Virus record (IMG/VR): IMGVR_UViG_3300024262_003767 | Direction: 5' to 3' (one strand) | DNA from: a virus | DNA: 64,000 nt | Part shown: positions 1-64,000 of the stretch, piece by piece | Position numbering within the stretch: the stretch's first letter is position 1 | How the letters are laid out: each line of letters opens with the position of its first letter | Program-made: the position numbers and the translations under genes | The notes under the pieces: generated by a model | Told to the model about the DNA's origin: nothing | Seen by the model: only the letters and a program-made list of their open reading frames with translations | The model's database searches: none

Positions 1-1280
1 AAGAAAAAGGCTAGTTTCTTAATATTTTTACCTTCACATTTTGGATTAACACACATAATTTCAACTCCACTTTTATTCCAAACTAACTCAGAACCACAAC
101 TTGGACAATGTGTTGGAACATCTGCTTGTGTCGGTACTGAAACTCCAACGATTTTAGGAATAACAGATCCTGAACGAATAATTTCCACAACAGCATCTTT
201 ACCAATTTTATTATCTAAAATAAATTTCGCATTATAACCAGTCGCTCTTGAAATTGTCACACCTTCAACGTCAAATGGTACAACATTCACAACAGGTTTT
301 ACATAACCATTTTTTGATGTTTCCCAATCATTGAAAAGTGTTGGTGTTGATATTGGTTTTGCCCAATCTGATTTGTATGCAATTGCGTATGATGGATTGT
401 TATTTGTTTCTCTACCTAATTGTTTTCGTAATTTTTCATCATTGACATCAAGAACAATACCATCAATTTCATATTTTTCACCCCAAGTGTAATATAATTC
501 ATCTAACATTTCTGATGTTAGTTCAGAAATGCGAATTTTTTTGAAAGGAACTTTAAATCCTGTTTCTTTTTCAATGAGTTCAATTTGTTCTAACTTGCTC
601 ATATCTTCATCAGCAACACCATAACGAACATGATCAACAAATTCCCAATAAGGCGATACTTCATCGTGATTAACTAAGCCAGCAACCATATTACGAGGAT
701 TTTTATAAGGTTCACCATTACTTCTCACAAAATTATTTTCTTCAAAAACTTGTCTTGGAATAATGAGTTCTCCAATTGTGTAAAATTCAACAGTTGATGG
801 TTTAGAATCTGTGAATGTGTTTAGATGTTCTGTGATATTTTGACCTTCAATACCATCACCTCTTGAGTGTGATACTTGTGTAAATTCATTTCTAAGTGCG
901 GAAACGCCATCATATTTGGCTGTTGCGATTAATATTGTATTTAAAGGTATACCTTTATTTTTTGCCCATTTTTTTACTTCTTCAACAGTTTTCTTTTTTT
1001 CAAGTGAGTACATTGGTTTATCCAATGTTTCCATTCTTTCTGTTGAACCTAAATCTTCAACATTTTCAATAACAGCGTTATCAAAAAGTTCATCATTTGG
1101 TTTGATTTCTTTCATTTTTTCAACTAATCTATCATAGTCTCTATCAGAAAGTTCACCACTTTTTTTACCTAAAAATTCTTGAATATCTTCTGTAAGTTCT
1201 GATATATCTACTGGATTACCAATTCTATACCTTGCATTTGAGATTAAAATTGCGTCTTTTAGGTTCTGTTGAAATGTCAT
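1..1280 (-). CDS. ligA: NAD-dependent DNA ligase (LigA), N-terminal roughly 425 aa; 3' end lies beyond the window start
   Basis: Manual translation of the minus strand from the ATG at about 1280: MTFQQNLKDAILISNARYRIGNP...; KYDGVSAL adenylation motif (KxDG); OB region; Zn finger CPSCGSELVWNKSGVEIMCVNPKCEG at positions about 1-130. Absent from the ORF track because no stop falls inside the window. Confidence 0.85.
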   Translation of the reverse strand, partial: MTFQQNLKDAILISNARYRIGNPVDISELTEDIQEFLGKKSGELSDRDYDRLVEKMKEIKPNDELFDNAVIENVEDLGSTERMETLDKPMYSLEKKKTVEEVKKWAKNKGIPLNTILIATAKYDGVSALRNEFTQVSHSRGDGIEGQNITEHLNTFTDSKPSTVEFYTIGELIIPRQVFEENNFVRSNGEPYKNPRNMVAGLVNHDEVSPYWEFVDHVRYGVADEDMSKLEQIELIEKETGFKVPFKKIRISELTSEMLDELYYTWGEKYEIDGIVLDVNDEKLRKQLGRETNNNPSYAIAYKSDWAKPISTPTLFNDWETSKNGYVKPVVNVVPFDVEGVTISRATGYNAKFILDNKIGKDAVVEIIRSGSVIPKIVGVSVPTQADVPTHCPSCGSELVWNKSGVEIMCVNPKCEGKNIKKLAFF

Positions 1281-1421
1281 ATTTTATGATTTTAATTTTT
1301 TGTTTTAAATTATAGTACAAAAGTAAGGATAATATTTGAATAAAAAAAGAAAATTTAATTTTTATATATAAGATATACTGTCTTTGTTTTTGATGTGTCA
1401 AAAAAAAATAAATAAAAATTA

Positions 1422-2321
1422 ATGATAAAAGAAAAAGAAATTGAAATATCTATAGGTTCTAGCAATTATTCACATTATGAAAAATACAAACCATATAAAA
1501 AGGGTGATAAAATTTTAGTTAAGATATATGACTTAATAGAAAATTCCACAGTTATCATTACCGCAATTTGTGATATTTGTAATAAAGAGAAGAAAATAAA
1601 ATATCAACCATACAACAATCAAATAAAAAAAAGCAATTTTTATTGTTGTTCTGAATGTAAAATGGTGAAAACTAGAGCTACAAATAAAAAAAAATATGGA
1701 TTTGATTATCCTATGCAAAGAGTGGAGGTTATGGTAAAGTCTAAAAATACATTATTAGAAAAATATGGAATAGAAAACATATCACAACGAGATGATATTA
1801 AACAAAAACGGAGTAAAATAATGTGTGATCCAAAATACCAAAAAAAACTTAAAAATGGGGTAATTAAAAAATATGGAGTCGATAATGCATCTTCTTTACA
1901 ATATGTTAAAGATAAAAAGAAAGAAACTACATTATCAAACTATGGTGTTGAGAATCCTTCTCAATCATCCGAAATTTTCATTAAGGCTCAAAAATCAGGA
2001 AAAAAAATTAAAGAGCATCACACAGGATTATTCTATAGAGGTACATATGAAAAAGATTTTTTAGACTTTTGTTATAAACATAAAGTACCTATCGAAAAGG
2101 GTAAAACACTTAAATATACACTAAATGGTAAAGAACGATATTATCATTCTGACTATTATATGAAAAATCTAAATTTAATAATTGAAATAAAATCAAATTA
2201 TTATTATGAGAAGTATAAAGAACAAAATATACAAAAAAAGATTTCTTCTATTAAAAATGGCTTTAACTACATTATTATTATTGATAAAGAATATGACGAA
2301 TTTTTAAGTAAATTTTCTTAA
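1422..2321 (+). CDS. Homing-endonuclease-like protein: Zn ribbon, five tandem KYG(V/I)xN(P/A)SQ repeats, and a C-terminal PD-(D/E)xK-like module (DYY...IIEIK)
   Basis: CDICNKEKK...CCSECK zinc ribbon; repeats KKYGFDYPMQ / EKYGIENISQ / KKYGVDNASS / SNYGVENPSQ; the C-terminus aligns with three paralogues in this window. Confidence 0.5.
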   Translation: MIKEKEIEISIGSSNYSHYEKYKPYKKGDKILVKIYDLIENSTVIITAICDICNKEKKIKYQPYNNQIKKSNFYCCSECKMVKTRATNKKKYGFDYPMQRVEVMVKSKNTLLEKYGIENISQRDDIKQKRSKIMCDPKYQKKLKNGVIKKYGVDNASSLQYVKDKKKETTLSNYGVENPSQSSEIFIKAQKSGKKIKEHHTGLFYRGTYEKDFLDFCYKHKVPIEKGKTLKYTLNGKERYYHSDYYMKNLNLIIEIKSNYYYEKYKEQNIQKKISSIKNGFNYIIIIDKEYDEFLSKFS

Positions 2322-3175
2322 TAATTTCTTTCATACACTCGTATATAATCAACTACAAAATCAGCGGGCATTTCTGATGGTTCAGGTAAATATCCTAAAT
2401 CTCCTGCGGTGTTGACAATAACACTCATTTTATTATTAGGTACATTATAAATTTGTCTATATACTGGAACATTATCGATATACCATTCAACATAATTCCA
2501 TTCCCATCTACAAGCATATGTGTGAAAGTCTTTACTCCAATCAATTCTATTATTATAAGTTCTACCCAATTGTGTGCCAAAGTATCCAGTTTTTTCTTTT
2601 TTTCCAGGTGTACCAAAATGTGTGGTTAAACTAATACCTTTTGTATAATCTTTTCCAACATCACTTGTACTCATAAATTCAAAAATGTCAATCTCTGGGG
2701 GCCAGGTACTTCCATACAACCAGAACGCTGTCCACCATTTTAAACCTTGTGTTGGTGGTTTACATCGTATTTCAAAATATCCATATTGTTGATCAAATCC
2801 AATATCTTCCCATCTTGCAGTATTTAACCACCCTCTTTTGAGTTTATACTCACCCCCTGGGTTATCTTTAACATATAAATGTAAATAATTATCTTTTAAT
2901 TCTATACAGTCCAATGAAGATTCACCAGCAACCTGTTGTGGTGTGTGTTCTGTATGAGTAGAATACCATTTATTCCATTTTGTCCAATCCATTTCAGTAC
3001 CATTAAACTCATCATTAAATGTTAGTGTCCAACCTTCTTTGTCTATTGGATTGATTGGTGGGTTTGAGAACAGTTTTTTATTTGAAAAATAAAATTTACA
3101 GTAATAGTAACCATTTAAGAAAATAACATAAATGTTCCATAAAATCTCTTTAATAGCGTATAGTAAATAAGTCAT
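2318..3175 (-). CDS. Glycoside hydrolase family 16 (beta-glucanase/laminarinase-like, concanavalin fold)
   Basis: GH16 catalytic motif E-I-D-I-F-E (PPEIDIFEF); Trp/Tyr-rich beta-sandwich composition. Confidence 0.7.
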   Translation of the reverse strand: MTYLLYAIKEILWNIYVIFLNGYYYCKFYFSNKKLFSNPPINPIDKEGWTLTFNDEFNGTEMDWTKWNKWYSTHTEHTPQQVAGESSLDCIELKDNYLHLYVKDNPGGEYKLKRGWLNTARWEDIGFDQQYGYFEIRCKPPTQGLKWWTAFWLYGSTWPPEIDIFEFMSTSDVGKDYTKGISLTTHFGTPGKKEKTGYFGTQLGRTYNNRIDWSKDFHTYACRWEWNYVEWYIDNVPVYRQIYNVPNNKMSVIVNTAGDLGYLPEPSEMPADFVVDYIRVYERNY

Positions 3176-3461
3176 ATCTATTTTTATTTTTATATATAAA
3201 AATGTTATGGTAATGTTATATTCTAATTTAGATTTTGTAACTTTTTTATTCTAACATATTTTAATAAGTCTGAAAAGTCTAATTTTACAACATTCAACAT
3301 TTGTCTCATATTAAATCTATTATAACTAGGTGTGGATTCAACATCAACAAAATATGCTATCTCACAATCACAATTAATATCTATAATACCGATATTTTTA
3401 TTATCAATTTGATAAATTGATTTGACACTCAAATTGTATTTGTGTTCTAAATAATCATTTA

Positions 3462-3671
3462 TTATTTGTTCTTTGAAAACCATTTTCTTGTGATTTTATC
3501 GAAAATCTTATCTCCATAATATTTTATAACGGTGGCAATTGTTGATATAACAAAAGATGCAACGATACTATCAAGTAATCCGAAACCATAAAATACCATA
3601 GATATTGTTATTACTATAAATATTAGTAAAAATAAGATTTTATATTTCTCCATTATTTGTGTAACTTTCAT
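3462..3671 (-). CDS. Small membrane protein (two predicted TM helices)
   Basis: Hydrophobic stretches LFLLIFIVITISMVFYGFGLL and VASFVISTIATVI. Confidence 0.3.
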   Translation of the reverse strand: MKVTQIMEKYKILFLLIFIVITISMVFYGFGLLDSIVASFVISTIATVIKYYGDKIFDKITRKWFSKNK

Positions 3672-3689
3672 ATTATGATTTATTTATTT

Positions 3690-4088
3690 TTAGTAATAAT
3701 TTATATAATTTACAATTGGTAAAAATAAATTTTTAGGGAAATTTTTCCAATCAAACCATCCAATTTCTGTACATTTTTCAGGTTCCATAATTTTGGCATC
3801 ATACGATTTAGATTGACACCTTACAAAAATTGTAATATAATGCAAATCCTCTTCAATAAACATATCATTAGTAAATCTATCAACTTGTAAATTGATGATA
3901 TCTAGTCCTGTTTCTTCTTTTGCTTCTCTGATTGCACAATCTACAATTGTTTCAAATTTGTCTAATTTTCCACCAGGGAAACTCCAGGTTCCTTCGCTGT
4001 GAGCACCTTTTCTTTTCATTAGAAGAACTTTACCATCGTAATCTTCTATTATAACACCTACGCCTATGTGTGGTCTATTACATTTCAT
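3690..4088 (-). CDS. Nudix hydrolase
   Basis: Nudix box GGKLDKFETIVDCAIREAKEETGL (GX5EX7REUXEEXGU). Confidence 0.8.
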   Translation of the reverse strand: MKCNRPHIGVGVIIEDYDGKVLLMKRKGAHSEGTWSFPGGKLDKFETIVDCAIREAKEETGLDIINLQVDRFTNDMFIEEDLHYITIFVRCQSKSYDAKIMEPEKCTEIGWFDWKNFPKNLFLPIVNYINYY

Positions 4089-4705
4089 TTTCTATTTTAT
4101 TTAATTTGGTTTTTCTTATATCTTTTTCTAATTTTTTCTTTAATCTATCAAAATCTGATATTTCAAAGAAATACTCAAATGCATTTTCATATGTTTCTTT
4201 TGTGATATAATATGTCTCTCCGTCTTTGGTATATGTTCGGGGTGGTAGTATTTTAAAAAAGTATGTAGTATCACGATTAAATCCAGAACTTCTTTCTAAT
4301 CTGATTATATCACCACTATATAAAAAAGTAAACATTCCTCTATCTACATATTTAGTATTGGTATTTTCATCGGGTATATCATATCCTTTCTGAACCCCAA
4401 TATCAATCAATCCTAATATAAATTCATCATTCATCATTTATTTGCTCTAATTTCTTTTTTCTCAAATTTTTTCTCAAATGTTCTTTATATCTATCAGATT
4501 TTAATAAGAAGTTTTTTATTTCATTTTGTGTTGATTTTAAACCACAAGTAATAGATCCACTTGAGTATGTTAGCCAACCATTATGAAAAAAAAGATATTG
4601 ACCTCTATTAATAATTATACATTCTCCTAGTAAACCACTATCTTTTTTCAAAACATATATATCCTCGGGTATATCAAAAAAATCTATTGCTTCTAATAAA
4701 GTCAT

Positions 4706-5215
4706 TTAAATGTTATTTTGTCTAATTATTTCTTCGAAAATAGTTGATTTTAAATCTTCATACAAATCTTCAAGTGAATTATTAATTTTCTGAGATGTTC
4801 GTATCACTCTTGTTTGTATTATTACATCATCTTTTCTTTCATATTCTGGATCTATACCAACCACTAATCTCATTGCTGTAGGTAAATATTTGCCATATTC
4901 AAATAATGTAATAGGATTTAGTGAACCTTTAGAAAACCAAAAAAGTATAATATTTGATTCTTTTAATTTATTATGTTCCCAAATGATTTGTTCTTTTAAT
5001 TTATTTCTTGATATTTTCTTTGACATTTTCTTCCGTCTCGGATTAAAAATGTCCGTGTGTTCAAACATATTTTTAGTTTGTGGATATTTTTCAGACTTTA
5101 TCTTTTCAATTATTTCATTTTGCCAATTTGGACAATTTGAAATTCCACCTGCTAAAAATAATTTAATTTTATTCAGGCTTTTAAGTTTACTCGGGGCTTC
5201 TAATATTTTTAACAT
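4706..5215 (-). CDS. Nucleoside 2-deoxyribosyltransferase / Rcl(DNPH1)-like protein
   Basis: N-terminal KLFLAGGIS resembles the NDT IYFGAGWF motif; ILFWFSKGSLNPITLFEYGKYLPTAMRLVVGIDPE aligns with the NDT catalytic-Glu region (..VGLGMELGYALSQGKYVLLVIPDE). Confidence 0.45.
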   Translation of the reverse strand: MLKILEAPSKLKSLNKIKLFLAGGISNCPNWQNEIIEKIKSEKYPQTKNMFEHTDIFNPRRKKMSKKISRNKLKEQIIWEHNKLKESNIILFWFSKGSLNPITLFEYGKYLPTAMRLVVGIDPEYERKDDVIIQTRVIRTSQKINNSLEDLYEDLKSTIFEEIIRQNNI

Positions 5216-5216
5216 T

Positions 5217-5651
5217 TTAATAGTCTGTTATTAATTTTCCAATTAGATGATCATATTCGTGTTGAATTATACGTGCCATAACACCTTCAAATTCTTGTTG
5301 TTTATACTCCCATGCTCTATTGTGATATTGTATTCTAACTCTACCTTTTCGTGTGACAGTTATTGGTATATCAGGCACACTCAAACAACCTTCAGTCATT
5401 TGTTCTGAATGACCAAATGCGTATATTTTAGGATTTATATATGTTTCCTCAAAACCTTCATATGAAACAATAAATAGGTTTAAATTTTTACTAACTTGTG
5501 GTGCTGCTAATCCAACCCCAGTTGATGATCTCAAAGTTTCAAACATATCCGATATTAACTTTTTAGAATGTTCATTATTTATAACATCTATGTTTGGTTT
5601 TCTTAATATACCTCTTGGATCTTGATTATATTTTATTACATCTAATATCAT
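5217..5651 (-). CDS. def: Peptide deformylase
   Basis: All three PDF motifs: GVGLAAPQ, EGCLS, QHEYDHL (HExxH). Confidence 0.9.
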   Translation of the reverse strand: MILDVIKYNQDPRGILRKPNIDVINNEHSKKLISDMFETLRSSTGVGLAAPQVSKNLNLFIVSYEGFEETYINPKIYAFGHSEQMTEGCLSVPDIPITVTRKGRVRIQYHNRAWEYKQQEFEGVMARIIQHEYDHLIGKLITDY

Positions 5652-5657
5652 TATTTG

Positions 5658-6491
5658 TTATATAATTTTTAATTTTTTAAGTTTATCTTTATCATAAACT
5701 TCTATTTTTTTGTCTCTATATTGTTTTTTAAAAGCAAGATATTTATCTTTTGCATCATCTCTCCACCAGCCTTTAACTTCAACATATAAATCACAATCAA
5801 TAAGGTAAAAATCTGGTCTATATGTTCCTTCAGCATTATTATAATTGATAGGAAATGCTTCTGGTTCAAAGAACCATTCTATGTTATTTTTATCCAAATA
5901 AGTTGCATATTTTATTTCCCAAGAACTTCTCATCCACACAGAATCACCATTTTTACATTTATACCATTCACCTTTACCATGATAACATTTACCATAAAAA
6001 TTAGATTCCTTACCTCTTTTTACATTTTTACTTTTATTGATTAGCATTTTTTGATATCTTATGTTTGCTTCTATTTCGCCATATTTTTCTAACCAAACAC
6101 TAAATACTGAACGACCATACATTGGATTTTTATCACCAGACATTTTGACACTTATCTTTTTTTTAGTTTTGTCTGAATGATAATTACCTATGTTAGATTG
6201 ACTTATTTTTTTCTTTACCTCGTCTGTTCTATGCTTACCTTTAAAATGATGTGTATTATTTTTGTGCCATTCGATAAGTTTTTCAATCTTAACATCTTTA
6301 TTTGTATTCGCATTCACTTTATTAGAACACGATAAGCATAGATCATTTTTAACTGCATATCTATATTTTTTTTCTACTTCAGCATCACAATCTTTACATT
6401 TCCAAATTACAGTCTTTTCGCTACTTGGTTTCAAATCATTTGAATAATACCCAAACATATCCTTTGTTTTTTGTTCTAAAATAATACCCAT
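5658..6491 (-). CDS. Homing-endonuclease-like protein: Zn ribbon, NUMOD3 repeats, and a PD-(D/E)xK-like C-terminus
   Basis: WKCKDCDAE..CLSCSNK; NUMOD3-like KGKHRTDEVKKKISQSNIG and HSDKTKKKISVKMSGDKNPMYG; C-terminal YRPDFYLIDCDLYVEVKGWW. Confidence 0.6.
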   Translation of the reverse strand: MGIILEQKTKDMFGYYSNDLKPSSEKTVIWKCKDCDAEVEKKYRYAVKNDLCLSCSNKVNANTNKDVKIEKLIEWHKNNTHHFKGKHRTDEVKKKISQSNIGNYHSDKTKKKISVKMSGDKNPMYGRSVFSVWLEKYGEIEANIRYQKMLINKSKNVKRGKESNFYGKCYHGKGEWYKCKNGDSVWMRSSWEIKYATYLDKNNIEWFFEPEAFPINYNNAEGTYRPDFYLIDCDLYVEVKGWWRDDAKDKYLAFKKQYRDKKIEVYDKDKLKKLKII

Positions 6492-6554
6492 AACATTTAT
6501 ATATTTTTCGATTATATATAAATATATACCAGTTGTATTTGTACCAAAAACAAA

Positions 6555-7016
6555 TTATATTATATATTTCCAAAATTCTTCAGGTAAATGAATATTTGTT
6601 AAAAACAAAACATTTTTAAATAATGGTGCAATGTCTGATGCTGCATAACCTGCTAACCCGCAACCTATTGGAGTAACTAAAAATATTTGTTCCTTATGTT
6701 TACAAGCATATTCAATAAAATTACCAACATACTTTTGGATTTCGATTACTGATAATGTTTTAATATTTTTATCTTTTGTTGGTATTGCATATGTTTGACC
6801 CTGAATTCCTTCACCTTGACCATAAATTGCGCCCCATTTAATTGCTTGTTTTGCTGCCCCTTTACCATGTCTTCCCGATTTGTTAGATCCAAAAATAAAC
6901 ACTTCATTGTCTTTTAATTTAGTAATTTTTTCTGGTGTTACTCTTTTTTCTTTATTAATATATTTACTATCACTAAAGTAAGAACCTCTCATTGCTTCTG
7001 ATCTTCCATCTGACAT
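6555..7016 (-). CDS. Glycine-rich Rossmann-like protein (SLOG/LOG/DprA-like?), function unknown
   Basis: FIFGSNKSGRHGKGAAKQAIKWGAIYGQGEGIQGQTYAIPTKD and TPIGCGLAGY glycine-rich loops; no confident family match. Confidence 0.25.
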   Translation of the reverse strand: MSDGRSEAMRGSYFSDSKYINKEKRVTPEKITKLKDNEVFIFGSNKSGRHGKGAAKQAIKWGAIYGQGEGIQGQTYAIPTKDKNIKTLSVIEIQKYVGNFIEYACKHKEQIFLVTPIGCGLAGYAASDIAPLFKNVLFLTNIHLPEEFWKYII

Positions 7017-7139
7017 TGTTTTAATTGTTTTAATTTTAATTTTCTTAAATAACTATTTAATCCTTTTTCATTATTTACAAAATGTGATAACCCCATATTT
7101 TATATAATGTATTTTACTTTTTGTGATTTGTTTAAATAA

Positions 7140-7166
7140 AAAAAGGGCTACAATAGCCCTTTTTCA
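7140..7166. terminator. Hairpin with flanking A/T runs at the 3' end of minus ORF 7148..7390
   Basis: AAAAAAAGGGCT-acaat-AGCCCTTTTT. Confidence 0.5.
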
Positions 7167-7838
7167 ATCCATTTTCCATTAATTTTAACTTTATCAAGTT
7201 TTGTTAATGTAAATCTCCATTTTTCAGGAAAATCTAATAATCTTAGATTCATTTGTGTTACCATTTTATGAGCAGTTTTATACTCATTTTGATTAGTGTT
7301 CACCTCTATCAATTGATAAGGTGCGTGATACCCATTACGGTGTATCAGATCAACTCTCCAAAGTTGACATCTTTCGCTTGTGTTTGCCATAATCTGAACT
7401 AGTCAGACTACGATGTATTAAAATACCTCATACAACTATATATTATTTATTCTGTGTGAAGTTTTCTTATTTTTGATTTTTTATTTAGTTCATCAAGTTT
7501 CATCTTTCTCAACGCCAAATTACCTAAAAATCGTTTAACAGTGGTCCAAACCATGGTGCCTTTATCACCTTGTATTTTTATTTTACCTGGTTTTTTATCT
7601 AAAACTTTATATACCTTACCAACTGTAAAAGATTGTATCTTTTCTGCTGTTCCATTTTTAGAAAATCTTGGATCAAATGATAAATCTCTATCATCAAAAC
7701 ACAATATAGTATCACCTATATTACAATCTCCATGTTTCAACAACATTCTATCAAGTTCTATTTGTTTTTGGTAGAAATGTAAATTATAAAATTTTTTTGA
7801 ACGTAATTTATTTATCATATAATGATATATGATAAACT

Positions 7839-8660
7839 TTAAGAAATGTTTTCAAGTTTTAATGCTCTGATTTGTTTTTTAGAAAAAATATTAGTTTTTG
7901 ACTTCTTTATTAAATGTGAAAATATTTTATTTTGTATTAATTTTTTCTTTACGGAAAAATCCGCATTTACTATTTTTTCTTCAAATTCAATTAAACATTC
8001 AGGCTCACGACCATCACCTAAATAAACTTTATCTCCTACTGTGTGAAACCAAAACCATTCTATTTTAATGTCATTTTCTTTAAACAATTTATCTACTTCT
8101 GAACTTAAATAATAATAAAAATATGTTAATAATTCAGTTAAAAATTCAGTTTCAGAAAATCCATCATTACTATTTAAATAATAATACCAAAAATTACTAG
8201 GTTCAACACCTAACTCAAGACAAAGATTATCAATTTTATCAATATTTTTGTTGGTTTTATTAAAAACATAGTCATTAAACAAACTTTTAAATGATTTAGT
8301 ATCTCCATTACCTTTATCACAATTACATTTTGAACACATTGTCTGATAATTGGTAGAAGTGTTTTTACCACCTTTAGATTTTGGTATGATGTGATCTTTC
8401 GTCATTAAAATTTCATCACCGTTTTCATTTACACCATACATATTGATGTGATATTTTTCAATTTCGGGTAAATGCTTCTCAATTGCTAAAAAAATTCCTT
8501 CAAGTCCACATTCAACACAGAATCTATTTTCTTGAAATAATTTGTATCGTTGTGAGGTTATCTTAACAGTAACCCCGTTAATTGTTCGGTATCTATTTGG
8601 TCCTACACTATCCTTTAGTTTTTTTAAATAACTTATATCTAATTTACTATGTCTTATCAT
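7839..8660 (-). CDS. HNH endonuclease
   Basis: HIIPKSKGGKNTSTNYQTMCSKCNCDKGNG HNH motif with Cys ligands. Confidence 0.75.
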   Translation of the reverse strand: MIRHSKLDISYLKKLKDSVGPNRYRTINGVTVKITSQRYKLFQENRFCVECGLEGIFLAIEKHLPEIEKYHINMYGVNENGDEILMTKDHIIPKSKGGKNTSTNYQTMCSKCNCDKGNGDTKSFKSLFNDYVFNKTNKNIDKIDNLCLELGVEPSNFWYYYLNSNDGFSETEFLTELLTYFYYYLSSEVDKLFKENDIKIEWFWFHTVGDKVYLGDGREPECLIEFEEKIVNADFSVKKKLIQNKIFSHLIKKSKTNIFSKKQIRALKLENIS

Positions 8661-8675
8661 CTTTTTATTTAAAAA

Positions 8676-9188
8676 TTATTTCAGGTAAATAGGATCAACG
8701 TGATCAACTAACCATACACCATTTTCTGATTGATAAAATTTAATTTTATCAACAATCATTGGATAAGTATCAATTTTGAAGATATATGGAGTATCATTTT
8801 TACAATATCTATTTGCAACATCTAAAGCAGTATCATAATCAGCACTTAGATGTACATGATTTCTTTTCATTTTAGAAAGTCCATTTTTTCTAATTGATTT
8901 AACATTTCTAGATGCTGTGCCGTGATATAAAAATTTTGGTGGCATCTTTGATTTCAATTCAACATCAACTTTTAAAGAATGTCCTTGATTTGCTCTAATT
9001 TTAGTTTCATCTTCATTAAAACTAAATCTTTTCTTATCATTATTATCTACAATCCATTGTAAATCTTCAAATGATATATTAACTTTATTCAATAAATCAT
9101 CAACATCAACCCAACCATTTTTATCCATAGACAAATCTTCTGGGTTATGTCTTAATAAATAACTTATTTGTATTCCTTTATTTTTCAT
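8676..9188 (-). CDS. kptA: RNA 2'-phosphotransferase Tpt1/KptA
   Basis: LSYLLRHNPEDL...NGWVDVDDLL, RANQGHS, HGTASRNVKSIRKNGLSKMKRNHVHL, matching Tpt1 family conserved blocks. Confidence 0.8.
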   Translation of the reverse strand: MKNKGIQISYLLRHNPEDLSMDKNGWVDVDDLLNKVNISFEDLQWIVDNNDKKRFSFNEDETKIRANQGHSLKVDVELKSKMPPKFLYHGTASRNVKSIRKNGLSKMKRNHVHLSADYDTALDVANRYCKNDTPYIFKIDTYPMIVDKIKFYQSENGVWLVDHVDPIYLK

Positions 9189-9227
9189 TTATTCCTTTAT
9201 TTTTCATCTATTTTATCTAATTACTCA

Positions 9228-9689
9228 TTATAATTGATTAAGTTTTAATTTTCTATTTTCTTTAATGAAAGAATTGTTGATTTTATTCCATAATTGTTCT
9301 TCTGAAAGTAGTTTTTGTATTTTATCATCAGAACAATACTCACATAAATATTTTTGTTTGATTAATCCCAAACAGACAGGACAATCTATGTCGCCATATT
9401 TACAGCCGTGGTTAATACAACAATGAGTTTCATGTACACCATATTTTTCCTTGGGTATTGTCGTTTTACCTTTTTTTACAGCTATCTCTTTTTCTTTTTG
9501 TTTTCGTTCAAACTCAGTTGTACTTTTGATATCTTCTAAAATATCATCACAAGTGAATTTGGAAAATTGATCTGATAATTTTTCATCCAAACCTTCAGTT
9601 CTCATTTTTTTAATAAAATCCGAAAATTCTTTCCTTTGCTCTTCATTTAAAGCAAATATTAAACTTGATATATCACTAAACATCTTCAT
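9228..9689 (-). CDS. Cys-cluster (putative Zn-binding) hypothetical protein
   Basis: HCCINHGCKYGDIDCPVCLG...CEYC. Confidence 0.3.
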   Translation of the reverse strand: MKMFSDISSLIFALNEEQRKEFSDFIKKMRTEGLDEKLSDQFSKFTCDDILEDIKSTTEFERKQKEKEIAVKKGKTTIPKEKYGVHETHCCINHGCKYGDIDCPVCLGLIKQKYLCEYCSDDKIQKLLSEEQLWNKINNSFIKENRKLKLNQL

Positions 9690-10019
9690 CTTTCAACTTA
9701 TTATAAATTTCAAAATCAACACTACCATCTTCATTAATGTATTGTTCGTAAGTAAACTCACAACATGCTCTAATATGCATCATTGAAAATCCTTTTCGGT
9801 GACACATACACATACAAATATTTTCTTTTTTCTTTTCCATACGGCAAATATAAACAAAAATATGTAAATAAAAAATGTTCACTAAATAGAAAATGTGTTC
9901 GTTTTTGATGCACATTTTTAATTCATTATTATCACATTATTATATAATATAATGCTAATTAAGTACTTAGTATTTTTGGCACACTTTATGAGATAGTAAT
10001 AAAAAACAATATAGAAATT

Positions 10020-10265
10020 ATGAAAAATTACTTTAAACAAAGATTAAAAAGAGACAAACAAAATAAGATGATTGCTGGCGTTTGTTCAGGAATCGCAAAT
10101 TATTTTGATGTAGATCCAGTATTAGTAAGATCGGTATTTCTCGTTGGATTATTAATGCCGATTAATGGTTTTCCATTGATATATATTGTATTATGGATTT
10201 TAACACCATACGAAGAAGTTGAAGTTAAACATTATAGTAATGAAAAATATTCAGATGAAAAATAA
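10020..10265 (+). CDS. PspC-domain membrane protein
   Basis: LKRDKQNKMIAGVCSGIANYFDVDPVLVRSVFLVGLL....IYIVLWILTP matches the PspC domain consensus. Confidence 0.75.
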   Translation: MKNYFKQRLKRDKQNKMIAGVCSGIANYFDVDPVLVRSVFLVGLLMPINGFPLIYIVLWILTPYEEVEVKHYSNEKYSDEK

Positions 10266-10275
10266 AATTAATAAA

Positions 10276-10515
10276 ATGAAAACAATGAAAACTATGCTAA
10301 TAATTTTAGCAATCCTAATGTTAGGAACAACACTTGGAACATCAACACCAAAAGTAAATGAATCTATTTTTGATTTTCCTGAAGAAGAATATATTGATGA
10401 TATTCCTTTTGATACAGATAAGGTAATTAACCAGGACACTTTTAAAATGGAAGAAGAAGGTTATATTGATGATATTCCATTTAATACAGAAAAAGTTGTA
10501 GAAGAATTATCATAA
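10276..10515 (+). CDS. Secreted small protein with a tandem acidic repeat (start re-assigned to the internal ATG)
   Basis: Signal-peptide-like MKTMKTMLIILAILMLGTTLG; repeats EEEYIDDIPFDTDKV / EEGYIDDIPFNTEKV. Confidence 0.4.
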   Translation: MKTMKTMLIILAILMLGTTLGTSTPKVNESIFDFPEEEYIDDIPFDTDKVINQDTFKMEEEGYIDDIPFNTEKVVEELS

Positions 10516-11070
10516 TTCCTCTACAACTATATTTGTCTTATTGTGTTCGTGATCTGAATAAATATATTTACTTCCAAATAATGGCACTTCTTTCAAATTA
10601 TCTTTTACATACTTACCCCCCATTCCTTTCTTAACATAAGCAATTGTCATGTGTGCATGATAATCTGGATGATTATTTGTGTATTCAAATCTAAAGCACA
10701 TAGTCTTATTAAGTTCTCTTAACTTATCTGAGTGAATATCAAATTTAACAACATCATATTCATCTTGTTCAAATATTGTTATATCACCTCTCATAATATC
10801 ATCTATATCTTCCAATTTAGGTAAATATGTTTTGATATCTTTTGCTATACCATCATAGTGATGAAATCCATATAAAATTGTACAATGTGCCTCATCTTCA
10901 TATCCATAATCATTTGTATCATCATCATCTTGTGATGTGTAAATATCTTCTTCTGGTATCATTCTTCTAATAAATTCGATCCAATTACTAAAAGAAAAAT
11001 ATAACATCAGACAACCTAATTTTGGTTTATCATCTTCCATATAGTTATCAAATTTTAGTATTTCAGCCAT
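10510..11070 (-). CDS. 2H phosphoesterase superfamily protein (LigT/CPDase/Acb1-like); start re-assigned to MAEILKF
   Basis: Two H-x-T-x motifs (AHCTILYG and AHMTIAYV) about 65 aa apart. Confidence 0.65.
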   Translation of the reverse strand: MAEILKFDNYMEDDKPKLGCLMLYFSFSNWIEFIRRMIPEEDIYTSQDDDDTNDYGYEDEAHCTILYGFHHYDGIAKDIKTYLPKLEDIDDIMRGDITIFEQDEYDVVKFDIHSDKLRELNKTMCFRFEYTNNHPDYHAHMTIAYVKKGMGGKYVKDNLKEVPLFGSKYIYSDHEHNKTNIVVEEL

Positions 11071-11120
11071 AATTTTAATGCTTTTTCTTTTATATATAAA
11101 TAAAAATATTTTTTGTTTAA

Positions 11121-11684
11121 ATGACTGAAAATTTAATAATTGTTGATGTACAACCAACATATAACAAATTTATAGATTTTGATATTGGTGAATTTGTTAG
11201 TTGGATAAATAACTCATCTTTTGATGAGGTTTTTTGTTTATATAATGGTCCTGAATTAGGTTATGAAGATGATGAATGGAGAATATCAAATTGGTATTAT
11301 GATTGGGGATTAGATAGGGATATAAGTTTTAGATTTTTTGAAAAATCTTATGGTTGGTTTCGTGATTTTATGGAAGATATGGATGATGATAATATAATTT
11401 CTATTGGTAAATATATGATAGAACACGACATATGGGATTCGAGATATTTTAAAAAGAAAGATATAAAAATTTTAAAAGATAGAGGAATAAGTACAAGGTA
11501 TTTAGGTAAAGAAAGTAGAGTAATGTATATACCTGAATTAAAAGATTACTTATCAAATAATATATATACTAACGAAGAAATTATTATTTGTGGTGGTGGT
11601 GTCGATGAATGTTACAAAGAAGTTAATATGTTATTGGAAATGATGGGATATAAATTTAAAGAAAAAATAAAATTTGTCTATTAA
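11121..11684 (+). CDS. Isochorismatase-like hydrolase (weak)
   Basis: N-terminal IIVDVQPTY and C-terminal IIICGGGVDECYKEV...GYKF resemble isochorismatase-family motifs. Confidence 0.3.
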   Translation: MTENLIIVDVQPTYNKFIDFDIGEFVSWINNSSFDEVFCLYNGPELGYEDDEWRISNWYYDWGLDRDISFRFFEKSYGWFRDFMEDMDDDNIISIGKYMIEHDIWDSRYFKKKDIKILKDRGISTRYLGKESRVMYIPELKDYLSNNIYTNEEIIICGGGVDECYKEVNMLLEMMGYKFKEKIKFVY

Positions 11685-12703
11685 TGTATAGTAAAGAACC
11701 AATTATAAAGTTATTAACATCTATGATCAAATCTTATGTAGAATATGGAGATGAGATAGGTTATACAAAAAAAGAGATGGATGATATTATTGAAAAATAT
11801 GAGTTATTATATTTAGATTATGACTATAACGATGCAATCTTATTATATGACGAAAAATATGTAACAAAAAAAGAGTTTACAGATAAAATTCGTGAACTTT
11901 TTGATGATGCCCAAAATGGTCATTTAGATATTGATATCGTAGAATATATTGAGTTTTTAGAAAAAAATAGTTTAGTTAATATTTGTATAGATAAAATGGA
12001 ACGATCTGATATTAAAAAAGATGATGATGGTAATTGGTATTTTTATGCAAAAGGTGGTTGGGATTATTTTTGTGATTGGTTTAAGGTTGATAGTGATTAT
12101 AGAGACAATGTTGTTAAAATGATATTAAATGGTGAAGGTTATGAATTGTTTGATTATAATCCTAGCGATTATTCTGATTTTTCGTATATAAATATAAATG
12201 ATGATAATTTGAAATATTTGAAAACTATTGTTCAAAATATGAAAGATGATTTTGAACTTGATCAAGATGAAATAGATAATATAGGTGATATAGATGATGT
12301 TTATAGTATTGCTAAAAATAATGATTTAGATGATTTAGAGACTGCATTAACAATGGTAAATTGTAGAGCGCAGGGTTATGCTGATGAGGGTGAAGCATAT
12401 GACTACACAACTAATCTAATTCTAGAACATTTTAATCTTACTCTTGATGGATTAAAATGGGTAAAATTTAATAAAAATTCCGAATATGATGATACTTTAA
12501 AAATAAAATTTAAAGATGAAGAATCCGCAAAAAATGCTATAATTTTATTATATAAGATCGAAAATAGAACTTATGATGATGATGATTTTTTTATAGAATG
12601 GAGTTCACCCTACGGTGGTTGGATTGGAGACGCAGATAAATATATTGATGATGAAATACAAGAAAGAGTTCCAGATTATGTTGATGAAAAATATTTGCCT
12701 TAA
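11684..12703 (+). CDS. Acidic hypothetical protein (D/E/Y-rich)
   Basis: ORF with 4-nt start/stop overlap with the upstream gene; no recognisable domain. Confidence 0.3.
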   Translation: MYSKEPIIKLLTSMIKSYVEYGDEIGYTKKEMDDIIEKYELLYLDYDYNDAILLYDEKYVTKKEFTDKIRELFDDAQNGHLDIDIVEYIEFLEKNSLVNICIDKMERSDIKKDDDGNWYFYAKGGWDYFCDWFKVDSDYRDNVVKMILNGEGYELFDYNPSDYSDFSYININDDNLKYLKTIVQNMKDDFELDQDEIDNIGDIDDVYSIAKNNDLDDLETALTMVNCRAQGYADEGEAYDYTTNLILEHFNLTLDGLKWVKFNKNSEYDDTLKIKFKDEESAKNAIILLYKIENRTYDDDDFFIEWSSPYGGWIGDADKYIDDEIQERVPDYVDEKYLP

Positions 12704-13767
12704 AAAATTAATATATACAGTACAATGAAAAGATTGAAAAAGTTAAACGAATTATTTTTTGATAGAAGTGAATTAGATGATGGTAATGTTAGATTTTACC
12801 TATTAAATCCCGATACAAATAAAGGTTTTGCGTTTGATGTAGAACGTGAAGATATGAATACTTTAGAAGATATCCTGAAACGCAACAATGTAGTATATGA
12901 AATTGATGATGGTGGAAATGATTTACCGTTTTAAAAAATGAAATAAAAAATTAAATATATACATTTGGAAAATAAAATACAACACATGTTTAAAAATACC
13001 TCTGAAAGATTTAAAGATATGAATTTCGGGCAAAAAATAATTATCGGCATTTTAACAACCGTTGGTGCCGCAATAATTATAGGGTTATTTATTATGGCAA
13101 CAAAAGTATATTCTTTTGAAGTTGATATAACAGACATTAAAGGTGATATGAAAGAAAAAGCGGCAATAGAGTATGTTGACAAATCTATCGAAAATATAGA
13201 TATTAGTGTTGGTACAAATGGCGAAAAAATAAAAGCTATCAAAGAAGAAGATATCAAAGACATAAAGGAAGGTATCAAAGATTTAAATAATAAAATAGAT
13301 GAAAACCAAAAATTCATCCTTGAGTATATCAAAAACAAATAAAAATTTCCATAAATTATACATTTTTTAAACTTCACAATATTTTTTAATATATAATCAT
13401 CAAATTAAAAAATAATTTGTGATATGAAAAGAAAATATAGTGATTATTTGGACGCATCAGGAAATTGGCAATTATTAGTAAATGGTGACGAAGATAGTTG
13501 GTGGGATTATAAAGGTGATTGTATTGAAAGAATTTTAGAATTATTAAGTTCAGAAAGTGGTTTACAGGAATTTGATTATGAAGGTGACATTCTAGATTTA
13601 GAAGATCTTAAATATGAATTGGAAAGTCTTTCTGAAGAAGATTTTTATACTGTATTAGAAGAAATAAAAAGAGAGTGTGATTTTTCAGGTGATATTAAAA
13701 TGTTTAATATATCAGATGAAGATGAAATAGATTTCTTAAAAGAAGAAAAAGAGTATTACGATTTCGA

Positions 13768-14487
13768 TTAATCTTTATCCAACATAAATAAAGCCAAATC
13801 ATATTTTATTGGATCTTGGCTATCCATCTTTTTCAAATTATTAGTTAGTTCAATAACTGATTTCCAATCGTTTTGATTTCTGGTAAGTAATCCAAATTCT
13901 CTTGACATGTTTCCAACATGAACATCAAGAGGTATGTATAAATTGGACTTATCTATATTTTTCCATAATCCAAAATCTACATTATCATCTCTAACCATCC
14001 ATCTTAAAAACATATTTAATCTTTTTGCCGCTGAATTGTTTTCTACGTTGGAAAGGTGTTTTTCACTTCGTTGTTCATGTTCAAGAGAGAAAAAAATTTT
14101 CCAAAATCTAATTAAACTATTTTTTATATCATTCGTGAAAAATGTTTCCAATCCACTATAATTCAAATAAATATATCTTAGAGATTTCATATAATATATC
14201 ATATCAATATCCTTAATTGTTCTATGTTTAAATCCTTTAAGATTATTAAAATCTCCATATAAAATATAATTGTGAGGTTCATTATTCATTAATTCCATTA
14301 ATGAGTTTGACTTATTTATGATAATATCTCTCCTACCAAATGATATTATAGAAGTTAAAAATGCTGAGATTTCTATATCATAGAAACATTCAAATCTATG
14401 TGGAATTGATATTGGGTCATTTTCTATGAATAATTTATTATTATTAATTTTATAACTTTCTTCAAGTTGCTCTTTTATGTCTTTCAT
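13768..14487 (-). CDS. DUF2400/TIGR02757-like hypothetical protein
   Basis: NDPISIPHRFECFYDIEISAFLTSIISFGRRDII block reminiscent of that family. Confidence 0.3.
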   Translation of the reverse strand: MKDIKEQLEESYKINNNKLFIENDPISIPHRFECFYDIEISAFLTSIISFGRRDIIINKSNSLMELMNNEPHNYILYGDFNNLKGFKHRTIKDIDMIYYMKSLRYIYLNYSGLETFFTNDIKNSLIRFWKIFFSLEHEQRSEKHLSNVENNSAAKRLNMFLRWMVRDDNVDFGLWKNIDKSNLYIPLDVHVGNMSREFGLLTRNQNDWKSVIELTNNLKKMDSQDPIKYDLALFMLDKD

Positions 14488-14500
14488 TCTGTATTTCCAT

Positions 14501-15514
14501 TTATAAATTTTTTAAATTATATTTTAAATACCAATCTATAAATTTCTTTATTCCAATTTTGTATGATGTTGAAGGTTTAAAATCTATTGCTTCTTCCAGT
14601 AATGTGGTGTCTGCACCAGCATATCGAATATTTGTTATGTTGTTTCCAACAAAATCTTTTTCTGACTCTTTATTTAAATTTTTTTCAATCTCTTTAATAA
14701 AATCCATAATATTAATTGGTTCAGAATTACCAATATTATAAATTTTACATAAACCTATACTATTATCCTTCATTAATAAATAAATGCTTTTTACAACATC
14801 ATCAATATAAGTAAAATCTCTATAAATTTTACCATCATTATAAATTGTTATTGGTTTATTATTTATTATTTTTTTAGTAAAAATATAAGCGGCACTATCT
14901 GGTCTACCCCAAGGACCATAAACACTAAATAATCTCATACCTATTGTTTTAATGTTATGTATATGGCTATATGTGTGAGCCATTAATTCGTTAGATTTTT
15001 TAGTTGATGCACACATAGATATTGGTAAATTGGTGTTGTCTGTTTCTTTTAATAATATTTTACTTCTATCTGCTGTTAATCCATATACTGAAGATGCGCT
15101 TGCATACATTATTTTATCTACACCATAATCTTTTGATATTTCTAAAACACTATTAAACCCATGAATATTAATATTAATAAATTTGCTTGGATATACTTCA
15201 CTTAATTTTATTCCCGTAAGAGCAGCAAGATGTATAACAATTTTTACATGAAATTCTGAAAATATTTCTCTTAACCTTTTTGTATCGTTAATTTCTACAT
15301 ACGAAAAATCAAAATTTGAATATTTTTTACTTGTTACTGCTCTACCAATTTCTATTGTATCTATTCCTAATTCTTTAAGTCTATCTAATTTAATAGTATT
15401 ACTATAACCTATTTCTTCAAGAAAATCAACGCCAATAACATCTTCACCTTGTTCAATTAAATATTTTGCCAAATTAAACCCTACAAATCCAGCAACACCA
15501 GTAATTAGTATCAT
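14501..15514 (-). CDS. NAD-dependent nucleotide-sugar epimerase/dehydratase (UDP-glucuronate 4-epimerase-like); start re-assigned to MILITG
   Basis: ILITGVAGFVGFNLAKYL Rossmann motif; YSASKKSNELMAHTYSH (YxxxK); the first 28 aa of the track ORF is an AT-rich leader. Confidence 0.8.
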   Translation of the reverse strand: MILITGVAGFVGFNLAKYLIEQGEDVIGVDFLEEIGYSNTIKLDRLKELGIDTIEIGRAVTSKKYSNFDFSYVEINDTKRLREIFSEFHVKIVIHLAALTGIKLSEVYPSKFININIHGFNSVLEISKDYGVDKIMYASASSVYGLTADRSKILLKETDNTNLPISMCASTKKSNELMAHTYSHIHNIKTIGMRLFSVYGPWGRPDSAAYIFTKKIINNKPITIYNDGKIYRDFTYIDDVVKSIYLLMKDNSIGLCKIYNIGNSEPINIMDFIKEIEKNLNKESEKDFVGNNITNIRYAGADTTLLEEAIDFKPSTSYKIGIKKFIDWYLKYNLKNL

Positions 15515-15604
15515 AATTTTTTGATGTTTTATTTTTATATATTGATTTTTTATAAATAAAAAATAATTTTTAATATATAGATAGAGAAAAAATAACAATT
15601 TCTA

Positions 15605-16657
15605 ATGAAACATATTACACCTTTTAAAATTTTTGAAAATATCTCATATGATAAATTAGTTCCAATAGCAACAAATGAAATTAATTGGGGTTGGGAAGAC
15701 GATTCTGTTCATATTAAAGCGACAGTATTTTTCGATCCAACTGGTTCAGGCGAATTATTTTTAAGTATAAGAAGAGTACACACAAAACATGGACTTGGTG
15801 CTGGCAAATTTCCAAGTGATGTAATATCTTACGAACCAATAGGAACAATTGATAAACCAGATTTAAGAAAAGTACAACAATTATTGAGTAAACATAAATA
15901 TGGAACTTCATCTCGTGCGGGTGGAGGTGGTTTCAAAAGACAGTGGACTGACAATAAAGGTGATAATGTAGCTCTTGGTAAAATTATAACTAATTCTAGA
16001 TATCTTAAAATGTCCAATTTAAAAAACAAATTAGCAAAAAAACATACACCAAAAACTGAGATAATTGAAGATATAAAGATTATGAAATATGGTAGAGGTT
16101 ATGTTGTTTATGGACAAGGTACAAAGGCTATTAAGGATAAATTAAAACAAATTGGTGCTAGATTTAATTTTAGATTAACACATCCTGTAACAAAAGAAAA
16201 ATTTGTAGGTTGGGTTATTTCACCAAGCAAATTAAATGATGTTAAACAACTAGCTGGGGTTAAAATTATAACAGAATCTTATGTTTCCCAAAATTTAAAA
16301 AATGATATAAAAGAAAATTTTGATGATGGCGAATTGGTTAGATTTTTTCCAAAAATATATGAAGAATTTTTTGATATTATAACTGAAGATGATGAATTGG
16401 ATTATTCTGATTCTGATGAAGATGATATAGAATTTGATTTTGCTGAAGCCGTCAAAATGTACATTATGGATAATTTTGATGAAACATTAGAAATTAATTT
16501 CTTAGAATCATATTTAAATGAAAAGGAATTTAGTTCACCTTCAAAAGATTATAGAGATCTAAGTGAAAATGCTAAAATTATTTATGATAATTTAGAACAA
16601 AGATTAGAAATAGTTTTTTGGACTGCGTTAGAAAATCAATTAATAAGTAGTTTATGA
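15605..16657 (+). CDS. Hypothetical protein; first of three translationally coupled ORFs
   Basis: ATGA overlaps at 16654 and 16983. Confidence 0.3.
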   Translation: MKHITPFKIFENISYDKLVPIATNEINWGWEDDSVHIKATVFFDPTGSGELFLSIRRVHTKHGLGAGKFPSDVISYEPIGTIDKPDLRKVQQLLSKHKYGTSSRAGGGGFKRQWTDNKGDNVALGKIITNSRYLKMSNLKNKLAKKHTPKTEIIEDIKIMKYGRGYVVYGQGTKAIKDKLKQIGARFNFRLTHPVTKEKFVGWVISPSKLNDVKQLAGVKIITESYVSQNLKNDIKENFDDGELVRFFPKIYEEFFDIITEDDELDYSDSDEDDIEFDFAEAVKMYIMDNFDETLEINFLESYLNEKEFSSPSKDYRDLSENAKIIYDNLEQRLEIVFWTALENQLISSL

Positions 16658-16986
16658 AATATTTAAAAGTTTACGAAGAACACACCAAAAAGTATATGCC
16701 TATCTGTATATGGATTGGAGAAGGTGAGGATAGTTGGGATAGTTATTTTTCTGATGATATTGAATTTGATTTTGATGAGGCTCAAACTCGGTTATCAACT
16801 ATGAGAAGCGATTGGGAAAAGAATCAACCTGATGTGTATGATCATTATAAATTATCATTTATGGTTATACCATATTACAAATATGTTGCTATTCAAGATA
16901 TCGAAAAAGGTAGTGAGATAATGGAGTTATTAAATGATAATGAAAGATTAAATTTATTGATACAGTCAAAAAAATATAATTTATGA
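16654..16986 (+). CDS. Hypothetical protein
   Basis: Coupled ORF. Confidence 0.3.
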   Translation: MKYLKVYEEHTKKYMPICIWIGEGEDSWDSYFSDDIEFDFDEAQTRLSTMRSDWEKNQPDVYDHYKLSFMVIPYYKYVAIQDIEKGSEIMELLNDNERLNLLIQSKKYNL

Positions 16987-17408
16987 AAAAATTTGAAGAA
17001 TTTAAAATTAATGAATCTTCAACACTCAAATACTCTGTTGTTGGAAGATTTATGACTAATAATGTTAAAAAATGGTTTTTTTCTGAGAATGACAATTTTG
17101 CTGAACTTAATTATTGGAACAAGAATCCAGATTATGCTTTTGAATTTAAACTCAAAAATTTCGATAAAGATATAATATCAAGGGTTGAAAAAATGAGAGA
17201 TTTTTTTAACTTAAAAAGAGATTGGAAAATAGTAGCAATAACATCAAGTAGAGTAGGGTTTTATTTTCATATAAAATCTGATGATATGCCTATAATCTTA
17301 GAAAGATTAAAAGAAATAGATCCTGAAAATATTAAAACAATTGATAGTCTTTTAAAAGGTTTAGAACAACGAAAAATATTAAATACTGCTAATAAATATA
17401 ATTTATAA
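16983..17408 (+). CDS. Hypothetical protein
   Basis: Coupled ORF. Confidence 0.3.
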   Translation: MKKFEEFKINESSTLKYSVVGRFMTNNVKKWFFSENDNFAELNYWNKNPDYAFEFKLKNFDKDIISRVEKMRDFFNLKRDWKIVAITSSRVGFYFHIKSDDMPIILERLKEIDPENIKTIDSLLKGLEQRKILNTANKYNL

Positions 17409-17500
17409 TTATAAACTTTTTGACTAAATTTTTTTATATATAGACAAGTTTTAAAAGAATTAATTGGAGGTAATTTACTTACCTTTAAAAAAAAATTTTT

Positions 17501-18367
17501 ATGACGAAAGTAGATTACAAAACGAATTATATTGAACCTCAAGATTTTAACCTCTTAATTTCAAAATTAAGAGGATTTTTTATGGAAAATGGTTTCCTTG
17601 AGACATTTCCACAACCTAAATTAACAATACTTGCAGCGTGTGAAGACCCAAAAACTGTTAGAAGTTTTGAATTTGGTGGTGAAAAATTTCCACTACCCCA
17701 AACAAATCAGATGAACTTGGAAGAAGAACTTATGGTAGACTCAACAATAGATGGACTTTTTTGCTTAACAGCATCATATAGAGATGAACCAAACCCTATT
17801 GAAGGTCGCCACATGAAATCATTTCCAATGTTTGAAGCAGAACATAAAGGGGATTTTTCAAATCTAATACAAACAATAAGTGAGTGTTGTGTGTATTTAG
17901 GTTTAGTCGAAAAGGTTGCCGATATCCCAATATTCACATATGATGAACTTTGTGAACATTATAAAGTTGAAGATTTAACTTCTACTGAAGAAACATTGAT
18001 GTGTAAAGAATATGGTGATGTTGTCGCTATTACTATGTTTCCTGATAGGACAGATCCATTTTTCAACATGCGTGTTGATGGTTGTAACTTAAAAGGTGAA
18101 AAATTGTCCAACAAAGTAGATTTTATTGTTTGTGGACAGGAAACATTTGGTTGTGCTGAAAGAGAGATAGACATAAACTTAATGAGGAATAACTTCCACA
18201 CAATTAGTAATGGCGGGTATTCTGGACTATTATTTGAAAAATTTGGTAAGGAAAGAGTTGAAAAGGAATTGGAAGACTTTTTGAAATTGCCAATGATTGA
18301 AAGGTGGGGATTTGGTTGTGGTTTGACTAGATTATCAAGAGCAATGAAAAAGAAAGGATTAATTTAA
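17501..18367 (+). CDS. Class II aminoacyl-tRNA synthetase catalytic-core paralogue (EpmA/PoxA- or AsnA-like), no anticodon-binding domain
   Basis: Aligns block by block with E. coli EpmA: LLISKLRGFFMENGFLETFPQPKLT (motif 1 region), YRDEPNPIEGRHMKSFPMFEAE (motif 2, fRxE...H.pEFTMLE), RWGFGCGLTRLSRAM (motif 3, G.G.G.DR). Confidence 0.65.
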   Translation: MTKVDYKTNYIEPQDFNLLISKLRGFFMENGFLETFPQPKLTILAACEDPKTVRSFEFGGEKFPLPQTNQMNLEEELMVDSTIDGLFCLTASYRDEPNPIEGRHMKSFPMFEAEHKGDFSNLIQTISECCVYLGLVEKVADIPIFTYDELCEHYKVEDLTSTEETLMCKEYGDVVAITMFPDRTDPFFNMRVDGCNLKGEKLSNKVDFIVCGQETFGCAEREIDINLMRNNFHTISNGGYSGLLFEKFGKERVEKELEDFLKLPMIERWGFGCGLTRLSRAMKKKGLI

Positions 18368-19362
18368 TTAATCCTTTCTTTTTTTAGTAAAATATAATTT
18401 TTACTGATGGAATTATTTATTATTCCTTCATAACTTATTCTATTTGAACCTATCAAATTTAATTTGATATTAAGTTCATTAAAATATTTTCTCATTTCAT
18501 TTCTACCTTGAAATTCTTCAATTTTATCATCTGGACATTTTATTGTATATAACATCAATTTTCTATGTGACATTTGTGATGATTTATTTGTTCTTTTATT
18601 TACACTCCAACTCATATTTCGATAATCATTAGATTTATTATATAGATTATATCCTTTAGATCCATTTTTATATAATATTGCTGCTGGGCTTATTTTGTGT
18701 TTACCTGTTAATTTTTTTTCTTCATTCAATTCTCTAAAATACCCATGTACATTTTTTGAACCACTCATTTTTATTATATCTCCTTGTGGTGTCTTTATTT
18801 CATAAATTACTGATAGTGTTTTTTTTATTTTGTCAATAGTAATGCTAGTTTTATTTTTTTTGTAATTGGCGTTTTTGTGTGTCTCATAATACCTTTTTAA
18901 AGAGTCTCCAATTTTTTTCAATTTAGTTGCACTTCGTTTACTTTCTTGAAATTTTTTTGATATTTTTAACGATGCTGATATATTCTTTTTATGTTTATCT
19001 GTAAAAATTACACCACTTTCACCTTCACCACCATCACTTAAATTTATTAATGATCCTAATTTTAAATCTTTCCTTCCTATCTTTTTTATTGTAAGTTTTT
19101 CTAAATTAAATGATATATTTTCCTTTAAATTTTCATACAATTTAATAATTATTGGTTCTACCCCACTCTCTCTAATTTTTTTAATTTTATAGTACCGTAT
19201 TTTACTTTTTTTTATAACACTTTCATATAAGTGTACTTTAAATCTATCACCCTTACCTTTACCGACATAAAATGGTTCATGATCAAAAATTAAATCATCA
19301 AAAATATATTTACCAGGTTTTCTTGGATCTAAATAAACATAAACATAAAATTCATCACACAT
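18364..19362 (-). CDS. GIY-YIG homing endonuclease
   Basis: N-terminal YVYVYLDPRKPG...FYVGKGKGDR (GIY...YIG) with catalytic R and later E/N. Confidence 0.8.
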   Translation of the reverse strand: MCDEFYVYVYLDPRKPGKYIFDDLIFDHEPFYVGKGKGDRFKVHLYESVIKKSKIRYYKIKKIRESGVEPIIIKLYENLKENISFNLEKLTIKKIGRKDLKLGSLINLSDGGEGESGVIFTDKHKKNISASLKISKKFQESKRSATKLKKIGDSLKRYYETHKNANYKKNKTSITIDKIKKTLSVIYEIKTPQGDIIKMSGSKNVHGYFRELNEEKKLTGKHKISPAAILYKNGSKGYNLYNKSNDYRNMSWSVNKRTNKSSQMSHRKLMLYTIKCPDDKIEEFQGRNEMRKYFNELNIKLNLIGSNRISYEGIINNSISKNYILLKKERIN

Positions 19363-19464
19363 TTCTTTTCTTTTTATTCTATATATAAAATAAAAAATGT
19401 CATATTTTTACACTTTTTTGTAAAAGTAGAACTTTATGAATTTATATATAAATATAAAAAGAAT

Positions 19465-19614
19465 ATGAAAAAAAAGAAAATAAAAGTATATTTTACTATG
19501 GACGAAGAATTATATATAGAATTTGAGAAACATATTGATAGAAATTTGGTAAATAAATCTAAACTTATTGAAAAATTAATAAAAGAATATATGAAAATTA
19601 AAAAATTAATATAA
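19465..19614 (+). CDS. Ribbon-helix-helix (CopG/Arc-like) small DNA-binding protein, 49 aa, not in the ORF track
   Basis: Manual ORF MKKKKIKVYFTMDEELYIEFEKHIDRNLVNKSKLIEKLIKEYMKIKKLI: a beta-strand followed by two helices, the RHH pattern. Confidence 0.45.
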   Translation: MKKKKIKVYFTMDEELYIEFEKHIDRNLVNKSKLIEKLIKEYMKIKKLI

Positions 19615-19619
19615 TAAAA

Positions 19620-19808
19620 ATGGAAAACAAAAAACGAATTTTTTGTCACACTTGCGAAAAAGAGTATGTTATTACTTCAAAAGAAAATAGTGAAAAATTA
19701 AAAAAAGATTATAAATGTGATTATTGTGACAATGAATTTATTCATGTTGAAAATGATAGAGGTCATAGCATATCTTTTAGATTCCAAAATTTAGATATGA
19801 TATATTAA
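19620..19808 (+). CDS. Small Zn-ribbon protein
   Basis: CHTCEKE...CDYCDNE two CxxC pairs. Confidence 0.35.
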   Translation: MENKKRIFCHTCEKEYVITSKENSEKLKKDYKCDYCDNEFIHVENDRGHSISFRFQNLDMIY

Positions 19809-20113
19809 GGATTTTTCAAATGTTTATTACAATTGTTATACATACATACACCCAAAATAATTGTAGACAATGCAACCAAACCTATAATTATTTTGTGGTA
19901 TAACATTGTGTCTACACCAGCGCAACAGCTAAAAAAACTAAATGTTATTATAAGTAGATAAGTTACAAATCCTATAGATGAACCTAATAGTGCAAAATTT
20001 ATTAAAAATGTTTTCATACACTATATATACTTATAATAACATTAAGTTGCTATTTTTGTGTGTGATAGATAATTCTATTTAATGTGATAAAAATCACATT
20101 TTTATTTTAGTTT

Positions 20114-20431
20114 TTAATTTTTTTCAACTAAAATAATATCTTTTTTTGAAAATCTAATAATGAAAAATTTACTGAGAATATTTTTTAGTTCATTATCCAA
20201 ATTTGAATCTGGTAGGGTTTCAAAATCAAAAATTCGTAATTGCTTTCCAAATATCTTATTTTCTAAAATTAATTTAAATAGAAATTCTCCCGCATTTAAA
20301 ATTTCACCTTTAATATCCAATTCAATATCATTGGTAGTTTCACCATTAATTTTAATCTGCCCATTTTTAAACCGTTGTCTTATATCATTCGAAAAAAGCC
20401 CCATCGATTTAAGCACTTCTGAAATTTTCAT
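20114..20431 (-). CDS. S4-like RNA-binding domain protein
   Basis: ISEVLKSMGLFSNDIRQRFKNGQIKINGETTNDIELDIKGEI fits the S4 consensus (L..G...S...a...i..G.V.vNG). Confidence 0.4.
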   Translation of the reverse strand: MKISEVLKSMGLFSNDIRQRFKNGQIKINGETTNDIELDIKGEILNAGEFLFKLILENKIFGKQLRIFDFETLPDSNLDNELKNILSKFFIIRFSKKDIILVEKN

Positions 20432-20790
20432 TATTATATAATTTGTTCAATCTTGATTTGCGTATCAATGATTGTAAAAGTTAAACATTTCTTTATTTTT
20501 GATCCAAAGTAGATATATAATACTCTTACACTATCATAATGTTCATCTTTTACTTTACTTATTTTCACGTCAATAGAGTCTTTAAGCAAAGTTCTAACAT
20601 CTGATATTTTAAACTTGAAGTTGTTTTGTATAATAAAAGATTTTACAATAGCACTTATTAATTCACCATCTCTCATTTATATTAATTTTGAAGTTATTTA
20701 TACCATTTATATATTCAATGTTTTACACAAGTTTAAAAATTATTATATAAACTACATTGCAAAACTACTAAAAAGATTTAGAAATAAAAA

Positions 20791-21897
20791 CTATTTACCA
20801 AATCTACTTTTTGTTGAATTGTAAATTTGTAAACTCTCATCTGATGTTAAATTTCTATCATATATCATCAATTTACCAATAGAACCATTGCCGAAAGTAA
20901 AACTTCCATATTGGTTGAATTGTATCTGAGTCCATGATGATAATGCAACATTTTTAAATTCTAACATATGCCATTCACCATCTCGGATATAATCATATAT
21001 GTTTGGTGTATCAACCGTGTCCATATAAAAATCAGGAGTACCACAATTACCATAATATTCTTTGTTAGATGAACTATATGCACCAAGGTAAAATGCTGTC
21101 GTTTGTGCACCTAAAAATAATGCCTGTGTGTCTGTTGTTTTTATCCAAAATATAACCGTACAAGTATTTGAGTTTGTTATTGTGTCTGTACAGGTTATAC
21201 CACCATCAGTTAAATTAAATATTTCTTCAAAACTGTCATGAACTATACCAGAACCGTCAAGAGAGAAAGATAAGTTTCTATTCACATCATACCAAGTAGT
21301 GTTGGTTCGTTGAGGTCCAGTAAAATTTGTCATATAAGATTTCTGTTCTATTTGTGGCGCATAAAAAGCATATTTATTTCCAGTTGAACCACCATAAGAA
21401 CTAATATACATTGAAGTCACATCTGTAGCAGGAGTTGTAAAAGTTTTAGATATTCTTATCCATCTATTTGAGGGCCAGGTGTTCCACGATGAACTTCCTT
21501 TATATTCTAAATATCCTTGATTTGTGTTGTGTGGTTGAGGTCTACAATACGGTGAACTTCCACCAATTATAGGTTCATTTTGCCAGAACCAAACAGATGC
21601 GGTATATTCTGTAGATGTTGTGACTGCGGCATTTCCACATCCCATATGGAGACTACCTGTTGTTGTAACTAGTTCAGATAATACACTATAACCTGGAAAA
21701 GGAGGATCAATAGTCAAATCGTTTGAACTCCAAGTAGCAGCACCAGAATTAACCCAACTAGATCTCCAACTTAATGAATTGTCAGATTGATATGATAGAT
21801 TAGTAGTAGATTCACCAGGAAATGAATTCAAATCTTTGGCATCTAAATTTATTAAAAGTCCATCTGTTACTATTTTTGGTCCTATTGATACTCCCAT
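20791..21897 (-). CDS. LamG/concanavalin-A-like lectin-fold protein (virion or fibre candidate)
   Basis: Ser/Thr/Gly/Trp-rich beta-sandwich composition; shares N-terminus MGVSIGPKIVTDGLLINLDA and C-terminus YNSTKSRFGK with the upstream paralogue. Confidence 0.45.
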   Translation of the reverse strand: MGVSIGPKIVTDGLLINLDAKDLNSFPGESTTNLSYQSDNSLSWRSSWVNSGAATWSSNDLTIDPPFPGYSVLSELVTTTGSLHMGCGNAAVTTSTEYTASVWFWQNEPIIGGSSPYCRPQPHNTNQGYLEYKGSSSWNTWPSNRWIRISKTFTTPATDVTSMYISSYGGSTGNKYAFYAPQIEQKSYMTNFTGPQRTNTTWYDVNRNLSFSLDGSGIVHDSFEEIFNLTDGGITCTDTITNSNTCTVIFWIKTTDTQALFLGAQTTAFYLGAYSSSNKEYYGNCGTPDFYMDTVDTPNIYDYIRDGEWHMLEFKNVALSSWTQIQFNQYGSFTFGNGSIGKLMIYDRNLTSDESLQIYNSTKSRFGK

Positions 21898-23243
21898 TAT
21901 TTACCAAATTTACTTTTTGTTGAATTATAATTTTGAATGGCTTCTGACTCTAAAATTGCTCTATTGTAATATTTAAAAATTGATATATATCCGTCAAAAT
22001 AAGATCCATATGATGCGTGAGCAGTTCCATACCCTTTACCAATACTACTAATAGTCACATTATTGGTTGTGAATGATGGAGAATACACTCCGATATATTC
22101 CCCATCAAAATAAAGAGTTTGTGCTCCATTAGTTGATGTTATTATCACATGGTGCCAGTTTAAATCGGCAACAACACCAGTATTAAAAACTCCCCAATAT
22201 TCTTCATTAATATCTCTTTCACCTCTAAATTGAAATGTATTTGAAACTATTGTATAATCAAGAAGTTGCATATAACCAGCAACACCATTCAATAATCGTA
22301 ATGCGTTATTAGTATTTGTTACATCTTGTGAAGTTAATGTGTTTCGTTTAACCCAAAATTCAACAGTACAAGAATTGAGATCTATTATTGTTGTGTTTAT
22401 ATCAACTTTATTGCCGCTTGTTACACCACCACTAAAATATATTTGTTTGTTACTATCATAGGACATATTTGTAATGTCTCCATTATTGTTACCTATTAAA
22501 TCCACCCAACCTTTTGTTGGTGATACACCCAATAAATCTCTAATATAAGGTTCTGAACCATCACACTTATCCATTCTTGGGTCATAAAATTGTAATTGAG
22601 TTGTACCATCAGTACAATAGTAATGATAAGTTCTATGATATGATGTTGTTGTTGATGGGTTCCACTTACAATCAACACCTATATTACAACCATTAATATC
22701 ACCAATTCTACCACTAGTTGAATACACACCCGTATCATTGTGTCTAGTTGTACCGTCATATGTATGGTAAAAACAATGTCCAACATATAAATACCATTGA
22801 TCTTTTATTAAAGATGATGTTGCTGAACAATTCCAATATGGATTACCACCTTCAGAACCATCTAATTTTACAACAGTAGGACCTAATCCAAAATAAAAAG
22901 TGCCACCACCAGAATCAGAAATTCGTTTTACCCAAATGGAAAATCTATAAGTATAATTAACATCTACACTATAAGATGATGTATTCCAACCACCATCTGC
23001 GTCACTAATTGTGTTTCCACTTGTCTTCCATACAACTGCCGATTCCCCCATAGGGTTTATATCTACAATTCTACTATTCTCACTAGTTGCACCATTTTGA
23101 CTAAATCCAGTCACACCACCTGTTCCAACAGTCCAATTATCCATATTAATATCAGAATGTCTAACATAAGATCTACTATTTGTTGCATCTAAACATAAAA
23201 CTAAACCGTCTGTTACTATTTTAGGACCAACAGTTACACCCAT
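21897..23243 (-). CDS. LamG/concanavalin-A-like lectin-fold protein (paralogue)
   Basis: MGVTVGPKIVTDGLVLCLDA ... YNSTKSKFGK; stop overlaps the start of the downstream paralogue. Confidence 0.45.
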   Translation of the reverse strand: MGVTVGPKIVTDGLVLCLDATNSRSYVRHSDINMDNWTVGTGGVTGFSQNGATSENSRIVDINPMGESAVVWKTSGNTISDADGGWNTSSYSVDVNYTYRFSIWVKRISDSGGGTFYFGLGPTVVKLDGSEGGNPYWNCSATSSLIKDQWYLYVGHCFYHTYDGTTRHNDTGVYSTSGRIGDINGCNIGVDCKWNPSTTTSYHRTYHYYCTDGTTQLQFYDPRMDKCDGSEPYIRDLLGVSPTKGWVDLIGNNNGDITNMSYDSNKQIYFSGGVTSGNKVDINTTIIDLNSCTVEFWVKRNTLTSQDVTNTNNALRLLNGVAGYMQLLDYTIVSNTFQFRGERDINEEYWGVFNTGVVADLNWHHVIITSTNGAQTLYFDGEYIGVYSPSFTTNNVTISSIGKGYGTAHASYGSYFDGYISIFKYYNRAILESEAIQNYNSTKSKFGK

Positions 23244-23295
23244 AAAACTTTATTAGTTTTACAAATATATATTTTAATAAAAAATTGGGTATTTT

Positions 23296-24060
23296 TTAAC
23301 CGTAGTATTTTTCACACAAAACCTTATCATTATACATATCACCAGTTTCTAAAACCATAGGTATATCGTATAATTTAATCATATTTACAATATTATCAAC
23401 CTCACGATTATTAAATTTTCCTGTTTCATCGAAAAGAGAAATATTATGTCTATCAAGGTGTTTTCCAAATTCAACTTCGGGACTTGGATTATTTAGGTGA
23501 ACTAAATCAATATACTTATGATATTTTTCAATAATTTCAAGAACATCATAACCAGCAGCGTAAGAATGTGCAGTATCAAAACACATACCTAAATTTAATT
23601 CAGGATTATTATCAATAAATTCAATAATATCATTAAGATTTAACCGATTACCACCTTCAGCAGTACTTTCAATTAAAATTTTAGTTTTTGCATTTGTTTT
23701 TTGGTAGGCTCTTTTTAGATTATAAAGTGTGTTTTTAATACCTTCTTCTTTGTCTTTATTTGAACCCATATGTATAACTAATCCACTTGCTTCAATAGCA
23801 TCACAAAAATTAAGATTGTCGGCTAATGATTTAGGTAAAACTGGTTTATCTGATGCAAGGTTTACATAATAATTAATGTGTACAAATATAGGAATGCGCA
23901 ATTCTTTCATTGCTTGAACATTTTCGTTTGTGTGGTTTGAAGGAAAATAACTTCTTGGACTACCAGGAAAAATCTGTATAGAACCAAGTTTCTCAATCTT
24001 TGCTTGTTCAGCAGCGATTTTTAATCCTTTTGATATTGATAAGTGATATCCTATTTTCAT
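23296..24060 (-). CDS. nfo: Endonuclease IV (AP endonuclease family 2, TIM barrel)
   Basis: VHINYYVNL, ESTAEGGN, CFDTAHSYAAGYD, VHLNN, matching Nfo conserved metal-ligand blocks. Confidence 0.85.
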   Translation of the reverse strand: MKIGYHLSISKGLKIAAEQAKIEKLGSIQIFPGSPRSYFPSNHTNENVQAMKELRIPIFVHINYYVNLASDKPVLPKSLADNLNFCDAIEASGLVIHMGSNKDKEEGIKNTLYNLKRAYQKTNAKTKILIESTAEGGNRLNLNDIIEFIDNNPELNLGMCFDTAHSYAAGYDVLEIIEKYHKYIDLVHLNNPSPEVEFGKHLDRHNISLFDETGKFNNREVDNIVNMIKLYDIPMVLETGDMYNDKVLCEKYYG

Positions 24061-24113
24061 ATATTTTAAAATTAAAAGTGTTTACCCATTATATAATGAG
24101 TAAACACTTTTGT

Positions 24114-24923
24114 TTATTTGATATTTACAACATAAAATGCTTTCTTCTTATGAAGAACATCAATGAAAGTGATGCTAGTGTTGTCACCTTTATATGGTTT
24201 TAAAGTGTGAACATCACCACAAGGATTATGTCCAACTATCTGATGATATCCAACTATTGGTTTATTTGCCAATTCTTTATCTAACCATAGTGGTCCACCT
24301 ACTTTACAATGTCCACCTCTACGATGACCAACATCAAACATACATTCCATTCTATGAGTAAATGCCAAATTCAATTTATCTGCAAGGTTGTTGATTGTAT
24401 AATCAATTTCCATTCTTTTTAGAAATTCTTCTACTTTATAGAATTCTTTATCAAATCTAGTATTGTACCAACCTTTGTGTACGCCTGCGTGAGTGAATAG
24501 ATAATTTTCAACTTGAAATGCCATTTGAAACAACTCAAAGTTTTTATTAAATAGTTCATATAAATCAAATCGCATTTCTGGACGATAACCACTACATTCA
24601 TATTTATTGCTATGAATCCAAGGTGAAGTTAATGCGTAATGTAATTCGTGATTACCCCACAACAGAATAACATTCCGTGGATAAAGTGTTTTGAATTTAA
24701 TTAAATCAATTATATTTTCTCGTATCTGATTGTTATCTTTATCAAAAGCATCACAGTAGTCACCAAGAAAAACATAATAATCATAATCCATATCAACAAT
24801 ATCATATATCTGGTTGCCTTCTTCCATTTGAAGAAGGTAACTGATATCGGCAAAAGTTTTCCAAACATTTCTACCGTGCAAATCTCCTATGACCATTATT
24901 TTTTTCATAATGCAAAGATACAA
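24114..24923 (-). CDS. PPP-family (lambda-phosphatase-like) Ser/Thr/Tyr protein phosphatase
   Basis: VIGDLHG, GDYCDAFD, WGNHE, THAG, GHNP phosphoesterase motifs in lambda-PPase order. Confidence 0.7.
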   Translation of the reverse strand: MYLCIMKKIMVIGDLHGRNVWKTFADISYLLQMEEGNQIYDIVDMDYDYYVFLGDYCDAFDKDNNQIRENIIDLIKFKTLYPRNVILLWGNHELHYALTSPWIHSNKYECSGYRPEMRFDLYELFNKNFELFQMAFQVENYLFTHAGVHKGWYNTRFDKEFYKVEEFLKRMEIDYTINNLADKLNLAFTHRMECMFDVGHRRGGHCKVGGPLWLDKELANKPIVGYHQIVGHNPCGDVHTLKPYKGDNTSITFIDVLHKKKAFYVVNIK

Positions 24924-24949
24924 CTTTTCTTATTATAAAAAAAGAGGTA

Positions 24950-25249
24950 TTACCTCTCTTTTTTTAATCGTTTTGTTTTTTGTTTTCGTAATTGCCTTCG
25001 TAATGCTTCAGTTGCCATATCAATTGAACGTTCAAAGTTTTCAGATTGTTTTTTTGAATATAAAGAACAACCTTGACAATTTAATTTAATTTCAACAATT
25101 TTATTTTCAGGTTTATTCCCTATTCCTAATATTACGTCAACATCTATAATATGTTGATGATGTTCTGTTAATTTTTTAATTTTTTCTTTTATAAAAAAAA
25201 CGAGTTTATTGTCTGTTTTAAAATGAACAGATTCAATGTTTAAATTCAT
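24950..25249 (-). CDS. hpf: Ribosome hibernation promoting factor (HPF/RaiA, short form)
   Basis: MNLNIESVHFKTDNKLVFFIKEKIKKLTEHHQHIIDVDVIL matches the HPF N-terminal fold consensus; 99 aa. Confidence 0.8.
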   Translation of the reverse strand: MNLNIESVHFKTDNKLVFFIKEKIKKLTEHHQHIIDVDVILGIGNKPENKIVEIKLNCQGCSLYSKKQSENFERSIDMATEALRRQLRKQKTKRLKKER

Positions 25250-25701
25250 TGTGCGAATTTTTATTTGTGAAATGAGATTTGATCATCTTATGTTTTATAT
25301 AAGATATTTGAAATGAAGTTTTAAACTTTGGTATTATTTTTCAACATTTTTTGGAATAAACACAGATTTGTTATATCTATTTGTTGTTTCATTATTTAGA
25401 GTGGCAACTTTTTGCACATTTCTAACATTTTTACTTGCATTAAGTACATCCATTTTAAATGCATCTATATAATGATATCTGATGATTTTATTCTTTTTAA
25501 CTTTAGTATAATCCTTTTCAAGATTGATTACTTTTTTTACTTCTAAAAGTGCATCTTCATACCTCTTAAATGGTAATTTATTATATTTTCTCCAATATTT
25601 TATAAATAAAAACCATTTGGTATATTGAATGGTATACTCTTTACTTTCTCCAATAATTATTTCTTTTATTCTAAAATGTCTCATATGTTATATATTATTA
25701 A

Positions 25702-25974
25702 TTAAAAATCCCCAGAAGTAGTAATTTTTTTCACCAAACCATTCTCATCAATTCTAACTGTGTCACCTTCAACTAATGATTTGCTGATTGCATTTGTGGT
25801 TGCTGTTTTATAAATAGTAAACACCTTATTATCACCATCTCTTAATACAATAGAACTTGTTTCTGGATCTATTGCTACCACAATTACTGGTGGTTTGCGA
25901 TTATTTATTCTATTATTTGATGAATAATGACACCCAAACATTAAGAATAATAATAATATGAGTATTTTTTTCAT
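25702..25974 (-). CDS. Putative lipoprotein
   Basis: MKKILILLLFLMFGC signal peptide with lipobox. Confidence 0.5.
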   Translation of the reverse strand: MKKILILLLFLMFGCHYSSNNRINNRKPPVIVVAIDPETSSIVLRDGDNKVFTIYKTATTNAISKSLVEGDTVRIDENGLVKKITTSGDF

Positions 25975-26320
25975 ACTACTTTCTTTTTTTATTATATATT
26001 AAATATTATATTTGTAAAAAAATTGTACATATGTTTGATAAATTACCATATACATCTAAGTTGAAAGTTTGTGAATTGTTTTATCTTGAAACAATTAGGA
26101 TTCCTAAAGATTATTTGTTACCGAAAAAAATATTTTTTTCGTGGAGTTGGATAACTGTTGAAACGTTATCAGGTGAAAGACTATTTAGAAGGGTTGAGGT
26201 TGAGAATTGGTATAATAATAATTTAAAATCAATTAGAAAACATAAATTACTTAGCATAACAAAAAGAGAAATGGTTAGCTAAACTAACTACCTCTCTTTA
26301 ATGTATATTTCTTAGGATGA

Positions 26321-26473
26321 CTATTTATCTTTTTTAGTCTCTTTGGTTTCCTTTTCTTCTTTCTTTTCAAGAACATCTTTAGCAACGTCTGTTCTCTTAG
26401 TTTTCTTTGCTGGCTTGTTGTACTTTTCACTATGTTCTGTGAAAGAAAGTAAGTTATTTAATTTATCTGCCAT
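26321..26473 (-). CDS. Small lysine-rich basic protein (50 aa), not in the ORF track
   Basis: Manual ORF MADKLNNLLSFTEHSEKYNKPAKKTKRTDVAKDVLEKKEEKETKETKKDK; preceded by a TATATATTAAAAA box on its strand; the overlapping plus ORF 26343..26525 looks spurious. Confidence 0.3.
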   Translation of the reverse strand: MADKLNNLLSFTEHSEKYNKPAKKTKRTDVAKDVLEKKEEKETKETKKDK

Positions 26474-26649
26474 TTCTTTGTTTTATTTTTTATTATATAT
26501 TAAAAATATAAACTCATTTTTATAGTCTATATATTAATATTTTTCTTTGTTTTTTCTAACTATCAGAAAAAAGAAAAAACTTATCATACACTTTTTTATA
26601 TATATTAGAAATTTAAACTATAAATGAAACATATTTATTCATACAAATC

Positions 26650-26760
26650 AGGTCTAACAGCGGATTTTTGTTTTAGTGGTTTTAAACAAAAATTCCGTAT
26701 ATGATTTGCTATATAGTTTAAAACCACTTCATTACGAGGTGGTTTTTTATTTTTAAAAAC
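26650..26760 (+). promoter_or_regulatory. Structured leader upstream of ORF 26773..27324: a 13-bp stem (about 26675-26687 with 26716-26728) and a mutually exclusive terminator-like hairpin plus T-run (about 26723-26750)
   Basis: Inverted repeat AGTGGTTTTAAAC / GTTTAAAACCACT; CCAC..GTGG followed by TTTTTT. Confidence 0.4.
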
Positions 26761-26772
26761 ATACTATAAAAA

Positions 26773-27324
26773 ATGGAACAATTAATTTGGAAAAAATGGA
26801 ATCGGGAAACTATTGATGATATCAATCAGTATGTCTTGGATTATGTAAAAAATGTTGATAGGAATGTTAAGATTATTGTTGGTTGTGACTCACATCCACA
26901 TAGAAGAAGATTAGTATATGCTGTCACTATTATTTTATATAATGAATCACTCAGAAAGGGTGCTCACGTTGTTTATGCTAAAGTAAAAATACCAAGATTG
27001 CGTGATGTTAGTGCAAAAATTAGAAAGGAAGCAGAATTTGTTTATACTGTTGCTGAATCCTTAGACCAAACATTAAGGGGCACTTACTATCATAAGTTTG
27101 ATAAAAATACTTACGATGATACTATCCCAACCAAATTAGTTGAAGTTCACGTTGATGTTAATCCTAAGAGAAACACAAGAAATGGTAGAAAATATTCAAA
27201 TAACTTATCTAATGATGTATATCAAGAAATTATGGGTTGGTTATGTGGTTCAGGTTTCAAGGTGTTCGCTAAACCACATGCGTATGGTTCAACTGGATCT
27301 GCGGATAAATTATCAAAAAGTTAA
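26773..27324 (+). CDS. Hypothetical protein (possible RNase-H-like YkuK/DUF458?)
   Basis: KIIVGCDSHPHRRRLVYAVTII block; weak. Confidence 0.25.
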   Translation: MEQLIWKKWNRETIDDINQYVLDYVKNVDRNVKIIVGCDSHPHRRRLVYAVTIILYNESLRKGAHVVYAKVKIPRLRDVSAKIRKEAEFVYTVAESLDQTLRGTYYHKFDKNTYDDTIPTKLVEVHVDVNPKRNTRNGRKYSNNLSNDVYQEIMGWLCGSGFKVFAKPHAYGSTGSADKLSKS

Positions 27325-27352
27325 ATTAAAAAGCCTAATTATATTAGGCTTT

Positions 27353-28216
27353 TTAATTTAATTCACCTTCCCAAACAATTTTATATTCATATTTACCTGG
27401 TAGTAGTATAATTTCTCTTTGATTTGTATGGTAATATTGTGTTGGTAATTTCTGTACGTCAACTAGTACATCTTTAGGTTGTACTTCCATCATAATAACA
27501 AAAGGTGGTGATGATGGTTGTTCATCCACAAATCTTCTAGCCACTAATATATTTGTAGTCCAAGATGTCGACATATTGAAATCGGATATAACTTTTTCAC
27601 CAACTTTGTATGGTGGGGTTTTTTTTGAAAAATGTTTTATTTGAACTTCTTCAATACCTTTATAAATCTTTAAAGGTTTATCTGGTTTAAAAGGTTTTAA
27701 TTCGTCTATAATATCTTGTGTTAATTTTGATAATAACAAAGAGCCAGAACCTATATATGAATATAACCAATCATCAGTTTTTTCAGATAATTCAACATTT
27801 ATCCTTTCAGGTGTATGTTTATCATATTTAGTAAATCCTCCAATGTAACGAAAAGATATCACATCTCCATTTTTAATTCTTGCTAACCATTCACCTGTTA
27901 TTGAATGTTTATAAAAATAACCAGAATAATCATCAACATCAACTTCTTCATCTTCACTAAATCCAAAAAAATCTACAATTTGTTTATATAGAGGTTTTTT
28001 TGTTTTAATTTGATAGATATATTCACTATTTATATCAGATGCGTCTGCTCTATTTGTTAAATAGATTCTTTTTAAATGATTTAGATTACTAAAATCTATA
28101 TCTTCTAATTTTAATGGTTCATCAGAATATAAATATAAATTTCCATTATATGTTTTTTGATCGTAATCTACTTCATTATAATCTACAAGTTCAAATAATT
28201 TGAATTTAGTTATCAT
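27353..28216 (-). CDS. Hypothetical protein with a possible C-terminal ADP-ribosyltransferase-like domain
   Basis: FNMSTSWTT (STS) followed about 55 aa later by NQREIILLPG (Q-x-E); upstream IYKG in the position of the YRG Arg; overlaps the CCA-enzyme gene by 11 nt. Confidence 0.3.
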   Translation of the reverse strand: MITKFKLFELVDYNEVDYDQKTYNGNLYLYSDEPLKLEDIDFSNLNHLKRIYLTNRADASDINSEYIYQIKTKKPLYKQIVDFFGFSEDEEVDVDDYSGYFYKHSITGEWLARIKNGDVISFRYIGGFTKYDKHTPERINVELSEKTDDWLYSYIGSGSLLLSKLTQDIIDELKPFKPDKPLKIYKGIEEVQIKHFSKKTPPYKVGEKVISDFNMSTSWTTNILVARRFVDEQPSSPPFVIMMEVQPKDVLVDVQKLPTQYYHTNQREIILLPGKYEYKIVWEGELN

Positions 28217-29465
28217 TCATAAGATATTCATTTTTGAAACGCACAATCTCTCGTCTTTTCTTTTCTATTTCAATTTCAATTCCTTTGAAACCTTCAGCAG
28301 CTAAATCATTACCATTAACCACAAATCCATCATTACAATAATCAACAAATGGTTTATAGAATTCTTCACCCAAAAACTCATAAATTAAATCATCATCAAT
28401 ATGATATTGATTTTTCATTTTAGCCAAACCGTAAACATTTGAAACGTCAATGTTTTTAAATGATTTCCAATGTAAATCTAATTCCTTCTCAAGTTTGAGC
28501 AAAAATTCAATCTGGTTCACTAACTTGGAACTAAATTTCAATTCACTAATCATATATTTTCTCAATTTACGAATATCATTATCACGAAGTAAATGTGCAA
28601 ATAATATTGCGGAAATAGGTTTTGGTGTAAATCCATCGGGAGATATTTTCAATTTGGGAAACATTTGTTCCCACATATCATATTCAGTTAATAGTCTGAT
28701 ATAATTTTCTAATATTTTGTTTCCGCCTTTTTCTGCGTGTTCAATTACCTTATTCCATTCTTCATGTATTCTTTCTTGTGATACATCTTCTTTGGTACTT
28801 ATACCACGTAGTCTGTTATCACTTTTAATGGCTCTTGATGTCTCAGGTGATATGATACCACCTTTTCTACCTTGGGCTCTTGCAGCGAATCTAAATACTC
28901 TTAAAATTCTTAATCTATCTTCTTTAAATCTCTCAGCAGGATCACCAACAGCACGTATAACATTATTTTCAATATCTTTAACTCCACCAACCAAATCTAC
29001 AATTTCTTTTTTATTTATATCATAGAAAAGAGCATTGATAGTTAAATCTCTACGTTTAACATCATCTTCGATTGTAATATGGTTTCCAATTTCTACTTTA
29101 TCATCATCACCTTTTGTATCTCTACCTCCAGAAATATCTTTTCTAAAAGTTGCTAATTCGTGTCCGAGTGGTTCATCTTCAGTATAAATTCTAAGTACGC
29201 CAAAATTTTTACCTTGTTCATCAGAAACATTCCAACCTTTCAAAATTCTTTTACTTTCTTCTGGTAGAGCATTTGTGACTAAATCAAAATCATGTGGTAT
29301 CTTTTTTTGCAAAAAATCACGAACCGCTCCACCAACAACATAGATATCTTTACCAGCATTATTGAAGGCTCTTGATATTTCTTTAATGTCATAAGGAATA
29401 GGCATCTCAACAGAGATAGTATTTTCAGTTATAAATTCTAAATATTTTTTTAATTTTTCTACCAT
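28206..29465 (-). CDS. cca: tRNA nucleotidyltransferase (class II CCA-adding enzyme / polyA-polymerase head domain)
   Basis: VVGGAVRDFLQKKIPHDFDLV (GGxVRD...DxD) and RRDLTINALFYD motifs. Confidence 0.85.
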   Translation of the reverse strand: MVEKLKKYLEFITENTISVEMPIPYDIKEISRAFNNAGKDIYVVGGAVRDFLQKKIPHDFDLVTNALPEESKRILKGWNVSDEQGKNFGVLRIYTEDEPLGHELATFRKDISGGRDTKGDDDKVEIGNHITIEDDVKRRDLTINALFYDINKKEIVDLVGGVKDIENNVIRAVGDPAERFKEDRLRILRVFRFAARAQGRKGGIISPETSRAIKSDNRLRGISTKEDVSQERIHEEWNKVIEHAEKGGNKILENYIRLLTEYDMWEQMFPKLKISPDGFTPKPISAILFAHLLRDNDIRKLRKYMISELKFSSKLVNQIEFLLKLEKELDLHWKSFKNIDVSNVYGLAKMKNQYHIDDDLIYEFLGEEFYKPFVDYCNDGFVVNGNDLAAEGFKGIEIEIEKKRREIVRFKNEYLMNDN

Positions 29466-29485
29466 TTTACAAAGATAAGGTTTTT

Positions 29486-29520
29486 CTGTTTACATTTTTT
29501 ATATATATTAAAAAGAATTT
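29486..29520. promoter_or_regulatory. Example of the recurring TATATAT(T)AAA upstream box, here in a divergent intergenic region
   Basis: TTTTTTATATATATTAAAAAGAAT between divergent starts 29465(-) and 29530(+). Similar boxes occur about 10-65 nt upstream of ORF starts near 3175(-), 6491(-), 11070(-)/11121(+), 15514(-)/15605(+), 17501(+), 19362(-), 25974(-), 26473(-), 38334(-), 44050(-)/44140(+), 56407(-), 62968(+). Confidence 0.45.
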
Positions 29521-29529
29521 TTTAGTTTC

Positions 29530-30435
29530 ATGAAAATAAAATTATTTGAAAATTTTGGGGGTGACACTATATTAGATAAACCTTTTGTTAAAAAAATAAG
29601 AGGTAAATATTTTTTACCAAATGTTGACTTTACCTGTTTTGATTTGAATTGTCTTAAAACCAGCAAAAAATTATCTACACTTAATTATTCATCACTTATT
29701 AGATTTTATTTATTTGTTTGGTTGTTAAAATATAATGGTACTGATGATTGGACTAATTATATTATTAGTGTTTTGAAAGATCCATCTAATCCAACATATG
29801 ATAAAGTGTGGAGAAATTTAAATCAGATGGGAAATAATAACGCAGTTCTCAAATATTTTAAATCTAAACTTGGGTTAAATATAAAAGATAATAAAGATGA
29901 TAATATTGATACTCTCACCAAAATGGATGAAATGAAAGATATGCTATTTAATGATATGAATTTTAGAGAAATAACATCTATTGTAAGTGATTTAACTAAA
30001 AAGGCAACAGAAAGTGAAACTAATGTTAAATTTTTCTTGAAAAGAATATGGGGTAAATATTATAAGATTAACGACCCTACTGATGCGGAAGATATAAAAG
30101 GTGTTGATTTATGGAGGTTGAATATTAAAACTGGTGATAGAGATAGATTACAAGTTAAAAATATTAGTGAAAGTGTAAGTGTTAATGTGTCTGGTGAAAC
30201 AATTGCGATTAAACCTTCAAGAATAGATCTAAGAGATTACTATTCAGGTACAGATACTTTAAAATTTGACTATTTAATTTTATATGATAAATTTAGAGAA
30301 AAATTGTGGGTTATAAATGGTAAAGCCATTTTCAAAATTAAGAAATATGATAGTATGGTTTTAATTATTTTGAAAAAATGGGATCCTAAATATAATCCTA
30401 TGAAAGAGTATGATATACCTAAAAGATTTACTTAA
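29530..30435 (+). CDS. Hypothetical protein
   Basis: ORF only. Confidence 0.3.
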
Positions 30436-31357
30436 TAGATTCTAAATAAGATTCATATGTCATTTTAATACCTTCTTCTAGAGAATATTTATGTTTCCAA
30501 CCTAAATTGTGTAATTTATCAACATTCAATAATTTTCTTGGTGTACCATCAGGTTTAGTTGTATCATATTTAATTTCACCTTCATAACCAATAACGTTTT
30601 TCATTATTTCAACTAATTCTGTAATCGACACATCTTCACCTGTTCCAATATTTACAATTTCACCATCTTCATATGTTTGCATCAAATAAAAACACGCATC
30701 AGCAACATCATCAACATATAAAAATTCACGTTTTGGTGTTCCTGTTCCCCACATTTCAATAAATGGTGTGTTGTTTATTTTAGCTTCATGAACTTTTCTA
30801 ATTAACGCAGGAAAAACGTGAGATGTTTCTAAATTATAATTATCATTTGGTCCATATAAATTTGTTGGCATCATTGAGATAAATTTAGTGCCATATTGAT
30901 TGTTATAACTTTGGCACATTTTAATTCCTGCAATTTTTGCAGTTGCATAAGCGTCATTAGTTGGTTCTAAGTAACCACTCATCAATTCAGATTCTTCTAT
31001 TGGTTGTTTTGCAAATTTTGGATAAATACAAGAACTACCTAAAAACAACAATTTTTTAACACCAAATACACAAGAATTATGAATTAAATTGTTTTGTATT
31101 TGTAAATTATCATAAATAAATTCTGCTGGATAATCTTTATTTGCCATTATACCACCAACTTTAGCCGCTGCGATAAAAACATAATCTGGTTTTTCTTCTT
31201 CAAAAAATTTTTGAGTATCGATTTGATTTTTTAAATCCAGTTGTGAATGTGTTCTAGTTATTATATTTTCATATCCTTCAGATTGTAATTTTCTAACAAT
31301 TGCACTTCCAACCATACCTCTATGACCTGCAACATAAATTTTATCATATTTATCCAT
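30428..31357 (-). CDS. fcl: GDP-L-fucose synthase (GDP-4-keto-6-deoxymannose epimerase/reductase)
   Basis: [19 protein letters not shown], YxxxK ([12 protein letters not shown]), length 309 aa, colinear with Fcl/WcaG. Confidence 0.85.
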
Positions 31358-31773
31358 TTAATAATATTATTTTTTTTGAAACTTTTTTATACGCTTAATA
31401 GTTTCTTTAAGATCTTCTTCATAATATAATATTAAAAAGTCAACATCCCTCTCATTAATATTATATCTTTTCATTAAATCATCTATCTCTTCTTTTTTAA
31501 ATTTAGATTTGATTTTTGTGGTTTTATTTATTTTAGTTTGCCAATACCAACCAGGTATATTTGTTGTACTACCAAATATTGCGAACCAAATATCTAATGA
31601 TGATGGTTTATTTATATTTTTATTATTAAAAAATTGTGCTTTTTTTATATCCTTATAGGCGAATTTGCGATTGAGAATAAAAAAATTTCTTTCTTTATCA
31701 TCATCAGTAATAAACCTATATTTATCTTTATCTTTGAAGATGATGTTTCCTAAACTTATAAAATCAATTGCCA

Positions 31774-33954
31774 TTAATAAAATTGTTTAAATATTTTTGA
31801 GATTTTTTCTTTTGTTATTGGTTTTACAATTTGAAAATCTATATTCTTCTCTACCATATCTGTGGTAGATATTGTAATTATAGTTAACTCTTCATCTATT
31901 TGTTTTAATTTTTCTATGAAATCTAGTATATTAATATTTGATAAACTCATATCTATAAATATTGCATCAATATCACCTAATTTTTCTTCAAGTACATCAA
32001 GTGTTTCCTTTGATGATAGTGTCCATTTAATTTTAACATTCATAGATTTTAACATTATACCTAATAATGAATAGTTTTCAGGTATATCTTCTAATACTAT
32101 CACTTTAATATTAGAAAAATCATACACAATTTTATTAACTTGTTTTGTTTGAATATTTTGAACTTCTTGTAATGGAAGAGTAAAAAAGAATGTGCTTCCT
32201 TCTTTTTGAGTTGAATCTACCCATATATTTCCACCAAGTATATTAACTATACTTTTTGCGATAGATAATCCCAATCCTGTACCTTGGTATTGTTTTTTTG
32301 ATGATGCATCAACTTGCATAAATTTATCAAAAACTATTTCTAATTTATCTTCTGGAATACCAATACCAGTATCTTCAACAAAGAATGTTATAATATTGTC
32401 TTTTATTCTTGTACCAATTCTTATATGTCCACTTTCAGTAAATTTAATTGCATTACTAATCAAATTATATAATACCTGTTTTAATCTAAGAAAATCAGAC
32501 ACTATTATTTCATTATCTTCTCGTTTTTCGAAAGTTAATTTTACCGAATCTATATTCTTTCTAATATTTATATCTATAAAAATTTCTTCTAATTCTTCAA
32601 ATAAATCATTGATTGGGAATCGTTCATATAATAGTTCTAAATTTAATTCACCTGCTTCAATTTTAGCATAATCTAATATGTTATTTAATAATTCTTCTAA
32701 ATGTTTTGCATTAGCATTTATAGTTTTAAGAAATTTTTTATTATTGGTAGTATCAAACTTATCATCTAATAATATATCTGAAAAGCCTATAATCGAATTC
32801 ATTGGCGTTCTTATTTCGTGACTCATATTTGCCAAAAATAGTGACTTTAAAAGATCACTTTTTTCTGCTTCTATTTTTGATTTTTCTAATTCTATTTTAA
32901 TATTTTCTTGTTCTGTAATATCTTTACAATGAATTGCAATATACTCCGTTGAGCCATTATCATTTAAAATGGGATATATGTAATTTTCAAAATATTTATT
33001 ATTTATAACATCAATAAAATGTACTGGTTTGCCTGTAAATATTGCTTCAAGTGTTCTTTTTCTTTTGGGTTCTACACTCTCTTTAGGTAAAATCTGTGAT
33101 ATGTTCACTCCTACTAATTCTTCTCTTGTTTTATTAAAATATTTACAACCTCTATCATTTATTGCTAATAACTCACCTACTTTATTTGTTAAATAAGATG
33201 CACTTAATGTTGAATTTATAATATCTAAGTGTTGTCTCTCCTTTATTTTCATATCAGTAATATCTTGAAATATGGTAACAAAACGATGTGAGTTTTGTTT
33301 ATATGCATCAATTAAAAACCATTTCTGAAAAATATATGAATATTTTTCAAAATGTAAAGTCTTATTATCAGTAAATATTTGAGAATATATCCTTATCCAT
33401 TCACTCGAATCTTTATCTAATATTTCAGTTATATTTTTTCCAATAATTTCTGAATCTAAACCTGTGGTTTCGGTGAACGCTTTATTTATTCTAACAAATT
33501 TATAATCAATAGGTTTGCCACTATTATCAAATATCATTTCATGTAGAGAAAATGCTCGACTCATATTATCAATAATCTTTTCAAGTTCTTCACTTTTAAA
33601 AATATAATCTTTACTTATTTGAGATAAATGTTTTTCATCTTGATATACAACATGTACAAAATTTTCCTCACCTCGATAGATATAATTATATCTCCAACGA
33701 TTAAATTTATCGTCTTTATACTCTTTTAATTCGTGTGTCATACATTCTCCACTATCATACACTTTTAATATTTTATCATAAATACCAAAGTCGATTACTT
33801 TAGAAAAAACATCAACCAATTTTTTATCAATAACATCATATTCAATTCTTTCTACCGTATAAAAATTTTCTGATACTTCGTGAAAATATATATCTTCATC
33901 GATAATTTTATATGTGATAGAAACAAAATCAAAAATTTTTTCAAAATTTTTCAT
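31774..33954 (-). CDS. Cytoplasmic hybrid sensor histidine kinase (PAS domains, HisKA, HATPase_c, C-terminal receiver)
   Basis: H-box MSHEIRTPMNSIIGFSDIL; N, G1/G2 boxes (NLISNAIKFT, DTGIGI, GTGLGLSIAKSIV); receiver with VIVLEDIPEN and DAIFIDMSL; no TM segment. Confidence 0.9.
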   Translation of the reverse strand: MKNFEKIFDFVSITYKIIDEDIYFHEVSENFYTVERIEYDVIDKKLVDVFSKVIDFGIYDKILKVYDSGECMTHELKEYKDDKFNRWRYNYIYRGEENFVHVVYQDEKHLSQISKDYIFKSEELEKIIDNMSRAFSLHEMIFDNSGKPIDYKFVRINKAFTETTGLDSEIIGKNITEILDKDSSEWIRIYSQIFTDNKTLHFEKYSYIFQKWFLIDAYKQNSHRFVTIFQDITDMKIKERQHLDIINSTLSASYLTNKVGELLAINDRGCKYFNKTREELVGVNISQILPKESVEPKRKRTLEAIFTGKPVHFIDVINNKYFENYIYPILNDNGSTEYIAIHCKDITEQENIKIELEKSKIEAEKSDLLKSLFLANMSHEIRTPMNSIIGFSDILLDDKFDTTNNKKFLKTINANAKHLEELLNNILDYAKIEAGELNLELLYERFPINDLFEELEEIFIDINIRKNIDSVKLTFEKREDNEIIVSDFLRLKQVLYNLISNAIKFTESGHIRIGTRIKDNIITFFVEDTGIGIPEDKLEIVFDKFMQVDASSKKQYQGTGLGLSIAKSIVNILGGNIWVDSTQKEGSTFFFTLPLQEVQNIQTKQVNKIVYDFSNIKVIVLEDIPENYSLLGIMLKSMNVKIKWTLSSKETLDVLEEKLGDIDAIFIDMSLSNINILDFIEKLKQIDEELTIITISTTDMVEKNIDFQIVKPITKEKISKIFKQFY

Positions 33955-33955
33955 A

Positions 33956-34525
33956 TCATTTTAATTTTTTGAAACAAACTCTACATAAAGGTTTATAACT
34001 TTCATTACCACCAATTTCTATTTGTTCTCCTTCGGTAACTATAATATTATCTTTAAATCTACTATTTACAATGGCTTTTTTGTTTTTACATTCAGAACAT
34101 ATCGTTTTTATTTCTTCTATACTATCTGCCATCGTCATTAAATATTTTGAACCTTCAAATGGTTCCAATCTATAGTCTGATCTTAAACCATAACATATTA
34201 CAGGTATGTTTAATATATCGACAATATCTGACAATTGAAAAATGTGGTCTTTTGTTAAAAATTGTGATTCGTCCACTAAAATAGCCTTTATTTCATATGC
34301 CATTGGTTTAACATATTGGTATATATTTAATTTTTTATCTACAGGAATTGCAGGTTTACTTAAACCTACCCGAGACTTAACCACACCTTCTCCATACCTA
34401 GTATCTAAGGCTGATGTGAAGATTAAAATTTTTTCATTATTCTCTTCATAATTATATGAAACTTTCAGTAAATCAAGGCTTTTACCAGCACCCATGCTGG
34501 AATATCGGAAAAATAATTTTGCCAT
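33956..34525 (-). CDS. tdk: Thymidine kinase (TK1 type)
   Basis: P-loop SSMGAGKS; C-terminal Zn ribbon CSECKNKKA...CRVCF. Confidence 0.9.
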   Translation of the reverse strand: MAKLFFRYSSMGAGKSLDLLKVSYNYEENNEKILIFTSALDTRYGEGVVKSRVGLSKPAIPVDKKLNIYQYVKPMAYEIKAILVDESQFLTKDHIFQLSDIVDILNIPVICYGLRSDYRLEPFEGSKYLMTMADSIEEIKTICSECKNKKAIVNSRFKDNIIVTEGEQIEIGGNESYKPLCRVCFKKLK

Positions 34526-34879
34526 TTTTTTAATTATTTTTTGTAAAAAGTCATTTTATATTCTCATAATTTTATATATACTTTCGATGACTTTAGTTAT
34601 TATAATTCCGAATTTTATAAAGGTTGAATTCTCAGCCTTATTTTTAAAAAATAATCATTCATTATGGAAGATGTTAAAAAATCTAATGGTAATTTACCAT
34701 GGAAGCTTGTATGGGATGCTGAAACAAAAGAAGTTTTGTTTTGCAATAAAATTGATGGGGAATTTGAAACAATCAACGAACTCTTTGAGTCAAAAACGAA
34801 AGTTGATGTTTTTAGAAAAATAGATGAATTGGGACTCAAATATAACCCAAGTATTTTAGAAGAAGAATGGGTATAAAAT

Positions 34880-34912
34880 AAAAAAAGGGAGATGAAAGTC
34901 TCCCTTTTTTTT
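34880..34912. terminator. Bidirectional intrinsic terminator between convergent genes
   Basis: A-run, GGGAGA-tgaaag-TCTCCC hairpin, T-run. Confidence 0.7.
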
Positions 34913-35438
34913 ATTTGTAATATAAGTTGTCAAGTTCTTTCCACATATCAGGATATAAACCTCTAACTTTTAATGCGTACTTAAAGATTGGATATTCTTT
35001 TTTATACATTTGAAATAGAGAATCACCATTTGAGTTTGTTTCAAATGATTTTTTACTATTTCGAGTATTTGCGATTCTATCACAAAGTTTTACAAAAATT
35101 GAAAAATCACAACCCCAAATTTTAGGATATGTTTTGAAGTTTTTTTCTTTTCTATCTAATCCTCTTTCATTTGATACATTGAAGATAATTCTACTTACTC
35201 GTTCATTTGTCCATTGAACAATATCTCTTACTGAAACTTCTGTATCTTCTATTAAATCATGACCCAAACAAGCGTGTTCAACATCTTCTTTATCTTCATC
35301 TTTTAGGTAATACTCATATTCTTTCATCACATCGACTACATCTTGTAGATGTTTTGAATAAGGTGCGGAACCGTAACGTTGTGAGCCTGAAGGTTGGTTG
35401 TGTTTTTCTGTTACAAAGATTTTAAATTTTTCGTTCAT
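34911..35438 (-). CDS. HD-domain phosphohydrolase
   Basis: H...HD metal-ligand motif SKHLQDV....EHACLGHDLIEDT. Confidence 0.6.
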   Translation of the reverse strand: MNEKFKIFVTEKHNQPSGSQRYGSAPYSKHLQDVVDVMKEYEYYLKDEDKEDVEHACLGHDLIEDTEVSVRDIVQWTNERVSRIIFNVSNERGLDRKEKNFKTYPKIWGCDFSIFVKLCDRIANTRNSKKSFETNSNGDSLFQMYKKEYPIFKYALKVRGLYPDMWKELDNLYYK

Positions 35439-35490
35439 AGTTTTTATCTCCTTTCTTTTGCTAAGATAATAAATATTGTTGAATAAAAAA

Positions 35491-35772
35491 TTAAATATTA
35501 AGCTTATTTTTATTCTTGATAGCAGTTTTTAAGAGATACTTCATTAGAGCATCAAATTTAATTCCTTTTTCTTGACATAGTTCTGATGTTTCTTTTAACA
35601 ATTCATCATCCAAATCTAACAAAACAACATTATCACTTTCTACATAAAACTTGGAGAAGTTTCTGAGAACTTCAGACATTGTTTTATTTTTATCATCACA
35701 AGTCTCTTGAAAATACCCATACAACTCTTCTGATATTCTTAATTTTAAAAATTTTTGTTTTTCCATAGACAT
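35491..35772 (-). CDS. Ribbon-helix-helix-like small protein
   Basis: KFLKLRISEELYGYFQETCDDKNKTMSEVLRNFSKFYVE RHH-like pattern. Confidence 0.35.
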   Translation of the reverse strand: MSMEKQKFLKLRISEELYGYFQETCDDKNKTMSEVLRNFSKFYVESDNVVLLDLDDELLKETSELCQEKGIKFDALMKYLLKTAIKNKNKLNI

Positions 35773-36229
35773 ATATATTATAGAAATTGAGGAAAGTTTT
35801 TATAAATAAATTGGATCTCTATATGGATATAATTGATTAAAGAGGTTATTATAAAAATCTAATGACTCTCTTGAAAATATATTATCATAGGAATCTAATA
35901 TAGTATCTGTCACTAATGAAATCATACTACCTTCATACTCATTAATATTAACTACGTATAGTCTATCTTTAAAAGATAATAACCAATAATAATTAACACC
36001 ATCTTCATCAATGTATGGTGTTCCAAATTTTAATTTCATCAAAGCTATTGGTATACCGTGCGGGTTTCTTGTTTTTCTAATTTCATCAGAAGAATCGTAA
36101 AATTTACTTATAAAATAATGTGCGTTTGATATTGGTTCTCTATCATTTTCTTCTAAGAATTTTTTCAATTCATAGTCTGATTTATGTACTTTTTCTATTT
36201 TAGAAAATGTTTTAAGTGAATCTAACATA

Positions 36230-36649
36230 TTATATATATTTTTCTTTTATTATTACAATTTCTCTTGCTTTTGAGTTATGAAATTTTCTGATAAATCTAT
36301 CAAGAGTGCGAACAAAATCATCATTATGGTTTGCTCCTGATTTAAAATGGTAATTGTGTGCGTGTGCGAATTCGTGAACTAATGTACCAACACTTTTGTC
36401 ACAATTTGCAATGGTGACAAAAGGTTTACCTCTCCTTTTACCACCCCAAGAACGATTACAATTTCTGAAATTGATATTCAATTCCATTTGGCATGAACGA
36501 GCCAACCATTTCAGTATTGTTTCAGATTCTTCTTGTGTTACACGAATCTTATTATATTTAAGTAATAACTCATATTCTTTGGTTTTATATGAAACCATAT
36601 GATATTCCCCTGGTATTTTTTCACGATTAGTGTACGTTGTTAATTTCAT
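36230..36649 (-). CDS. SprT-like zinc metallopeptidase domain protein
   Basis: HExxH-type VHEFAHAHNYHF with downstream HNDDF; SprT/Wss1-like. Confidence 0.45.
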   Translation of the reverse strand: MKLTTYTNREKIPGEYHMVSYKTKEYELLLKYNKIRVTQEESETILKWLARSCQMELNINFRNCNRSWGGKRRGKPFVTIANCDKSVGTLVHEFAHAHNYHFKSGANHNDDFVRTLDRFIRKFHNSKAREIVIIKEKYI

Positions 36650-37323
36650 ATTACTTTTGTTCTAAGTTAAATAATCTAAATTCGAGCCATTCTACGTATT
36701 CATATGTGTTTCCAACATATGATAATCCTGTTTCTTTTTTGAATTCTTTTTTAAGTTTATCTGTATAACTCATAATTTCTACCCATTTTTATTTTTTAAA
36801 TAGTTAAACACCAATTATGATACAAAGATATAAATTTAGTTTCGATTAAAAAAATTAATATATAATGATATGATTACCATTTTTAAAATATATGAGACTT
36901 GGAATGATGATACCATAGATAAATCGTTATTTGTTAGTGGTCGTGCTAAACATAATCCTAAAGTAAAAAACGATATAATAGAGTATAAAACTGATAATGG
37001 TAAATATGTAGCAAAGATTAAAAAATTGTCAAATGGTAAGTTTATTTGCAAAGTATATAGAATAAGAGACGATGGTAGTAAAATTAGAATTAGAAAGAAA
37101 GTAAAAAAAACGTTACAAACCGCTCATAATTTTATTAGAGAATTTCTAAATGATAGACTTGAAGGTAAAAAAATTAAAAAATCTAAAAAGAAAGAAAACA
37201 AAAAACAAAAGGATGATGATCCTCTTGATAAATTATTTGTGGATATTGACGAACCTGGGTTTTCAGATTCAGATTTTGATTTTAGCGAACCTAAAAAACC
37301 AAGAAAAACTATAATTAGAAGGT

Positions 37324-38334
37324 TTACTTAATCTTATTTTCTAAAATATTTTCAATATTTTTAAATTGAGTGTAGGCTATTCTCAACATTTTTATATCAT
37401 TTTCCTTACAATATTTATTTTTAATTTTATCATTTTGTTTCGTATATTTTAATCTTTCTTCACCTCCAAAATGTTCAACAGATTTATAATGTTGTATACC
37501 ATCATATTCCACACACATATTAAGTTCAGGTAAATAAAAATCAAAATGTAAAACTTGTTTATTTTTACATCCATTGAAAGTATATTGAGGTTCAAATTTA
37601 ATATTATTTTCTTTCAAATAATTTAATATTATTTCTTCTCCTTTAGATTGTTTACAACCTGGACAACCAACACCTCGCAAAATAGCGTTTGGTGTTATTT
37701 CCCATATATTATCACATTGATTACATTTTATTTTAACTTTATTATTTGCTTTAATATATTTACCTATAACTTCATATTTATCACCATGTACATTAAAAAC
37801 ATCTTTGATAAATTGTTCAGGTGTTTTTCTTTGTTTTTCACCCTTTTCTTTTGCTGAACATTCTGGACATTCACATTTTGTGTGTGATAAATGATACGGT
37901 TTAATTTTCCATATATTTTCACATATTTTACACCTAACCTTTACTTTTGTATTAGCATTAATATAATCTGATAAAAGTTCATACTTATCACCATAGTTAT
38001 TATTAAATTCTTCTTTAAATTTTTCTGGGGTTTTTCTTTGTTTTAAAACTGCACATTGTTTACAACCTCTACCCCTTAATAATGAATTACCGTTAGTTTT
38101 CCATTTATATCCACATTCATTACATCTAACTTCTATTTCTGATTTAGAATTTATGTAAGGTGATAATGTTGTAAATTTATCACCATAATTTTCCTTTAGT
38201 CTTTTTTGAAACCTTTCTTCTGAAAAACTTTTTGGTGCTAATTCGTGTGTTTCCCTATATTTTTCTTTTAGTTTTTTAAGTATTTTTTCTTTATTTTTTA
38301 GATAATATTGTTTATGCCATTCCTTATTATACAT
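37324..38334 (-). CDS. Homing-endonuclease-like protein: three Zn ribbons and a PD-(D/E)xK-like C-terminus
   Basis: Three copies of C.ECGYKWK.....LRG.GC..C; C-terminal VLHFDFYLPELNMCVEYDGIQH. Confidence 0.5.
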   Translation of the reverse strand: MYNKEWHKQYYLKNKEKILKKLKEKYRETHELAPKSFSEERFQKRLKENYGDKFTTLSPYINSKSEIEVRCNECGYKWKTNGNSLLRGRGCKQCAVLKQRKTPEKFKEEFNNNYGDKYELLSDYINANTKVKVRCKICENIWKIKPYHLSHTKCECPECSAKEKGEKQRKTPEQFIKDVFNVHGDKYEVIGKYIKANNKVKIKCNQCDNIWEITPNAILRGVGCPGCKQSKGEEIILNYLKENNIKFEPQYTFNGCKNKQVLHFDFYLPELNMCVEYDGIQHYKSVEHFGGEERLKYTKQNDKIKNKYCKENDIKMLRIAYTQFKNIENILENKIK

Positions 38335-38389
38335 ATAAGTTTTTATTCTTATATATTAAAATAAAATTATGGCTTTTTTCTCCCATCAA

Positions 38390-39280
38390 TCAAAATATAA
38401 GGCTACTTTTCGTTTCCCAACGTGAATATAATTTTCCGTTCTCCCTCAATATCAAATATTTGTATGTATCTTTAACTTCTTCATTCATACAATCATCATC
38501 AACTACGACAGACATTTCATCAATATCGTAAATTGATGCACCAAAAGGAAGTTTACCTAAATATCTACCATTCTTTACAACATATTCAGAAATTTTATCA
38601 TAAAATATTGAAGATGCGTTTTCTTCAATCCATTTATCAATTTCATTGTTTGTTTCTGATTTGTAAAGTTTCCTAAATGTAATCTGATCTGCACCCATTT
38701 CTTTACATTTATTTAAAACTTCATCAACTGAATATTTATCATAATCATCAACAAGATTTAATGATAATCTAAGATTGAAATCATATTTTTTGATAAGAGA
38801 AATAATTTCATTCATATCAAATTTCAATTTATCTTTACATCCAATTATACTCATATTTTTTTCATTATCAAAAACATTAGATATTGAAAGTGAGATTGTT
38901 GTTACTCCAATATTCCTTAAAAATTTAAGGCTTATATCATCTAATAACACACCTGTACTTTGAATTTCAATACTTTTAAAAGGTGTAATCAATTTTGAAT
39001 TTGTCTCAGAAAAGAATTTCAAAAATGGAAAATTTTGTGTTGGTTCACCTGTACCTGTTAATATAACAACATTACAACCATTATCTCTTGCAAATTGTAA
39101 ACGATTAAAATAATCTTTATATTCAATTGTAGTAGTATCTACATCAACCCAAAATTTATCTTTCTTTTTTAAACAATTAGAAACTTTATCACTATAAGGA
39201 TTTGTGTGCGTCCTACTCACACAAAATTTTACACATTTGTTTTTTGTAGGGACAACAATCGATAAACTCTGTATATTCAT
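38390..39280 (-). CDS. Radical-SAM-like protein with an atypical Cys motif
   Basis: CVKFC (CxxxC, third Cys not in the canonical position) and VVILTGTGEPT glycine-rich SAM-motif-like block. Confidence 0.25.
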   Translation of the reverse strand: MNIQSLSIVVPTKNKCVKFCVSRTHTNPYSDKVSNCLKKKDKFWVDVDTTTIEYKDYFNRLQFARDNGCNVVILTGTGEPTQNFPFLKFFSETNSKLITPFKSIEIQSTGVLLDDISLKFLRNIGVTTISLSISNVFDNEKNMSIIGCKDKLKFDMNEIISLIKKYDFNLRLSLNLVDDYDKYSVDEVLNKCKEMGADQITFRKLYKSETNNEIDKWIEENASSIFYDKISEYVVKNGRYLGKLPFGASIYDIDEMSVVVDDDCMNEEVKDTYKYLILRENGKLYSRWETKSSLIF

Positions 39281-39402
39281 TTCTTTGTATTTTAACGTTA
39301 TAATTTTATTTTATATTGCAAATATATAACTTTTATTCAACACAAAAAAGAAATGTGAAATAATTTATATTAATTATTAACAAATAAAAATCAAAAATAT
39401 TT

Positions 39403-39912
39403 ATGAATTGGTATGTAATACGAGTAGTAACTAGTAAAGAAAAGAAAACAAAAGAATTAATTGAAAAAGAATTGGAACTATATAAATTAGATAATAAAGT
39501 GTCTCAAATTTTGGTTCCAAGTAAGAAAGTGATGCAAATGAGAAATGGTAAAAAATATACTATTGAAAAGAATGATTTTCCAGGATATATTCTCATCGAA
39601 ACGGATAAAGTTGATGAACTAGTTTCAACTATTAAAAATGTTTCAAATGTTTTAGGGTTTTTAGGTGTGACTCACCCAGAACCACTAAGGCAAAGAGAGG
39701 TGGAAACAATCGTTGGTAGACAAAATAACACAATAGTTGAAGATAAATATTTTATTGGTGAAGTTGTAAAAGTCACCGACGGTCCTTTTAACTCATTTGT
39801 TGGTGAAATTATTCTAGTGAATGATAAGAAGAAAGCTGTAAAAGTGAACATTAAAGTTTTTGGACGTGATGTTCCAGTAGATTTGACTTATATTCAGATA
39901 GAAAAGAATTAG
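39403..39912 (+). CDS. nusG: Transcription antitermination factor NusG
   Basis: NGN domain MNWYVIRVVTSKEKK; KOW GEVVKVTDGPFNSFVGEIILVNDKKKAVKVNIKVFGRDVPVDL. Confidence 0.9.
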   Translation: MNWYVIRVVTSKEKKTKELIEKELELYKLDNKVSQILVPSKKVMQMRNGKKYTIEKNDFPGYILIETDKVDELVSTIKNVSNVLGFLGVTHPEPLRQREVETIVGRQNNTIVEDKYFIGEVVKVTDGPFNSFVGEIILVNDKKKAVKVNIKVFGRDVPVDLTYIQIEKN

Positions 39913-39930
39913 AACAAAAACTTTTCTAAA

Positions 39931-39960
39931 CAAAAAAAGAGGCTCACGCCTCTTTTTTTG
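39931..39960. terminator. Bidirectional intrinsic terminator between nusG(+) and the S1 gene(-)
   Basis: AAAAAAAGAGGC-tcac-GCCTCTTTTTTT. Confidence 0.75.
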
Positions 39961-39975
39961 TTTAGAAAAAATGGA

Positions 39976-41106
39976 TTATTCCTCTTTTTCTTTAACTAAG
40001 TTAAGATATATCTTTCTATCATCTTTGATAACAGAAATAACCTTAACTTTTACTTGATCACCTTTCGTTAATTTGGCATTATTCTTCACAAGGTATGTGG
40101 TTTGTATTAACCCCATAGTTTCATAGTCAAGTGAAATTAATGCTCCAAAATTTTTCACATCAATTACTTTTCCTGATAATATTTTACCTACTTTAATTTT
40201 ATCCCAAAGAGACTCTTTTAAAGATTGTGTTAGTATAATCTTTTGACTTTTTGTGATTTCCTTAACATAAAAATCAATTGCCATACCAGGTAGGATTTGG
40301 TGCCATCTATCTTGCCACTCAGTATTTATGTTCATTTTATGAATCATACCTGTAAGACAATTATTGAATTGAACAAATACTCCAAATGGTGTTGTTCCAG
40401 TAACTTCGCCTGCATAAACGACATCATTTTTTAGTTTTTTGATCTCTTCTGGTATAAGTGTCTTAAGATATTTTCTTCGTGAAACAACATAAACCCCCTT
40501 TTCTTGTTGCAATGTCTCTAACATCACATTTAGAGTTTCACCAATAATTGATTCAGGATTTGCGAGTTTATTAACATCAGCTAATGTATTTGGCATAAAC
40601 GCATCGATAGTTACATTATCCATATAAATATCAAGCATATAGCCTGCTGGTATTAATTCCTTCACCTTAGCAACAAGTGATAATCTTTCTTCATAATAAG
40701 TTTTCAATTTATTATGAACATTCATTTTAATTAATTCTGTAATAGATCCTCTTATTAAGAATGGATCGTCTTGAATTGATGTTATTAGTACATCAATTTG
40801 TGAACCAGGCTCTAACCCTATCACTAATTTTCCTTTTGGTGTGTCAACATAAATGTAGTCTTTATACCCAAAATCAACAGTTATTTCTGTATCATCTATA
40901 GATACTATCACACCTTTGATTATTTCCCCTTCTCTTACTTCTCTTAAATCAAGAAAAGTTTTTTCCATCATACGATAAAGATTTTGATAATCTTCAGTAA
41001 GATTAGATAAATCACCTTTTACTTTGATTATTTCTCTATCATTAGTTAGAAACGGAAAAGGATCAGGAAGTGATCCTACATTTACGCCTTCGATTAATTT
41101 CGACAT
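39976..41106 (-). CDS. rpsA: Ribosomal protein S1-like (multi-S1-domain RNA-binding protein)
   Basis: Three to four S1 repeats: GEIIKGVIVSIDD, GEVTGTTPFGVFVQF, GKILSGKVIDVKNFGALISLD...KGDQVKVKVISV. Confidence 0.7.
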   Translation of the reverse strand: MSKLIEGVNVGSLPDPFPFLTNDREIIKVKGDLSNLTEDYQNLYRMMEKTFLDLREVREGEIIKGVIVSIDDTEITVDFGYKDYIYVDTPKGKLVIGLEPGSQIDVLITSIQDDPFLIRGSITELIKMNVHNKLKTYYEERLSLVAKVKELIPAGYMLDIYMDNVTIDAFMPNTLADVNKLANPESIIGETLNVMLETLQQEKGVYVVSRRKYLKTLIPEEIKKLKNDVVYAGEVTGTTPFGVFVQFNNCLTGMIHKMNINTEWQDRWHQILPGMAIDFYVKEITKSQKIILTQSLKESLWDKIKVGKILSGKVIDVKNFGALISLDYETMGLIQTTYLVKNNAKLTKGDQVKVKVISVIKDDRKIYLNLVKEKEE

Positions 41107-41175
41107 ACGATTTTTTTTAAGTTAAACATTTATTTTAATTACTCACAATATTATAGAACCATTAAAAATAAAGGT

Positions 41176-41832
41176 TTACTTTTCTTTATCTTCTTTGTAA
41201 ATATTTTGTTTTCTTTGTGAAGGTAATTGCTCGGTATGAGTCCAAACTTCTGTATCATAGATACTTTCTTCTTGAATTTCTTGTGTTGTGCTAAGAGCCC
41301 AATCTATATCCAAATATAAAAATTTGAAAGTTAATGAGAATGTTTGTTCTGATATGTCTTGTATATTATATGCAAGTCTAAGTTCAGATTCTGATTTCCA
41401 TAAAACTGAACGAAACTTAACTACATAAATCACATCTCCATCCTTATCAAGAATATCTAAAGTTAACCAAGGCATATAATATTTTCTTGTATTATTATAA
41501 TATTCAGTTAGTATTTGTCTTAACATGAAATAGTTGGCATGCGAATCTATACTTCTAAATGTTATATCTAATTCTTGGGAATTTAAATCGTGAATATTTT
41601 GTGTTGGTTTATATTCAATTTGTTTACTATATTTATGAACCTGTTGTGAACCATCAATTTGCATTGATGGAAAAACAATTTCTTTTATTGTTGAATTTAA
41701 GTAATCAATAGGTTTATTATATGGTATAAAATTCTTATCCATAAACCTTTGAAGTTTATCATTTGTTTCTTCTGAAACAAAATCAGTTGGAAAATTAAAC
41801 TTAAATTGATTATTTTGTGATCCTAATCTCAT
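41176..41832 (-). CDS. Hypothetical protein (possible virion/baseplate component)
   Basis: ORF in the block downstream of the 614-aa protein; no motif. Confidence 0.25.
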   Translation of the reverse strand: MRLGSQNNQFKFNFPTDFVSEETNDKLQRFMDKNFIPYNKPIDYLNSTIKEIVFPSMQIDGSQQVHKYSKQIEYKPTQNIHDLNSQELDITFRSIDSHANYFMLRQILTEYYNNTRKYYMPWLTLDILDKDGDVIYVVKFRSVLWKSESELRLAYNIQDISEQTFSLTFKFLYLDIDWALSTTQEIQEESIYDTEVWTHTEQLPSQRKQNIYKEDKEK

Positions 41833-41846
41833 TTTTAAACATTATT

Positions 41847-42188
41847 TTATCCTGCAACACCACCTGCGCCAGGAACATTTTCACTATCATCTGTACTTTC
41901 ATTTGATAAATCTTGAAAGGCGATAGTCGTATTTTGTACTGTTACTGTTGGAATATCAGAAGTTTGATTGTTGCTGTATCTCTTTAATGGTAGCACTTCT
42001 AATGCTTCTATGTATGGACTTTTTAACAATTCTCTATATAACTCTTCTGATATTTCAGAAGCTACAATTATATTACCAGATTGATATACAACTGAACCAC
42101 CTTCATTTTTAATTAAGTTAGATATTTCAGGATTAAATGTTGAAGCTATTACTGATTCTGCTGTATTATTAGATGATGATGTTGCCAT
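41847..42188 (-). CDS. Hypothetical protein
   Basis: ORF only. Confidence 0.25.
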   Translation of the reverse strand: MATSSSNNTAESVIASTFNPEISNLIKNEGGSVVYQSGNIIVASEISEELYRELLKSPYIEALEVLPLKRYSNNQTSDIPTVTVQNTTIAFQDLSNESTDDSENVPGAGGVAG

Positions 42189-42205
42189 TTTTATATTATT
42201 AATTT

Positions 42206-44050
42206 TTAAGTTGCTCTTATTTGCTCTGCTGGTGAACTTGTTACAGAACTTCGTGATTTCGTGTAAATTATTAACGTTTTACCTGCTTTTGGTTGCCATC
42301 CAGTATTTCCAATATTTACTGGTTTAATATTTGATGTATTAGATGAACTTAATGAACCATCATCCGTTATAGTTATACCATCTTCAACAAATCTAACATC
42401 TTCATAAAATGTGAACGTACCTGAGTATAATAATGTTTTTAATTTGTTGGCTTCTAACGCTATATAAAAATTATTATATCCCTTATCATATATTTTCTTT
42501 AGTACATTTAAATCATTTTCAGCAATTTTAAAATTAACTATACCTAATGTGAAATTATTTGTAGATTCTTTAAAAATTGATTTTTCAATTGATTCTGAAT
42601 CAGATTTAAATATTAATTTAACATCTGAACCTTTTGTTAATTCTGATAAATTAAAAGGTTGTAAACTTTTATTATTTATTAATTTTCCAAGTTTAAATTG
42701 AATCACATTATCAAACGGGGTTATAATTATGTTCAATAACCCCATACCTTTATAATTTTGTGGTTGTGAACTCTTTGGACTATTTACAATAACTTTACCA
42801 ACATCTATTAGAAGAGGATAAGGTATTTTTCTAATTTCAGTCACAAGAGGCTTAGTGCTAAAATCCCTATTAAGTTGAATTTGCTCTGGTTTAGCATTGT
42901 ATATCTTTAAATTATTAATATTTCCAACATCAAGAGAAATTAATCTTTTACCATATTTATGAATACTATCCCTAATTCCAAGTGTTGTAAATCTCACAAT
43001 TTGTGACATATCAACCAAATCAACAACTCTCATTGTAACTTTAATGGCAGCGGTTGTATTAGAGAATGTCATAATTGGTCTATAATATAATTTCTTTGTG
43101 AATATAGCTAAACCTAATGTTGGATCTTCTTCAACAGAAAATGTTTGTTTTGACGTTTGAATATTTTCTTCATAAAGATATACATCATATTCAAATTTTA
43201 CTCGTCTACCTTTTGTATATACATCTTCAATAAATTCGTTAAGATTCTCATTTGATTCACCATAAGTGCCATATATTTCAAAAAAATCACCTTCAGTAGA
43301 TTCTTCGACTTTAACTGCAAGAGTTTGATATTCAGGTGTTTGTGGTATAGACATTCTATACTCATTTGTGGCATAATAGTAATTCACCCCTAATATCGTA
43401 TCTTTACTAGTTAAAAATCTAAAATCTAAGAATATAGGTGCAGTTTGACTTAATCCTTCATGACTTGTTGTTAAATTATAATTTATAGTATTAGGTATTA
43501 CACTATTTGTGTTATCACTTAAAACTCGTTGATTAGATACGTAATTTATAGAAGGCACCTCAAATTCAAAATATTTACCCCATTCAATTTCATCATATAT
43601 GAATGGTATTGCCAAATTCAATAATGTTGAACCACTACGAGCATCTGTATTATCATAGAAAATGTTACTTAGATTATATGTTTTTGTATTATCAAATCCA
43701 TAAGCGAATGTTTTTAAATAAAATCCAACATAACCTTCTGTTTCAAAATTGTAATTTGTTGGTAAATAAACTCTTACCCTATCATATTGTATTGGTGCTG
43801 AACTATAATCTTGTTCTTGTAGATAATTATAACTATTATCAAATACGGTATATTTTCTTAAAACTGGATCGATTTGAAATAAGTTTCTACTTTTACTATT
43901 TAAAAGTGATGTTGAAAGGAAATTTTTCGTATTGTTTTCGTTAATATTTGTTATTATCTGATAATTCTCTGATATAAAATTATTACTATCAAATCCCCAC
44001 TCAATTAATACTTTTGGGTTTATTTTTATATACTTAGAAACAGTCGCCAT
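42206..44050 (-). CDS. Large hypothetical protein (614 aa; Asn/Tyr/Ser-rich, possible structural protein)
   Basis: Composition typical of phage structural proteins; TATATATATTAAA box upstream. Confidence 0.3.
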   Translation of the reverse strand: MATVSKYIKINPKVLIEWGFDSNNFISENYQIITNINENNTKNFLSTSLLNSKSRNLFQIDPVLRKYTVFDNSYNYLQEQDYSSAPIQYDRVRVYLPTNYNFETEGYVGFYLKTFAYGFDNTKTYNLSNIFYDNTDARSGSTLLNLAIPFIYDEIEWGKYFEFEVPSINYVSNQRVLSDNTNSVIPNTINYNLTTSHEGLSQTAPIFLDFRFLTSKDTILGVNYYYATNEYRMSIPQTPEYQTLAVKVEESTEGDFFEIYGTYGESNENLNEFIEDVYTKGRRVKFEYDVYLYEENIQTSKQTFSVEEDPTLGLAIFTKKLYYRPIMTFSNTTAAIKVTMRVVDLVDMSQIVRFTTLGIRDSIHKYGKRLISLDVGNINNLKIYNAKPEQIQLNRDFSTKPLVTEIRKIPYPLLIDVGKVIVNSPKSSQPQNYKGMGLLNIIITPFDNVIQFKLGKLINNKSLQPFNLSELTKGSDVKLIFKSDSESIEKSIFKESTNNFTLGIVNFKIAENDLNVLKKIYDKGYNNFYIALEANKLKTLLYSGTFTFYEDVRFVEDGITITDDGSLSSSNTSNIKPVNIGNTGWQPKAGKTLIIYTKSRSSVTSSPAEQIRAT

Positions 44051-44690
44051 GTTATTTGATTATTTATTATTTACTTATATATATTAAATTGTAAACTTTA
44101 AACCGAAAAATTAATAAAAAGTAAAAATAAAGTCCAACAATGTCATTAACAACAACTGCGGTAAGTTCTAACTATGGCACATTAACCGTCTCAGGTACAC
44201 TTTCAGGTTACACAACAACATCATCGACAATAACAATATGTACAGGGTACACTTACGCAGGTTATGGGTATTCACCTTATCTAATGGGTGTTGATGTTGC
44301 TTATTCAAAATTATCAAATTTAGATTATGAAATAGAATTTTCATATGATGTTGACGATCATTTAAAAAATAGTGTAAGTTTTATAAATCATAAAAAAATC
44401 ACATTTAATTGTGATTTTGTGGAGAAAGATAGAATTCAACCTTATGAACTAATAATGAAAATGATAAGTGAAAAAATAAAATTCGATATCACAATTGATG
44501 TGAGTGATATTTTAACAGTTAAATATCTAGATGTTAGGTTTAAAGATATTGAAAATAATTTTTTATTTAATGGTAAGTGTGACTTTAGTACATTACAAGT
44601 TAAAATTAAATATAAGAGTATAATTTACGATAACCATAAATTACACATAACAGAAAAACGAAAAGATAAATTAAATAAAATAATGGAATT

Positions 44691-45284
44691 GTGATAGATA
44701 GAAGAAATGATATATACAAAATTCTCAATTTAAAAAATTATAAACTTGGTATAGAAGTGGGTACTTTTGAAGGTGATTTTTCAAGAACTATTTTAAGTAC
44801 TTGGAATGGTACATTATATTCTTTAGATATTTGGAAAACATTAGATAATGAAGAATATGTTGATACTAGTAATAATATCACACCATTTGACACATTAGGT
44901 AAGACTATTATTAATATTGAAGGATTTGAAGATAGGAGTGTCTTAATAAGAACCTCATCAGAAAATGGTTCAAAAATATTTCCTAATGAATATTTTGATT
45001 TTGTTTATATTGATGCAAATCATAAATATTCTTATGTTAAACAAGATATAGAATTGTGGTATCCAAAAATAAAACATGGTGGTATGATATCAGGTCACGA
45101 TTATATTAACGATTATAAACCTGATCAAACGGTTAATGGATATGATACTAATGTATGGATAGATAATAATTTTTGTGGATTGTTTGGAGTAAATCCTGCG
45201 GTTGATGAATTTGTTAAAAAATATAATCTAGATTTAAATATAACAAGTGAATATTTTGGTACATGGTACACATTTAAAAAATAA
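44691..45284 (+). CDS. Class I SAM-dependent methyltransferase (Methyltransf_24/TylF-like)
   Basis: LGIEVGTFEGDFS (motif I-like), FDFVYIDANH...HGGMISGHDY. Confidence 0.55.
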   Translation: MIDRRNDIYKILNLKNYKLGIEVGTFEGDFSRTILSTWNGTLYSLDIWKTLDNEEYVDTSNNITPFDTLGKTIINIEGFEDRSVLIRTSSENGSKIFPNEYFDFVYIDANHKYSYVKQDIELWYPKIKHGGMISGHDYINDYKPDQTVNGYDTNVWIDNNFCGLFGVNPAVDEFVKKYNLDLNITSEYFGTWYTFKK

Positions 45285-45491
45285 TTAAATTATGAAAACG
45301 TTAAAGAAAAACAATGAAATTAAAAGAGTAAAAGATTCTTCACCATCAGACGAGGCACAAATTCAAAGTTTATTAAACTCTGGATGGAAATATTGTCCGA
45401 AAAGTGAATGGAAAGCAACAAGACCTGTAAAGGAAAAAGTTGACAAGAAAAAAGTTGACAAGAAAGAGAATAAAAAAAGAGGTATAGATTC

Positions 45492-46370
45492 GTGAGTTTA
45501 AAATTGAAAAAAATTGTAAAATCAACACATGATAATACAATTAAATACATTTATTACACCAACGACAATTTAATTATAGAATTTTCTTACATAGATAAAA
45601 ATGATGGTAAAAATATTATATGTGCACCATCACAAACAATGTGTAATATTGGTTGTAAATTTTGTCACACCACAGATCATATTGGAAAAATCAAAACTAG
45701 AAATTTAACGGAATATGAAATATCTGATGGTGTTGAATATATATATAATGATTTGAATTTATCAAAAAATCCAAAAACATTATTGATATCATATATGGGT
45801 TGTGGTGAACCAATTCTCAATGTAGATGGTGTAGTTAACTCTATGCGTATCATAAACGAGATGTATGATGTATATACAAGGTTTGCAATTGCAACATCAA
45901 TACCAGAATATAAATATATTGAATTTTTTAATTTTACTAATAAAATTGATGAATTAAAATTACCAGTAAAATTACACTTATCGTTACACTATACTATGGA
46001 TCAAATTAGATCGCAATGGATGCCAAAATCTATGAATATTATTGAATCTTTAGCTGCTGTTGATTTTTTCAAAAAGAAAACTAATAATTCAGTTGAAATA
46101 CATTACGCTTTACTTGATGGTGTTAATGATACTGAACAAGATGCAATACTTTTAACTAATTTAATAAAAGATAGAGACTTTAATGTAAAATTTTTATTTT
46201 ATAATAAAAGAGAGATATTGGATATTGAACCATCAGACAAACAAAAATTGAGAACATTTAAAAGATATTTCAATAAATATAATATTGAACATGAGTATTA
46301 TATACCACCAGGATTAGATGTTGGGGCATCATGTGGACAATTCTTAATGGAAGAATATACCGAAAAATAA
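45492..46370 (+). CDS. RlmN/Cfr-family radical SAM RNA methyltransferase lacking the N-terminal domain
   Basis: CAPSQTMCNIGCKFCHT vs RlmN CVSSQVGCALECKFCST; MGCGEPILN vs MGMGEPLLN; HLSLHYT; ALLDGVNDTEQDA; GLDVGASCGQF vs GDDIDAACGQL. Confidence 0.8.
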   Translation: MSLKLKKIVKSTHDNTIKYIYYTNDNLIIEFSYIDKNDGKNIICAPSQTMCNIGCKFCHTTDHIGKIKTRNLTEYEISDGVEYIYNDLNLSKNPKTLLISYMGCGEPILNVDGVVNSMRIINEMYDVYTRFAIATSIPEYKYIEFFNFTNKIDELKLPVKLHLSLHYTMDQIRSQWMPKSMNIIESLAAVDFFKKKTNNSVEIHYALLDGVNDTEQDAILLTNLIKDRDFNVKFLFYNKREILDIEPSDKQKLRTFKRYFNKYNIEHEYYIPPGLDVGASCGQFLMEEYTEK

Positions 46371-46380
46371 AATAAACACA

Positions 46381-46914
46381 ATGAAAGTAATAGTAATTAA
46401 TGGTACAGCACAAACTGGAAAGGATAAGTTTGTCTCTTTTTTTAATGAAGTCGCAACCGAACTAAGAGTAAAGAATTATTCATCAATTGATAGAGTTAAA
46501 CAAATAGCCGAAATATGTTTTGGTTGGGACACTAAAAAGAATGATAAATCTAGAAGATTTTTATCAGAAATTAAAAGAATTTGGACTGATTTTAATGATG
46601 GTCCGTTTGAGGTTATTAAAAATCAAATAGATGTTGATATAATATATTCAAAAAATAATAATAAAGATGTAAGTAAAAATATCTATTTTATACATATACG
46701 AGAACCAGAAGAAATAAAAAAAGTTAAAAAATATTACGATATTTTCTGTGTTACACTTTTAATAAAAAAAGATGTAGATTTTATTCCTGATAATGATTCA
46801 GATAAAAATGTTGAAAATTTTGATTATGATTATATTGTAGATAATAATGGTTCAGAAGAAGAATTAAAAATACGAGCCGAAGAATTTCTAACACACATAA
46901 AAAAAACCTTGTAA
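46381..46914 (+). CDS. Deoxynucleoside monophosphate kinase-like (T4 gp1-like)
   Basis: MKVIVINGTAQTGKDKFVSFF resembles T4 dNMP kinase MKLIFLSGVKRSGKDTTADF. Confidence 0.5.
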   Translation: MKVIVINGTAQTGKDKFVSFFNEVATELRVKNYSSIDRVKQIAEICFGWDTKKNDKSRRFLSEIKRIWTDFNDGPFEVIKNQIDVDIIYSKNNNKDVSKNIYFIHIREPEEIKKVKKYYDIFCVTLLIKKDVDFIPDNDSDKNVENFDYDYIVDNNGSEEELKIRAEEFLTHIKKTL

Positions 46915-46935
46915 GAAATTACAAGGTTTTTTTAT
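46900..46935. terminator. Bidirectional intrinsic terminator between the dNMP-kinase-like gene(+) and clpC(-)
   Basis: AAAAAACCTTGTAA-gaaa-TTACAAGGTTTTTTT, overlapping the stop codon. Confidence 0.7.
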
Positions 46936-46955
46936 GCTTATTGGCGGGTTAATTT

Positions 46956-49472
46956 TTAGGCTTCTAAAAGTGGAGTTTCATCTTTTGGTGGTAATTCTTT
47001 ACTATTCAAATTAACAATAGTAATCTCACCATCTTTACTTCTAAGTGAAACTTTATCACCAATTTTAATTTCACCATTGAGAATAGCATCTGTTAGAGTA
47101 TCTTCAATGTGTCGTTGAATTGCTCTTTTCAATGGTCTTGCACCATATTCAGCATCCCATCCTTCTTCAAATAAGAAGTCTTTAAGTGACTTTGTGATAT
47201 TTACAACATAACCAATATCTTTAAGTCTATCGAGAGTTGTTTTAATTTCAAGGTCAATAATTCTGAAAATGTTGTCTTTTGAAAGAGCGTTGAACATTAT
47301 AAGTTCATCAACTCTATTAAGAAATTCTGGTGCAAATTTCTTTTTCAATTCTTTATCAATAACAGCGTTCTTCTTATCTTGAATGTTTTTGTTGGTGGCA
47401 TTTGTTTGAAATCCCATACCTGTACCAAAATCTTTAAGTTGTCTTGAACCTGTATTCGATGTCATTATGATAATTGCGTTTTTAAAATTAACTCTTCTAC
47501 CATAACTATCAGTAAGAATTCCATCATCAAGAACTTGTAGAAGTATATTAAATACGTCTGGATGCGCTTTTTCCATTTCATCAAGAAGAACAATTGAATA
47601 TGGTTTTCTTCTGATGGCTTCAGTTAATTCACCACCATCATCATAACCAACATATCCTGGAGGCGCTCCAATCAATTTTGAAACTGAATGTTTTTCCATA
47701 TATTCAGACATATCAATTCTAATGAGGTTTTCTTCTGAACCAAAGAGTTCTTTTGCTAGAACCTTTGCTAAGTAAGTTTTACCGACACCTGTAGCACCTA
47801 AGAACATAAATGTTCCGACAGGTTTTTTAGGATCTTTGATACCAATTCTACTACGTTTGATTGAACGAACAATTTTATCAACAGCATCATCTTGTCCAAT
47901 AACAATATTTTTCATTTTAGTTCCAAGATTTCTCAATTTGTTTGATTCATCATCATCAACAGCATCAAGTGGGATTTTGGTCATCATTGAAACAACTTCA
48001 GCAATATCTTCTTTTCCAACGATTTCACGATTTTCGTCCAATTTTTCGTTCCATTCCTCTTTCAATTTTTTCAATTGTTCTGTAAGGTTTCTTTCTTTAT
48101 CTCTCCAAGAAGCAGCTTTTTCAAATTTCTGTTCGTCAACACATTCAGTTTTCTTTTTCTCGGCTTCTGAAATTTTACTTTCAAGAATAGAAATAGCTTT
48201 AGGTTGATTTGAATTTGAATCTACATGAACTTTGGCACCAGCTTCATCCAAAGCGTCAATTGCTTTATCTGGCATAAATCTATCATTCATATATTTATCA
48301 GTCAATTTTACACAAGCTTCAATTGCTTCATCTGTGTACACGACTTTGTGATAATCCTCATATCTAACTTTGAGTTGTTTAAGGATTTCAATAGTTTCTT
48401 CAATGGTAGTAGGTTCTACCACAACTTTTTGAAATCTTCTTTCTAATGCACCATCTTTTTCAATATGTTTTCTATATTCTTCGAGAGTAGTTGCACCAAT
48501 ACATTGGAATGTTCCTCTTGCTAATGCTGGTTTTAACATATTAGATGCATCAAGTGAACCTTGTGCGCTACCAGCACCAATAATTGTATGAATTTCATCA
48601 ATAAAAAGTATAATGTTTGATGTTTCTTCAATTTCTTTGATAATTCCTCTTAAACGAGATTCAAATTCGCCACGATATTTTGTTCCTGCAACAAGGGCAC
48701 CCATATTAAGGGTGAAAATTCTTTTATCTTTAATGTTGTTTGGCACTTTACCATCAACAATTCGTTGTGCTAAACCTTCAACAATTGCAGATTTGCCAAC
48801 TCCAGGCTCACCTATAAGAATAGGATTATTTTTCTTTCTACGTGAAAGAATTTGACTTATTCTTTTAATCTCAATTTTTCTACCAACAACTGGATCGAGA
48901 GAACCTTCTTTTGCTTTTTTGGTAATATCTTCACCAAATTGTTCAATAAGTTTAGGTTTCTTATTTTTATTTGATGCTGTTGTATCACTATGATGCATTT
49001 CTGGATCATCCCAATCTGCACTATTACTTATTCCAGTAACTTTTTCGTGTAATTTTTTAATTATCTCACCTTCATCAATTTTTGAAAACATATCATTTAA
49101 AATATTATTTTTAGTATTTAAGAGTGAAAGTAATACTACATCAGTATCAACATATTTGACATCCATTTCATCAATTATTCCAACACAATTTTCAAGTATG
49201 TCCGTAACTTCTTGTGATAATTGTACTTTATCTTTTCTCTCTGCCAATTGAATATGCTCCATTTGGTTTCTCATTACCAAAGCATCTTGAATAGTTTTTT
49301 TGATTGTTGGAATACGAATATCAATTTCTTGAAGAACTTGATAAGCACGATAATTTTCATCCTCAATTAGAGCCAAAAACAAGTGTTCTGGTTCAATTTC
49401 AGATGATTTATATTGCAACGCAATCGTCTTACTATTCTTAATCACATTATCTACGTCTTTGTTAAAGTTCAT
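46956..49472 (-). CDS. clpC: ClpC-type AAA+ unfoldase (Clp_N, two AAA modules, UVR-like M-domain)
   Basis: Clp_N repeats ([16 protein letters not shown]); Walker [19 protein letters not shown] and GATGVGKT; UVR motif [11 protein letters not shown]; sensor-2 [10 protein letters not shown]. Confidence 0.9.
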
Positions 49473-49538
49473 AATTAATTTTTTTAGTTATAATTTATAT
49501 ATTTAATTTTCTTTATAGGAGTTTTCCTCTTTTGTTTA

Positions 49539-49760
49539 TTAAAATAAATTGAAAATATCAATGTTTTTTGTTTCTCTCTCAAATATCATACCAAGATAAA
49601 ATAATGGAAAAAAGATAATAGATGCTACCCAAATATATATTCCTCGTACAAACCAAGCTGGTTTGATAAATGGTATCGCCCAATTTTTATATAAGTCCCA
49701 ATCTTCTTTCACAAAATTTAGATAAATATATAACATATATTTTGCTATAAATATTTTCAT
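49539..49760 (-). CDS. Small membrane protein
   Basis: Hydrophobic WVASIIFFPLFYLGMIF. Confidence 0.3.
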   Translation of the reverse strand: MKIFIAKYMLYIYLNFVKEDWDLYKNWAIPFIKPAWFVRGIYIWVASIIFFPLFYLGMIFERETKNIDIFNLF

Positions 49761-49777
49761 TCGTTTTTTATTATTTT

Positions 49778-50080
49778 TTAATCTTTCTCAATCGTGAGTG
49801 TTAATCCTTGTTCTTCAAGTGCGGATTTAAAAGGTTTTAATTTATCTTTTGAACCAGTTTTTAAGATACTCGCACCTTTCATATGAACTGTCCAAGCTGT
49901 GTTTTCAGCTTTTTCTGGACTAAAACTCATAATTGATATCAGACATAAAATTACATGATCAAAAGAATTGACTTCATCATTCCATAAAATCAATTTATAG
50001 ACTTTATCATCCGATGGTTCAATACCCGCTTTACTGAGTATTTCTTCTAATGTTTTTGTTATTTCTTTTGTGTCGCTCAT
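49778..50080 (-). CDS. clpS: ClpS adaptor protein
   Basis: YKLILWNDEVNSFDHVILCLISIM...AENTAWTVHMKGASIL matches ClpS (YKVILLNDDYTPMEFV...ATQLML.VH..G). Confidence 0.85.
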   Translation of the reverse strand: MSDTKEITKTLEEILSKAGIEPSDDKVYKLILWNDEVNSFDHVILCLISIMSFSPEKAENTAWTVHMKGASILKTGSKDKLKPFKSALEEQGLTLTIEKD

Positions 50081-51375
50081 ATTCCTAATTCCTCTTTATA
50101 TAGTTTAACAGTATTAAAGTTTCCAGTATATTTTCCTTCACTATCAGACAACTTTACACAATCTCTCCAAACTTTCATTCCTTCAGGTAAGGCTTCAGAC
50201 ATCTTAATTACCATATTTAAAGGTTTTGCCTTTTTTAAAGTTTCCATAAAATAACCACCATTTGGATTTGGTATCGATTCCCAATTAAATTGGTTATGAT
50301 AATCTTCATCATAGATACCATTTTGTGAAACCAAAACAACATCGTTTGATAGCCAAGTACCTATACCATAGGAAGATAATATTTTATTTCTCACACAATT
50401 TTCAATTGTTTTAATTTTTTCTATACTATTTATAGAGTCAGAAAATACAATTGTTTTTGGAATCATACCATTAGGCATTTTAATACCTTTATTTATGTAA
50501 TGTTTGATAGTTTTTTCTGCGAATTCAACAGGTTCACCAGAATCTTGACGAACACCGTCAAATAATTTTGAATAAAATAAATCAAAACCTTCAAAGAAAA
50601 TATCTGTTGTATATGTATCAGAAAGTGCAATTCCTAATGCTCCTTTATAAGCATCTACCCAACGACCCATTCCTACACGATTAGCCATCATCACACCGTA
50701 TTTAGCAGCGTGAAACATAAACCATTCGTGTGCCTGAGTTCCAATTGCTTTAATACCATATTTACGAGCAAACATCACATTGGATGTACCAACGATTGTT
50801 TTTGGTGCAACTTTCAAAAATTCTTCAATAACTCTACCTTGGATAAATTTTGAAAATCTTCTGCGGGTTCCAAATTCAGATAATGAAATTCCAAGTTCAG
50901 ATAATTGTTTAAATTTTTCATCCCAAATTTCCATTGACTTTTCTAAGTCAACTTCTTCACCTGAGAAAAGGAAGAATAATTCTGATATTAAAGCCATTAA
51001 TTGAACTTCCCAAAATATAGTTTTGTGCCAAAAACCTTCAATTTCTATTTCTAATACACCATTTTTTTGAGTAACTTTAACTTCATTAGGATCATATTGA
51101 TAACTCCTAAGATACATATAATAGGAAATATCAAAGAATGGAAGTTTACTTTTCAAATGTTCTTCAATTTCTTTGGTAAATTTTAAATTTTTGAAATGAG
51201 CAATCTGTTCTTTTAACTCGGTAGCAAAACCTTTTGGAAATTTACGGGTTTTATCTCTGAGTATGAACTTATACTTAACCTTAGCGTTAGGATAGTGTTT
51301 TAGTATGGCAAATTGCATGAAATACTTATAGGCGTCCTGATCATCAAATTCGGTAATTATTGGTTTAAATCTCAT
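50077..51375 (-). CDS. pncB: Nicotinate phosphoribosyltransferase (PncB/NAPRT)
   Basis: Colinear with E. coli PncB: DDQDAYKYFMQFAILKHY, LPFFDISYYMYLRSYQYDPNEVKVTQKNGVLEIEIEGFWHKTIFWEVQLMALISE, EFGTRRRFS, VGTSNVMFARKYGIKAIGTQAHEWF. Initially mistaken for NAMPT. Confidence 0.9.
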   Translation of the reverse strand: MRFKPIITEFDDQDAYKYFMQFAILKHYPNAKVKYKFILRDKTRKFPKGFATELKEQIAHFKNLKFTKEIEEHLKSKLPFFDISYYMYLRSYQYDPNEVKVTQKNGVLEIEIEGFWHKTIFWEVQLMALISELFFLFSGEEVDLEKSMEIWDEKFKQLSELGISLSEFGTRRRFSKFIQGRVIEEFLKVAPKTIVGTSNVMFARKYGIKAIGTQAHEWFMFHAAKYGVMMANRVGMGRWVDAYKGALGIALSDTYTTDIFFEGFDLFYSKLFDGVRQDSGEPVEFAEKTIKHYINKGIKMPNGMIPKTIVFSDSINSIEKIKTIENCVRNKILSSYGIGTWLSNDVVLVSQNGIYDEDYHNQFNWESIPNPNGGYFMETLKKAKPLNMVIKMSEALPEGMKVWRDCVKLSDSEGKYTGNFNTVKLYKEELGI

Positions 51376-51376
51376 A

Positions 51377-52078
51377 TTATAAAAATTTTCCTATTGTTTC
51401 TGATTCAATTTCAATATCTTTTACTGAATTAATAACAAGTATATTATAATCGATTACTAACATTTCAATATATTTATCTAATTCTTCTTCTGTTCCTAAC
51501 CCTTTTGTTGCGGCAAGATTTAAGATAACTTGAAATCCAGCATTGGACAAATCCTTTAAAGTTTCACCTACACAGTAATTAAGTGCTAATCCACCAACAA
51601 TAATTGTTGTTATATTGTGATAATTATAAAATTCAATCAACCCAGTCGAAATTTTACCTTCTTGATCGTGATAAACACTTGTGTAAGGGTGTAGGTGTGG
51701 ATCGACTCCCTTATTTACAATAAAGTTAAAATCTTCAATTTTACCAAGTTCATCAAGAATTTCCGAACCAAATGTTCCTGATTCACAATGCAAATTCCAA
51801 AACATATCAACATTTTTGTGTCCAACTATAGGTGTGAATTGAGGATTTTCTTCAGTTGCTACCCATAACGCATTTTTTGAGTGCATATCTCTTGATATGG
51901 TTTTAACAATTCCTATTAAATTTTGTTTTGCTAATTCTTTACCAATTAGGTGTCCATCAGGTACAGGTAGTTCATTAGGACAGAGTGGAGTAAATCCCTT
52001 TTGAGGGTCAACGTTGTGACTTGCTGTTCTTTCGCTAATCACTCTAATCTTATTCGTATTTTCAAAACTTATATTCAT
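51377..52078 (-). CDS. pncA: Nicotinamidase (PncA, isochorismatase family)
   Basis: VDPQKGF (Asp), NLHCESG, KGVDP (Lys), IIVGGLALNYCV (Cys), in PncA order. Confidence 0.8.
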   Translation of the reverse strand: MNISFENTNKIRVISERTASHNVDPQKGFTPLCPNELPVPDGHLIGKELAKQNLIGIVKTISRDMHSKNALWVATEENPQFTPIVGHKNVDMFWNLHCESGTFGSEILDELGKIEDFNFIVNKGVDPHLHPYTSVYHDQEGKISTGLIEFYNYHNITTIIVGGLALNYCVGETLKDLSNAGFQVILNLAATKGLGTEEELDKYIEMLVIDYNILVINSVKDIEIESETIGKFL

Positions 52079-53033
52079 AATATTTTATTTATTTTTATGT
52101 TACAAAAGTAATACTTTTTTTAATAATAAAAAAATTGTATTGTTAAAGAATAACAATACAATTTTTATTCGTGAATTCTTTTAAAGTTTTCAATATATTT
52201 AGACATATTTACGGAGCCTATAATATTTTGAGTGTGAATTATACATATTGGTAATTTTTCATTATTATCAATACAGTAATCACACAACCATTTGACACAC
52301 TCCATACCTGTTTTTTCGGTGTATTTTGAGTAATCAACATCATCTTGATTTAATAAATATTGATAATGTTCATCTGCTAAATCGTGATCAAAACTAATCA
52401 TTTGAGGTAAACCATTTAACTCAATACATTTAATAAATTGATCGTAAGACCTAACAATAACCCAATCGAGATTTATATAGTCCATATTTTGTGTATAGTA
52501 ATATGCGTCCTCATAATTTCCATGAGGGGAATATGGAACTCTTTCATCATCTAAAAACAAATTGTACATAATTTTACCTTTTAAGTGTGCTAAATTAATA
52601 AAAAAAATTGGAATAAAAAATTACAGTTTCTGTAACATAGTTATTATTTCGGTTAATGTTTCATCGTAATTGAGAATTCTTTTGTGTAAACTCTCATATC
52701 TTTCGTGGAAAAAGACATCACGATTTTTTACTGTAATATATGTGTCGTCTTTTTTGAAATTTATCTTAAATTGGTAGTTTCTATTATCATACTCAATATT
52801 ATGAATAACTTCATTATATTGAAAATCTCTCCACGTTCTACTAAATCTAGTTTTAATAACAAATTTGCATGGTTCATTTTTAAAAACCTTATTTAGATTT
52901 TCCAGTTCAATACGTATATGTCGTCCTCTTTGGTTATACATATTATATTCATCTATTTTTGTTATCATAATCACTATATATAAAAAAAACCTCCCAAAAA
53001 ATTGAGAGGTTTTTTAAGATTAAACATTAAAGT

Positions 53034-54539
53034 TTACTTCTTATCAGGTTTTTCAGTTTTTTTGGTTTTTGCTTTTTCTTCAAGCAATTTAACCATATCT
53101 GCATTACCTTCTAAGAATCCAGGCATATTCTGACCAACCATTTTAAAAGCGTCATCCATTGGAGGAACAGATTTTAAAAGGTTTGTCAACCAATTAGAAG
53201 TAGATGATCCAGCACCTTCACCACCATTACCAGTATCCCAAACTGTGATGTTATCAAATTTAATTTCTTTGATAGCTTCAACTTGAGTTCTAATAATTTC
53301 TGGAAGTTTGTCTGCAATCATCATTTGGACAGCCTTATCAGGATCACCACCCGCTGCACTTACATAAGCGGCAAAACCTTCGGCTTGTTTTGTCATTTGT
53401 TCAAACGTACCACGAGCCTGAGCATCCATCATAAAGAATACTCCATCAGCCTTACCTTTTTCAACTCTACGAATTCTTTCAGCTTCAGCCTCAGCATCTA
53501 CTTCAATTTTTTCTTTTTGAATCTGTGCAGGTACAACAATATCAGCGAATTTTTGAGAACGTTCTCTTTCTGCTCTCGCATCTTCAGCGATTTTCTCAGC
53601 TTTGTATGACTCTTCAAGAGCGTTTGCTGATTTTGTTTTTTGAGCAACGACAATTTTACGATCAGCCTCAGCTTCGGCTTCTCTCCTACCAGCAATAGAA
53701 TTTGCGATTTCAATAGCCGCTTTATTTTCACCATCAACAGCAGTTGAGTTAAAGGCTGCAGTATCAATTCTCATATTCTTATCTGCTTCTTTTTCACCAA
53801 TAACGGCTCTTGAATTAGCAGATGCGACTTTAATTCTTTGCTCTCTTTGAGCCTCAGCGACACCAATATCCCCATCTCTATCTTTCTCAGCAACTGATTT
53901 CTTTGCTTCGTTAATAGCCTGAGCCGCAGCTTCTTTACCAAGAGCCTCAATATAACCAGATTCATCATCAATATCTTTAATATTAACGTTGATAAGTTTC
54001 AAACCAACTTTCTTAAGTTCGTTTTCAACATTATCTTGAATCTTACTCAAGAAAGCGTCACGGTTAGCGTTGATTTCTTCAATAGTAAGAGTTGCGATAA
54101 TCGCCCTCATTTGACCAAAAATAATATCCTGAGCCAACGCTACGATTTGTGTATCTTGAAATCCCAACATTCTTTCAGCGGCATTAATTTTGAATTCATC
54201 TTCTGATGAAATCGCAACGGTGTACGTTGAAGGAACATTTACACGAATATTCTGATTCGAAAGTGCAGATTTCAAATCAACTTCAAAAGACATAGGTTTC
54301 AGAGATAAGAACTTGTATTCCTGAATGATAGGCCAAACAAATACACCACCTCCGTGATATACTCTGGCGCTGGCGTGTCCTGACCGTCCTTGTGAGTCGG
54401 CTTTTCCCTTCACACGCCCATATACAACTAAAAGTTGATCAGAAGGGCACCTTTTATATCTTGCTTTAAAAGTAAAGAAGAATGCGAAAAAGGCAATCGC
54501 TGCTAATCCAATGATAATAGCAATCGAAAATGATACCAT
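53034..54539 (-). CDS. SPFH/band-7 flotillin-like protein (YqiK type) with a long Ala/Glu-rich coiled-coil tail
   Basis: N-terminal TM helix, SPFH core, EA-rich repeats AEAEADRKIVVAQ..., 501 aa. Confidence 0.85.
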   Translation of the reverse strand: MVSFSIAIIIGLAAIAFFAFFFTFKARYKRCPSDQLLVVYGRVKGKADSQGRSGHASARVYHGGGVFVWPIIQEYKFLSLKPMSFEVDLKSALSNQNIRVNVPSTYTVAISSEDEFKINAAERMLGFQDTQIVALAQDIIFGQMRAIIATLTIEEINANRDAFLSKIQDNVENELKKVGLKLINVNIKDIDDESGYIEALGKEAAAQAINEAKKSVAEKDRDGDIGVAEAQREQRIKVASANSRAVIGEKEADKNMRIDTAAFNSTAVDGENKAAIEIANSIAGRREAEAEADRKIVVAQKTKSANALEESYKAEKIAEDARAERERSQKFADIVVPAQIQKEKIEVDAEAEAERIRRVEKGKADGVFFMMDAQARGTFEQMTKQAEGFAAYVSAAGGDPDKAVQMMIADKLPEIIRTQVEAIKEIKFDNITVWDTGNGGEGAGSSTSNWLTNLLKSVPPMDDAFKMVGQNMPGFLEGNADMVKLLEEKAKTKKTEKPDKK

Positions 54540-54567
54540 AATTTTAAAATTTAAATGTTAATAATTA

Positions 54568-55134
54568 TTAATTTGATTTACTTACTTTAACTAAATTATC
54601 TGTGATAAATTCAGTTACAATTACTTGTGAATTTGTATCAATTTTTTCACCAGTTTCTGAAAGAGCGTCAATAGTTCTCAATGCGCCACGAATGGACATT
54701 TGAATTTTTCCTCTCTTATCTTTTCCTGGTATAACCAGATACACGGTTGCAGGTTGTTTCAATACATCATTTTTATCGATGTCATTTGGTGTTGCTTGAA
54801 GTTTTTTGAAACCGAACATAATAGATGCGAAGATGATAGTTAGAACTAAACCAGAACCAACCGAAATTATAATTGATAGCCAAGTATTATAACCTTGTTC
54901 AATGCAAAAAACACCTACCCAACCAAAGAATGCTAAAAAATTAATCAAACTTCTTAGAGTAAATGCTTCACCCATTATACCACTTGCACCATCAACATCA
55001 AAATCACCATCTACGTCACCTATACCATCAGCATCCATATCTGAATCCATTCCGAAAAAGGCAGAACCATTCAAAAATAAAAAAATCGCACCGAATACGA
55101 TTGCGATGATGTAAAATACTGTTAAAAGTGTCAT
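54568..55134 (-). CDS. NfeD-like membrane protein (partner of SPFH)
   Basis: N-terminal TM helices and a C-terminal OB-like beta domain (ATVYLVIPGKDKRGKIQMSIRGALRTIDA...VIVTEF); sits immediately upstream of the SPFH gene. Confidence 0.65.
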   Translation of the reverse strand: MTLLTVFYIIAIVFGAIFLFLNGSAFFGMDSDMDADGIGDVDGDFDVDGASGIMGEAFTLRSLINFLAFFGWVGVFCIEQGYNTWLSIIISVGSGLVLTIIFASIMFGFKKLQATPNDIDKNDVLKQPATVYLVIPGKDKRGKIQMSIRGALRTIDALSETGEKIDTNSQVIVTEFITDNLVKVSKSN

Positions 55135-55720
55135 TTGTGTTAATTTAGAGATTAAACTTAATTATTTATCTGTATTTCTTAGTAATCGAAAAATAAAAAG
55201 TTTAGAAATTTTAATTAAAATCACTAAACTTTTATACCCCATAAGGGTTTTTGATCACCTTTCAGTTATAAATTATATTTATCCATTTGATCCATTTGAT
55301 CTTTCACATTCTTTCTCAAATCATCCAAATTTGTGAGTTGTTGTCTTGGATGACGAATTTTCAGTCTATCAGATATTGCATCCAATATAAAAGGTTCTAT
55401 ATCTTGATATCCTTTATTTTCTACCATATCACTAATATCTTTTGGTAACCAAATTTGATAATATTTAAGTTCACTATCAAAATTTCCTCTTGCTTGCAAT
55501 CCTTGTATATTAGACATTCCTTGACGGTCTTTATTAATTTTTATCATCTTTTCAATACCTAGAACTTTTTTAAATCTACCATCTTTTTCTTCAATAAATT
55601 CAGGTCTTGCCACAAAAGCAAATAAGTCATGTTCTTTACTATTTGGATTCATATCAAATAGTTCTTGAAATACTTTTAAATCTTCTTCACTATATCCTTC
55701 AAAATATTTTAAATGTTCCA

Positions 55721-56407
55721 TTATATTACGTTTATTTCATTAGCCATACAAACTTCACCATAATCTTTGATAAGTTTGTCCATATCATCAAATGAGATAT
55801 ATGCAAATCCTTTTTTACCCCATTCTCTACCCCAAGAATTTTTAATTCTTATTAGTTTCTTTTTAACATTAACACCATCTAATAAATATGCGTGTCCGCC
55901 CATTTTATTTCCTGTTGGAGTTATAATACCTTCACTATTTGGAAAAAACATATCATAGTACCACCAAGTACCAACAACAACAGGACCTAATGTTAATAAT
56001 GCGTTTACTGTTGTGTCAATATCCCAAGCCCAATTATATCCATTAATATACCCTGCAGATTGTAAAACTTTAGCACCAGCTCTAACACTAGTTCCATCAT
56101 AATCTTCACCAGGCCAACGATCTATCTTTTGTGCTTCATTATATAAATATTCTGTATCATAAGGTGCTACTCCACCTTTTCTACTTGCTTTTTGTGTTAT
56201 TGGACCAGAGGCTAACCAATGTATCCAACTAAATGCAACACAATGAGGTTTATAACCTTGATTTCCCCACCATCCATTTGTCCACCAATATTTATAATCT
56301 ATACCTGGTAATTTTTTAGGTAGCATTGAACTAATTAGGAATTGATGATCCCTATCATCAGGTTTTATAAATCTACCTAATCTTGATTTTAATTGATTTT
56401 CATTCAT
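55721..56407 (-). CDS. Papain-like cysteine peptidase (C1 family)
   Basis: QGYKPHCVAFSWIH (Cys region, cf. QGSCGSCWAFS), GGHAYLLDG (His), NSWGREWGKKGF (Asn/Trp). Confidence 0.75.
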   Translation of the reverse strand: MNENQLKSRLGRFIKPDDRDHQFLISSMLPKKLPGIDYKYWWTNGWWGNQGYKPHCVAFSWIHWLASGPITQKASRKGGVAPYDTEYLYNEAQKIDRWPGEDYDGTSVRAGAKVLQSAGYINGYNWAWDIDTTVNALLTLGPVVVGTWWYYDMFFPNSEGIITPTGNKMGGHAYLLDGVNVKKKLIRIKNSWGREWGKKGFAYISFDDMDKLIKDYGEVCMANEINVI

Positions 56408-56431
56408 AGAATGTGATTTTTATTCTATATA

Positions 56432-57583
56432 TTAAAATTCAGAATTATAAATGGATTTGTAAAATTTACCCCAATTAAAATACTTATCCATTGTTTGAAA
56501 TATATCATCAAGAGTTATCTTATGAATAAGGTGTTCCATACTCCAACATTCAGGTTCAATATATTTATTGACATTTGCGTGTCTTAATATGTCGTTCTTT
56601 TTTAGTTTAACTAAAAAATTATCTTTAATAATATCAAATCTATCTTGTGTCAAATAAATTTCTTTATTACTTAATACTTTACCTATTTCTTCTTGCAAAT
56701 GCTCTACATTCTTATTTGAAGTCTCAGTTAAGATTGTAACAACTGAAGATGTATTATTTAATTTTTGGTTAATACATTGAACATAATATGCTAATCCTGA
56801 TTTTTCTCTAATTTCTTGATATAGTGGAGAATTTAATCCAGAACCTAACATACTACAAGTATAACTAATTAATGGAAAATCTTCAGTTGCAACATTTGAA
56901 ATATTTATAATTGATTGTTTATTTTTATATTCGTTAATTAACTCTAACGGCACTAAACCTTCGGGTATAATGATATCATCATTAGTTCTAATTCCAAATG
57001 TTTCCGTTTCGATAAATTTGAATGGGGTATTTATAATACTATCTCTAAAATCAACATTAAAATCAAAATCATTGTTTTTAGATACATTAATTATCATTGT
57101 AGGTTTCTTATAGAAAAGATTTAAATATTCTTTACAATCATCTAAAGTGAAATTTTCTATATCACACCTTAATCCTATTGGGTGATAATAACCAAACATT
57201 TTTCTATTTAAATTTAGAAAATGGTTATTCATCTGTTCATTAAATGAATCTTTATATTCTTCCAAAACAATTTTTTTCTCATTTTCTAATTCTTCTTCTG
57301 TTGGATCATAAGATAGAATCAATTCTAGAAATTCATATTTATATTTATTAACATATTCATCCAATCCATTCATATAAAAAACTACTTCTGTATTAGATGT
57401 ATATGCGTTCCAAGCGACACCATATCTTTGAAAATCATCTTGTAAATGTTCAAATGACTTACAAATTAAATGCTCACAGATATGGGAGGCTCCAAATGTT
57501 CCAACTTTTTCTACCATTGTAGATCCATCAAATATTATATAAAATGAGGATAATTCTATTTCACTTTTAATGTTTTTTATCAT
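56432..57583 (-). CDS. M16 (pitrilysin) family metallopeptidase-like protein
   Basis: Inverted zincin HICEH (HxxEH) followed by GVAWNAYTSNTEVVFY (cf. NAFTSREHTVYY). Confidence 0.7.
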   Translation of the reverse strand: MIKNIKSEIELSSFYIIFDGSTMVEKVGTFGASHICEHLICKSFEHLQDDFQRYGVAWNAYTSNTEVVFYMNGLDEYVNKYKYEFLELILSYDPTEEELENEKKIVLEEYKDSFNEQMNNHFLNLNRKMFGYYHPIGLRCDIENFTLDDCKEYLNLFYKKPTMIINVSKNNDFDFNVDFRDSIINTPFKFIETETFGIRTNDDIIIPEGLVPLELINEYKNKQSIINISNVATEDFPLISYTCSMLGSGLNSPLYQEIREKSGLAYYVQCINQKLNNTSSVVTILTETSNKNVEHLQEEIGKVLSNKEIYLTQDRFDIIKDNFLVKLKKNDILRHANVNKYIEPECWSMEHLIHKITLDDIFQTMDKYFNWGKFYKSIYNSEF

Positions 57584-58111
57584 AATATTCTTTTTAATTT
57601 TATTTTACGAATTCTTTTTTCTATTTCTCTTAATTGTTTATCTGATATTTCACCTTTATCTATCTTACTTAAATATACATCAAATAGTGCTTCATCAGGT
57701 TCTTTACCTGTATATCCTAAAACACAATGTTTAAAGGCTTCTAATATTTCTTCACCATTTTCAACCTTTTTAATGTCACCATGATGATTATAATACACAT
57801 CCCCATTATTTCTAAATTCGAGTAATGGTTTATCTATTCCATTAATTGTGAATACTACTCCTGGAGTTAATCCTATCACATACCTAATATTTTTTTATAA
57901 TATTCTGATTGAATATTTTTTAATGAGCCATATAATTTATCTAAAAAATCTATTCTATCTTCAAGATTATCTATTTCTTCATCTGAACCATCTGTTATTT
58001 TTTCATCAAGTTCATCTCTAGTCTTTTTTACTTCTTCCATTAAATCTTCTAAACTAATATAAGGTTTCCCATCATCCCCACGCATTGTTTTTAACATATA
58101 TTCTATTATTT

Positions 58112-61100
58112 TTAAAAATCTGTTATCAAAGATGATATCAAATTATCATTTTTCTTAACAGTTATTAATCCATCATAATTTATTGGATGAACATGCTCAA
58201 TTATAATAATTTTATCAATTTTATTTTTTATTTCGTCTAATAGTTCAATAAATTCCATAACAGATTTTTCATATAATTTGCCCATAATCTCATCAAGAAT
58301 AATAAAATTAGGTCTTGATTTTACATTAATTTGTCTTAATGCAATTTTTAATGTTAATGCACAAAATGTTCTTTCTTTACCTGATGATTCGATTGCATTT
58401 TGTGAAACATCTAATCTATCATCCATACTTAATTTTAAAATTAAATCATCATTAAAGAATAATGTAAAATCAACATTAGTCAATAAGTCGTTCAATTCTT
58501 TATTTATTAGATGTATAGATTTTTTTAGAAGATAAGTAGGAATACCGTCTCTGGATATACATCTCTGGTACTCTTTCATTAGTTCTTCTTGCTTTTTTTG
58601 TTGAATAAATTTCTCAATTCGTGATTGAATATCTTCTATTGATTTTTCTAATAATGCTATTTCTTTTTTAATTTCAGATATTACTATATATTTTTCATCA
58701 ATATTACTTTTCAATTCTAAAATATACACATCTTTATCATCAATGTCTAATTGAGTTTGTTTATTTTCCTCAATTTGTGATTCATACATTTTAAAATTAT
58801 TAATAGTTTGTTCTATTTCTTTAATCTTCAAAAGATAATTATCAATATTTAATGTTAGTTTTTCTTTTAAATTGACTTTATCTTTTCTTAGTTCGTAATT
58901 TTCTTTAATTTTTTCTTCATGTTGAATATCATCTTCAATAGATTCAATATTTAATGATTTTAACTCGTTTTCAAGATTTTTAATTACCGATAAATTGTCA
59001 TTTTTATCTTTATCTAATTTTTTCAATAACATTTTACCTTTATCAAATTTATTTTTTAATTCTTCATTAATTGATAAATCATTATTTTTTAATCTTTCAA
59101 TTAACGATTCAATCATTAATATTTCATTCTCAAGATATTTAGTATCTTGAAGAACGTTTAATTCTGATAATATTTCTTCGTCATATTCACCACTTGTTAA
59201 TTTATCTCGTTTTAATCTGAGAGTCTGAATTTTTTCCTCTAATTCGGGTATAATAGGTGTTAAATCTTTATATTCCTCAATTAAATCCTTTATTTTAATA
59301 GTATTAATTTCTATATCATGTTCTAATGTTTTAATCTTTTCTTGAATGTGTTCTAAATGATCGGGTGTAGATTCGTCATAATCTCTACCACATGCAGGAC
59401 AAAAACTTGAATTTTTAAATTCTTCAATTTCTTGAAGTTTCTCATCATTTCGTGATTTTAAATTTGAACCATCTTTTTTCAGATTTCTAATTTTATTTTC
59501 GAGATTAATTTTTTCAAGTTCATTCTTCTTTATCTCATCTTTAATTGATATTATTTTTGAGTTTATTATACTCAATTTTTCACTTTCAACATTAGAAATT
59601 TCTTTTTCTTTAATGTTAATTTTGTCTTTTAAATTATTAATTTCTTTATCTCTAAACTCTCTAAGTTTTTGTTTTACTTTATCAACCTTCGTATCAATTT
59701 CATTATTATTTGTTTTAACTGATGATATTTCTTCTTTTATTTTTGAAATTTTATCATTAGTTAATTTTAATTTATCTTTTAAATTGTTAAGTTTATCTGG
59801 CTCAAATTTAGAAGGTAATTCATTTATATCTCTATCATAGATACTTATTTGTACTTTATTATCATCAATCTTTTGATTATAATTTGATAATGTATTATTT
59901 GAAATATTCAGATCAAAATTGATCATCGATTCATCAATTTTATTTAATTTTTTAATTAAATTATCTCTTAAAGAATTTTCACTATCCAATTCTAATTTAA
60001 AATCTATAATCAATTTCTTTTGTTCTTTTATCGTATTTTTCTTCTCTTCTATTACATTTACGATTTCAGAAATCTCTTGCTCTGATTGACTAACATCAAC
60101 TATAATTTTTTCAATGTTGAGATCTTTTTTATAATCTTTATATTCATTTTGTTTCTTTTCAAAAATATCATAACCAGCATCTCTAATGATGCTATCCATA
60201 AACACACTTCTATCAGCAGATAAAAGTTCATTCAAATTATCTGCATTAGTTAATGATATTCTAACAAAATCTTTAAAATCACCAAGAATAAGATCTAATT
60301 TCTTTTGAGTTTGAGTTTTTCTTTCACCAGTTTGTTTATTCTTTTCTTTTATTTCTTCAGTATCATAATAGTCCACATTGGTAGAACAAGATTTTATTTC
60401 TCCACTTCTATTTTCATCTCGTTCAGTTTTTCTCAAAATTGTAATTTTTTCACCATCAATATCTAAAACAGCGCCACCTGAACATTTATTTAATTTTCGT
60501 TTATTGTTAATATATCTATTATCACCGTGTTTTTCTCTTTTTACGGTAGTTGTGGTTGTACCATAAAGAATATATGTTATAACATCTAAAATAGTAGTTT
60601 TTCCTTGTTGGTTTTCACCATGAATTTGTATGATACCATTTAAATCTTTCCAATCAATTTTATTTTTATCACCAAAAACTCTAAAATTATCAAACCAAAA
60701 TTTTTCAATTTTCCACTCAATGTTAGTTTTTTGTTCTTTAATCTCTAATCTATCATTAATTAAATCATCAATTTTTAAAATTTCATCAATATCATTTTTT
60801 TTATATCCTTGTTCTTCAAGATATTCTTTAAATATTTTACGTTGAGTTTCAACATTTGTTAAATCTAATGTTTCAGATAACATTTTAGATGAAACCATAT
60901 CTGTATAAATGTATGTTTTATCAAATTTTACTTTGGTTGAATCATATTTATTTTTAATAAAGTTTCGTATTTTTCTTTCATTTTCAGTATTGATGTTGGA
61001 ACTTAAATCTTTCCAATGCACTTTAAATTCAGGAAAATTTCCAATTCTTTCATTTGTGTGTAATGTCAAATTATCATAATCTTCACCTTCATTGATATAT

Positions 61101-61279
61101 AAATTGATAAATGTATATTCATTAAGAATATCTATTTCTTCAACTCTAAAGTCAGTTTTACTTTTTATATCCCAAACCAAAAATCCATGTTTATCAACAT
61201 CTTCACCAAATGATTGTTGAACTGGACTACCAGGGTAACCAATAGTTGGTATTTTTTTCTTTATTTTTATTTTAGACAT
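58112..61279 (-). CDS. sbcC: Fusion ORF: C-terminal half of SbcD/Mre11 (about 190 aa, starting ..IGYPGSPVQQSFGED) joined in frame to SbcC/Rad50-type ATPase (Walker A, coiled coil, CxxC hook, signature/Walker B)
   Basis: IGYPGSPVQQSFGED matches SbcD VRYCGSPIPLSFDE just after motif V; Rad50 N-lobe IEKFWFDNFRVFG...GENQQGKTT; zinc hook SSFCPACG; C-terminal IIILDEIMGKL. Confidence 0.8.
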   Translation of the reverse strand: MSKIKIKKKIPTIGYPGSPVQQSFGEDVDKHGFLVWDIKSKTDFRVEEIDILNEYTFINLYINEGEDYDNLTLHTNERIGNFPEFKVHWKDLSSNINTENERKIRNFIKNKYDSTKVKFDKTYIYTDMVSSKMLSETLDLTNVETQRKIFKEYLEEQGYKKNDIDEILKIDDLINDRLEIKEQKTNIEWKIEKFWFDNFRVFGDKNKIDWKDLNGIIQIHGENQQGKTTILDVITYILYGTTTTTVKREKHGDNRYINNKRKLNKCSGGAVLDIDGEKITILRKTERDENRSGEIKSCSTNVDYYDTEEIKEKNKQTGERKTQTQKKLDLILGDFKDFVRISLTNADNLNELLSADRSVFMDSIIRDAGYDIFEKKQNEYKDYKKDLNIEKIIVDVSQSEQEISEIVNVIEEKKNTIKEQKKLIIDFKLELDSENSLRDNLIKKLNKIDESMINFDLNISNNTLSNYNQKIDDNKVQISIYDRDINELPSKFEPDKLNNLKDKLKLTNDKISKIKEEISSVKTNNNEIDTKVDKVKQKLREFRDKEINNLKDKINIKEKEISNVESEKLSIINSKIISIKDEIKKNELEKINLENKIRNLKKDGSNLKSRNDEKLQEIEEFKNSSFCPACGRDYDESTPDHLEHIQEKIKTLEHDIEINTIKIKDLIEEYKDLTPIIPELEEKIQTLRLKRDKLTSGEYDEEILSELNVLQDTKYLENEILMIESLIERLKNNDLSINEELKNKFDKGKMLLKKLDKDKNDNLSVIKNLENELKSLNIESIEDDIQHEEKIKENYELRKDKVNLKEKLTLNIDNYLLKIKEIEQTINNFKMYESQIEENKQTQLDIDDKDVYILELKSNIDEKYIVISEIKKEIALLEKSIEDIQSRIEKFIQQKKQEELMKEYQRCISRDGIPTYLLKKSIHLINKELNDLLTNVDFTLFFNDDLILKLSMDDRLDVSQNAIESSGKERTFCALTLKIALRQINVKSRPNFIILDEIMGKLYEKSVMEFIELLDEIKNKIDKIIIIEHVHPINYDGLITVKKNDNLISSLITDF

Positions 61280-62148
61280 TTATTTAATTTTATTTTAAAT
61301 TCACCATTTAGAATATTGGTTTCCCAGAACCTTAAAATATTAAAATTATTAGATTTTGAAAGTTCATCTTTAAAAATATCATTTTCAATATTTAACATCT
61401 GAGTCTTATTTAATTCATTTATATTAAATATGTTGGGGTTAGCATGCCAATAATCACCATCTGCCTCAATAATTATATTTTTATCTATTAACATAAAATC
61501 ATATATTTTATATCTTAATTTACCATCAAGTTTATAGTATATTCTAAATTGTGGTTTATATTTTATTGATTTTTCATCTAAAAAATCACCTATAATTTTT
61601 TCTATTTTAGTTTTACTTTTTTTAAATAACCCTTTATGTGCGATTTCCGTCATACTTAAACCATATCTTTCAATGCAAGTATTATTAATTTTTTTTCTAC
61701 ATTCATCGTCTTTCCAATTATGTGTTGTACCATATCGTTCTAAGAACGTATTTTTTCTTTTTATTTTTGATTCAGGTTTCCATCCAAATGGAAATTCATT
61801 ATTTTGATTATATTCTAATTTAGATTTCCTAACTTTATTTTTATAATTTTCATCACTCCACAATTTTTTAGTTATTTTTGAATGTAAATCTTTACTTTCT
61901 TGTGTTTTTACCTTACCAAACATTGGATTTTTTTCACCAACATATATAATTTTTTTATGCTCATCACAACATTTCCTTGAGCAATATTTTTTATCATCAG
62001 ATACTAATACTTCAATATCAACTCCACAATTTATACAATAAATAATTTTTCTTTCAACCTTAGATTTCTTATAATCTTTATATTGACATTTCCTTGAACA
62101 ATATTTCTTATTATTATGTTTCTCACCACAAACTATACATTTTTTCAT
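61267..62148 (-). CDS. Homing-endonuclease-like protein (Zn ribbons, NUMOD3, PD-(D/E)xK-like C-terminus) inserted within sbcD
   Basis: CIVCGEKHNNKKYCSRKC, CINCG...CSRKC; NUMOD3-like GEKNPMFGKVKTQESKDLHSKITKK; C-terminal YKIYDFMLIDKNIIIEADGDYWH. Confidence 0.55.
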   Translation of the reverse strand: MKKCIVCGEKHNNKKYCSRKCQYKDYKKSKVERKIIYCINCGVDIEVLVSDDKKYCSRKCCDEHKKIIYVGEKNPMFGKVKTQESKDLHSKITKKLWSDENYKNKVRKSKLEYNQNNEFPFGWKPESKIKRKNTFLERYGTTHNWKDDECRKKINNTCIERYGLSMTEIAHKGLFKKSKTKIEKIIGDFLDEKSIKYKPQFRIYYKLDGKLRYKIYDFMLIDKNIIIEADGDYWHANPNIFNINELNKTQMLNIENDIFKDELSKSNNFNILRFWETNILNGEFKIKLNKCLK

Positions 62149-62191
62149 AGATTTTTTGTTGTTTTATAGTATATATAAAAATATAATACTA

Positions 62192-62848
62192 CTATTCTGA
62201 TAATATCCAACCATTTTTTAAATATTCATCTAAGTCTTTATCATCTATCTCCATTTCTACTTCTTTATATTTGAAAAACTGCCTTTTATGTATATCACCA
62301 AGAAAAAGAAAATCATTCTTTTTAAAATCATTAATACTCTTGTACATACTATCAGTAAAAAATTTACCTCTATCGGTAGAACTATTTTGTATAGGGTCAT
62401 GAAACAAACCTATATAAATTTGTTCTTTTTTCTTTGTTTGTCCAACCCAAGGATCATTTAATTTGTCAGGGTGATCATATACAACCCAAGATATATTACC
62501 TTCATCATAAATACCTGTTGTGTCATAATATGTCACATTAGGATTATCAATCAATTTAACTACAACCTTTATACTATCAGTTCTATTTAAATTTTTCTTA
62601 CGCAAATCGTGATTACCTCTTGTTATAATAACTTTGGCTATATGTGAAAGTTTGTTTAAAAATTCACCACCGAGTATTTTTGCTTCATTGGAAATTTCAA
62701 TAAAATTTTCAAATAAATCACCAACAATTACAATTTTTTCTGGTTGTCTTATTTTTAATTCGTTATATATTTTTTCAAATACTTCTCTATACTCATCATG
62801 TCTCTCTACATTTCTAATGTGTACATCTGCTAAATGTGCTATCTTCAT
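62192..62848 (-). CDS. sbcD: SbcD/Mre11 nuclease N-terminal fragment (phosphoesterase motifs I-V)
   Basis: LADVHI, VGDLFE, RGNHD, LFHDPI, FLGDIHKRQ (cf. E. coli ALGHIHRAQ); ends about 25 aa after motif V. Confidence 0.8.
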   Translation of the reverse strand: MKIAHLADVHIRNVERHDEYREVFEKIYNELKIRQPEKIVIVGDLFENFIEISNEAKILGGEFLNKLSHIAKVIITRGNHDLRKKNLNRTDSIKVVVKLIDNPNVTYYDTTGIYDEGNISWVVYDHPDKLNDPWVGQTKKKEQIYIGLFHDPIQNSSTDRGKFFTDSMYKSINDFKKNDFLFLGDIHKRQFFKYKEVEMEIDDKDLDEYLKNGWILSE

Positions 62849-62967
62849 TCAACTTCTTATTTTTTATTTAGAATAAATCTAATTATTATATGTTATACCC
62901 TTGAAATAGTTTAATGAAAAATAAATTATGAATTTTTATATATAAAAGAAAATTAATCATTAGTCAC

Positions 62968-63768
62968 ATGAAAAATATTACAAGTAGAGAAAAATTTCTA
63001 AAAAAAGTATATGAATATAGTCAAGGAATCCAAGATTATATAGGTTTAGTAGATTATACTATGTTAGGTTTAGATGCCACGGAAGGAGATATACTAGGTT
63101 TGTGTAAAAGAGCAAAAGAATATGGAGTCGCAACTGTTTGCGTTAGACCTAATATGGTATCTTTAGCAAAAAGAGAACTCGATGGTTCAGATGTTGGAGT
63201 TACAACAGTTATATCGTTCCCTGAAGGTACAAATTCTAAAGAAGCAAAATTATTTGAATGTAAGAAAGCGATTTCTGATGGTGCTGATGATATTGATATG
63301 GTTTTAAATTATCAAAAACTTAAAGAAGTATGGAATAAAATTGGTTCCGCTGATGAAGATGAACGTGAAGAGGAAATGTTTGATGTTATCTATTATGAAT
63401 TGGTTGATGAAGTTAAAGCATTAGTGGATATGTGTCATAATGCTAGTAAAATTTTAAAAGTTATTGTTGAATCTGGTAAATTAAATTCTGAACAAACAAA
63501 ATTTGTTACAGAGATATGTATAGAAGCAGGAGCAGATTTTATTAAAACATCAACTGGTATGGTAGATATTGGTGCGGAATTAGATAAAATTAAAATTTTC
63601 TATGATACAATTAAAGAAAAAGGTTCAGATATGTTAATTAAAGCATCAGGTGGAATTAGAACAATTGAAGATATTAAAAAATTCGCACCATACACAGATA
63701 GATTTGGTGTTGGTTCGGGTTCTATTGATAATATGATGGGTGTTAGTTCGGGTAGTTCATCATACTAA
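62968..63768 (+). CDS. deoC: Deoxyribose-phosphate aldolase
   Basis: ATVCVRPNMV, TTVISFPEGTN, GADDIDMVLNY, catalytic Lys in FIKTSTGM. Confidence 0.85.
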   Translation: MKNITSREKFLKKVYEYSQGIQDYIGLVDYTMLGLDATEGDILGLCKRAKEYGVATVCVRPNMVSLAKRELDGSDVGVTTVISFPEGTNSKEAKLFECKKAISDGADDIDMVLNYQKLKEVWNKIGSADEDEREEEMFDVIYYELVDEVKALVDMCHNASKILKVIVESGKLNSEQTKFVTEICIEAGADFIKTSTGMVDIGAELDKIKIFYDTIKEKGSDMLIKASGGIRTIEDIKKFAPYTDRFGVGSGSIDNMMGVSSGSSSY

Positions 63769-63780
63769 ATGAAATTCTAA

Positions 63781-63829
63781 ATACAAATAAAAAAACCAAT
63801 CATTTTTGATTGGTTTTTTTATTTGTATT
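63781..63829. terminator. 49-nt near-perfect palindrome / intrinsic terminator after deoC
   Basis: ATACAAATAAAAAAACCAATCA-ttttt-TGATTGGTTTTTTTATTTGTAT. Confidence 0.7.
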
Positions 63830-64000
63830 TTTTTATTACTTTTGTGACATTATTATAAAATTTTTAATATGTCATATCATAATAAATTATCAGAAGTCAC
63901 ACACAAATTAAATACTCTTAAAATTAGGGTTACTATTTTATCGGTTTTTACCATATTGATATGGTTATTTAATGTTAGTTTATCAACATCTATTTTACTA

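Follow-up and report, generated by a model that had tools for sequence, protein, structure and literature searches.

The gene that overlaps the end of a CCA-adding-type enzyme gene in this 64,000-nucleotide viral sequence (the whole stretch is called the window below) raises three linked questions: what fold its 287-residue product has, whether that product can be an active enzyme with a lysine where most of its remote relatives carry an arginine, and whether its place beside a tRNA nucleotidyltransferase bears on its substrate. The evidence assembled here makes it probable that the product is a two-domain protein of the ADP-ribosyltransferase (ART) superfamily, specific to viruses, and a predicted NAD+-dependent transferase. 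The features discussed are as follows.

28206..29465, minus strand: class II tRNA nucleotidyltransferase gene, CCA-adding/PcnB family, 419 aa (ORF, Pfam, PHROG)
27353..28216, minus strand: gene for the predicted two-domain ART-fold protein, 287 aa (ORF)
28206..28216, minus strand: 11 nt shared by the end of the CCA-enzyme gene, at its stop region, and the beginning of the ART gene (junction sequence)
27797..28189, minus strand: N-terminal beta-rich domain of the 287-aa protein, about residues 10-140
27356..27796, minus strand: predicted C-terminal ADP-ribosyltransferase domain, R-S-E clade, about residues 141-287
27656..27664, minus strand: Y185-K186-G187, with Lys where R-S-E ARTs have the Arg that binds the NAD phosphates (translation, alignments)
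27560..27571, minus strand: S216-T217-S218-W219, STS-type motif (translation, alignments)
27413..27421, minus strand: Q266-R267-E268, [QE]-x-E catalytic motif (translation, alignments)
27321..27361, no strand assigned: long hairpin, 19 pairs, loop of 3, terminator-like site
26773-27324, convergent to the ART gene: RNaseH-like ORF (Pfam RNaseH_like PF04308, 2.2e-23)

The two minus-strand reading frames and their 11-nt overlap (28206-28216) appear in the ORF list and in the junction sequence exactly as the initial annotation had described them. The CCA-enzyme frame ends with ...CTT ATG AAT GAT AAC TAA at 28206, and the ATG of the 287-aa frame lies at 28216-28214. This start codon is credible because the N-termini of homologues coincide with it (MKYIKTFELVDY vs MITKFKLFELVDY). 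The overlap suggests that the two genes are translationally coupled. The hairpin, which takes in the stop codon of the ART gene as well as the end of the RNaseH-like gene convergent to it, is likely a bidirectional terminator. Given the overlap and the 19-bp hairpin after the ART gene, co-transcription is plausible, and the ART gene would come second in a two-gene unit closed by that hairpin. The proposed NAD/RNA theme of the surroundings is also recognisable, as the window encodes an NAPRTase, an isochorismatase-family protein (possibly a nicotinamidase), cREC, an S1-like protein and HPF. A tRNA scan found no tRNA genes in the window, and an Rfam scan of it gave no match.

The assignment of the upstream gene to the class II tRNA nucleotidyltransferases holds. 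The claimed motifs can be read in the translation, namely motif A (GGAVRD...DFD, in the stretch GGAVRDFLQKKIPHDFDL), motif B (RRDLTINAL) and motif D (EDRLR), and matches to the Pfam PolyA_pol head domain PF01743 (1.5e-30) and to PHROG 2244, tRNA nucleotidyltransferase (4e-52), agree with them. Within NCBIfam the protein scores 162 bits against pcnB and 142 bits against CCA, with every equivalog or subfamily model far below its cut-off, and HMM scores cannot tell a CCA-adding enzyme from an A-adding one or from a poly(A) polymerase.

The 287-aa protein has 48 full-length homologues, all of them metagenomic. In an alignment of 43 close homologues (46-71% identity), G187, S218, W219, N222, N265, Q266, R267 and E268 are invariant in all 43, and upstream of Q266-R267-E268 lie an invariant Y261 and the nearly invariant Y262 and H263. 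Because these residues are held across such divergence, the motifs are not a product of chance. The STS and Q-x-E elements first noticed in the C-terminus are present as S216-T217-S218 and Q266-R267-E268, and S218, Q266 and E268 are among the invariant residues. Further out, 91 remote relatives show the classic signature [YF]-R-G ... S-W-T ... [QE]-x-E; the serine motif (the S218-W219 position) is kept in 88 of the 91, the last motif starts with Q in 46 and with E in 31, and its final glutamate is present in 87 of 87. The protein thus belongs to a wide, unannotated R-S-E family with the motifs [YF]-R-G, [ST]-S-W-[TS] and [QE]-x-E, which in the R-S-E clade sit on strands 1, 2 and 5 respectively.

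This family is confined to viruses, namely huge phages and at least one giant-virus-like contig, and no curated model recognises it. The protein matches no family in Pfam (none at E <= 1), PHROGs or NCBIfam, and searches of PDB sequences by phmmer and profile hmmsearch, whether started from the protein, from the family profile or from a broadened C-domain profile, returned only noise (beta-lactamase, S1, ZorA). Neither the protein nor its C-domain nor either of two remote relatives had a tblastn match among 50,697 phage records, and a scan of 185,579 GTDB genomes turned up no relative. Members are found on IMG/VR contigs of up to 330 kb; a word-indexed search that used the broad profile yielded no more, and IMG/VR scans with three remote sub-family alignments added one locus only. 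ARTs of this kind are missed in current annotation. ARTs rank among the first phage tools in host take-over. With that early role, and with more than 40% of jumbo phages encoding ARTs (PMC9503650), one more phage ART is expected in kind.

Structure prediction, which the initial annotation had named as a check on its tentative ART call, gave an AlphaFold2 model with a pLDDT of 86.4, in which residues from about 141 to 287, the C-terminal half, adopt the ART fold with its split beta-sheet core. A Foldseek search of viral structures with this model produced 12 matches at E <= 1e-3, including uncharacterised giant-virus and phage proteins and an S-PM2 ‘NAD-protein-arginine ADP-ribosyltransferase’. 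In the PDB, the best matches to the catalytic domain are ART folds as well, including Vis, C3 and Certhrax.

At profile level, T4 ModB and ModA stand out as the nearest characterised relatives, and they are the sole characterised proteins reached in this way. The broad profile (A3) was built from 40 remote relatives and the window’s own C-domain, and hhalign relates it to ModB at a probability of 85% and to ModA at 63%; controls with the same profile gave 0.1-0.9% for Srd and DexA and 0.65% for Alt. The narrow family profile (A1) reaches ModB at 2.6% only, and the ModB link therefore depends on the broadened profile. In the ModB alignment K186-G187 falls on R73-G74, S218 on S-F-T-T and Q266/E268 on E-Q-E, and in the ModA alignment Q266-x-E268 falls on E-x-E. 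Comparison of the C-domain profile with T4 Alt, an ART-PolyVal ORF and the ORFs neighbouring one remote relative (locus L020) gave nothing. Of the resemblances initially proposed, those to ModA and ModB have the support of the broad profile, that to Alt has none, and that to C3-like enzymes exists at the level of the fold only. The Alt score gives no profile support for membership of the Alt/VIP2 family. Pfam DRAT (PF07357) matches 8 of 107 remote relatives weakly (best 7e-5), which adds to the case for an ART, but DRAT membership is ruled out, as the 287-aa protein itself has no match. The same applies to Tpt1/KptA, an H-H-h clade with an N-terminal winged-helix lobe: PF01885 has no match (Pfam, E <= 1), and in place of the His/Arg catalytic set the protein carries K/R-S-E motifs.

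The likeness to ModB and ModA extends beyond phage origin to the order and register of the motifs, [YF]-R/K-G, S-[WF]-T-T and [QE]-x-E, and to a hydrophobic strand and P-x-G that follow the last of these. Unlike the Mod proteins, which are single domains of about 200 aa encoded in the T4 early region, the protein described here has 287 residues with an extra conserved N-domain of 140 residues, has a CCA-enzyme gene as its neighbour, carries Lys for the catalytic Arg (ModB R73) and Q-x-E for E-x-E, and shows no pairwise sequence similarity to them. The mono-ART toxins Vis, Certhrax and the C3-like enzymes are more distant still at the sequence level, with 12-15% identity and no sequence-level detection; they are secreted toxins and have Arg in the first motif, where the 287-aa protein has Lys.

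The N-terminal domain is conserved in its own right, with N55, Y66, Y68, K71, S98, G99, G127, Y131 and D132 invariant. A fold search with the isolated domain retrieves ART folds, the resemblance being weak, and a comparison of the N- and C-domains for internal duplication found nothing. The domain may tentatively be viewed as a second, degenerate ART-like fold. Such an arrangement recalls the enzymatic components of binary toxins (iota Ia, C2-I, VIP2, CPILE-a), which align over 142-168 residues and have tandem ART folds with catalytic motifs in the C-terminal one alone, although here the likeness of the N-domain is weak. The N-domain would likely serve as a target-recognition or adaptor module.

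One departure from the R-S-E pattern is the residue at position 186. The suggestion that IYKG stands in place of the usual arginine is supported by the [YF]-R-G column, in which 86 of the 91 remote relatives have R, and by the alignment of K186-G187 with R73-G74 of ModB, whose catalytic residue is R73 (PMC10468400). Among the 43 close homologues K occupies this position in 41 and R in two (P0006 and P0009). The arginine has thus been replaced by a conserved lysine in the huge-phage subfamily, with S218 and Q266-x-E268 invariant. In pertussis toxin S1 the guanidinium bridges both NAD+ phosphates and the R9K substitution inactivates the enzyme (PMC9079181), so the natural lysine could mean weak or altered activity. 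The occurrence of both K and R at position 186 fits a charge-dependent phosphate contact. A naturally conserved lysine where pertussis toxin S1 tolerates no Arg-to-Lys change offers a useful test of the role of this residue.

From the alignments we infer an active-site geometry made up of K186, S218 and E268. The protein would still bind NAD+: the lysine (occasionally arginine) would touch the diphosphate, and the nicotinamide ribose would be held in place by S218 and E268. During infection it would transfer ADP-ribose to a macromolecule. A catalytic motif of the form Q-x-E speaks for a non-arginine acceptor, which may be Asn, a different side chain or a group in a nucleic acid. The sequences most likely describe an active viral mono-ART whose acceptor is probably not arginine.

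Several features of the gene neighbourhoods bear on this reading and its alternatives. Four diverged genomes, namely the window, L040, L023 and L012, share the order CCA enzyme, ART and convergent RNaseH-like gene; among them ART identity falls to 53% and CCA-enzyme identity to 41%. In L012 the CCA enzyme and the ART homologue are separated by an ART-PolyVal gene (PF18760, 41 bits; cut-off 31); the window has no copy, and this stand-alone gene has no detectable relationship to the ART itself (hhalign 2%). The ART at L020 shares about 26% identity; 2 kb upstream of it, in the same orientation, the locus encodes another CCA enzyme, this one with an HD domain, and the intervening region matches ART-PolyVal (1.2e-4) and Tpt1/KptA (3.8e-3) weakly, below the Pfam cut-offs. 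Most close homologues have no CCA enzyme within 4-10 kb and lie in a clade with the order p829-...-ART-<p161 or in several other contexts. The pairing is therefore a trait of one sub-clade that recurs loosely in one remote relative, and it does not define the family. Neither an eraser (macro, ARH, NADAR) nor any further conserved partner was seen beside close homologues, and the small ORFs flanking homologues are neither conserved nor informative in Pfam. One remote relative, P0067, lies 43 nt downstream of a PARG_cat_microb gene, which is a writer-eraser pairing, and another adjoins a tail-sheath gene, a neighbourhood known for phage ARTs (PMC9503650).

A coincidental resemblance, in which the protein is no ART at all, could draw on the lack of matches to curated models and PDB sequences but is effectively refuted by the agreement of four independent lines: the fold searches, the motif conservation, the ModA/ModB profile with its controls and the PARG neighbour. 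A more serious doubt is that the change from Arg to Lys abolished catalysis and left an NAD or ADP-ribose binder, a decoy or a scaffold. The inactivation of pertussis toxin S1 by R9K (PMC9079181), the inactive ART folds among the fold matches (PARP13, TASOR, RCD1) and an N-domain that already resembles a degenerate ART copy all point that way; the invariance of S218, Q266 and E268 at 46-71% identity would be unexpected after a loss of catalysis, and the interchange of K and R indicates that position 186 is still held to a basic residue, which leaves such a pseudo-enzyme quite unlikely. The domain might instead consume NAD+ as a glycohydrolase, for example against a host NAD-dependent defence, with no macromolecule modified. 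The ART-fold NADases Tne2 and Tse6 and NAD+-degrading RES toxins (MbcT) do occur among the weaker fold matches, and the NAPRTase and isochorismatase-family (possible nicotinamidase) genes could offset a loss of NAD. The best matches to the catalytic domain, however, are protein-modifying R-S-E enzymes (ModB, ModA, Vis, C3, Certhrax), the conserved second domain and the aromatic ARTT-like stretch (Y261, Y262, H263) suggest macromolecular recognition, and PARG, the partner of one relative, removes ADP-ribose from macromolecules. We regard this possibility as very unlikely.

The placement of the gene raises a further alternative, that the ART and the CCA enzyme act together on tRNA or other RNA and that their operon forms a cassette for repairing or modifying tRNA. 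The chemistry could be ADP-ribosylation of an RNA terminus or 2'-OH, KptA-like removal of a 2'-phosphate, or ModB-like attachment of NAD-capped RNA to proteins. Q-x-E is also the form found in the guanine-targeting ARTs Scabin and pierisin, which counts in its favour, as do the 11-nt overlap, the gene order kept in four genomes, the bona fide ART-PolyVal gene of L012 and the CCA enzyme upstream of the L020 ART with the weak matches between them. S1-domain proteins, moreover, are RNAylated by ModB, the nearest profile relative (PMC10468400), and there is an S1-like protein among the products of the window. Set against this are the many close homologues with no CCA enzyme nearby, the remote relatives that adjoin PARG or tail-sheath genes instead, the absence of a KptA H-H-h signature and of a PF01885 match, the sub-cut-off status of the L020 matches and the lack of tRNA genes in the window. 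The synteny of the sub-clade also extends to unrelated flanking genes (an epimerase, HPF and a metallophosphatase), so it may reflect plain collinearity of the genomes. Functional coupling of the two enzymes in tRNA repair is possible, with comparative support that is lineage-restricted, and as an account of the locus it seems unlikely to us. A bolder version, which we hold to be a long shot, would have the CCA enzyme, ART-PolyVal and the K-S-E ART form a recurrent huge-phage cassette in which NAD+ or NAD-capped RNA serves either the modification or repair of 3' and 5' RNA ends or the coupling of RNA to translation factors; the lysine would then reflect a substrate other than free NAD+. If true, it would tie tRNA end repair to ADP-ribosylation chemistry, a link not described before. 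Next to the preferred reading of a mono-ART acting on a macromolecular target, the recurrent, non-universal placement of the gene beside a CCA enzyme and other ART-fold genes makes it a concrete candidate in asking whether phage ARTs act on RNA ends.

The best phage relatives of the 419-aa enzyme are found in uncultured phages of 635-642 kb, at 39-41% identity.

The 287-aa protein encoded in the window is most likely a putative viral mono-ADP-ribosyltransferase (ART) with a lysine-variant active site and probably a non-arginine target. The protein has no match in Pfam, PHROGs, NCBIfam or PDB sequences, and its 48 full-length homologues are metagenomic and unnamed. When 1.84 billion representative proteins were searched exhaustively with a profile, 168 relatives emerged, most of them aligned over residues ~140-285 only. 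Across 91 remote C-terminal domains, the Arg-strand columns hold [YF] in 88, R in 86 and G in 83; the Ser-motif columns hold S in 88 and W in 88; and the [QE]-x-E columns hold Q (46) or E (31), any residue, and E (87/87). Judged by these columns, the motif of the remote relatives is the classical R-S-[QE]xE signature.

A broad profile of the window's C-domain and 40 remote relatives (A3) aligns by hhalign with T4 ModB at 85% probability (pairwise E 6e-6), placing K186-G187 on R73-G74, S218-W-T-T on S-F-T-T and Q266-R-E268 on E-Q-E. T4 ModA aligns at 63% in the same register, and the controls and comparators T4 Srd, DexA and Alt score 0.1-0.9%. In ModB, which carries an R-S-EXE motif, R73 is the catalytic residue that is mutated to inactivate the enzyme (PMC10468400). 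Weak Pfam DRAT matches occur in 8 of 107 remote relatives. The ART-like C-terminal domain proposed in the initial annotation is thus correct, since motif columns, ModB/ModA alignment and weak DRAT matches agree, and the register confirms its view that IYKG replaces the usual arginine. A fold search against the PDB returned Vis (6.7), a Listeria ART toxin (6.6), TreX (6.6) and C3bot2 (6.5), followed by TreTu, Certhrax, CPILE-a, heat-labile enterotoxin, VIP2, PARPs, diphtheria toxin, AcrIF11 and others.

Like members of the Mod family (R-S-E clade), to which it is probably distantly related, the 287-aa protein putatively works as an ART; unlike that family, it lacks the defining arginine and the E-x-E form and carries an added domain. 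Assignment to KptA, DRAT, Alt/VIP2 or ART-PolyVal was rejected by the tests run. ARTs are found in >40% of jumbo phages, mostly from the Alt/VIP2, Mod, N4-like, PART and related families (PMC9503650). Phage ARTs are common; this one is a probable distant Mod relative with a Lys-variant site, and every curated model searched misses it.

In an alignment of 43 of the 48 full-length homologues (46-71% identity), invariant residues fall in both the N-terminal half (N55, Y66, Y68, K71, S98, G99, G127, Y131 and D132) and the C-terminal half (G187, E189, V191, S218, W219, N222, F229, D231, S235, Y261 and N265-Q266-R267-E268). Two homologues, P0009 and P0047, have an extra N-terminal extension of ~110 aa (residues 1 to ~115) in which a Cys...His...Asp pattern (GNCIHF ... 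EHTWIE ... IDPT) is conserved. The pattern is suggestive of a papain-like fold, and Pfam gives no match to the extension.

One main point of interest in the protein is its natural R-to-K active site: the Arg column of the window's subfamily holds K in 41 of 43 members and R in two (P0006 and P0009). A natural lysine is unusual for the R-S-E clade because the guanidinium of the equivalent Arg-9 in pertussis toxin touches both NAD+ phosphates, and R9K inactivates that enzyme (PMC9079181). The K186 protein may accordingly have reduced activity, use another nucleotide substrate or play a non-catalytic role. Position 186 is always basic, with K/R swapping among close relatives, and S218, Q266 and E268 are still invariant. 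This conservation pattern indicates probable constraint on a working active site, not decay, and we infer a functional NAD+ site in which K186 would make a Lys-phosphate contact.

The ARTT arrangement with Q-x-E is found in C3-type and guanine-specific enzymes, and that with E-x-E in arginine-specific enzymes. Just upstream of Q-x-E in the 287-aa family, Y261 is invariant and Y262 and H263 are nearly so; by comparison with these families, the arrangement resembles the C3-type/guanine-specific ARTT rather than the arginine-specific one, and a non-arginine acceptor is therefore expected.

The ART gene lies in a compact two-cistron unit, as judged from an 11-nt overlap, a 3' hairpin and a divergent upstream gene:

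28206..29465, minus strand: CCA-enzyme gene (ORF, 419 aa)
27353..28216, minus strand: ART gene (ORF, 287 aa)
27361..27321: 19-bp hairpin directly 3' of the ART gene, spanning its stop codon and the end of the convergent RNaseH-like gene (PF04308)

The overlap reported in the initial annotation is borne out by ORF coordinates and junction sequence, and the motifs quoted for both proteins were all found where it placed them. The start codon of the 287-aa ORF is credible because homologues begin at the same residue. In the window's lineage, the putative ART gene is plausibly expressed together with the CCA-adding-type enzyme gene.

The 419-aa protein has a PolyA_pol head domain (Pfam, 1.5e-30), matches PHROG 2244, tRNA nucleotidyltransferase (4e-52), and contains in its translation motif A (GGAVRD...DFD), motif B (RRDLTINAL) and motif D (EDRLR). 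Nucleotidyltransferase family membership is secure at the sequence level. PcnB and several CCA-enzyme models in NCBIfam match far under their cut-offs, so the protein is placed by family only, not as CCA-adding, A-adding or polyadenylating. Its closest sequenced-phage relatives (39-41% identity) come from two uncultured phages, 635 and 642 kb in size. Among the RNA-repair genes of jumbo phages, those for CCA-adding enzymes are relatively common (PMC7824862).

The other main point of interest is a possible connection of ART chemistry with tRNA-end repair. Across ~30 loci with close homologues, representing about a dozen distinct contexts, the window (with identical contigs) and contigs L040, L023 and L012 share the order CCA enzyme, ART and convergent RNaseH-like gene; this sub-clade is diverged to 53% ART and 41% CCA identity. 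This adjacency is confounded by general synteny, which extends to the epimerase, HPF and metallophosphatase genes. In L012 the CCA enzyme and ART homologue are separated by a stand-alone ART-PolyVal gene (3594-3995, plus strand; 133 aa; PF18760, 41 bits, above gathering score), which is absent from the window. A second large clade shares a conserved ~820-aa protein, variable small ORFs, the ART and a convergent 161-aa gene, with no CCA enzyme within 4-10 kb, and the remaining contexts offer no informative neighbours. The CCA-ART association is thus recurrent and far from universal, and true functional coupling of the ART to tRNA or RNA ends is improbable.

Among contigs with remote relatives, L020 has a same-strand array (4613-8840, plus strand) in which another, different CCA enzyme, one bearing an HD domain, precedes the ART-family member by 2 kb, with ORFs of 283, 215 and 139 aa in that order between them. 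The 283-aa ORF weakly matches ART-PolyVal (1.2e-4) and the 215-aa ORF Tpt1/KptA (3.8e-3), both below Pfam cut-offs; the set may be a multi-ART RNA-end cassette. On L042, whose RING-finger, protein-kinase and ankyrin genes are giant-virus- or eukaryote-like, a PARG_cat_microb gene (microbial-type PARG) lies 43 nt upstream of remote member P0067. The two (7209-8774, plus strand) look like a putative writer-eraser pair, which independently supports the ART family as a genuine ADP-ribose writer. L044 has a tail-sheath gene nearby, and neither gene was found on L021. On two relatives' contigs, L007 and L009, stand-alone response-regulator receiver genes lie close to the ART homologue.

The source of the window (G+C ~26%) is a huge-phage genome. 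IMG/VR contigs with relatives of the 287-aa gene reach 330 kb, and no relatives occur in 185,579 GTDB species genomes. Scans of the window found no tRNA genes or Rfam families. Phage-type genes include SbcC-like and homing-endonuclease genes, the latter (HNH, GIY-YIG, NUMOD3-containing) many and dispersed (1422-2321, 5658-6491, 7839-8660, 18364-19362 and 61267-62148), and one protein matches a virion-structural-protein family over a laminin-G-like domain.

Genes of very-large-phage type include thymidine kinase and several that make the previously noted NAD/RNA theme real. An NAD salvage-type cluster (50077-52569, minus strand) combines an NAPRTase above NCBIfam cut-offs with adjoining isochorismatase-family (possible nicotinamidase) and cREC (cyclic-phosphate processing receiver) genes. 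A 376-aa protein (39976-41106, minus strand) has several S1 domains, like a truncated ribosomal protein S1, and is notable because T4 ModB, the ART's nearest characterised relative, targets S1. The phage-encoded ribosome hibernation-promoting factor HPF/YfiA (24950-25249, minus strand; 99 aa; TIGR00741, 55.8 bits against an NCBIfam cut-off of 40.9) is conserved in syntenic L012. Also of this type are a ClpB/ClpA-like double-AAA ATPase (46956-50080, minus strand; 838 aa), with a 100-aa ClpS adaptor homologue shortly upstream, between it and NAPRTase, and a hybrid histidine kinase (31774-33954, minus strand; 726 aa) with PAS, HisKA, HATPase and receiver domains. A 336-aa protein (37324-38334, minus strand) joins treble-clef zinc-finger (DUF4379), CapR-homology and PvuRts1I-like N-terminal domains.

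What the first reader, a model, noticed from the sequence alone, without database searches (positions are those of the whole stretch)
31774..33954. Soluble hybrid sensor histidine kinase (PAS x2-3, HisKA, HATPase, receiver) with no cognate response regulator nearby
A 726-aa protein with all kinase boxes (H, N, G1, G2) and a fused receiver domain (phosphoacceptor Asp in IFIDMSL) but no transmembrane segment. Two-component proteins are uncommon in viruses (known in phaeoviruses and a few huge phages). It is flanked by thymidine kinase and an unknown 135-aa protein, and there is no Hpt or output regulator in the window.
Basis: seen in the sequence. Interest (0 to 1): 0.6.

Follow-up and report, generated by a model that had tools for sequence, protein, structure and literature searches.

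The report
Megaphage-encoded soluble hybrid histidine kinase
A very large bacteriophage carries an intact bacterial-type sensor kinase with no signalling partner nearby, which suggests the phage senses conditions inside its host, although similar viral kinase genes are already annotated elsewhere.

Summary
ORF 31774-33954 (-) encodes a 726-aa cytoplasmic hybrid histidine kinase. Its order is three PAS folds (two with Pfam support, one by predicted topology only), HisKA/DHp, HATPase_c and a fused receiver. All H, N, G1, F and G2 boxes and the receiver Asp and Lys are present, and there is no TM segment. No other receiver or Hpt domain is detectable in the 64-kb window.

The window is an AT-rich megaphage related to the 634-735 kb 'Mahaphage' genomes, which are predicted to infect Bacteroidota. 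The kinase is an accessory gene. It sits between thymidine kinase and a conserved 135-aa clade core gene in one subclade of at least 20 protein clusters, one on a 501-kb viral contig. Sister phages lack it at the same junction.

The kinase core is under strong purifying selection (dN/dS 0.05-0.19). The fused receiver is derived: helix alpha4 is deleted, constraint is relaxed, and the phospho-Asp is lost in 2 of 10 relatives. Two related phages pair a hybrid kinase with a stand-alone CheY-like receiver and no Hpt.

The most likely function is an intracellular sensor that phosphorylates or dephosphorylates host regulators, or a distal phage receiver. Kinases are already annotated in giant viruses and some jumbo phages, so this is a new member of a known kind and of moderate interest.

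The parts
31774..33954 (-). Hybrid sensor histidine kinase gene, 726 aa
   Evidence: ORF. Pfam PAS_9/PAS_4, HisKA, HATPase_c and Response_reg. AlphaFold model with mean pLDDT 85.8.
33640..33933 (-). N-terminal module PAS-A (residues 8-105), PAS-like by predicted topology only. It is swapped for other modules in some relatives.
   Evidence: DSSP order is beta-beta-alpha-alpha-alpha-beta-beta-beta, with pLDDT 80-95. There is no Pfam hit even at E = 5. Mean pairwise identity is 33%, and P0009 carries a canonical receiver in its place.
33262..33564 (-). PAS-B (residues 131-231), of the 'AF(A/S)LHEMIFD..G.P.DY.F..N.AF...TG' subtype
   Evidence: PAS_9 at 27.7 bits against a gathering score of 27. 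PAS fold in the model. 63% mean identity among relatives.
32920..33213 (-). PAS-C (residues 248-345)
   Evidence: PAS_4 at 8e-9 and PAS_9 at 1e-8. PAS fold in the model.
32656..32916 (-). Signalling helix plus DHp/HisKA (residues 347-433). The phospho-acceptor H379 is encoded at 32818-32820, in the motif H-E-I-R-T.
   Evidence: HisKA at 1e-20. Continuous helix 347-396 and helix 402-433. H379, E380 and T383 are invariant. dN/dS is 0.045-0.19.
32167..32625 (-). Catalytic ATP-binding domain (residues 444-596) with N, G1, F and G2 boxes
   Evidence: HATPase_c at 7e-31. Motifs verified by translation. The core superposes on HK853 with TM 0.9 and rmsd 1.9 A.
31780..32106 (-). Fused receiver (residues 617-725) with D668 encoded at 31951-31953. 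It is atypical because helix alpha4 is deleted.
   Evidence: Response_reg at 39 bits for the isolated domain. Only about 10 residues lie between beta4 and beta5 in the model. hmmalign shows a 4-8 residue deletion shared by the whole family. D668 is N in P0009 and E in P0012. dN/dS is 0.40-0.63.
33956..34525 (-). Thymidine kinase, the first gene of the co-oriented block. Its stop lies 1 nt before the kinase ATG.
   Evidence: Pfam TK at 7e-46. The junction reads TGATATG. TK lies directly upstream of the kinase in L001, L002, L005, L006 and L014, and as a split gene in L009.
31367..31774 (-). Conserved 135-aa protein of unknown fold. Its start overlaps the kinase stop (TAATG). It is a clade core gene and not a kinase-specific partner.
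   Evidence: Junction. 64-81% identity among relatives. 278 clusters. Present without a kinase in L012 and L013, and about 67 kb from the kinase in LR756501. No Pfam, PDB or fold match.
30428..31357 (-). GDP-fucose-synthase-like epimerase, the last gene of the block
   Evidence: Pfam Epimerase at 3e-66. Linked to the 135-aa gene in LR756501 as well.
34880..34911 (.). Bidirectional terminator-like hairpin upstream of the TK-kinase block
   Evidence: A stem of 13-14 pairs followed by a T-run on both strands. Five such sites were found against 1.1 expected.

Best explanation
This is an intact, phage-encoded, cytoplasmic sensor kinase. One subclade of AT-rich megaphages related to the 'Mahaphage' genomes acquired it as an accessory gene. 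These phages probably infect Bacteroidota.

Shown here:
- The gene sits in a tight co-oriented block of thymidine kinase, kinase, 135-aa gene and epimerase.
- It has three PAS-type sensor modules joined by a continuous helix to a canonical HisKA/DHp and ATP-binding core.
- The core is strongly conserved.

Inferred from the family:
- The protein dimerises.
- An intracellular cue read by the PAS modules sets the balance between ATP-dependent autophosphorylation of H379 and the phosphatase state encoded by the H-E-x-x-T motif.
- The phosphoryl group passes to an Asp on a receiver domain.

My committed reading:
- No Hpt or regulator is encoded nearby, and no Hpt exists even in a complete relative. 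The physiological targets are therefore host receiver or Hpt proteins.
- The phage thus couples host gene expression or physiology to a signal it measures during a long infection.
- The fused receiver is alpha4-less and weakly constrained. It acts mainly as an intramolecular phosphate sink or attenuator and is not an obligatory relay step.
For: - Identity and integrity: Pfam and NCBIfam matches. All catalytic boxes are invariant in 66 relatives. The AlphaFold model has pLDDT 85.8, and its core superposes on HK853 at 1.9 A.
- Selection: dN/dS is 0.045-0.19 for DHp and 0.075-0.19 for the ATP-binding domain.
- Phage setting: conserved neighbours hit only the 634-735 kb phage records. SbcC, virion-protein and ClpB PHROGs are present. 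A relative lies on a 501-kb IMG/VR contig.
- Accessory status: the same junction reads TK-67aa-136aa with no kinase in L012 and L013.
- No local partner: six-frame receiver and Hpt scans of the window found nothing else.
- No Hpt in the complete 735-kb relative.
- Receiver relaxed: alpha4 deletion, Asp replaced by N or E in 2 of 10, dN/dS 0.40-0.63.
- Precedent for a phage kinase proposed to use a host regulator: phiCDHM1 AgrC (PMC3901668).
- Bacteroidota host hints: Shine-Dalgarno motifs are not enriched, the best cellular relatives are Bacteroidales and Flavobacteriaceae, and the clade's host prediction comes from PMC7162821.
Against: - Only 64 kb of a genome that is probably several hundred kb was seen, so a phage-encoded partner may exist outside the window.
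- Two related phages do encode a stand-alone receiver: L009, 5 kb from its kinase, and LR756501.
- No host genome is identified, so no host Hpt or regulator can be named.
- The PAS ligand is unknown.
- The receiver still keeps D668, K711 and the acidic pair in 8 of 10 members and has dN/dS below 1, so it may be a real relay step.
- dS is close to saturation in this 26% GC genome, so the dN/dS values are rough.
- Nothing here shows expression or activity.
Confidence: 0.45

Rival explanations
1. The kinase is half of a phage-internal two-component pair. Its partner is a stand-alone CheY-like receiver encoded elsewhere in this phage's genome, outside the window. That receiver would control a phage process such as the timing of late genes, lysis or a protease by protein-protein interaction.
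For: - L009, a syntenic relative with a short-form kinase, encodes a canonical 118-aa receiver 5 kb downstream.
- The complete LR756501 genome encodes exactly one hybrid kinase, one canonical 125-aa solo receiver and no Hpt.
- The window covers only part of the genome.
Against: - No solo receiver lies in the 64-kb window, or within 10 kb of the kinase in L001-L006 and L014.
- The L009 receiver has only 3 close relatives, all on short contigs, and none in IMG/VR.
- The two solo receivers are not orthologous, at 26% identity.
- The LR756501 kinase does not group with the window family in a neighbour-joining tree.
Confidence: 0.3
2. The system is self-contained. The fused receiver is the terminal acceptor, and its phosphorylation state controls binding to, or activity on, another protein. 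There would be no further phosphotransfer. One candidate is the translationally coupled 135-aa protein.
For: - The kinase stop overlaps the 135-aa start (TAATG) in all kinase-bearing relatives.
- No Hpt was found anywhere.
- D668, K711 and the acidic pair are kept in most members.
Against: - The 135-aa gene is far more widespread than the kinase: 278 clusters against about 22.
- It occurs without a kinase in L012 and L013, and far from the kinase in LR756501.
- The alpha4-beta5-alpha5 face usually used for receiver output is truncated.
- The phospho-Asp is lost in P0009 and P0012 while the kinase core stays intact.
Confidence: 0.15
3. The gene is a functionless passenger recently captured from a bacterium and on its way to decay.
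For: - It is accessory and absent from sister phages.
- Its N-terminal module is swapped between members, and the receiver is relaxed.
Against: - It has been kept as an intact ORF in at least 20 diverged clusters, down to 41% identity.
- Every catalytic residue is invariant, and core dN/dS is 0.05-0.19.
- No close cellular donor exists among 185,579 species genomes. The best full-length match is about 30% identical.
Confidence: 0.05
4. The contig is bacterial or chimeric, so the kinase is an ordinary cellular gene.
For: - The kinase family is overwhelmingly bacterial.
- Many 'phage' database hits to it are evident bacterial contamination.
Against: - The same gene order recurs on independent assemblies from ENA, Logan, NCBI, JGI and IMG/VR, always among phage genes.
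- The neighbours match only megaphage records.
- GC content is uniform at 24-31% across the window, with no island at the kinase.
Confidence: 0.02

Closest known systems
PAS-containing hybrid histidine kinases of Bacteroidota, for example 'PAS domain S-box protein' of Bacteroidales MAGs and the homologs in Flavivirga jejuensis and Lutibacter maritimus
   Same: They share the PAS-PAS-HisKA-HATPase_c-receiver order, the same PAS-B subtype and the same H box (FLANMSHEIRTPMN).
   Different: - Identity is only about 30-38% over the full length.
- Their receivers are canonical, with alpha4 and DxxMPxMxG present.
- They are encoded in cellular genomes.
- Many have extra PAS or GAF modules, or an Hpt.
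Hybrid kinases of the largest megaphages: LR756501 (737 aa) and P0027/P0028 on 640-678 kb contigs
   Same: They are encoded by related Bacteroidota-type megaphages, are soluble, and are PAS-rich hybrid kinases.
   Different: - Identity is 30-34%.
- They sit at different genomic positions.
- Their receivers are canonical, at 118-147 bits against 40-49 for the window type.
- P0027/P0028 also carry an N-terminal receiver.
- They do not group with the window family in a neighbour-joining tree, so they were probably acquired separately.
AgrC-like kinase of Clostridioides difficile phage phiCDHM1 (PMC3901668)
   Same: It is a phage-borne histidine kinase with no response regulator in the phage genome, proposed to signal through a host regulator.
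   Different: It is a membrane-bound, peptide-sensing kinase of a different kinase subfamily (my own knowledge of AgrC). It lies in a small temperate phage next to agrB and agrD, and has no fused receiver and no PAS domain.
Hybrid histidine kinases of phaeoviruses (EsV-1, FirrV-1) and kinases annotated in klosneuviruses and marseilleviruses
   Same: They are virus-encoded and often hybrid, are thought to sense cues that control the infection programme (PMC12993054), and resemble this model structurally at E = 1e-27 to 1e-41.
   Different: Their hosts are eukaryotes and the virus realm is unrelated. Sequence identity is only 12-24%.
Kinases annotated in jumbo phage Atu_ph07 and in uncultured Caudovirales (BFVD entries A0A2L0UZB1, A0A6J5L941, A0A6J5LDC5)
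   Same: They are phage-encoded multi-sensor histidine kinases.
   Different: Identity is 11-19% over the structural alignment, and they come from unrelated phages. No functional study was found in the searchable literature.
Thermotoga maritima HK853, the structural reference for HisKA kinases
   Same: The DHp and ATP-binding core superposes with target-normalised TM-score 0.9, rmsd 1.9 A and 33-34% identity.
   Different: HK853 is a membrane-anchored, non-hybrid kinase with a separate cognate regulator, RR468.

Membership tests
HisKA-class (class I) sensor histidine kinase | DHp domain with an H box and a phospho-acceptor His | tested here: met
   Pfam HisKA at 1e-20. NMSH379EIRTPMN. H379 is invariant in 66 sequences. 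Two long helices, 347-396 and 402-433.
HisKA-class (class I) sensor histidine kinase | Bergerat-fold ATP-binding domain with N, G1, F and G2 boxes | tested here: met
   HATPase_c at 7e-31. N497/N501, D528xGxG532, F542/F545 and G558xGxG562 are invariant.
HisKA-class (class I) sensor histidine kinase | Three-dimensional similarity of the core to solved kinases | tested here: met
   HK853 entries match with target-normalised TM-score 0.86-0.91 and rmsd 1.7-2.0 A.
HisKA-class (class I) sensor histidine kinase | ATP-dependent autophosphorylation and phosphotransfer or phosphatase activity | not testable with these tools
   This needs biochemistry. The phosphatase-associated H-E-x-x-T motif is present (H379-E380-I-R-T383), but that rests on established knowledge of HisKA kinases and is not an assay.
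Hybrid histidine kinase (fused receiver) | C-terminal receiver domain above the Pfam threshold with an acidic pair, phospho-acceptor Asp and conserved Lys | tested here: met
   Response_reg at 34-39 bits against a gathering score of 30.2. E622-D623, D668 and K711-P712 are present.
Hybrid histidine kinase (fused receiver) | Complete (beta-alpha)5 receiver topology. This is typical of the family but not strictly defining. | tested here: not met
   Helix alpha4 is absent from the model, with beta4 at 691-696 and beta5 at 707-710. A 4-8 residue deletion is shared by the whole family. I therefore file it as a hybrid kinase with an atypical receiver.
Multistep His-Asp-His-Asp phosphorelay | An Hpt domain or protein, and a terminal response regulator with an output domain | tested here: not met
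   None in the window in six frames. None within 10 kb in relatives apart from the solo receiver of L009. There is no Hpt in the complete LR756501 genome. The rest of this phage's genome and the host genome were not available.
PAS sensor domains | Sequence-profile match and PAS fold | tested here: met
   PAS-B matches PAS_9 at 27.7 bits and PAS-C matches PAS_4 at 36 bits. Both fold as PAS in the model.
PAS sensor domains | The N-terminal module (residues 8-105) is a PAS domain | tested here: inconclusive
   There is no Pfam hit at E = 5. The predicted topology and high pLDDT fit a PAS fold. No domain-level fold search was possible.
PAS sensor domains | An identifiable cofactor or ligand | not testable with these tools
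   I recognised no cofactor signature by eye. No ligand-prediction tool was available.
Mahaphage-related megaphage (setting of the gene) | Conserved proteins most similar to the 634-735 kb phage genomes | tested here: met
   The 614-aa and 135-aa proteins hit only LR756501-LR756504, LR745206 and LR756500, at 25-47% identity. A family member lies on a 501-kb viral contig.
Mahaphage-related megaphage (setting of the gene) | Placement by terminase or capsid phylogeny, and genome size above 500 kb for this phage itself | not tested
   I found no terminase or major capsid gene among the window ORFs I scanned. The longest contig on record for this phage is 70 kb.

The most novel reading that the evidence does not exclude
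Megaphages may have repeatedly assembled a minimal, Hpt-less signalling module of their own. It would consist of a soluble PAS hybrid kinase plus a single-domain CheY-like receiver. In the window's lineage the fused receiver has been remodelled (alpha4-less, Asp dispensable) into a regulatory appendage. Such a module would let a virus measure the metabolic or redox state of the infected cell and decide autonomously when to proceed, pause or lyse. That would be a virus-owned decision circuit built from two-component parts.
Probability: 0.15. Interest if true: 0.7.

Novelty: new member of a known kind. Interest (0 to 1): 0.35.

Why it matters
Phages with genomes of several hundred kb are thought to run long, heavily managed infections. 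A conserved sensor kinase under purifying selection would be direct evidence that they monitor the state of the infected cell and feed that information into phosphorylation signalling. The family offers a compact test case:
- It is soluble.
- It is about 730 aa long.
- Natural variants lack the receiver Asp or carry swapped sensor modules.

These features make it usable for asking what a phage senses and whose regulators it controls. The practical value is limited for now because the host, the ligand and the partner are all unknown, and because kinases have already been annotated in other large viruses.

Tried and rejected
1. The 135-aa neighbour as an Hpt or kinase partner. It has no Hpt-HMM, Pfam, PDB-sequence or fold match, and its model is poor at pLDDT 61. 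It is far more widespread than the kinase and is unlinked from it in other phages.
2. My recollection that the 135-aa protein resembles the T4 gp62 clamp-loader subunit. I found no sequence or structure support, so I dropped it.
3. Close relatives in IMG/VR with the single protein as query: none. The family alignment found two loci, both from IMG/VR sample 3300044712.
4. Bacteroidota promoter consensus TTTG-N17-23-TAnnTTTG: 5 matches against 8.3 expected, so not enriched. The sigma-70 scan was at chance, 55 against 53.
5. Defence or anti-defence role: no PADLOC match for the kinase or its neighbours.
6. A shared origin with the kinases of the 640-735 kb megaphages: not supported by a neighbour-joining tree, although that tree has no bootstrap and long branches.
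7. A cellular donor: there is no close ortholog among 185,579 species genomes.
8. Literature on phage or megaphage histidine kinases: six exact phrases gave no paper, and the main megaphage and jumbo-phage papers do not discuss them.
9. tRNA genes as a host clue: none in the window.
Full report
**Observation**

The ORF at 31774-33954 on the minus strand is real and encodes 726 aa.

Pfam finds these domains:
- HATPase_c, residues 487-596, E = 7e-31.
- HisKA, residues 370-435, E = 1e-20.
- PAS_9 and PAS_4, residues 254-350.
- Response_reg, residues 618-717, above its gathering score.

NCBIfam aligns residues 231-725 to hybrid kinases such as TorS, LuxQ, ArcB and BarA. None reaches an equivalog cut-off, so the protein is a generic hybrid kinase and not a named ortholog.

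Translation of the exact codons confirms the motifs:
- H box NMSH379EIRTPMN, and the N, G1, F and G2 boxes.
- In the receiver, E622-D623, D668 and K711-P712.

No 19-residue stretch is hydrophobic enough for a membrane helix, with a maximum Kyte-Doolittle score of 1.32.

**Structure**

I predicted the structure with AlphaFold from a 66-sequence alignment. Mean pLDDT is 85.8. The model shows:
- Three PAS-type folds, at about residues 8-105, 131-231 and 248-345.
- A continuous helix from 347 into the DHp hairpin (347-396 and 402-433).
- An ATP-binding domain (444-594).
- A disordered linker (598-608).
- A receiver (617-725).

The kinase core superposes on Thermotoga HK853 with a target-normalised TM-score of about 0.9 and rmsd 1.9 A. 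The PAS-kinase part matches VicK, WalK and the YF1 photoreceptor.

The first PAS-like module has no sequence-profile support, even at E = 5. I call it PAS-like by topology only.

**What the window is**

- GC content is 22-32% throughout, with no island at the kinase.
- Genes are tightly packed and often overlap.
- The window encodes an SbcC-like nuclease, a ClpB-type chaperone, a virion-protein-like lectin-fold protein, NusG, an S1-domain protein, a CCA-adding enzyme and thymidine kinase.
- A conserved 614-aa protein and the 135-aa neighbour match nothing in 50,697 phage records except the uncultured phage genomes LR756500-LR756504 and LR745206, mostly 634-735 kb, at 25-47% identity.
- Those are the largest genomes of the 'Mahaphage' clade, all predicted to infect Bacteroidetes (PMC7162821).
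- A short-form relative of the kinase lies on a 501,337-bp IMG/VR viral contig with the same gene order.
- Shine-Dalgarno motifs are not enriched upstream of 59 genes (5 found against 6.6% by chance) and the leaders are A-rich. By established knowledge this fits translation initiation in Bacteroidota.
- The best cellular relatives of the kinase are Bacteroidales MAGs and Flavobacteriaceae, at only about 30-38% identity.

**Evolution of the gene**

- The exact protein is on record on an ENA contig of 40.6 kb and a JGI contig of 70 kb.
- About 20 clusters form a family at 41-78% identity. It has long forms of about 730 aa and short forms of about 490 aa, and it is monophyletic in a neighbour-joining tree of the core.
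- In every context I fetched (L001-L006, L009, L014) the order is kinase, 135-aa gene, epimerase. Thymidine kinase is usually directly upstream.
- In sister phages the same junction reads thymidine kinase, a 67-aa ORF, then the 136-aa gene, with no kinase.
- In LR756501 the 130-aa homolog is again near the epimerase, but the kinase lies about 67 kb away.
- The 135-aa family has 278 clusters. It is therefore a clade core gene and the kinase is an accessory gene at that junction.
- The megaphage kinases of LR756501 and of the 640-678 kb contigs do not group with the window family in the tree. This suggests separate acquisitions, but the tree has no support values.

**Constraint by domain**

| Domain | Mean pairwise identity among ten relatives | dN/dS against four orthologs |
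|---|---|---|
| N-terminal module (PAS-A) | 33% | 0.36-0.84 |
| PAS-B | 63% | 0.20-0.37 |
| PAS-C | 58% | 0.21-0.55 |
| HisKA / DHp | 78% | 0.045-0.19 |
| HATPase_c / ATP-binding | 76% | 0.075-0.19 |
| Receiver | 52% | 0.40-0.63 |

These ratios are rough because synonymous sites are near saturation.

The receiver is derived in three ways:
- The whole family shares a 4-8 residue deletion that removes helix alpha4, and lacks the usual MPxMxG stretch after the Asp. The megaphage and Bacteroidales receivers are canonical.
- The phospho-acceptor Asp is Asn in P0009 and Glu in P0012, while their kinase cores remain intact.
- P0009 has a canonical receiver at its N-terminus in place of the first PAS-like module.

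**Partners**

- A six-frame scan of the window found only the kinase's own receiver. It used a receiver HMM built from 97 domains and an Hpt HMM grown to 52 domains.
- Among the relatives' loci, only L009 has another receiver. It is a canonical 118-aa CheY-like protein 5 kb downstream, it is rare and it is absent from IMG/VR.
- I read the whole 735-kb LR756501 genome in 18 pieces and scanned it. It has one kinase and two receivers, namely the kinase's own and a canonical 125-aa solo receiver at 350284-350658, about 312 kb away. It has no Hpt.
- The two solo receivers are only 26% identical.
- Hpt-less pairs of a hybrid kinase and a solo receiver therefore occur in two related phages. No such partner is visible for the window's gene.

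**Mechanism**

Shown:
- Intact catalytic machinery and strong constraint on it.
- A helix that physically links the last PAS fold to the DHp.
- Tight gene coupling: TGA-T-ATG at the TK-kinase junction and TAATG at the kinase-135-aa junction.
- A strong bidirectional terminator-like hairpin just upstream of the block.

Inferred from the family:
- Dimerisation.
- PAS-controlled switching between autophosphorylation at H379 and the phosphatase state (the H-E-x-x-T motif).
- Transfer of the phosphoryl group to an Asp.

My preferred reading is that the targets are host receiver or Hpt proteins and that the fused receiver acts mainly as a sink or attenuator (confidence 0.45). A phage-encoded solo receiver outside the window is the main rival (0.30). 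A self-contained switch acting through the fused receiver comes next (0.15). Decay (0.05) and contamination (0.02) are disfavoured.

**Comparison with what is known**

- Viral kinases are already annotated. A fold search of viral proteins returns kinases of Hokovirus, Hyperionvirus, marseilleviruses, FirrV-1 and EsV-1, jumbo phage Atu_ph07 and several uncultured caudoviruses.
- PHROGs holds seven families that match this protein, six of them labelled 'unknown function'.
- Phaeovirus hybrid kinases have been proposed to sense cues for virus activation (PMC12993054).
- C. difficile phage phiCDHM1 carries an AgrC-like kinase with no regulator in the phage genome, and it was proposed to act through the host's AgrA (PMC3901668).
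- The megaphage and jumbo-phage papers I could read do not discuss histidine kinases. Six exact phrases for phage-encoded kinases found no paper.

**Verdict**

This is a new member of a known kind, a virus-encoded hybrid histidine kinase, found in a megaphage lineage. Three particulars stand out:
- An alpha4-less, weakly constrained receiver.
- Modular swapping of the N-terminal sensor.
- Relatives that pair a hybrid kinase with a solo receiver without any Hpt.

Interest is moderate, at 0.35.

Noticed in passing
window 50077-51375 (-) and 51377-52078 (-): A nicotinate phosphoribosyltransferase gene lies next to an isochorismatase-family gene that may be a nicotinamidase. Together they look like a phage-borne NAD salvage pair.
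   Followed up: no
window 31367-31774 (-); L008 8001-8393; L012 and L013 at 10001-10414: The 135-aa protein belongs to a family of 278 clusters and is 39-83% identical to its listed relatives. It is all-alpha in a low-confidence model and has no Pfam, PDB or fold match. It is a clade-wide core gene of unknown function, usually near thymidine kinase or the epimerase.
   Followed up: partly
window 24950-25249 (-), 39403-39912 (+), 39976-41106 (-), 28206-29465 (-): The window carries several translation and transcription accessories: a ribosome-hibernation-factor-like protein (Ribosomal_S30AE), a NusG-like protein, an S1-domain protein and a CCA-adding/poly(A)-polymerase-family enzyme.
   Followed up: no
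window 14501-15598 (-) and 30428-31357 (-): A GDP-mannose-4,6-dehydratase-like gene and a GDP-fucose-synthase-like gene lie 15 kb apart. Together they would make GDP-fucose.
   Followed up: no
window 46956-49472 (-), 53034-54539 (-), 56432-57583 (-), 58112-61279 (-): A ClpB-type disaggregase, an SPFH/Band-7 protein, an M16 peptidase and an SbcC-like nuclease subunit are encoded here. This set fits a very large phage.
   Followed up: no
L009 16822-17178 (+); LR756501 350284-350658 (-): Two related phages encode canonical stand-alone CheY-like receivers of 118 and 125 aa. The two are not orthologous, at 26% identity. LR756501 as a whole has one kinase, two receivers and no Hpt.
   Followed up: yes
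P0009 (L003 10001-12253): In this relative the first PAS-like module is replaced by a canonical N-terminal receiver, while the C-terminal receiver has Asn in place of the phospho-Asp. The phospho-acceptor function may have moved to the N-terminus.
   Followed up: partly
window 31780-32106 (-): Against ortholog P0003, the receiver-coding region has a lower synonymous difference (pS 0.29) than the rest of the gene (about 0.5). This is unexplained. It could reflect recombination or a constraint linked to the overlapping downstream start.
   Followed up: no
L009 9435-10011; L002 11085-11861; L009 13836-14636: Thymidine kinase is split into 86-aa and 107-aa ORFs in L009. ORFs with only faint LAGLIDADG-endonuclease Pfam hits sit near the CCA-enzyme gene in L002 and L009.
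   Followed up: no
window 34880-34911: A perfect bidirectional terminator-like hairpin of 13-14 pairs with T-runs on both strands lies between the HD-domain gene and the TK-kinase block.
   Followed up: partly
'phages' collection: Many records labelled as Listeria, Staphylococcus, Enterococcus, Salmonella or Acinetobacter 'phage' that match the kinase or receiver look like bacterial contigs. They include whole-genome-shotgun accessions and records annotated as TorS, BarA or ArcB. Raw counts of phage kinases in that collection are therefore inflated.
   Followed up: no

Follow-up and report, generated by a model that had tools for sequence, protein, structure and literature searches.

An RlmN/Cfr-type radical SAM methyltransferase gene in phage DNA represents an undescribed subfamily with a rebuilt substrate pocket and genomic links to deoxynucleotide metabolism

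What is the substrate of a phage radical SAM methyltransferase that resembles RlmN and Cfr and lacks their N-terminal domain? The question is raised by a gene in the window analysed here (the whole 64-kb stretch of viral DNA), in which the first-pass annotation had seen an N-terminally truncated member of the RlmN/Cfr family. The open reading frame does exist, on the + strand at 45492 to 46370, and it lies in a short gene block:

44140 to 44694, + strand: ORF of 184 aa, first of the + strand block, sharing 4 nt with the next gene
44691 to 45284, + strand: class I SAM-dependent methyltransferase (Methyltransf_24; PF13578, E = 8e-16)
45292 to 45495, + strand: lysine-rich ORF of 67 aa whose stop overlaps the radical SAM start (no match in Pfam, NCBIfam or PHROGs)
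45477 to 45482, + strand: Shine-Dalgarno-like AAGAGG, 9 nt 5′ of the GTG start, read from the sequence
45492 to 46370, + strand: radical SAM methyltransferase gene (292 aa, class-A RlmN/Cfr-type, without N-terminal domain, signature subfamily as defined below)
46381 to 46914, + strand: P-loop protein of the phage deoxynucleoside monophosphate (dNMP) kinase family (PHROG 139, E = 1.5e-11)
46900 to 46933, either strand: bidirectional terminator-like hairpin with a 15-bp stem and A7/T7 flanks

As read from the sequence, the radical SAM ORF starts with GTG and ends with TAA. Its start codon overlaps the TGA stop of the 67-aa ORF (GTGA), which suggests that the two are translationally coupled. The dNMP kinase candidate, 10 nt 3′ of the radical SAM stop codon, owes its name to a single PHROG match and has no match in Pfam or NCBIfam. 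Further upstream, the class I methyltransferase gene also matches PHROG 2675, 'DNA methyltransferase' (E = 4e-18), and the 184-aa ORF at the head of the block matches no Pfam, NCBIfam or PHROG family. The hairpin closes both the + strand block and a convergent ClpB-like gene; three terminator-like sites were found in the window where 0.4 were expected, and a promoter scan of the same window gave 33 matches against 29.5 expected, no excess over chance.

Judged from its sequence and an AF2 model, the 292-aa protein is clearly an intact RlmN/Cfr-type radical SAM methyltransferase. Its best profile is NCBIfam TIGR00048 (RlmN; E = 2.1e-40, 138.8 bits), aligned over profile positions 74 to 346 only, and no different radical SAM subfamily ranks above it; the Cfr models match at E = 1e-25 to 6e-27 (87.6 to 94.8 bits), and the sequence matches in the PDB are to RlmN and Cfr only. 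The scores stay below both equivalog cut-offs, with 138.8 against 290 bits for RlmN (TIGR00048) and 95 against 530 bits for Cfr, for which the models (TIGR04432 / NF000424) set 530 to 550 bits. The AF2 model (pLDDT 96.2) is a partial TIM barrel with a beta′ extension and a C-terminal strand, and Foldseek aligns it with TM 0.83 to RlmN (6FZ6, 5HR6), 0.68 to Cfr and at most 0.59 to other radical SAM enzymes. The superfamily call, initially made from the letters alone, is borne out by this best profile and fold and by the three motif blocks quoted for it, all of which we located, as we did equivalents of the catalytic cysteine pair C118 and C355 of RlmN:

45501 to 45623, + strand: beta-sheet extension, residues 4 to 44, ending at C44 (AF2 secondary structure, conservation)
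45621 to 45623, + strand: C44, equivalent to RlmN C118 and Cfr C105 by alignment, 7 residues upstream of the cluster motif
45642 to 45665, + strand: CNIGCKFC, residues 51 to 58, the CxxxCxxC motif with the 4Fe-4S cluster ligands C51, C55 and C58
45795 to 45821, + strand: MGCGEPILN (containing GEPILN), the SAM-binding 'MGxGEP' common to RlmN and Cfr (motif, conservation)
46311 to 46340, + strand: GLDVGASCGQ, the C-terminal motif with C281 at 46332 to 46334 (motif, alignment)

The counterpart of C44 (C118 in RlmN, C105 in Cfr) is the cysteine that resolves the covalent intermediate; it is kept in 92% of the short-form representatives and is a Val in 8 representatives. C281, within the GxxCGQ motif, aligns with the methyl carrier (RlmN C355, Cfr C338), and CxxxCxxC is invariant across the family. 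In the AF2 model, residues 4 to 44 form four strands, the beta′1-3 extension and the C44-bearing strand, and this extension holds the invariant K18 and E30 (E105 in E. coli RlmN). Long and short forms share 34 conserved positions, of which 31 are identical, including E105, C118, C125/129/132, MGxGEP and C355.

The part that is missing corresponds to the HhH2 domain and the hinge, the three-strand beta′ extension being kept (domain definitions from PMC13001441, where HhH2 is described as crucial for rRNA binding). The first catalytic Cys is preceded by 43 residues here, by 117 in E. coli RlmN and by 104 in Cfr, and the AF2 model contains only beta strands before C44 and no helical HhH2 domain. 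The absence of the domain noted at first reading therefore stands, whereas its size, given as roughly 90 aa, comes down to about 61 to 74 missing residues. Probes made from the RlmN and Cfr N-terminal domains detected no substitute elsewhere in the 64-kb window. The upstream 67-aa ORF was considered as a split or detached RlmN N-terminal domain and rejected, having neither a family match nor similarity to the N-terminal domains of RlmN or Cfr. The term 'truncated' does not survive comparison with relatives, since the same design of about 290 to 300 aa recurs in more than 100 clusters at 50% identity, which makes the form without HhH2 a family-wide design. The same comparison bears on the notion that the gene is an inactive, decaying remnant of a host rlmN taken up by the phage. 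Short length relative to RlmN and scores under the equivalog cut-offs might suggest such a remnant, but the ORF is intact and has a ribosome-binding site, all catalytic residues are kept, the AF2 model is very confident, the more than 100 diverged clusters share their length and 15 invariant residues, and the family is conserved over phages and cellular lineages. This conservation pattern effectively refutes decay, a reading to which we give almost no weight.

RlmN is the dual-specificity radical SAM methyltransferase that makes m2A2503 in 23S rRNA and m2A37 in tRNA, and Cfr is the 23S rRNA m8A2503 methyltransferase that confers PhLOPSA resistance. An identity with either enzyme, implied at first reading, is contradicted by the scores below cut-off for both and by a neighbour-joining tree that splits the protein from E. 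coli RlmN, Cfr, Cfr(C), Cfr(D) and 12 other long forms (162/200 bootstraps). It falls instead into a sharply delimited group that we call the signature subfamily, composed of short forms with 40 to 60 residues before the first catalytic Cys and eight characteristic pocket residues. The phage protein carries all eight:

45783 to 46310, + strand: span of the eight signature codons (alignment, conservation)
45783 to 45785, + strand: L98
45789 to 45791, + strand: S100
45969 to 45971, + strand: K160
45975 to 45977, + strand: H162
46095 to 46097, + strand: E202
46188 to 46190, + strand: K233
46299 to 46310, + strand: YIPP, containing Y270 and P273

In this order, the eight residues align with S151, S153, N208, T210, Y252, N288, R327 and F330 of Cfr, all of which contact A2503 or U2504, and their placement in the pocket is a mapping by alignment to these published contacts (PMC13001441). 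The full signature is present in 51 of 54 viral proteins, 60 of 61 from Bacilli, 11 of 13 from CPR bacteria and all fusion proteins (see below); RlmN, Cfr, long-form representatives and other short phage lineages score 0 to 1 out of 8. Members of the subfamily come from large phages, from CPR bacteria and DPANN archaea, and from gut Bacilli with reduced genomes, and gp170 of Tunturi_5 (8/8) is the only member of the clade that we found in a cultured phage. The only positions conserved within the long and within the short forms and differing between them are A231H, N307K and R344Y (E. coli numbering), and all three correspond to Cfr contacts with A2503 or U2504. Three E. coli residues that are invariant in RlmN and Cfr, R206, N307 and R344, are replaced clade-wide by T129, K233 and Y270; the basic RNA-binding residues R206, R274 and 'RKTR' 344-347 are lost in the clade, and a Glu is gained at 202. 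Net charge and pI of the core were tried as a guide to RNA binding and discarded. The mean is -1.6 for short and +4.75 for long forms, yet E. coli RlmN and Cfr have acidic cores themselves, so that the measure does not discriminate. Phages with two RlmN-like genes have one copy with the signature and one without, which implies that the two do different jobs. By its sequence, the signature subfamily is an undescribed subfamily of RlmN/Cfr type with a rebuilt substrate pocket, neither RlmN nor Cfr.

Members fused to other enzymes point to nucleotide metabolism. Each of the following fusions carries the full signature. In the protein P0188, from a phage-like contig, a dCMP deaminase precedes the radical SAM enzyme; in P0223 and four Bacilli proteins (L073, L075, L098 and L108) it follows it. 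In L116 the enzyme is followed by a dCMP deaminase and then a dUTPase, and in P0241 by a Nuc_deoxyrib_tr (nucleoside deoxyribosyltransferase-like) domain. Three more proteins (L076, L077 and L109), of 491 to 495 aa, were grouped by length with the enzyme-dCMP deaminase fusions, whose size they share. The fused deaminase is of the dCMP type, scoring 113 bits with ComEB against 28 bits with TadA, and its best PDB match is human DCTD (2W4L, E = 5e-52). We had also considered a TadA-like deaminase, which would make the fusion a tRNA anticodon-loop module (I34 and m2A37); the higher ComEB score and the lack of any TadA match in the PDB dismiss it. The C-terminal extension of the 505-aa relatives P0056, P0066, P0073 and P0117 matches no Pfam, NCBIfam or PHROG family and does not correspond to the gene downstream in the window, the counterpart that we had looked for.

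In phages, the genes that surround family members show little conservation of order. For the window's two immediate neighbours, the 67-aa ORF and the dNMP kinase, BLAST detects no counterparts at other family loci. A dCMP deaminase gene abuts the methyltransferase gene at two phage loci (L020, L038) and is close at two others (L054, L015); the L016 group has a dUTPase gene 167 nt downstream, and L019 has NrdG directly adjoining. Thymidylate synthase genes lie farther downstream, ThyA at 0.9 kb (L032/L043) and ThyX at 3.7 kb (L052). The enrichment is modest, with a dCMP deaminase within two genes on either side at 4 of 150 loci against at most 1 of 150 in controls, and most phage loci show no nucleotide-metabolism neighbour. 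A neighbour cluster (cluster 7, 181 aa) that resembled ThyX by eye has no ThyX match in the PDB or PHROGs and was set aside. About half of the cellular homologue loci have a LysR-type regulator ahead of the gene, a position typical of metabolic genes.

Fusion and adjacency to enzymes that make dUMP or handle dNMPs make a free pyrimidine deoxynucleotide the most likely substrate, and we hold the scales about level on the proposal, which is built on sequence comparison, that the subfamily methylates such a nucleotide, possibly converting dUMP to dTMP, by RlmN-type chemistry, and does not act on rRNA or tRNA. If the kept residues work as in RlmN, a first SAM would methylate C281; a second would be cleaved to a 5′-deoxyadenosyl radical that takes a hydrogen from the S-methyl group of C281; the resulting methylene radical would attack an sp2 carbon of the base, and C44 would resolve the covalent enzyme-base adduct. 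The most parsimonious reaction would be a SAM-dependent, folate-independent conversion of dUMP to dTMP, which could supply dTMP for replication of the 27%-GC phage genome. Alpha-thio carbon radicals are nucleophilic, and attack at C5 of uracil is not obviously favoured. The regiochemistry on uracil (C5 versus C6) is not predictable from sequence. To our knowledge, every characterised class-A radical SAM methylase modifies RNA adenines (RlmN in housekeeping, Cfr in multidrug resistance), and none is known to act on a mononucleotide; our literature search found no report of a nucleotide-directed RlmN-like enzyme or of a radical SAM thymidylate synthase.

We would suggest only tentatively that the signature subfamily may work like a third kind of thymidylate synthase, without evolutionary relation to the other two, in which SAM replaces methylene-tetrahydrofolate, a likeness of function and not membership of a class. 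That this kind would have derived from an RlmN-like RNA methylase and would serve folate-poor anaerobes and large phages is likewise a possibility that we put forward with some doubt. The analogy with ThyA and ThyX lies in the proposed reaction, C5-methylation of dUMP to dTMP, and the subfamily keeps similar genomic company, namely genes for dCMP deaminase, dUTPase, dNMP kinase and ribonucleotide reductase. The phage protein differs from both in having no sequence or fold kinship with them and in the proposed use of SAM and a radical mechanism instead of methylene-tetrahydrofolate; probes for ThyA and ThyX match separate genes only (L032/L043 and L052). Since ThyA or ThyX is encoded near the gene in two phage lineages, the signature enzyme is not always a replacement for them.

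The more conventional expectation, in line with the suggestion at first reading that a phage copy might remodel the peptidyl-transferase centre or modify tRNA, is an RNA methyltransferase making m2A or m8A at A37 of tRNA or A2503 of 23S rRNA, on host RNA or phage tRNAs. All of the closest characterised relatives methylate RNA adenines, and the conserved beta′ extension, K18 and E30 contribute to RNA and nucleotide binding in Cfr. Translation-related genes occur too: the window encodes a CCA-adding enzyme, tRNAs lie within 10 kb at 8 of 41 clade loci, a Thg1-like gene lies within 1 to 12 kb at 6 loci, and some clade loci have IF3 and PTH2 neighbours. Loop recognition by such an enzyme could involve the core and beta′ extension alone or a partner protein replacing HhH2. 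Other short RlmN-like proteins do sit inside tRNA clusters, so that loss of the N-terminal domain alone is no evidence against RNA, but these proteins score 0/8 and belong to other lineages. In the signature proteins the three invariant residues holding the target nucleotide have given way to others, several basic RNA contacts are lost, the HhH2 domain is absent with none encoded nearby, the 64-kb window has no tRNA gene, fusion to dCMP deaminase and dUTPase would make no sense for an enzyme acting on RNA, and two-copy phages keep one copy of each type. The replacement of N307, R344 and R206, and genomic ties to dUMP-making enzymes instead of RNA genes, cast doubt on A2503 and A37 as targets, and we regard an RNA substrate as unlikely.

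Equally improbable in our judgement is DNA hypermodification. Here the methyl group would go onto a base carbon either of DNA itself or of a dNMP or dNTP, dUMP excepted; C2 and C8 of dAMP and C5 and C6 of dCMP are examples. This would leave the phage genome with an unusual methylated base that lets it evade restriction. The links to deoxynucleotide metabolism fit this role as they fit the pyrimidine nucleotide one, the class I methyltransferase (PHROG 'DNA methyltransferase') shares the gene block, the full RlmN chemistry is retained, including E30, as would suit an adenine-type substrate, and a product other than dTMP would more readily account for ThyA or ThyX occurring alongside. There is also a precedent for phage radical SAM enzymes in DNA modification, gp53 of M6, which acts in thymidine hypermodification on polymeric DNA (PMC8989533). 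Like the role proposed here, that of gp53 concerns a DNA base derivative; unlike our protein, gp53 resembles spore photoproduct lyase and not RlmN, and it is an isomerase and not a methyltransferase. Against hypermodification, the 8/8 enzyme is encoded on the chromosomes of many CPR bacteria, Bacilli and archaea in housekeeping settings, where a genome-wide exotic base is unlikely, its fusion partners in cellular genomes specifically generate dUMP, and none of the glycosylase, kinase or transferase genes typical of such clusters was seen adjoining the gene.

Set beside the known enzymes, the phage protein is closest by profile and fold to RlmN (E. coli YfgB; PDB 3RFA, 5HR7), with which it has in common CxxxCxxC, MGxGEP, the equivalents of E105, C118 and C355, the beta′ extension and, presumably, the chemistry of methyl-Cys and 5′-dA radical. 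It differs in lacking HhH2, in a core identity of about 30%, in the replacement of N307, R344, R206, A231 and 'RKTR', and in belonging to a subfamily that keeps genomic company with dNMP enzymes rather than RNA genes. Cfr (PDB 9P0P; with the cryo-EM complex of PMC13001441) is of the same superfamily and has the same catalytic residues together with the N-terminal domain missing here; the match to it is weaker than that to RlmN, one of the eight signature residues is common to both (S153 = S100), and nothing in the protein suggests an antibiotic-resistance activity. Also comparable are other short RlmN-like proteins of cultured phages, Phabio gp444, D6 'RlmN' and those of BUCTxx99 and Vibrio phage 249E41-1 (PHROG 27142), likewise phage-borne, about 300 aa long, without HhH2 and of the same fold family. 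PHROG 27142 is annotated 'Fe-S-cluster redox domain-containing'. Unlike the protein studied here, these four score 0/8 and adjoin tRNA gene clusters and RtcB, and in Phabio and D6 a Tyr stands in place of the resolving Cys (C44 here); their function is probably a different one.

For the signature subfamily, the automatic labels '23S rRNA (adenine2503-C2)-methyltransferase' and Cfr-like resistance gene are probably wrong. If the nucleotide role is true, class-A radical SAM chemistry would extend to nucleotide metabolism. A different methylated deoxynucleotide as product would indicate a new DNA base modification. If the product is dTMP, an essential DNA precursor could be made independently of folate, which would bear on thymidylate supply in reduced-genome symbionts and the phages that infect them, on antifolate susceptibility and on how DNA-precursor synthesis can evolve from RNA-modifying enzymes; anaerobes such as CPR bacteria, DPANN archaea and reduced gut Bacilli, together with their large phages, could make thymidylate without a folate cycle.

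The ORF at 45492..46370 (+) is intact and encodes 292 amino acids, ending in TAA; its GTG start overlaps the TGA stop of an upstream 67-aa ORF and is preceded by an AAGAGG ribosome-binding site 9 nt 5′. The three motifs on which the first-pass annotation had placed this protein among the RlmN/Cfr radical SAM methyltransferases are all present:

45642-45665 (+), CNIGCKFC
45795-45821 (+), MGCGEPILN
46311-46340 (+), GLDVGASCGQ

The top NCBIfam profile is RlmN (TIGR00048, E = 2.1e-40, 138.8 bits), followed by Cfr profiles (88-95 bits), with scores far under the equivalog cut-offs of 290 bits for RlmN and 530-550 bits for Cfr. Pfam gave a sub-threshold Radical_SAM match only, and sequence matches in the PDB were confined to RlmN and Cfr. 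Foldseek analysis of a very confident AlphaFold2 model that drew on 40 family members (pLDDT 96.2, pTM 0.92) ranked RlmN first (TM 0.81-0.83), then Cfr (0.68) and generic radical SAM enzymes (at most 0.59). Both members of the mechanism-defining Cys pair were found by alignment (C44 and C281, corresponding to C118 and C355 of E. coli RlmN), and E30 aligns with E105; the RlmN/Cfr catalytic apparatus is complete. Since the Cys pair is present and the best profile is RlmN rather than another radical SAM subfamily, the protein belongs in the RlmN/Cfr superfamily. It fails the tests applied for RlmN proper (on equivalog score, on the N-terminal domain and on invariant substrate contacts) and for Cfr (on score and clade).

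The protein had also been described as N-terminally truncated. Only 43 residues precede the first catalytic Cys, where E. coli RlmN has 117 and Cfr 104, and in the model they form only a beta-sheet extension; the absent part is the HhH2 domain. As seen by cryo-EM of Cfr with rRNA, this domain, called crucial for rRNA binding, anchors the enzyme at the H90/H91/H92 junction, which corresponds to the acceptor stem and D-arm of tRNA (PMC13001441). Neither family profiles nor N-terminal-domain probes detected a replacement anywhere in the window; the upstream 67-aa ORF, considered as a detached N-terminal domain, was rejected as unrelated. The domain is indeed absent, but this is not a one-off truncation: a search of 5.8 billion proteins recovered more than 120 at 57-80% identity, nearly all of 285-300 aa, and an exhaustive search gave 104 clusters (50% identity) below E = 1e-30, the great majority 280-310 aa long, which align to the query from their own residues 3-10. 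Full-length RlmN and Cfr rank only after these short forms, at E ~1e-28 or weaker. In eight of the short-family clusters (P0133, P0172, P0174, P0187, P0203, P0217, P0247 and P0259), Val replaces the resolving Cys (C118 equivalent) and the other four Cys are kept. Substitution of C118 in RlmN traps a covalent adduct, and the RlmN scheme leaves turnover by these variants unexplained.

A neighbour-joining tree built from 128 sequences over 266 core columns contains a split, recovered in 162 of 200 bootstraps, with all short forms on one side and the long forms (E. coli RlmN, Cfr, Cfr(C), Cfr(D) and 12 others) on the other. The query, which the first-pass annotation proposed to compare with the RlmN and Cfr clades, is separated from both by this split. 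Each group conserves the same 34 positions; at 31 of these the two groups have the same residue, and these make up the catalytic and SAM core, while the other three differ (A231, N307 and R344 of E. coli RlmN become H162, K233 and Y270). Mapping published Cfr-RNA contacts onto the alignment yielded a signature of eight contact positions that are conserved in the clade yet different from RlmN/Cfr:

L98, aligned with Cfr S151
S100, aligned with Cfr S153
K160, aligned with Cfr N208
H162, aligned with Cfr T210
E202, aligned with Cfr Y252
K233, aligned with Cfr N288
Y270, aligned with Cfr R327
P273, aligned with Cfr F330

All eight Cfr residues contact the target A2503 or its 3′ neighbour U2504 (PMC13001441). 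Basic RNA-binding residues are also gone from the query (E. coli R206, R274, and RKTR at 344-347, replaced by YIPP), and by alignment the substrate pocket is remodelled. The complete signature (8/8) is present in the query, in gp170 of the cultured phage Tunturi_5, and in 51 of 54 viral, 60 of 61 Bacilli, 11 of 13 CPR and 2 of 3 archaeal homologues; RlmN, Cfr variants and long-form representatives score 0-1/8, and the signature behaves as a binary marker.

Members of this subfamily occur next to, or fused with, enzymes that generate dUMP or handle dNMPs, the fusions being the clearest signal of association. All proteins reported as fusions with dCMP deaminase, dUTPase or deoxyribosyltransferase-like domains carry the 8/8 signature. 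A dCMP deaminase precedes the enzyme in P0188, from a phage-like contig, and follows it in P0223 and in Bacilli proteins from four loci (L073, L075, L098, L108); proteins from three others (L076, L077, L109) match these Bacilli fusions by length only (491-495 aa). The enzyme is followed by dCMP deaminase and then dUTPase in L116, and by a nucleoside 2-deoxyribosyltransferase-like domain in P0241. The fused deaminase is of the dCMP type (ComEB 113 bits versus TadA 28 bits), its best solved relative being human dCMP deaminase (E = 5e-52); TadA was rejected on that score and on finding no TadA match among solved structures. The closest fused relatives, the 505-aa proteins P0056, P0066, P0073 and P0117 (61-63% identical to the query), bear a ~210-aa acidic C-terminal extension that matched nothing in Pfam, NCBIfam or PHROGs and has no equivalent in the window.

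Among phage loci, L020 and L038 have a dCMP deaminase gene abutting the family gene, L054 and L015 have one no more than 2 kb away, a dUTPase gene lies 167 nt 3′ in the L016 group, and NrdG abuts in L019; ThyA is encoded 0.9 kb 3′ in L032/L043 and ThyX 3.7 kb 3′ in L052. Among Pfam families, dCMP deaminase ranks first within two genes on either side (4 of 150 proteins from 39 non-redundant loci, versus at most 1 of 150 for control genes at least 7 positions away). As these statistics are modest, the argument rests mainly on the independent fusions. In the window, a PHROG-139 dNMP kinase gene starts 10 nt past the query stop, at the end of a five-gene plus-strand block. The end of that block and other features of the window are:

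46900-46933, terminator-like hairpin closing the block
46956..49472 (-), ClpB/ClpC-type double-AAA+ chaperone, 838 aa (Clp_N, AAA, AAA_lid_9, UVR, AAA_2 and ClpB_D2-small domains), convergent with the block
50077..52078 (-), NAD-salvage pair: nicotinate phosphoribosyltransferase (432 aa), then isochorismatase-family nicotinamidase-like protein (233 aa)
52165..52569 (-), cREC_REC protein (cyclic-phosphate processing receiver domain), 134 aa, Pfam E = 4e-21
28206..29465 (-), CCA-adding tRNA nucleotidyltransferase (PHROG 2244, E = 4e-52)

The window, AT-rich (~27% GC) and densely coded, also encodes an SbcC-like nuclease and a virion structural protein and resembles a segment of a large phage genome, with no close DNA relative among deposited phages. 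Within this phage-like setting cREC_REC is an unusual domain, and the CCA-adding enzyme is encoded although no tRNA gene was found in the 64 kb.

We suggest that the query would apply the methyl-Cys/5′-deoxyadenosyl-radical chemistry of RlmN to a free pyrimidine deoxynucleotide; action on such a substrate is the best explanation, to which we give an even chance. To our knowledge, dTMP is the sole essential methylated deoxynucleotide of cellular genomes; because, in addition, both fusion partners yield dUMP, the most parsimonious reaction would be dUMP to dTMP with SAM as methyl donor. That the query is specifically a folate-independent thymidylate synthase is a tentative proposal, which we would sooner expect to fail than to hold: we know of no biochemical precedent, the site of attack on uracil is uncertain, and ThyA or ThyX co-occurs with the family gene in two phage lineages. 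Modification of another dNMP or of a DNA base is rather unlikely. An inactive remnant is scarcely credible, given the retained Cys pair.

An RNA methyltransferase also seems improbable, even with tRNA genes within 10 kb of the family gene in 8 of 41 viral loci scanned (never adjacent), a Thg1-like gene 1-12 kb away in six loci, IF3 and PTH2 adjoining it in a few, and the CCA-adding enzyme in the window. Three cultured phages, Phabio, D6 and BUCTxx99, have a ~300-aa RlmN-like gene directly beside tRNA clusters (with RtcB also nearby in D6), and since these proteins likewise lack HhH2, loss of this domain alone does not exclude an RNA substrate. However, they score 0/8 and belong to other short lineages; those of Phabio and D6 still carry the Asn of RlmN where the query has K233, and in both the resolving Cys is replaced by Tyr. 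With tRNA-adjacent proteins at 0/8 and fusions at 8/8, the signature tracks the association with nucleotide metabolism. Three phages (L047, L051, L053) carry two RlmN-like radical SAM genes at most ~5 kb apart, one scoring 8/8 and the other 0-1/8, which argues for two different functions. A 19-tRNA array lies ~6 kb off in L053. The proteins of Phabio (gp444, L141), D6 (L142), BUCTxx99 (L143) and Vibrio phage 249E41-1 (L144), all 0/8 and without HhH2, represent at least two further phage lineages; three of the four are beside tRNA gene clusters, and they are better candidates than the query for phage tRNA-modifying enzymes. Elsewhere, L052 encodes a tRNA with anticodon CTA (8429-8501; amber suppressor, labelled 'Pyl' by ARAGORN), hinting at TAG recoding, and L016 a tmRNA (13762-14116) beside tRNA-Met.

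The family is present at 46 IMG/VR loci, on contigs up to 375 kb; the contexts retrieved from long contigs look phage-like, with a terminase and many ORFs that match no family. Scanning GTDB for the clade motif gave 80 loci, essentially all encoding short forms, in Patescibacteria/CPR MAGs (43-47% identity to the query), many reduced-genome gut Bacilli, 'Tenericutes' and Erysipelotrichaceae MAGs (27-32%), and Woesearchaeota. Nearby genes (Der GTPase, aminoacyl-tRNA synthetases, RpoB, SecA and S15/PNPase) mark these contexts as clearly chromosomal, and one locus is carried by a closed chromosome of 1.5 Mb. Among neighbours of the cellular signature-clade genes (L061-L139), only a LysR-family regulator is strongly conserved; it lies directly 5′ in about half of the loci and accounts for 22 of 150 proteins within two genes on either side, and its ligand might disclose the pathway.

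Our literature searches turned up neither an RlmN-like enzyme directed at nucleotides nor a thymidylate synthase of the radical SAM type. Installation of a DNA modification has been shown for one radical SAM enzyme, M6 gp53, which is spore-photoproduct-lyase-like (PMC8989533). The current automatic names of homologues, '23S rRNA (adenine2503-C2)-methyltransferase' and 'Fe-S-cluster redox domain-containing', are probably misleading. The thymidylate synthase reading, which takes a substantial minority of our confidence, would be categorically new if true.

Follow-up and report, generated by a model that had tools for sequence, protein, structure and literature searches.

A conserved clpS–small ORF–clpC cassette in a huge phage and its probable place in a phage-owned ClpS-ClpC-ClpP degradation machine

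A cassette of three genes, namely, clpS, a small open reading frame (ORF) and clpC, is carried by a huge phage and probably forms part of a phage-owned ClpS-ClpC-ClpP degradation machine whose ClpP is encoded elsewhere in the genome. The cassette was found in a 64-kb stretch of DNA (IMG/VR record IMGVR_UViG_3300024262_003767), hereafter the window; the features of the cassette and its transcription unit lie on its minus strand unless stated otherwise. The evidence comprises gene identity, motif integrity, viral context, conservation of the cassette and the presence of ClpP in relatives. By homology, ClpS would bind proteins with a bulky hydrophobic N-terminal residue via its N34/D35/H66 pocket and attach to the hexameric phage ClpC at its Clp_N domain. 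ClpC would use ATP to unfold the substrate, thread it through the KYR and GYVG pore loops and pass it to a ClpP tetradecamer attached through the MGF loops. This ClpP would most probably be phage-encoded, and docking to a host ClpP of ~70% identity would also be possible. The system may thereby degrade selected host or phage proteins over a long, complex infection cycle. In this scheme, the mechanism, the physical interactions among ClpS, ClpC and ClpP, the substrates and any part played by the small protein are predicted.

By gene content and synteny, the window is assigned to a huge phage of the clade holding the 460–735 kb genomes, labelled "huge phage" or "uncultured phage", that its neighbouring orphan genes match. 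A 614-aa ORF adjoining the Clp genes had matches in six huge-phage genomes only (LR756500-504 and LR745206), at no more than 41% identity, and clade-specific genes together with synteny place the window in the LR7565xx megaphage clade. The block order SbcCD-M16-pncA-pncB-ClpS-x-ClpC-orf614-S1-NusG-rSAM is shared with contigs of 77–531 kb from IMG/VR (up to 501 kb), ENA and JGI, all of which are viral; close relatives include the ENA contigs ERZ27249621 k141_682913 and ERZ27297473 k141_239578 (531 kb). The window contains at least six free-standing homing endonucleases and many orphan ORFs, and the GC3 of the Clp genes (0.17–0.21) is near that of the flanking phage genes. A 20-kb part of the window had no megablast match among 50,697 phage records, and the genome itself is therefore not among the GenBank phages; its whole length is probably more than 450 kb.

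The sequence-only reading had named bacterial chromosomal DNA as the finding that would overturn it. It is highly improbable that the window is a bacterial chromosome (a mis-binned MAG or a contaminant) in which clpS and clpC are ordinary housekeeping genes. Several products look "cellular", namely, the Clp proteins, pncAB, NusG, the S1 protein, a deformylase and a histidine kinase; no tRNAs were found in the window, and no capsid, portal or terminase genes were found among the window ORFs scanned, the window being a small fraction of the genome. However, the huge-phage-only matches of the orphan neighbours, the synteny with long viral contigs and the homing endonucleases identify the DNA as phage; moreover, its ClpC falls in a clade of its own with ~58% identity to any Bacteroidota sequence, intein-containing ClpC is present in relatives, and the closest bacterial clpS genes never adjoin clpC. 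The sole virion-related match in the window was a weak Laminin_G "virion structural protein" PHROG. The host is probably a member of Bacteroidota, because the closest named relatives of ClpC (50–53% identity), ClpS (40–47%) and the ClpP of the clade (~70–72%) all belong to this phylum.

The Clp genes had been described as co-oriented and contiguous with pncAB. The co-orientation is confirmed, and the genes form an apparent single transcription unit between two terminator hairpins. The putative unit opens with two genes (52165–52974), which encode a 117-aa orphan (52621–52974) and a cREC_REC-domain protein (52165–52569). They are followed by a pncA-like nicotinamidase with an isochorismatase fold (51377–52078, from domain matches), pncB (NAPRTase; 50077–51375, from the ORF and domain matches), clpS (49778–50080, 100 aa), the small ORF (49539–49760, 73 aa) and clpC (46956–49472, 838 aa). 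Upstream of the unit, an intrinsic-terminator-like hairpin with a 14-bp stem and a T-run (52984–53015) ends a flotillin gene. A bidirectional terminator-like hairpin with a 15-bp stem and T-runs on both strands (46900–46933) separates the clpC stop from a convergent dNMP-kinase-like gene. The reported 4-nt overlap exists as ATGA, but its partners had been swapped: since pncB lies upstream of clpS, the stop of pncB overlaps the start of clpS. Scanning for sigma-70 promoters gave 48 sites against 53 expected, which is uninformative in DNA so rich in AT. The cassette looks co-transcribed with pncA and pncB in the window genome as a putative single unit.

On alignment evidence, the last gene of the unit is a true ClpC-type double-AAA+ unfoldase (PHROG 4871, E=2.6e-260). 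The full-length architecture proposed earlier, with Clp_N, two AAA+ modules and a UVR M-domain, was recovered by Pfam, which matched Clp_N (43.7 bits), AAA, AAA_lid_9, UVR, AAA_2 (E=1.4e-67) and ClpB_D2-small, and by PDB alignment, in which the best solved relative was B. subtilis ClpC (3j3s, E=5.8e-235), collinear over residues 9–819. Residues 9–140 align with the N-terminal domain of B. subtilis ClpC. The first Clp_N repeat (PF02861, aa 16–65, 49278–49427) is the expected ClpS docking domain; the second is degenerate and falls under the Pfam threshold, with D and V at the equivalents of E106 and H107. All Walker, pore and sensor/Arg motifs are intact in both AAA+ modules, as located by alignment with B. 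subtilis ClpC. The D1 module contains Walker A GEPGVGKS (aa 221–228, 48789–48812; GEPGVGKT in B. subtilis), the pore loop KYRGEFE (aa 265–271, 48660–48680) and Walker B ILFIDE (aa 288–293, 48594–48611). The short UVR-type M-domain (PF02151, E=9e-8; aa 431–463, 48084–48182) includes the motif [11 protein letters not shown] (aa 450–460, 48093–48125). The D2 module contains Walker A GATGVGKT (aa 559–566, 47775–47798), the pore loop GYVGY (aa 606–610, 47643–47657), Walker B VLLDEMEK (aa 628–635, 47568–47591) and the sensor-2/Arg motif GARPLKR (aa 777–783, 47124–47144).

The ClpP-docking tripeptide, which the sequence-only reading had proposed to look for in AAA2, is present: MGF at aa 686–688, within the loop G-MGF (aa 685–688, 47409–47420), stands opposite VGF of B. 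subtilis ClpC. It is kept as (M/I)GF in 16 clade members and occurs as (M/V)GF in Bacteroidota ClpC, including MGF in Acetobacteroides ClpC (P0084). In a neighbour-joining tree built without an outgroup, which does not fix the donor of the clade, the phage ClpC forms a separate deep clade.

Disaggregase activity had been offered as one possible function. On such a reading, ClpC would need no peptidase and would unfold, remodel or disaggregate proteins by itself, for example during virion assembly, to eject or unfold packaged proteins, or to help the cell survive infection, with ClpS as a modulator only. The long coiled-coil M-domain of ClpB recruits DnaK, and ClpB is without the ClpP loop. The phage protein shows neither feature of ClpB/Hsp104, since its M-domain is short and of the UVR type, aligning as one collinear stretch with ClpC structures and as two split stretches with ClpB structures, and its ClpP loop is present. 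The top-scoring NCBIfam model was nevertheless ClpB (896, cut-off 1232), followed by ClpA (797, cut-off 993); both scores are under their cut-offs, and a ClpC-specific equivalog was not among the models reported. The Clp ATPases of phage G occur in the virion proteome (PMC12484599), and jumbo-phage ClpA and ClpX were suggested to be translocases or assembly chaperones (Iyer et al., PMC7824862), which would also suit a role apart from proteolysis. However, the strict conservation of the docking tripeptide in a clade whose members are as little as ~59% identical speaks for selection on ClpP binding, and ClpS is a proteolysis adaptor. We consider a peptidase-free function improbable, and disaggregation is disfavoured.

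The adaptor assignment of the earlier reading held, with PF02617 matching at 60.3 bits (E=1.6e-16) against a cut-off of 23, and the PDB matches of the phage protein were ClpS structures at E ~1e-4. Alignment with E. coli ClpS located the pocket residues N34-D35 (49976–49981) and H66 (49883–49885). These three residues are invariant across 22 clade ClpS sequences and equal those of the E. coli N-degron pocket. With regard to the predicted docking on Clp_N, an acidic residue at position 79 and Lys at position 85 are found in the phage protein, compared with E79 and K84 in E. coli. Pocket-lining changes relative to E. coli ClpS are D36→E, in the window phage only, and T38→N and M40→F, which are clade-wide. 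These substitutions, together with the degenerate second Clp_N repeat, suggest that the substrate specificity of the phage ClpS may differ from that of E. coli ClpS. The 64-kb window yielded neither an L/F-transferase nor any other enzyme that writes N-degrons.

The trio of ClpS, small ORF and ClpC was kept in all eight diverged relatives, in which ClpC identity fell to ~59%. The reported contiguity with pncAB is seen in the window but is only loosely conserved among these eight loci, pncB being directly adjacent to clpS in three, one to three genes apart in three and absent from two. None of the 80 closest bacterial clpS loci, which belong to Sphingobacteriaceae, carried clpC within 6 kb. Given that the nearest cellular ClpS lineage is without a clpS-clpC operon, the phage cassette was not inherited as an operon and was assembled independently. 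ClpS adjoins ClpC in 8/8 loci whose phage ClpC bears Clp_N, compared with none within 10 kb in the 11 loci of an N-less phage ClpC class (668–722 aa), which indirectly supports a functional link between ClpS and the N-domain of phage ClpC. An anti-phage defence role for the cassette was also considered and rejected; PADLOC returned only generic AAA+ matches for ClpC and none for ClpS or the small ORF.

The absence of ClpP from the window, as reported earlier, was upheld. tblastn of the 64 kb with E. coli and B. subtilis ClpP gave only E>2, and no CLP_protease Pfam match was obtained among the ~60 window ORFs scanned. In relatives, the cassette occurs together with genuine ClpP on a 121,682-bp contig and on a 501,337-bp contig, the latter missed by a single-sequence ClpP scan of IMG/VR and recovered by a protein database and an exact 41-mer search. 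The related complete megaphages LR756502 and LR756504 also encode ClpP with intact GxSMG/MIHQP. Synteny was used to place ClpP just outside the window, and this placement failed: the gene 1.2 kb upstream of ClpP in one relative has a homologue in the window at 4706–5215, after which unrelated genes follow and synteny is broken. The window phage could therefore lack ClpP.

The earlier suggestion that host ClpP is redirected calls for revision. The phage would supply only the adaptor and the unfoldase, thereby re-programming host proteolysis toward substrates of its own choice, and the vacant ClpP position, along with the absence of ClpP from the window, is in keeping with this. The (M/I/V)GF docking loop is common to phage and Bacteroidota ClpC, and the ~70% identity between clade and Bacteroidota ClpP makes cross-docking to the host peptidase plausible. 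A phage ClpS feeding host ClpAP was proposed by Iyer et al. 2021 (PMC7824862). However, a simpler explanation than the use of host ClpP is available, as cassette-bearing relatives encode their own ClpP, and ClpP was present wherever a related genome or long contig allowed a check for both; moreover, the 64 kb visible are a part of a genome of probably more than 450 kb. We regard the capture of host ClpP as possible yet rather unlikely, and a complete phage ClpS-ClpC-ClpP system as the more likely explanation, because relatives with the cassette encode ClpP.

The small membrane ORF noted between clpS and clpC proved to be a real gene with a homologue family of 67 cluster representatives. A start giving 73 aa is backed by the conserved N-terminus MKxFIAKY of the homologues, compared with the 65 aa chosen by the gene caller. 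The predicted membrane protein has a single strong hydrophobic segment (best Kyte-Doolittle 19-mer score 2.1, at aa 41–59), and its AF2 model (pLDDT 89) contains helices at residues 2–17, 26–49 and 51–72 with a kink at the invariant P52. No match was found in Pfam, NCBIfam, PHROG or PADLOC, and this conserved protein is the only unexplored element of the cassette. Speculatively, hydrophobic proteins of this kind (66–107 aa) would be a new phage-specific Clp partner, namely, a membrane anchor, an adaptor or a gate through which ClpS-ClpC, perhaps with ClpP, is tethered to the inner membrane. The soluble Clp protease would thereby gain FtsH-like extraction and degradation of membrane-associated host proteins, with N-degrons perhaps exposed by the syntenic M16 and C1 peptidases. 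We consider this proposal a long shot; if true, the small protein would define a class of ClpC regulators not described before and would reveal a way for phages to target proteolysis in space. An exclusive Clp accessory role is weakened by remote relatives (27–34% identity) that adjoin NusG or glycosyltransferases without Clp genes, and the small protein may thus not belong functionally to the Clp system.

Phage-borne ClpS, ClpA, ClpX and ClpP are already published from Atu_ph07, phage G and jumbo-phage surveys, with functions so far predicted, and the practical impact of the present cassette is therefore modest. Its significance is that a deep huge-phage clade keeps what is probably a full regulated proteolysis pathway, comprising an N-recognin, an unfoldase and, in relatives, a peptidase, which extends the picture of cell-like proteostasis and expression machinery in megaphages. 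The three small-to-medium genes offer a ready experimental system for finding the degradation targets of the phage, which could be defence proteins, regulators of the host or early proteins of the phage itself. In addition, phages with Clp_N and ClpS, set against phages with N-less ClpC, provide a natural experiment on adaptor dependence.

Among known systems, the ClpC of B. subtilis (PDB 3J3S/3PXI) and of Bacteroidota is closest in architecture, sharing the collinear order of Clp_N, D1, short UVR M-domain, D2 with the ClpP loop and D2-small, together with all catalytic and pore motifs. The phage protein differs in being virus-encoded and in forming a separate deep clade, in a docking tripeptide, known from sequence, that begins with Met, and in the degeneration of its second Clp_N repeat. 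Its D1 Walker A ends in GKS, as in Bacteroidota, rather than GKT. Neither MecA nor McsB is evident at the phage locus, where ClpS adjoins instead. The ClpS-ClpA(P) system of E. coli and the ClpS-ClpC(P) systems of cyanobacteria, plastids and mycobacteria likewise combine an adaptor with an N34/D35/H66 pocket and an N-terminal extension of ~25 residues with a Clp_N-bearing double-ring ATPase. As in the clpS-clpA operon of E. coli, the phage clpS is upstream of the ATPase gene; in contrast to that operon, the two genes are separated by a conserved gene for a small membrane protein, the pocket lining of the adaptor has changed, and an L/F-transferase was not found in the window.

Phages provide the remaining comparisons. 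The N-less ClpC of other huge phages (such as LR756502, LR745206 and IMG/VR L007-L048) has the same D1-M-D2 core at ~58% identity, and ClpP is found in those genomes; unlike the window ClpC, these proteins wholly lack Clp_N, and ClpS is not encoded close by. In the tree, they fall among the Bacteroidota ClpC sequences (67% mean identity), a placement that suggests separate, later captures. The Agrobacterium jumbo phage Atu_ph07 encodes scattered ClpA (gp292), ClpP (gp676) and ClpS (gp708) of proteobacterial type (Attai et al. 2018, PMC6102473). The roles proposed for jumbo-phage Clp proteins are takeover of the host, assembly and the clearing of aggregates (PMC6102473; PMC7824862). Both Atu_ph07 and the window phage are huge phages with ClpS, a ClpA/C-type ATPase and ClpP, the last seen in relatives of the window phage, whereas the present genes are of ClpC type with affinity to Bacteroidota and sit in a compact cassette that is conserved in the clade and includes an additional small ORF. 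Bacillus phage G carries adjacent ClpX and ClpP genes, whose products were detected in virions, and no ClpS (PMC12484599). It resembles the window phage and its relatives in pairing a megaphage-encoded ATPase with ClpP, but its ATPase is the single-ring ClpX, whereas that of the window phage is ClpC.

The sequence-only reading described a ClpS adaptor, a small membrane ORF and a ClpC unfoldase, and ORF calling and Pfam searches recovered all three on the minus strand: ClpS (100 aa, 49778-50080; PF02617, E=1.6e-16), a 73-aa small ORF (49539-49760) between clpS and clpC, and an 838-aa ClpC-like protein (46956-49472) identified by Pfam and structure alignment. ClpS, a 68-92-aa ORF and ClpC were consecutive and often overlapping in 8/8 independent loci (the window and the related loci L003, L082, L083, L084, L109, L110 and L195), with ClpC identities of 59-64% where measured.

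The 838-aa protein contained the Pfam domains Clp_N, AAA, AAA_lid_9, UVR, AAA_2 and ClpB_D2-small, and NCBIfam returned ClpS, ClpA and ClpB-type matches to the cassette proteins. Among solved structures, B. subtilis ClpC gave one collinear alignment covering residues 9-819 (E=5.8e-235), and ClpB and Hsp104 two split stretches only. The UVR-like M-domain noted earlier was verified, its 11-residue motif (aa 450-460) lying within the Pfam UVR match. In the 10-residue D2 loop, MGF at aa 686-688 aligned to VGF in B. subtilis ClpC. This ClpP loop was (M/I)GF in 16 members of the huge-phage clade, down to ~60% identity, and (M/V)GF in Bacteroidota ClpC, the MGF of Acetobacteroides being identical to that of the window. 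The Walker A/B motifs, pore loops (KYR, GYVG) and sensor-2 motif were all intact. Based on the ClpP loop, the intact motifs and the short UVR M-domain, the protein is, as judged from its sequence, a ClpP-coupled ClpC type and not a ClpB-type disaggregase; the disaggregase activity proposed earlier is disfavoured by the loop and the M-domain. Approximately ten ClpC homologues in the clade were 1177-1200 aa long and carried Hom_end/Hom_end_hint or LAGLIDADG domains, indicating intein-interrupted genes (P0014, P0025, P0028, P0044, P0056, P0057, P0063, P0065-P0067 and P0074; locus L084, 8001-11546); the window clpC contained no intein.

In ClpS, residues N34, D35 and H66 of the N-degron pocket matched E. 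coli ClpS in the alignment and were invariant across 22 clade sequences. D36 was replaced by Glu in the window phage alone, and T38->Asn and M40->Phe, relative to E. coli, occurred in the whole clade, so the specificity of the phage ClpS may differ from that of E. coli ClpS. An N-terminal extension of ~25 residues was also present. ClpS was located near Clp_N-bearing phage ClpC in 8/8 loci, whereas none lay within 10 kb of ClpC in 11 loci of a second phage class (668-722 aa) entirely without Clp_N; this indirect but coherent evidence points to the ClpC N-domain as the site through which ClpS acts. The N-less class was found in L007-L013, L019, L036, L038, L044 and L048 (IMG/VR contigs of 46-476 kb) and in the huge-phage genomes LR756502 and LR745206; in one contig (L044/L100), ClpP was located ~13 kb from ClpC.

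The small ORF had no match in Pfam, NCBIfam, PHROGs or PADLOC. Exhaustive phmmer searches gave a family of 67 representatives (16 at E<=1e-10), nearly all 66-107 aa long and aligned from residue 1. Sequence conservation covers the N-terminal helix (K-x-F-I-A-K-Y-x-L-Y-I-Y), a segment reading K-x-W..P-F-I-K, and a hydrophobic helix in which one Pro is invariant. Its AF2 model (pLDDT 89) predicted helices at 2-17, 26-49 and 51-72. Relatives with >=36% identity were always within the cassette; three remote ones (27-34%; L193 107-343, L194 1086-1325 and L196 460-705) adjoined NusG or glycosyltransferases, without clpS or clpC. The family is thus wider than the Clp cassette, and a dedicated Clp role is only possible.

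Upstream of clpS, pncA (nicotinamidase; 51377-52078, minus strand, ORF call) and pncB (NAPRTase; 50077-51375, minus strand, NCBIfam score above cut-off) follow a cREC_REC-domain gene (together 50077-52569). Judging by homology, pncAB would form a phage NAD+ salvage module (Preiss-Handler entry), and it may counter NAD+-depleting host defences. The reported 4-nt overlap exists, but its direction was reversed: pncB lies upstream of ClpS, so the ATGA contains the stop codon of pncB and the start codon of ClpS, coupling pncAB translationally to clpS. The reported contiguity holds in the window but is not constant: pncB directly adjoins ClpS only in the window, L084 and L110 of the eight loci, is separated from it by one small ORF in L083 and L109 and by three genes in L003, and pncAB is absent from L082 and L195. 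This junction varies more than the ClpS-small ORF-ClpC arrangement.

A putative seven-gene unit in the window (orf117, a 117-aa orphan, then cREC, pncA, pncB, clpS, small ORF and clpC) is bracketed by strong terminator-like hairpins (53015-52984; 46933-46900, bidirectional), with no comparable hairpin inside. A 66-nt AT-rich spacer (49472-49539), the sole sizeable gap within the cassette, precedes clpC, and an internal promoter is possible there; at this junction the genes of L003, L084 and L195 overlap or abut. A flotillin/SPFH (Band_7) protein (501 aa; 53034-54539, minus strand) is encoded immediately upstream of the unit, and a Band_7 gene adjoins ClpP in the relative L111 (6787-8631). Further upstream are syntenic genes for two peptidases, one papain-like (C1) and the other an M16 metallopeptidase (55721-57583, minus strand). 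The M16 enzyme keeps its HxxEH motif intact (HICEH, aa 34-38), and its gene lies immediately next to clpS in L195. Speculatively, these peptidases could make new N-termini (N-degrons) for ClpS.

The viral origin of the window is well supported, and a bacterial-chromosome origin very unlikely. The 614-aa orphan orf614, 3 kb downstream of ClpC, matched only six huge 'uncultured phage' genomes (462-735 kb, <=41% identity). The block as a whole (SbcCD-like, M16 peptidase, pncA, pncB, ClpS, small ORF, ClpC, orf614, S1, NusG, radical SAM) was syntenic with contigs from IMG/VR (501 kb), ENA (531 and 102 kb) and JGI (235, 122, 83 and 77 kb). Orphan ORFs were abundant, as were free-standing homing-endonuclease-like genes, at least six in number (HNH, GIY-YIG, NUMOD3/endonuclease I; 1422-2321(+), 5658-6491(-), 7839-8660(-), 18364-19362(-), 37324-38334(-) and 61267-62148(-)). 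The GC3 of the Clp genes (0.17-0.21) was near that of phage-specific neighbours. Typical megaphage accessory genes were present (CCA-adding enzyme, Tpt1, deformylase, thymidine kinase, hybrid histidine kinase). Megablast against GenBank phages gave no match, and no capsid or terminase gene or tRNA was found within the 64-kb window. Cell-like expression and RNA-repair genes (5217-5651(-), 8676-9188(-), 17501-18367(+), 28206-29465(-) and 39403-41106) comprised peptide deformylase, Tpt1/KptA RNA 2'-phosphotransferase, a class II aaRS-like core (288 aa), CCA-adding enzyme, NusG and an S1-domain protein (376 aa). The phage-encoded hybrid sensor kinase (PAS-HisKA-HATPase_c-REC, 726 aa; 31774-33954, minus strand) matched several PHROG families, and 10510-11160 (minus strand) resembled Acb1, an anti-CBASS phosphodiesterase, only weakly, scoring 23.5 bits and so falling below the cut-off of 27. 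In related contig L110, a TnpB gene (OrfB_IS605/Cas12f-like, 404 aa; 18552-18586, running off the locus end) adjoins NusG.

The nearest ClpC relatives (58-90% identity) were all metagenomic proteins, and the first from named organisms (50-53%) were all Bacteroidota; the nearest cellular ClpS (40-47%) belonged to Sphingobacteriaceae, and phage ClpPs were ~70-72% identical to Bacteroidota ClpP. As to the donor lineage, Bacteroidota were thus nearest among named organisms for all three proteins. In a ClpC distance tree (659 shared columns, no outgroup), the window's clade was monophyletic and deep (mean identity 72% internally, ~58% to Bacteroidota), and N-less phage ClpC was interleaved with Bacteroidota ClpC (mean 67%). 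Within 6 kb of clpS, the 80 nearest bacterial loci contained no clpC, small ORF or pncAB, and Pedobacter clpS is solitary between divergent genes; the cassette was therefore assembled in phage, not captured as an operon.

The sequence-only reading also proposed redirection of host ClpP. ClpP is indeed missing from the 64-kb window, including after the homologue (4706-5215) of a ClpP-neighbour gene of L092, but cassette-bearing relatives encode their own. A 121,682-bp contig carries the cassette (L109; ClpC ~33.6-36.1 kb) and ClpP (L092; ~89.3-90.0 kb). ClpP P0250 lies on a 501,337-bp contig, and a 41-mer of its gene has a single exact occurrence in IMG/VR, on IMGVR_UViG_3300044712_000732, the contig of cassette locus L003. 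Two complete megaphages, LR756504 and LR756502, also have a genuine ClpP each; these proteins keep GxSMG and MIHQP intact and share 52-56% identity with the E. coli enzyme. Because ClpP occurs in these relatives, a phage-encoded ClpS-ClpC-ClpP system, with a putative ClpP elsewhere in the window phage's genome, would be the parsimonious model. Overall, the earlier observation is confirmed and its interpretation partly supported.

Clp proteolysis components in huge phages are already known. The 490-kb phage Atu_ph07 encodes ClpS, ClpA, ClpB, ClpX and ClpP (Attai et al. 2018, PMC6102473); jumbo phages carry ClpS, ClpP, ClpA and ClpX, with ClpS proposed to feed host ClpAP (Iyer et al. 2021, PMC7824862); ClpXP was found in the virion proteome of phage G (PMC12484599); and ClpA is a near-core gene of 'Moraphages'. 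PHROGs likewise has one family for phage ClpA/C proteins (phrog_4871, E=2.6e-260) and another for ClpS-like proteins. No description of the clpS-small ORF-clpC cassette was found in the literature searched, whose coverage was incomplete. Compared with the known huge-phage Clp systems, the window locus differs in its tightly conserved cassette and its ClpC-type ATPase with Bacteroidota affinity, and adds an uncharacterised small hydrophobic protein.
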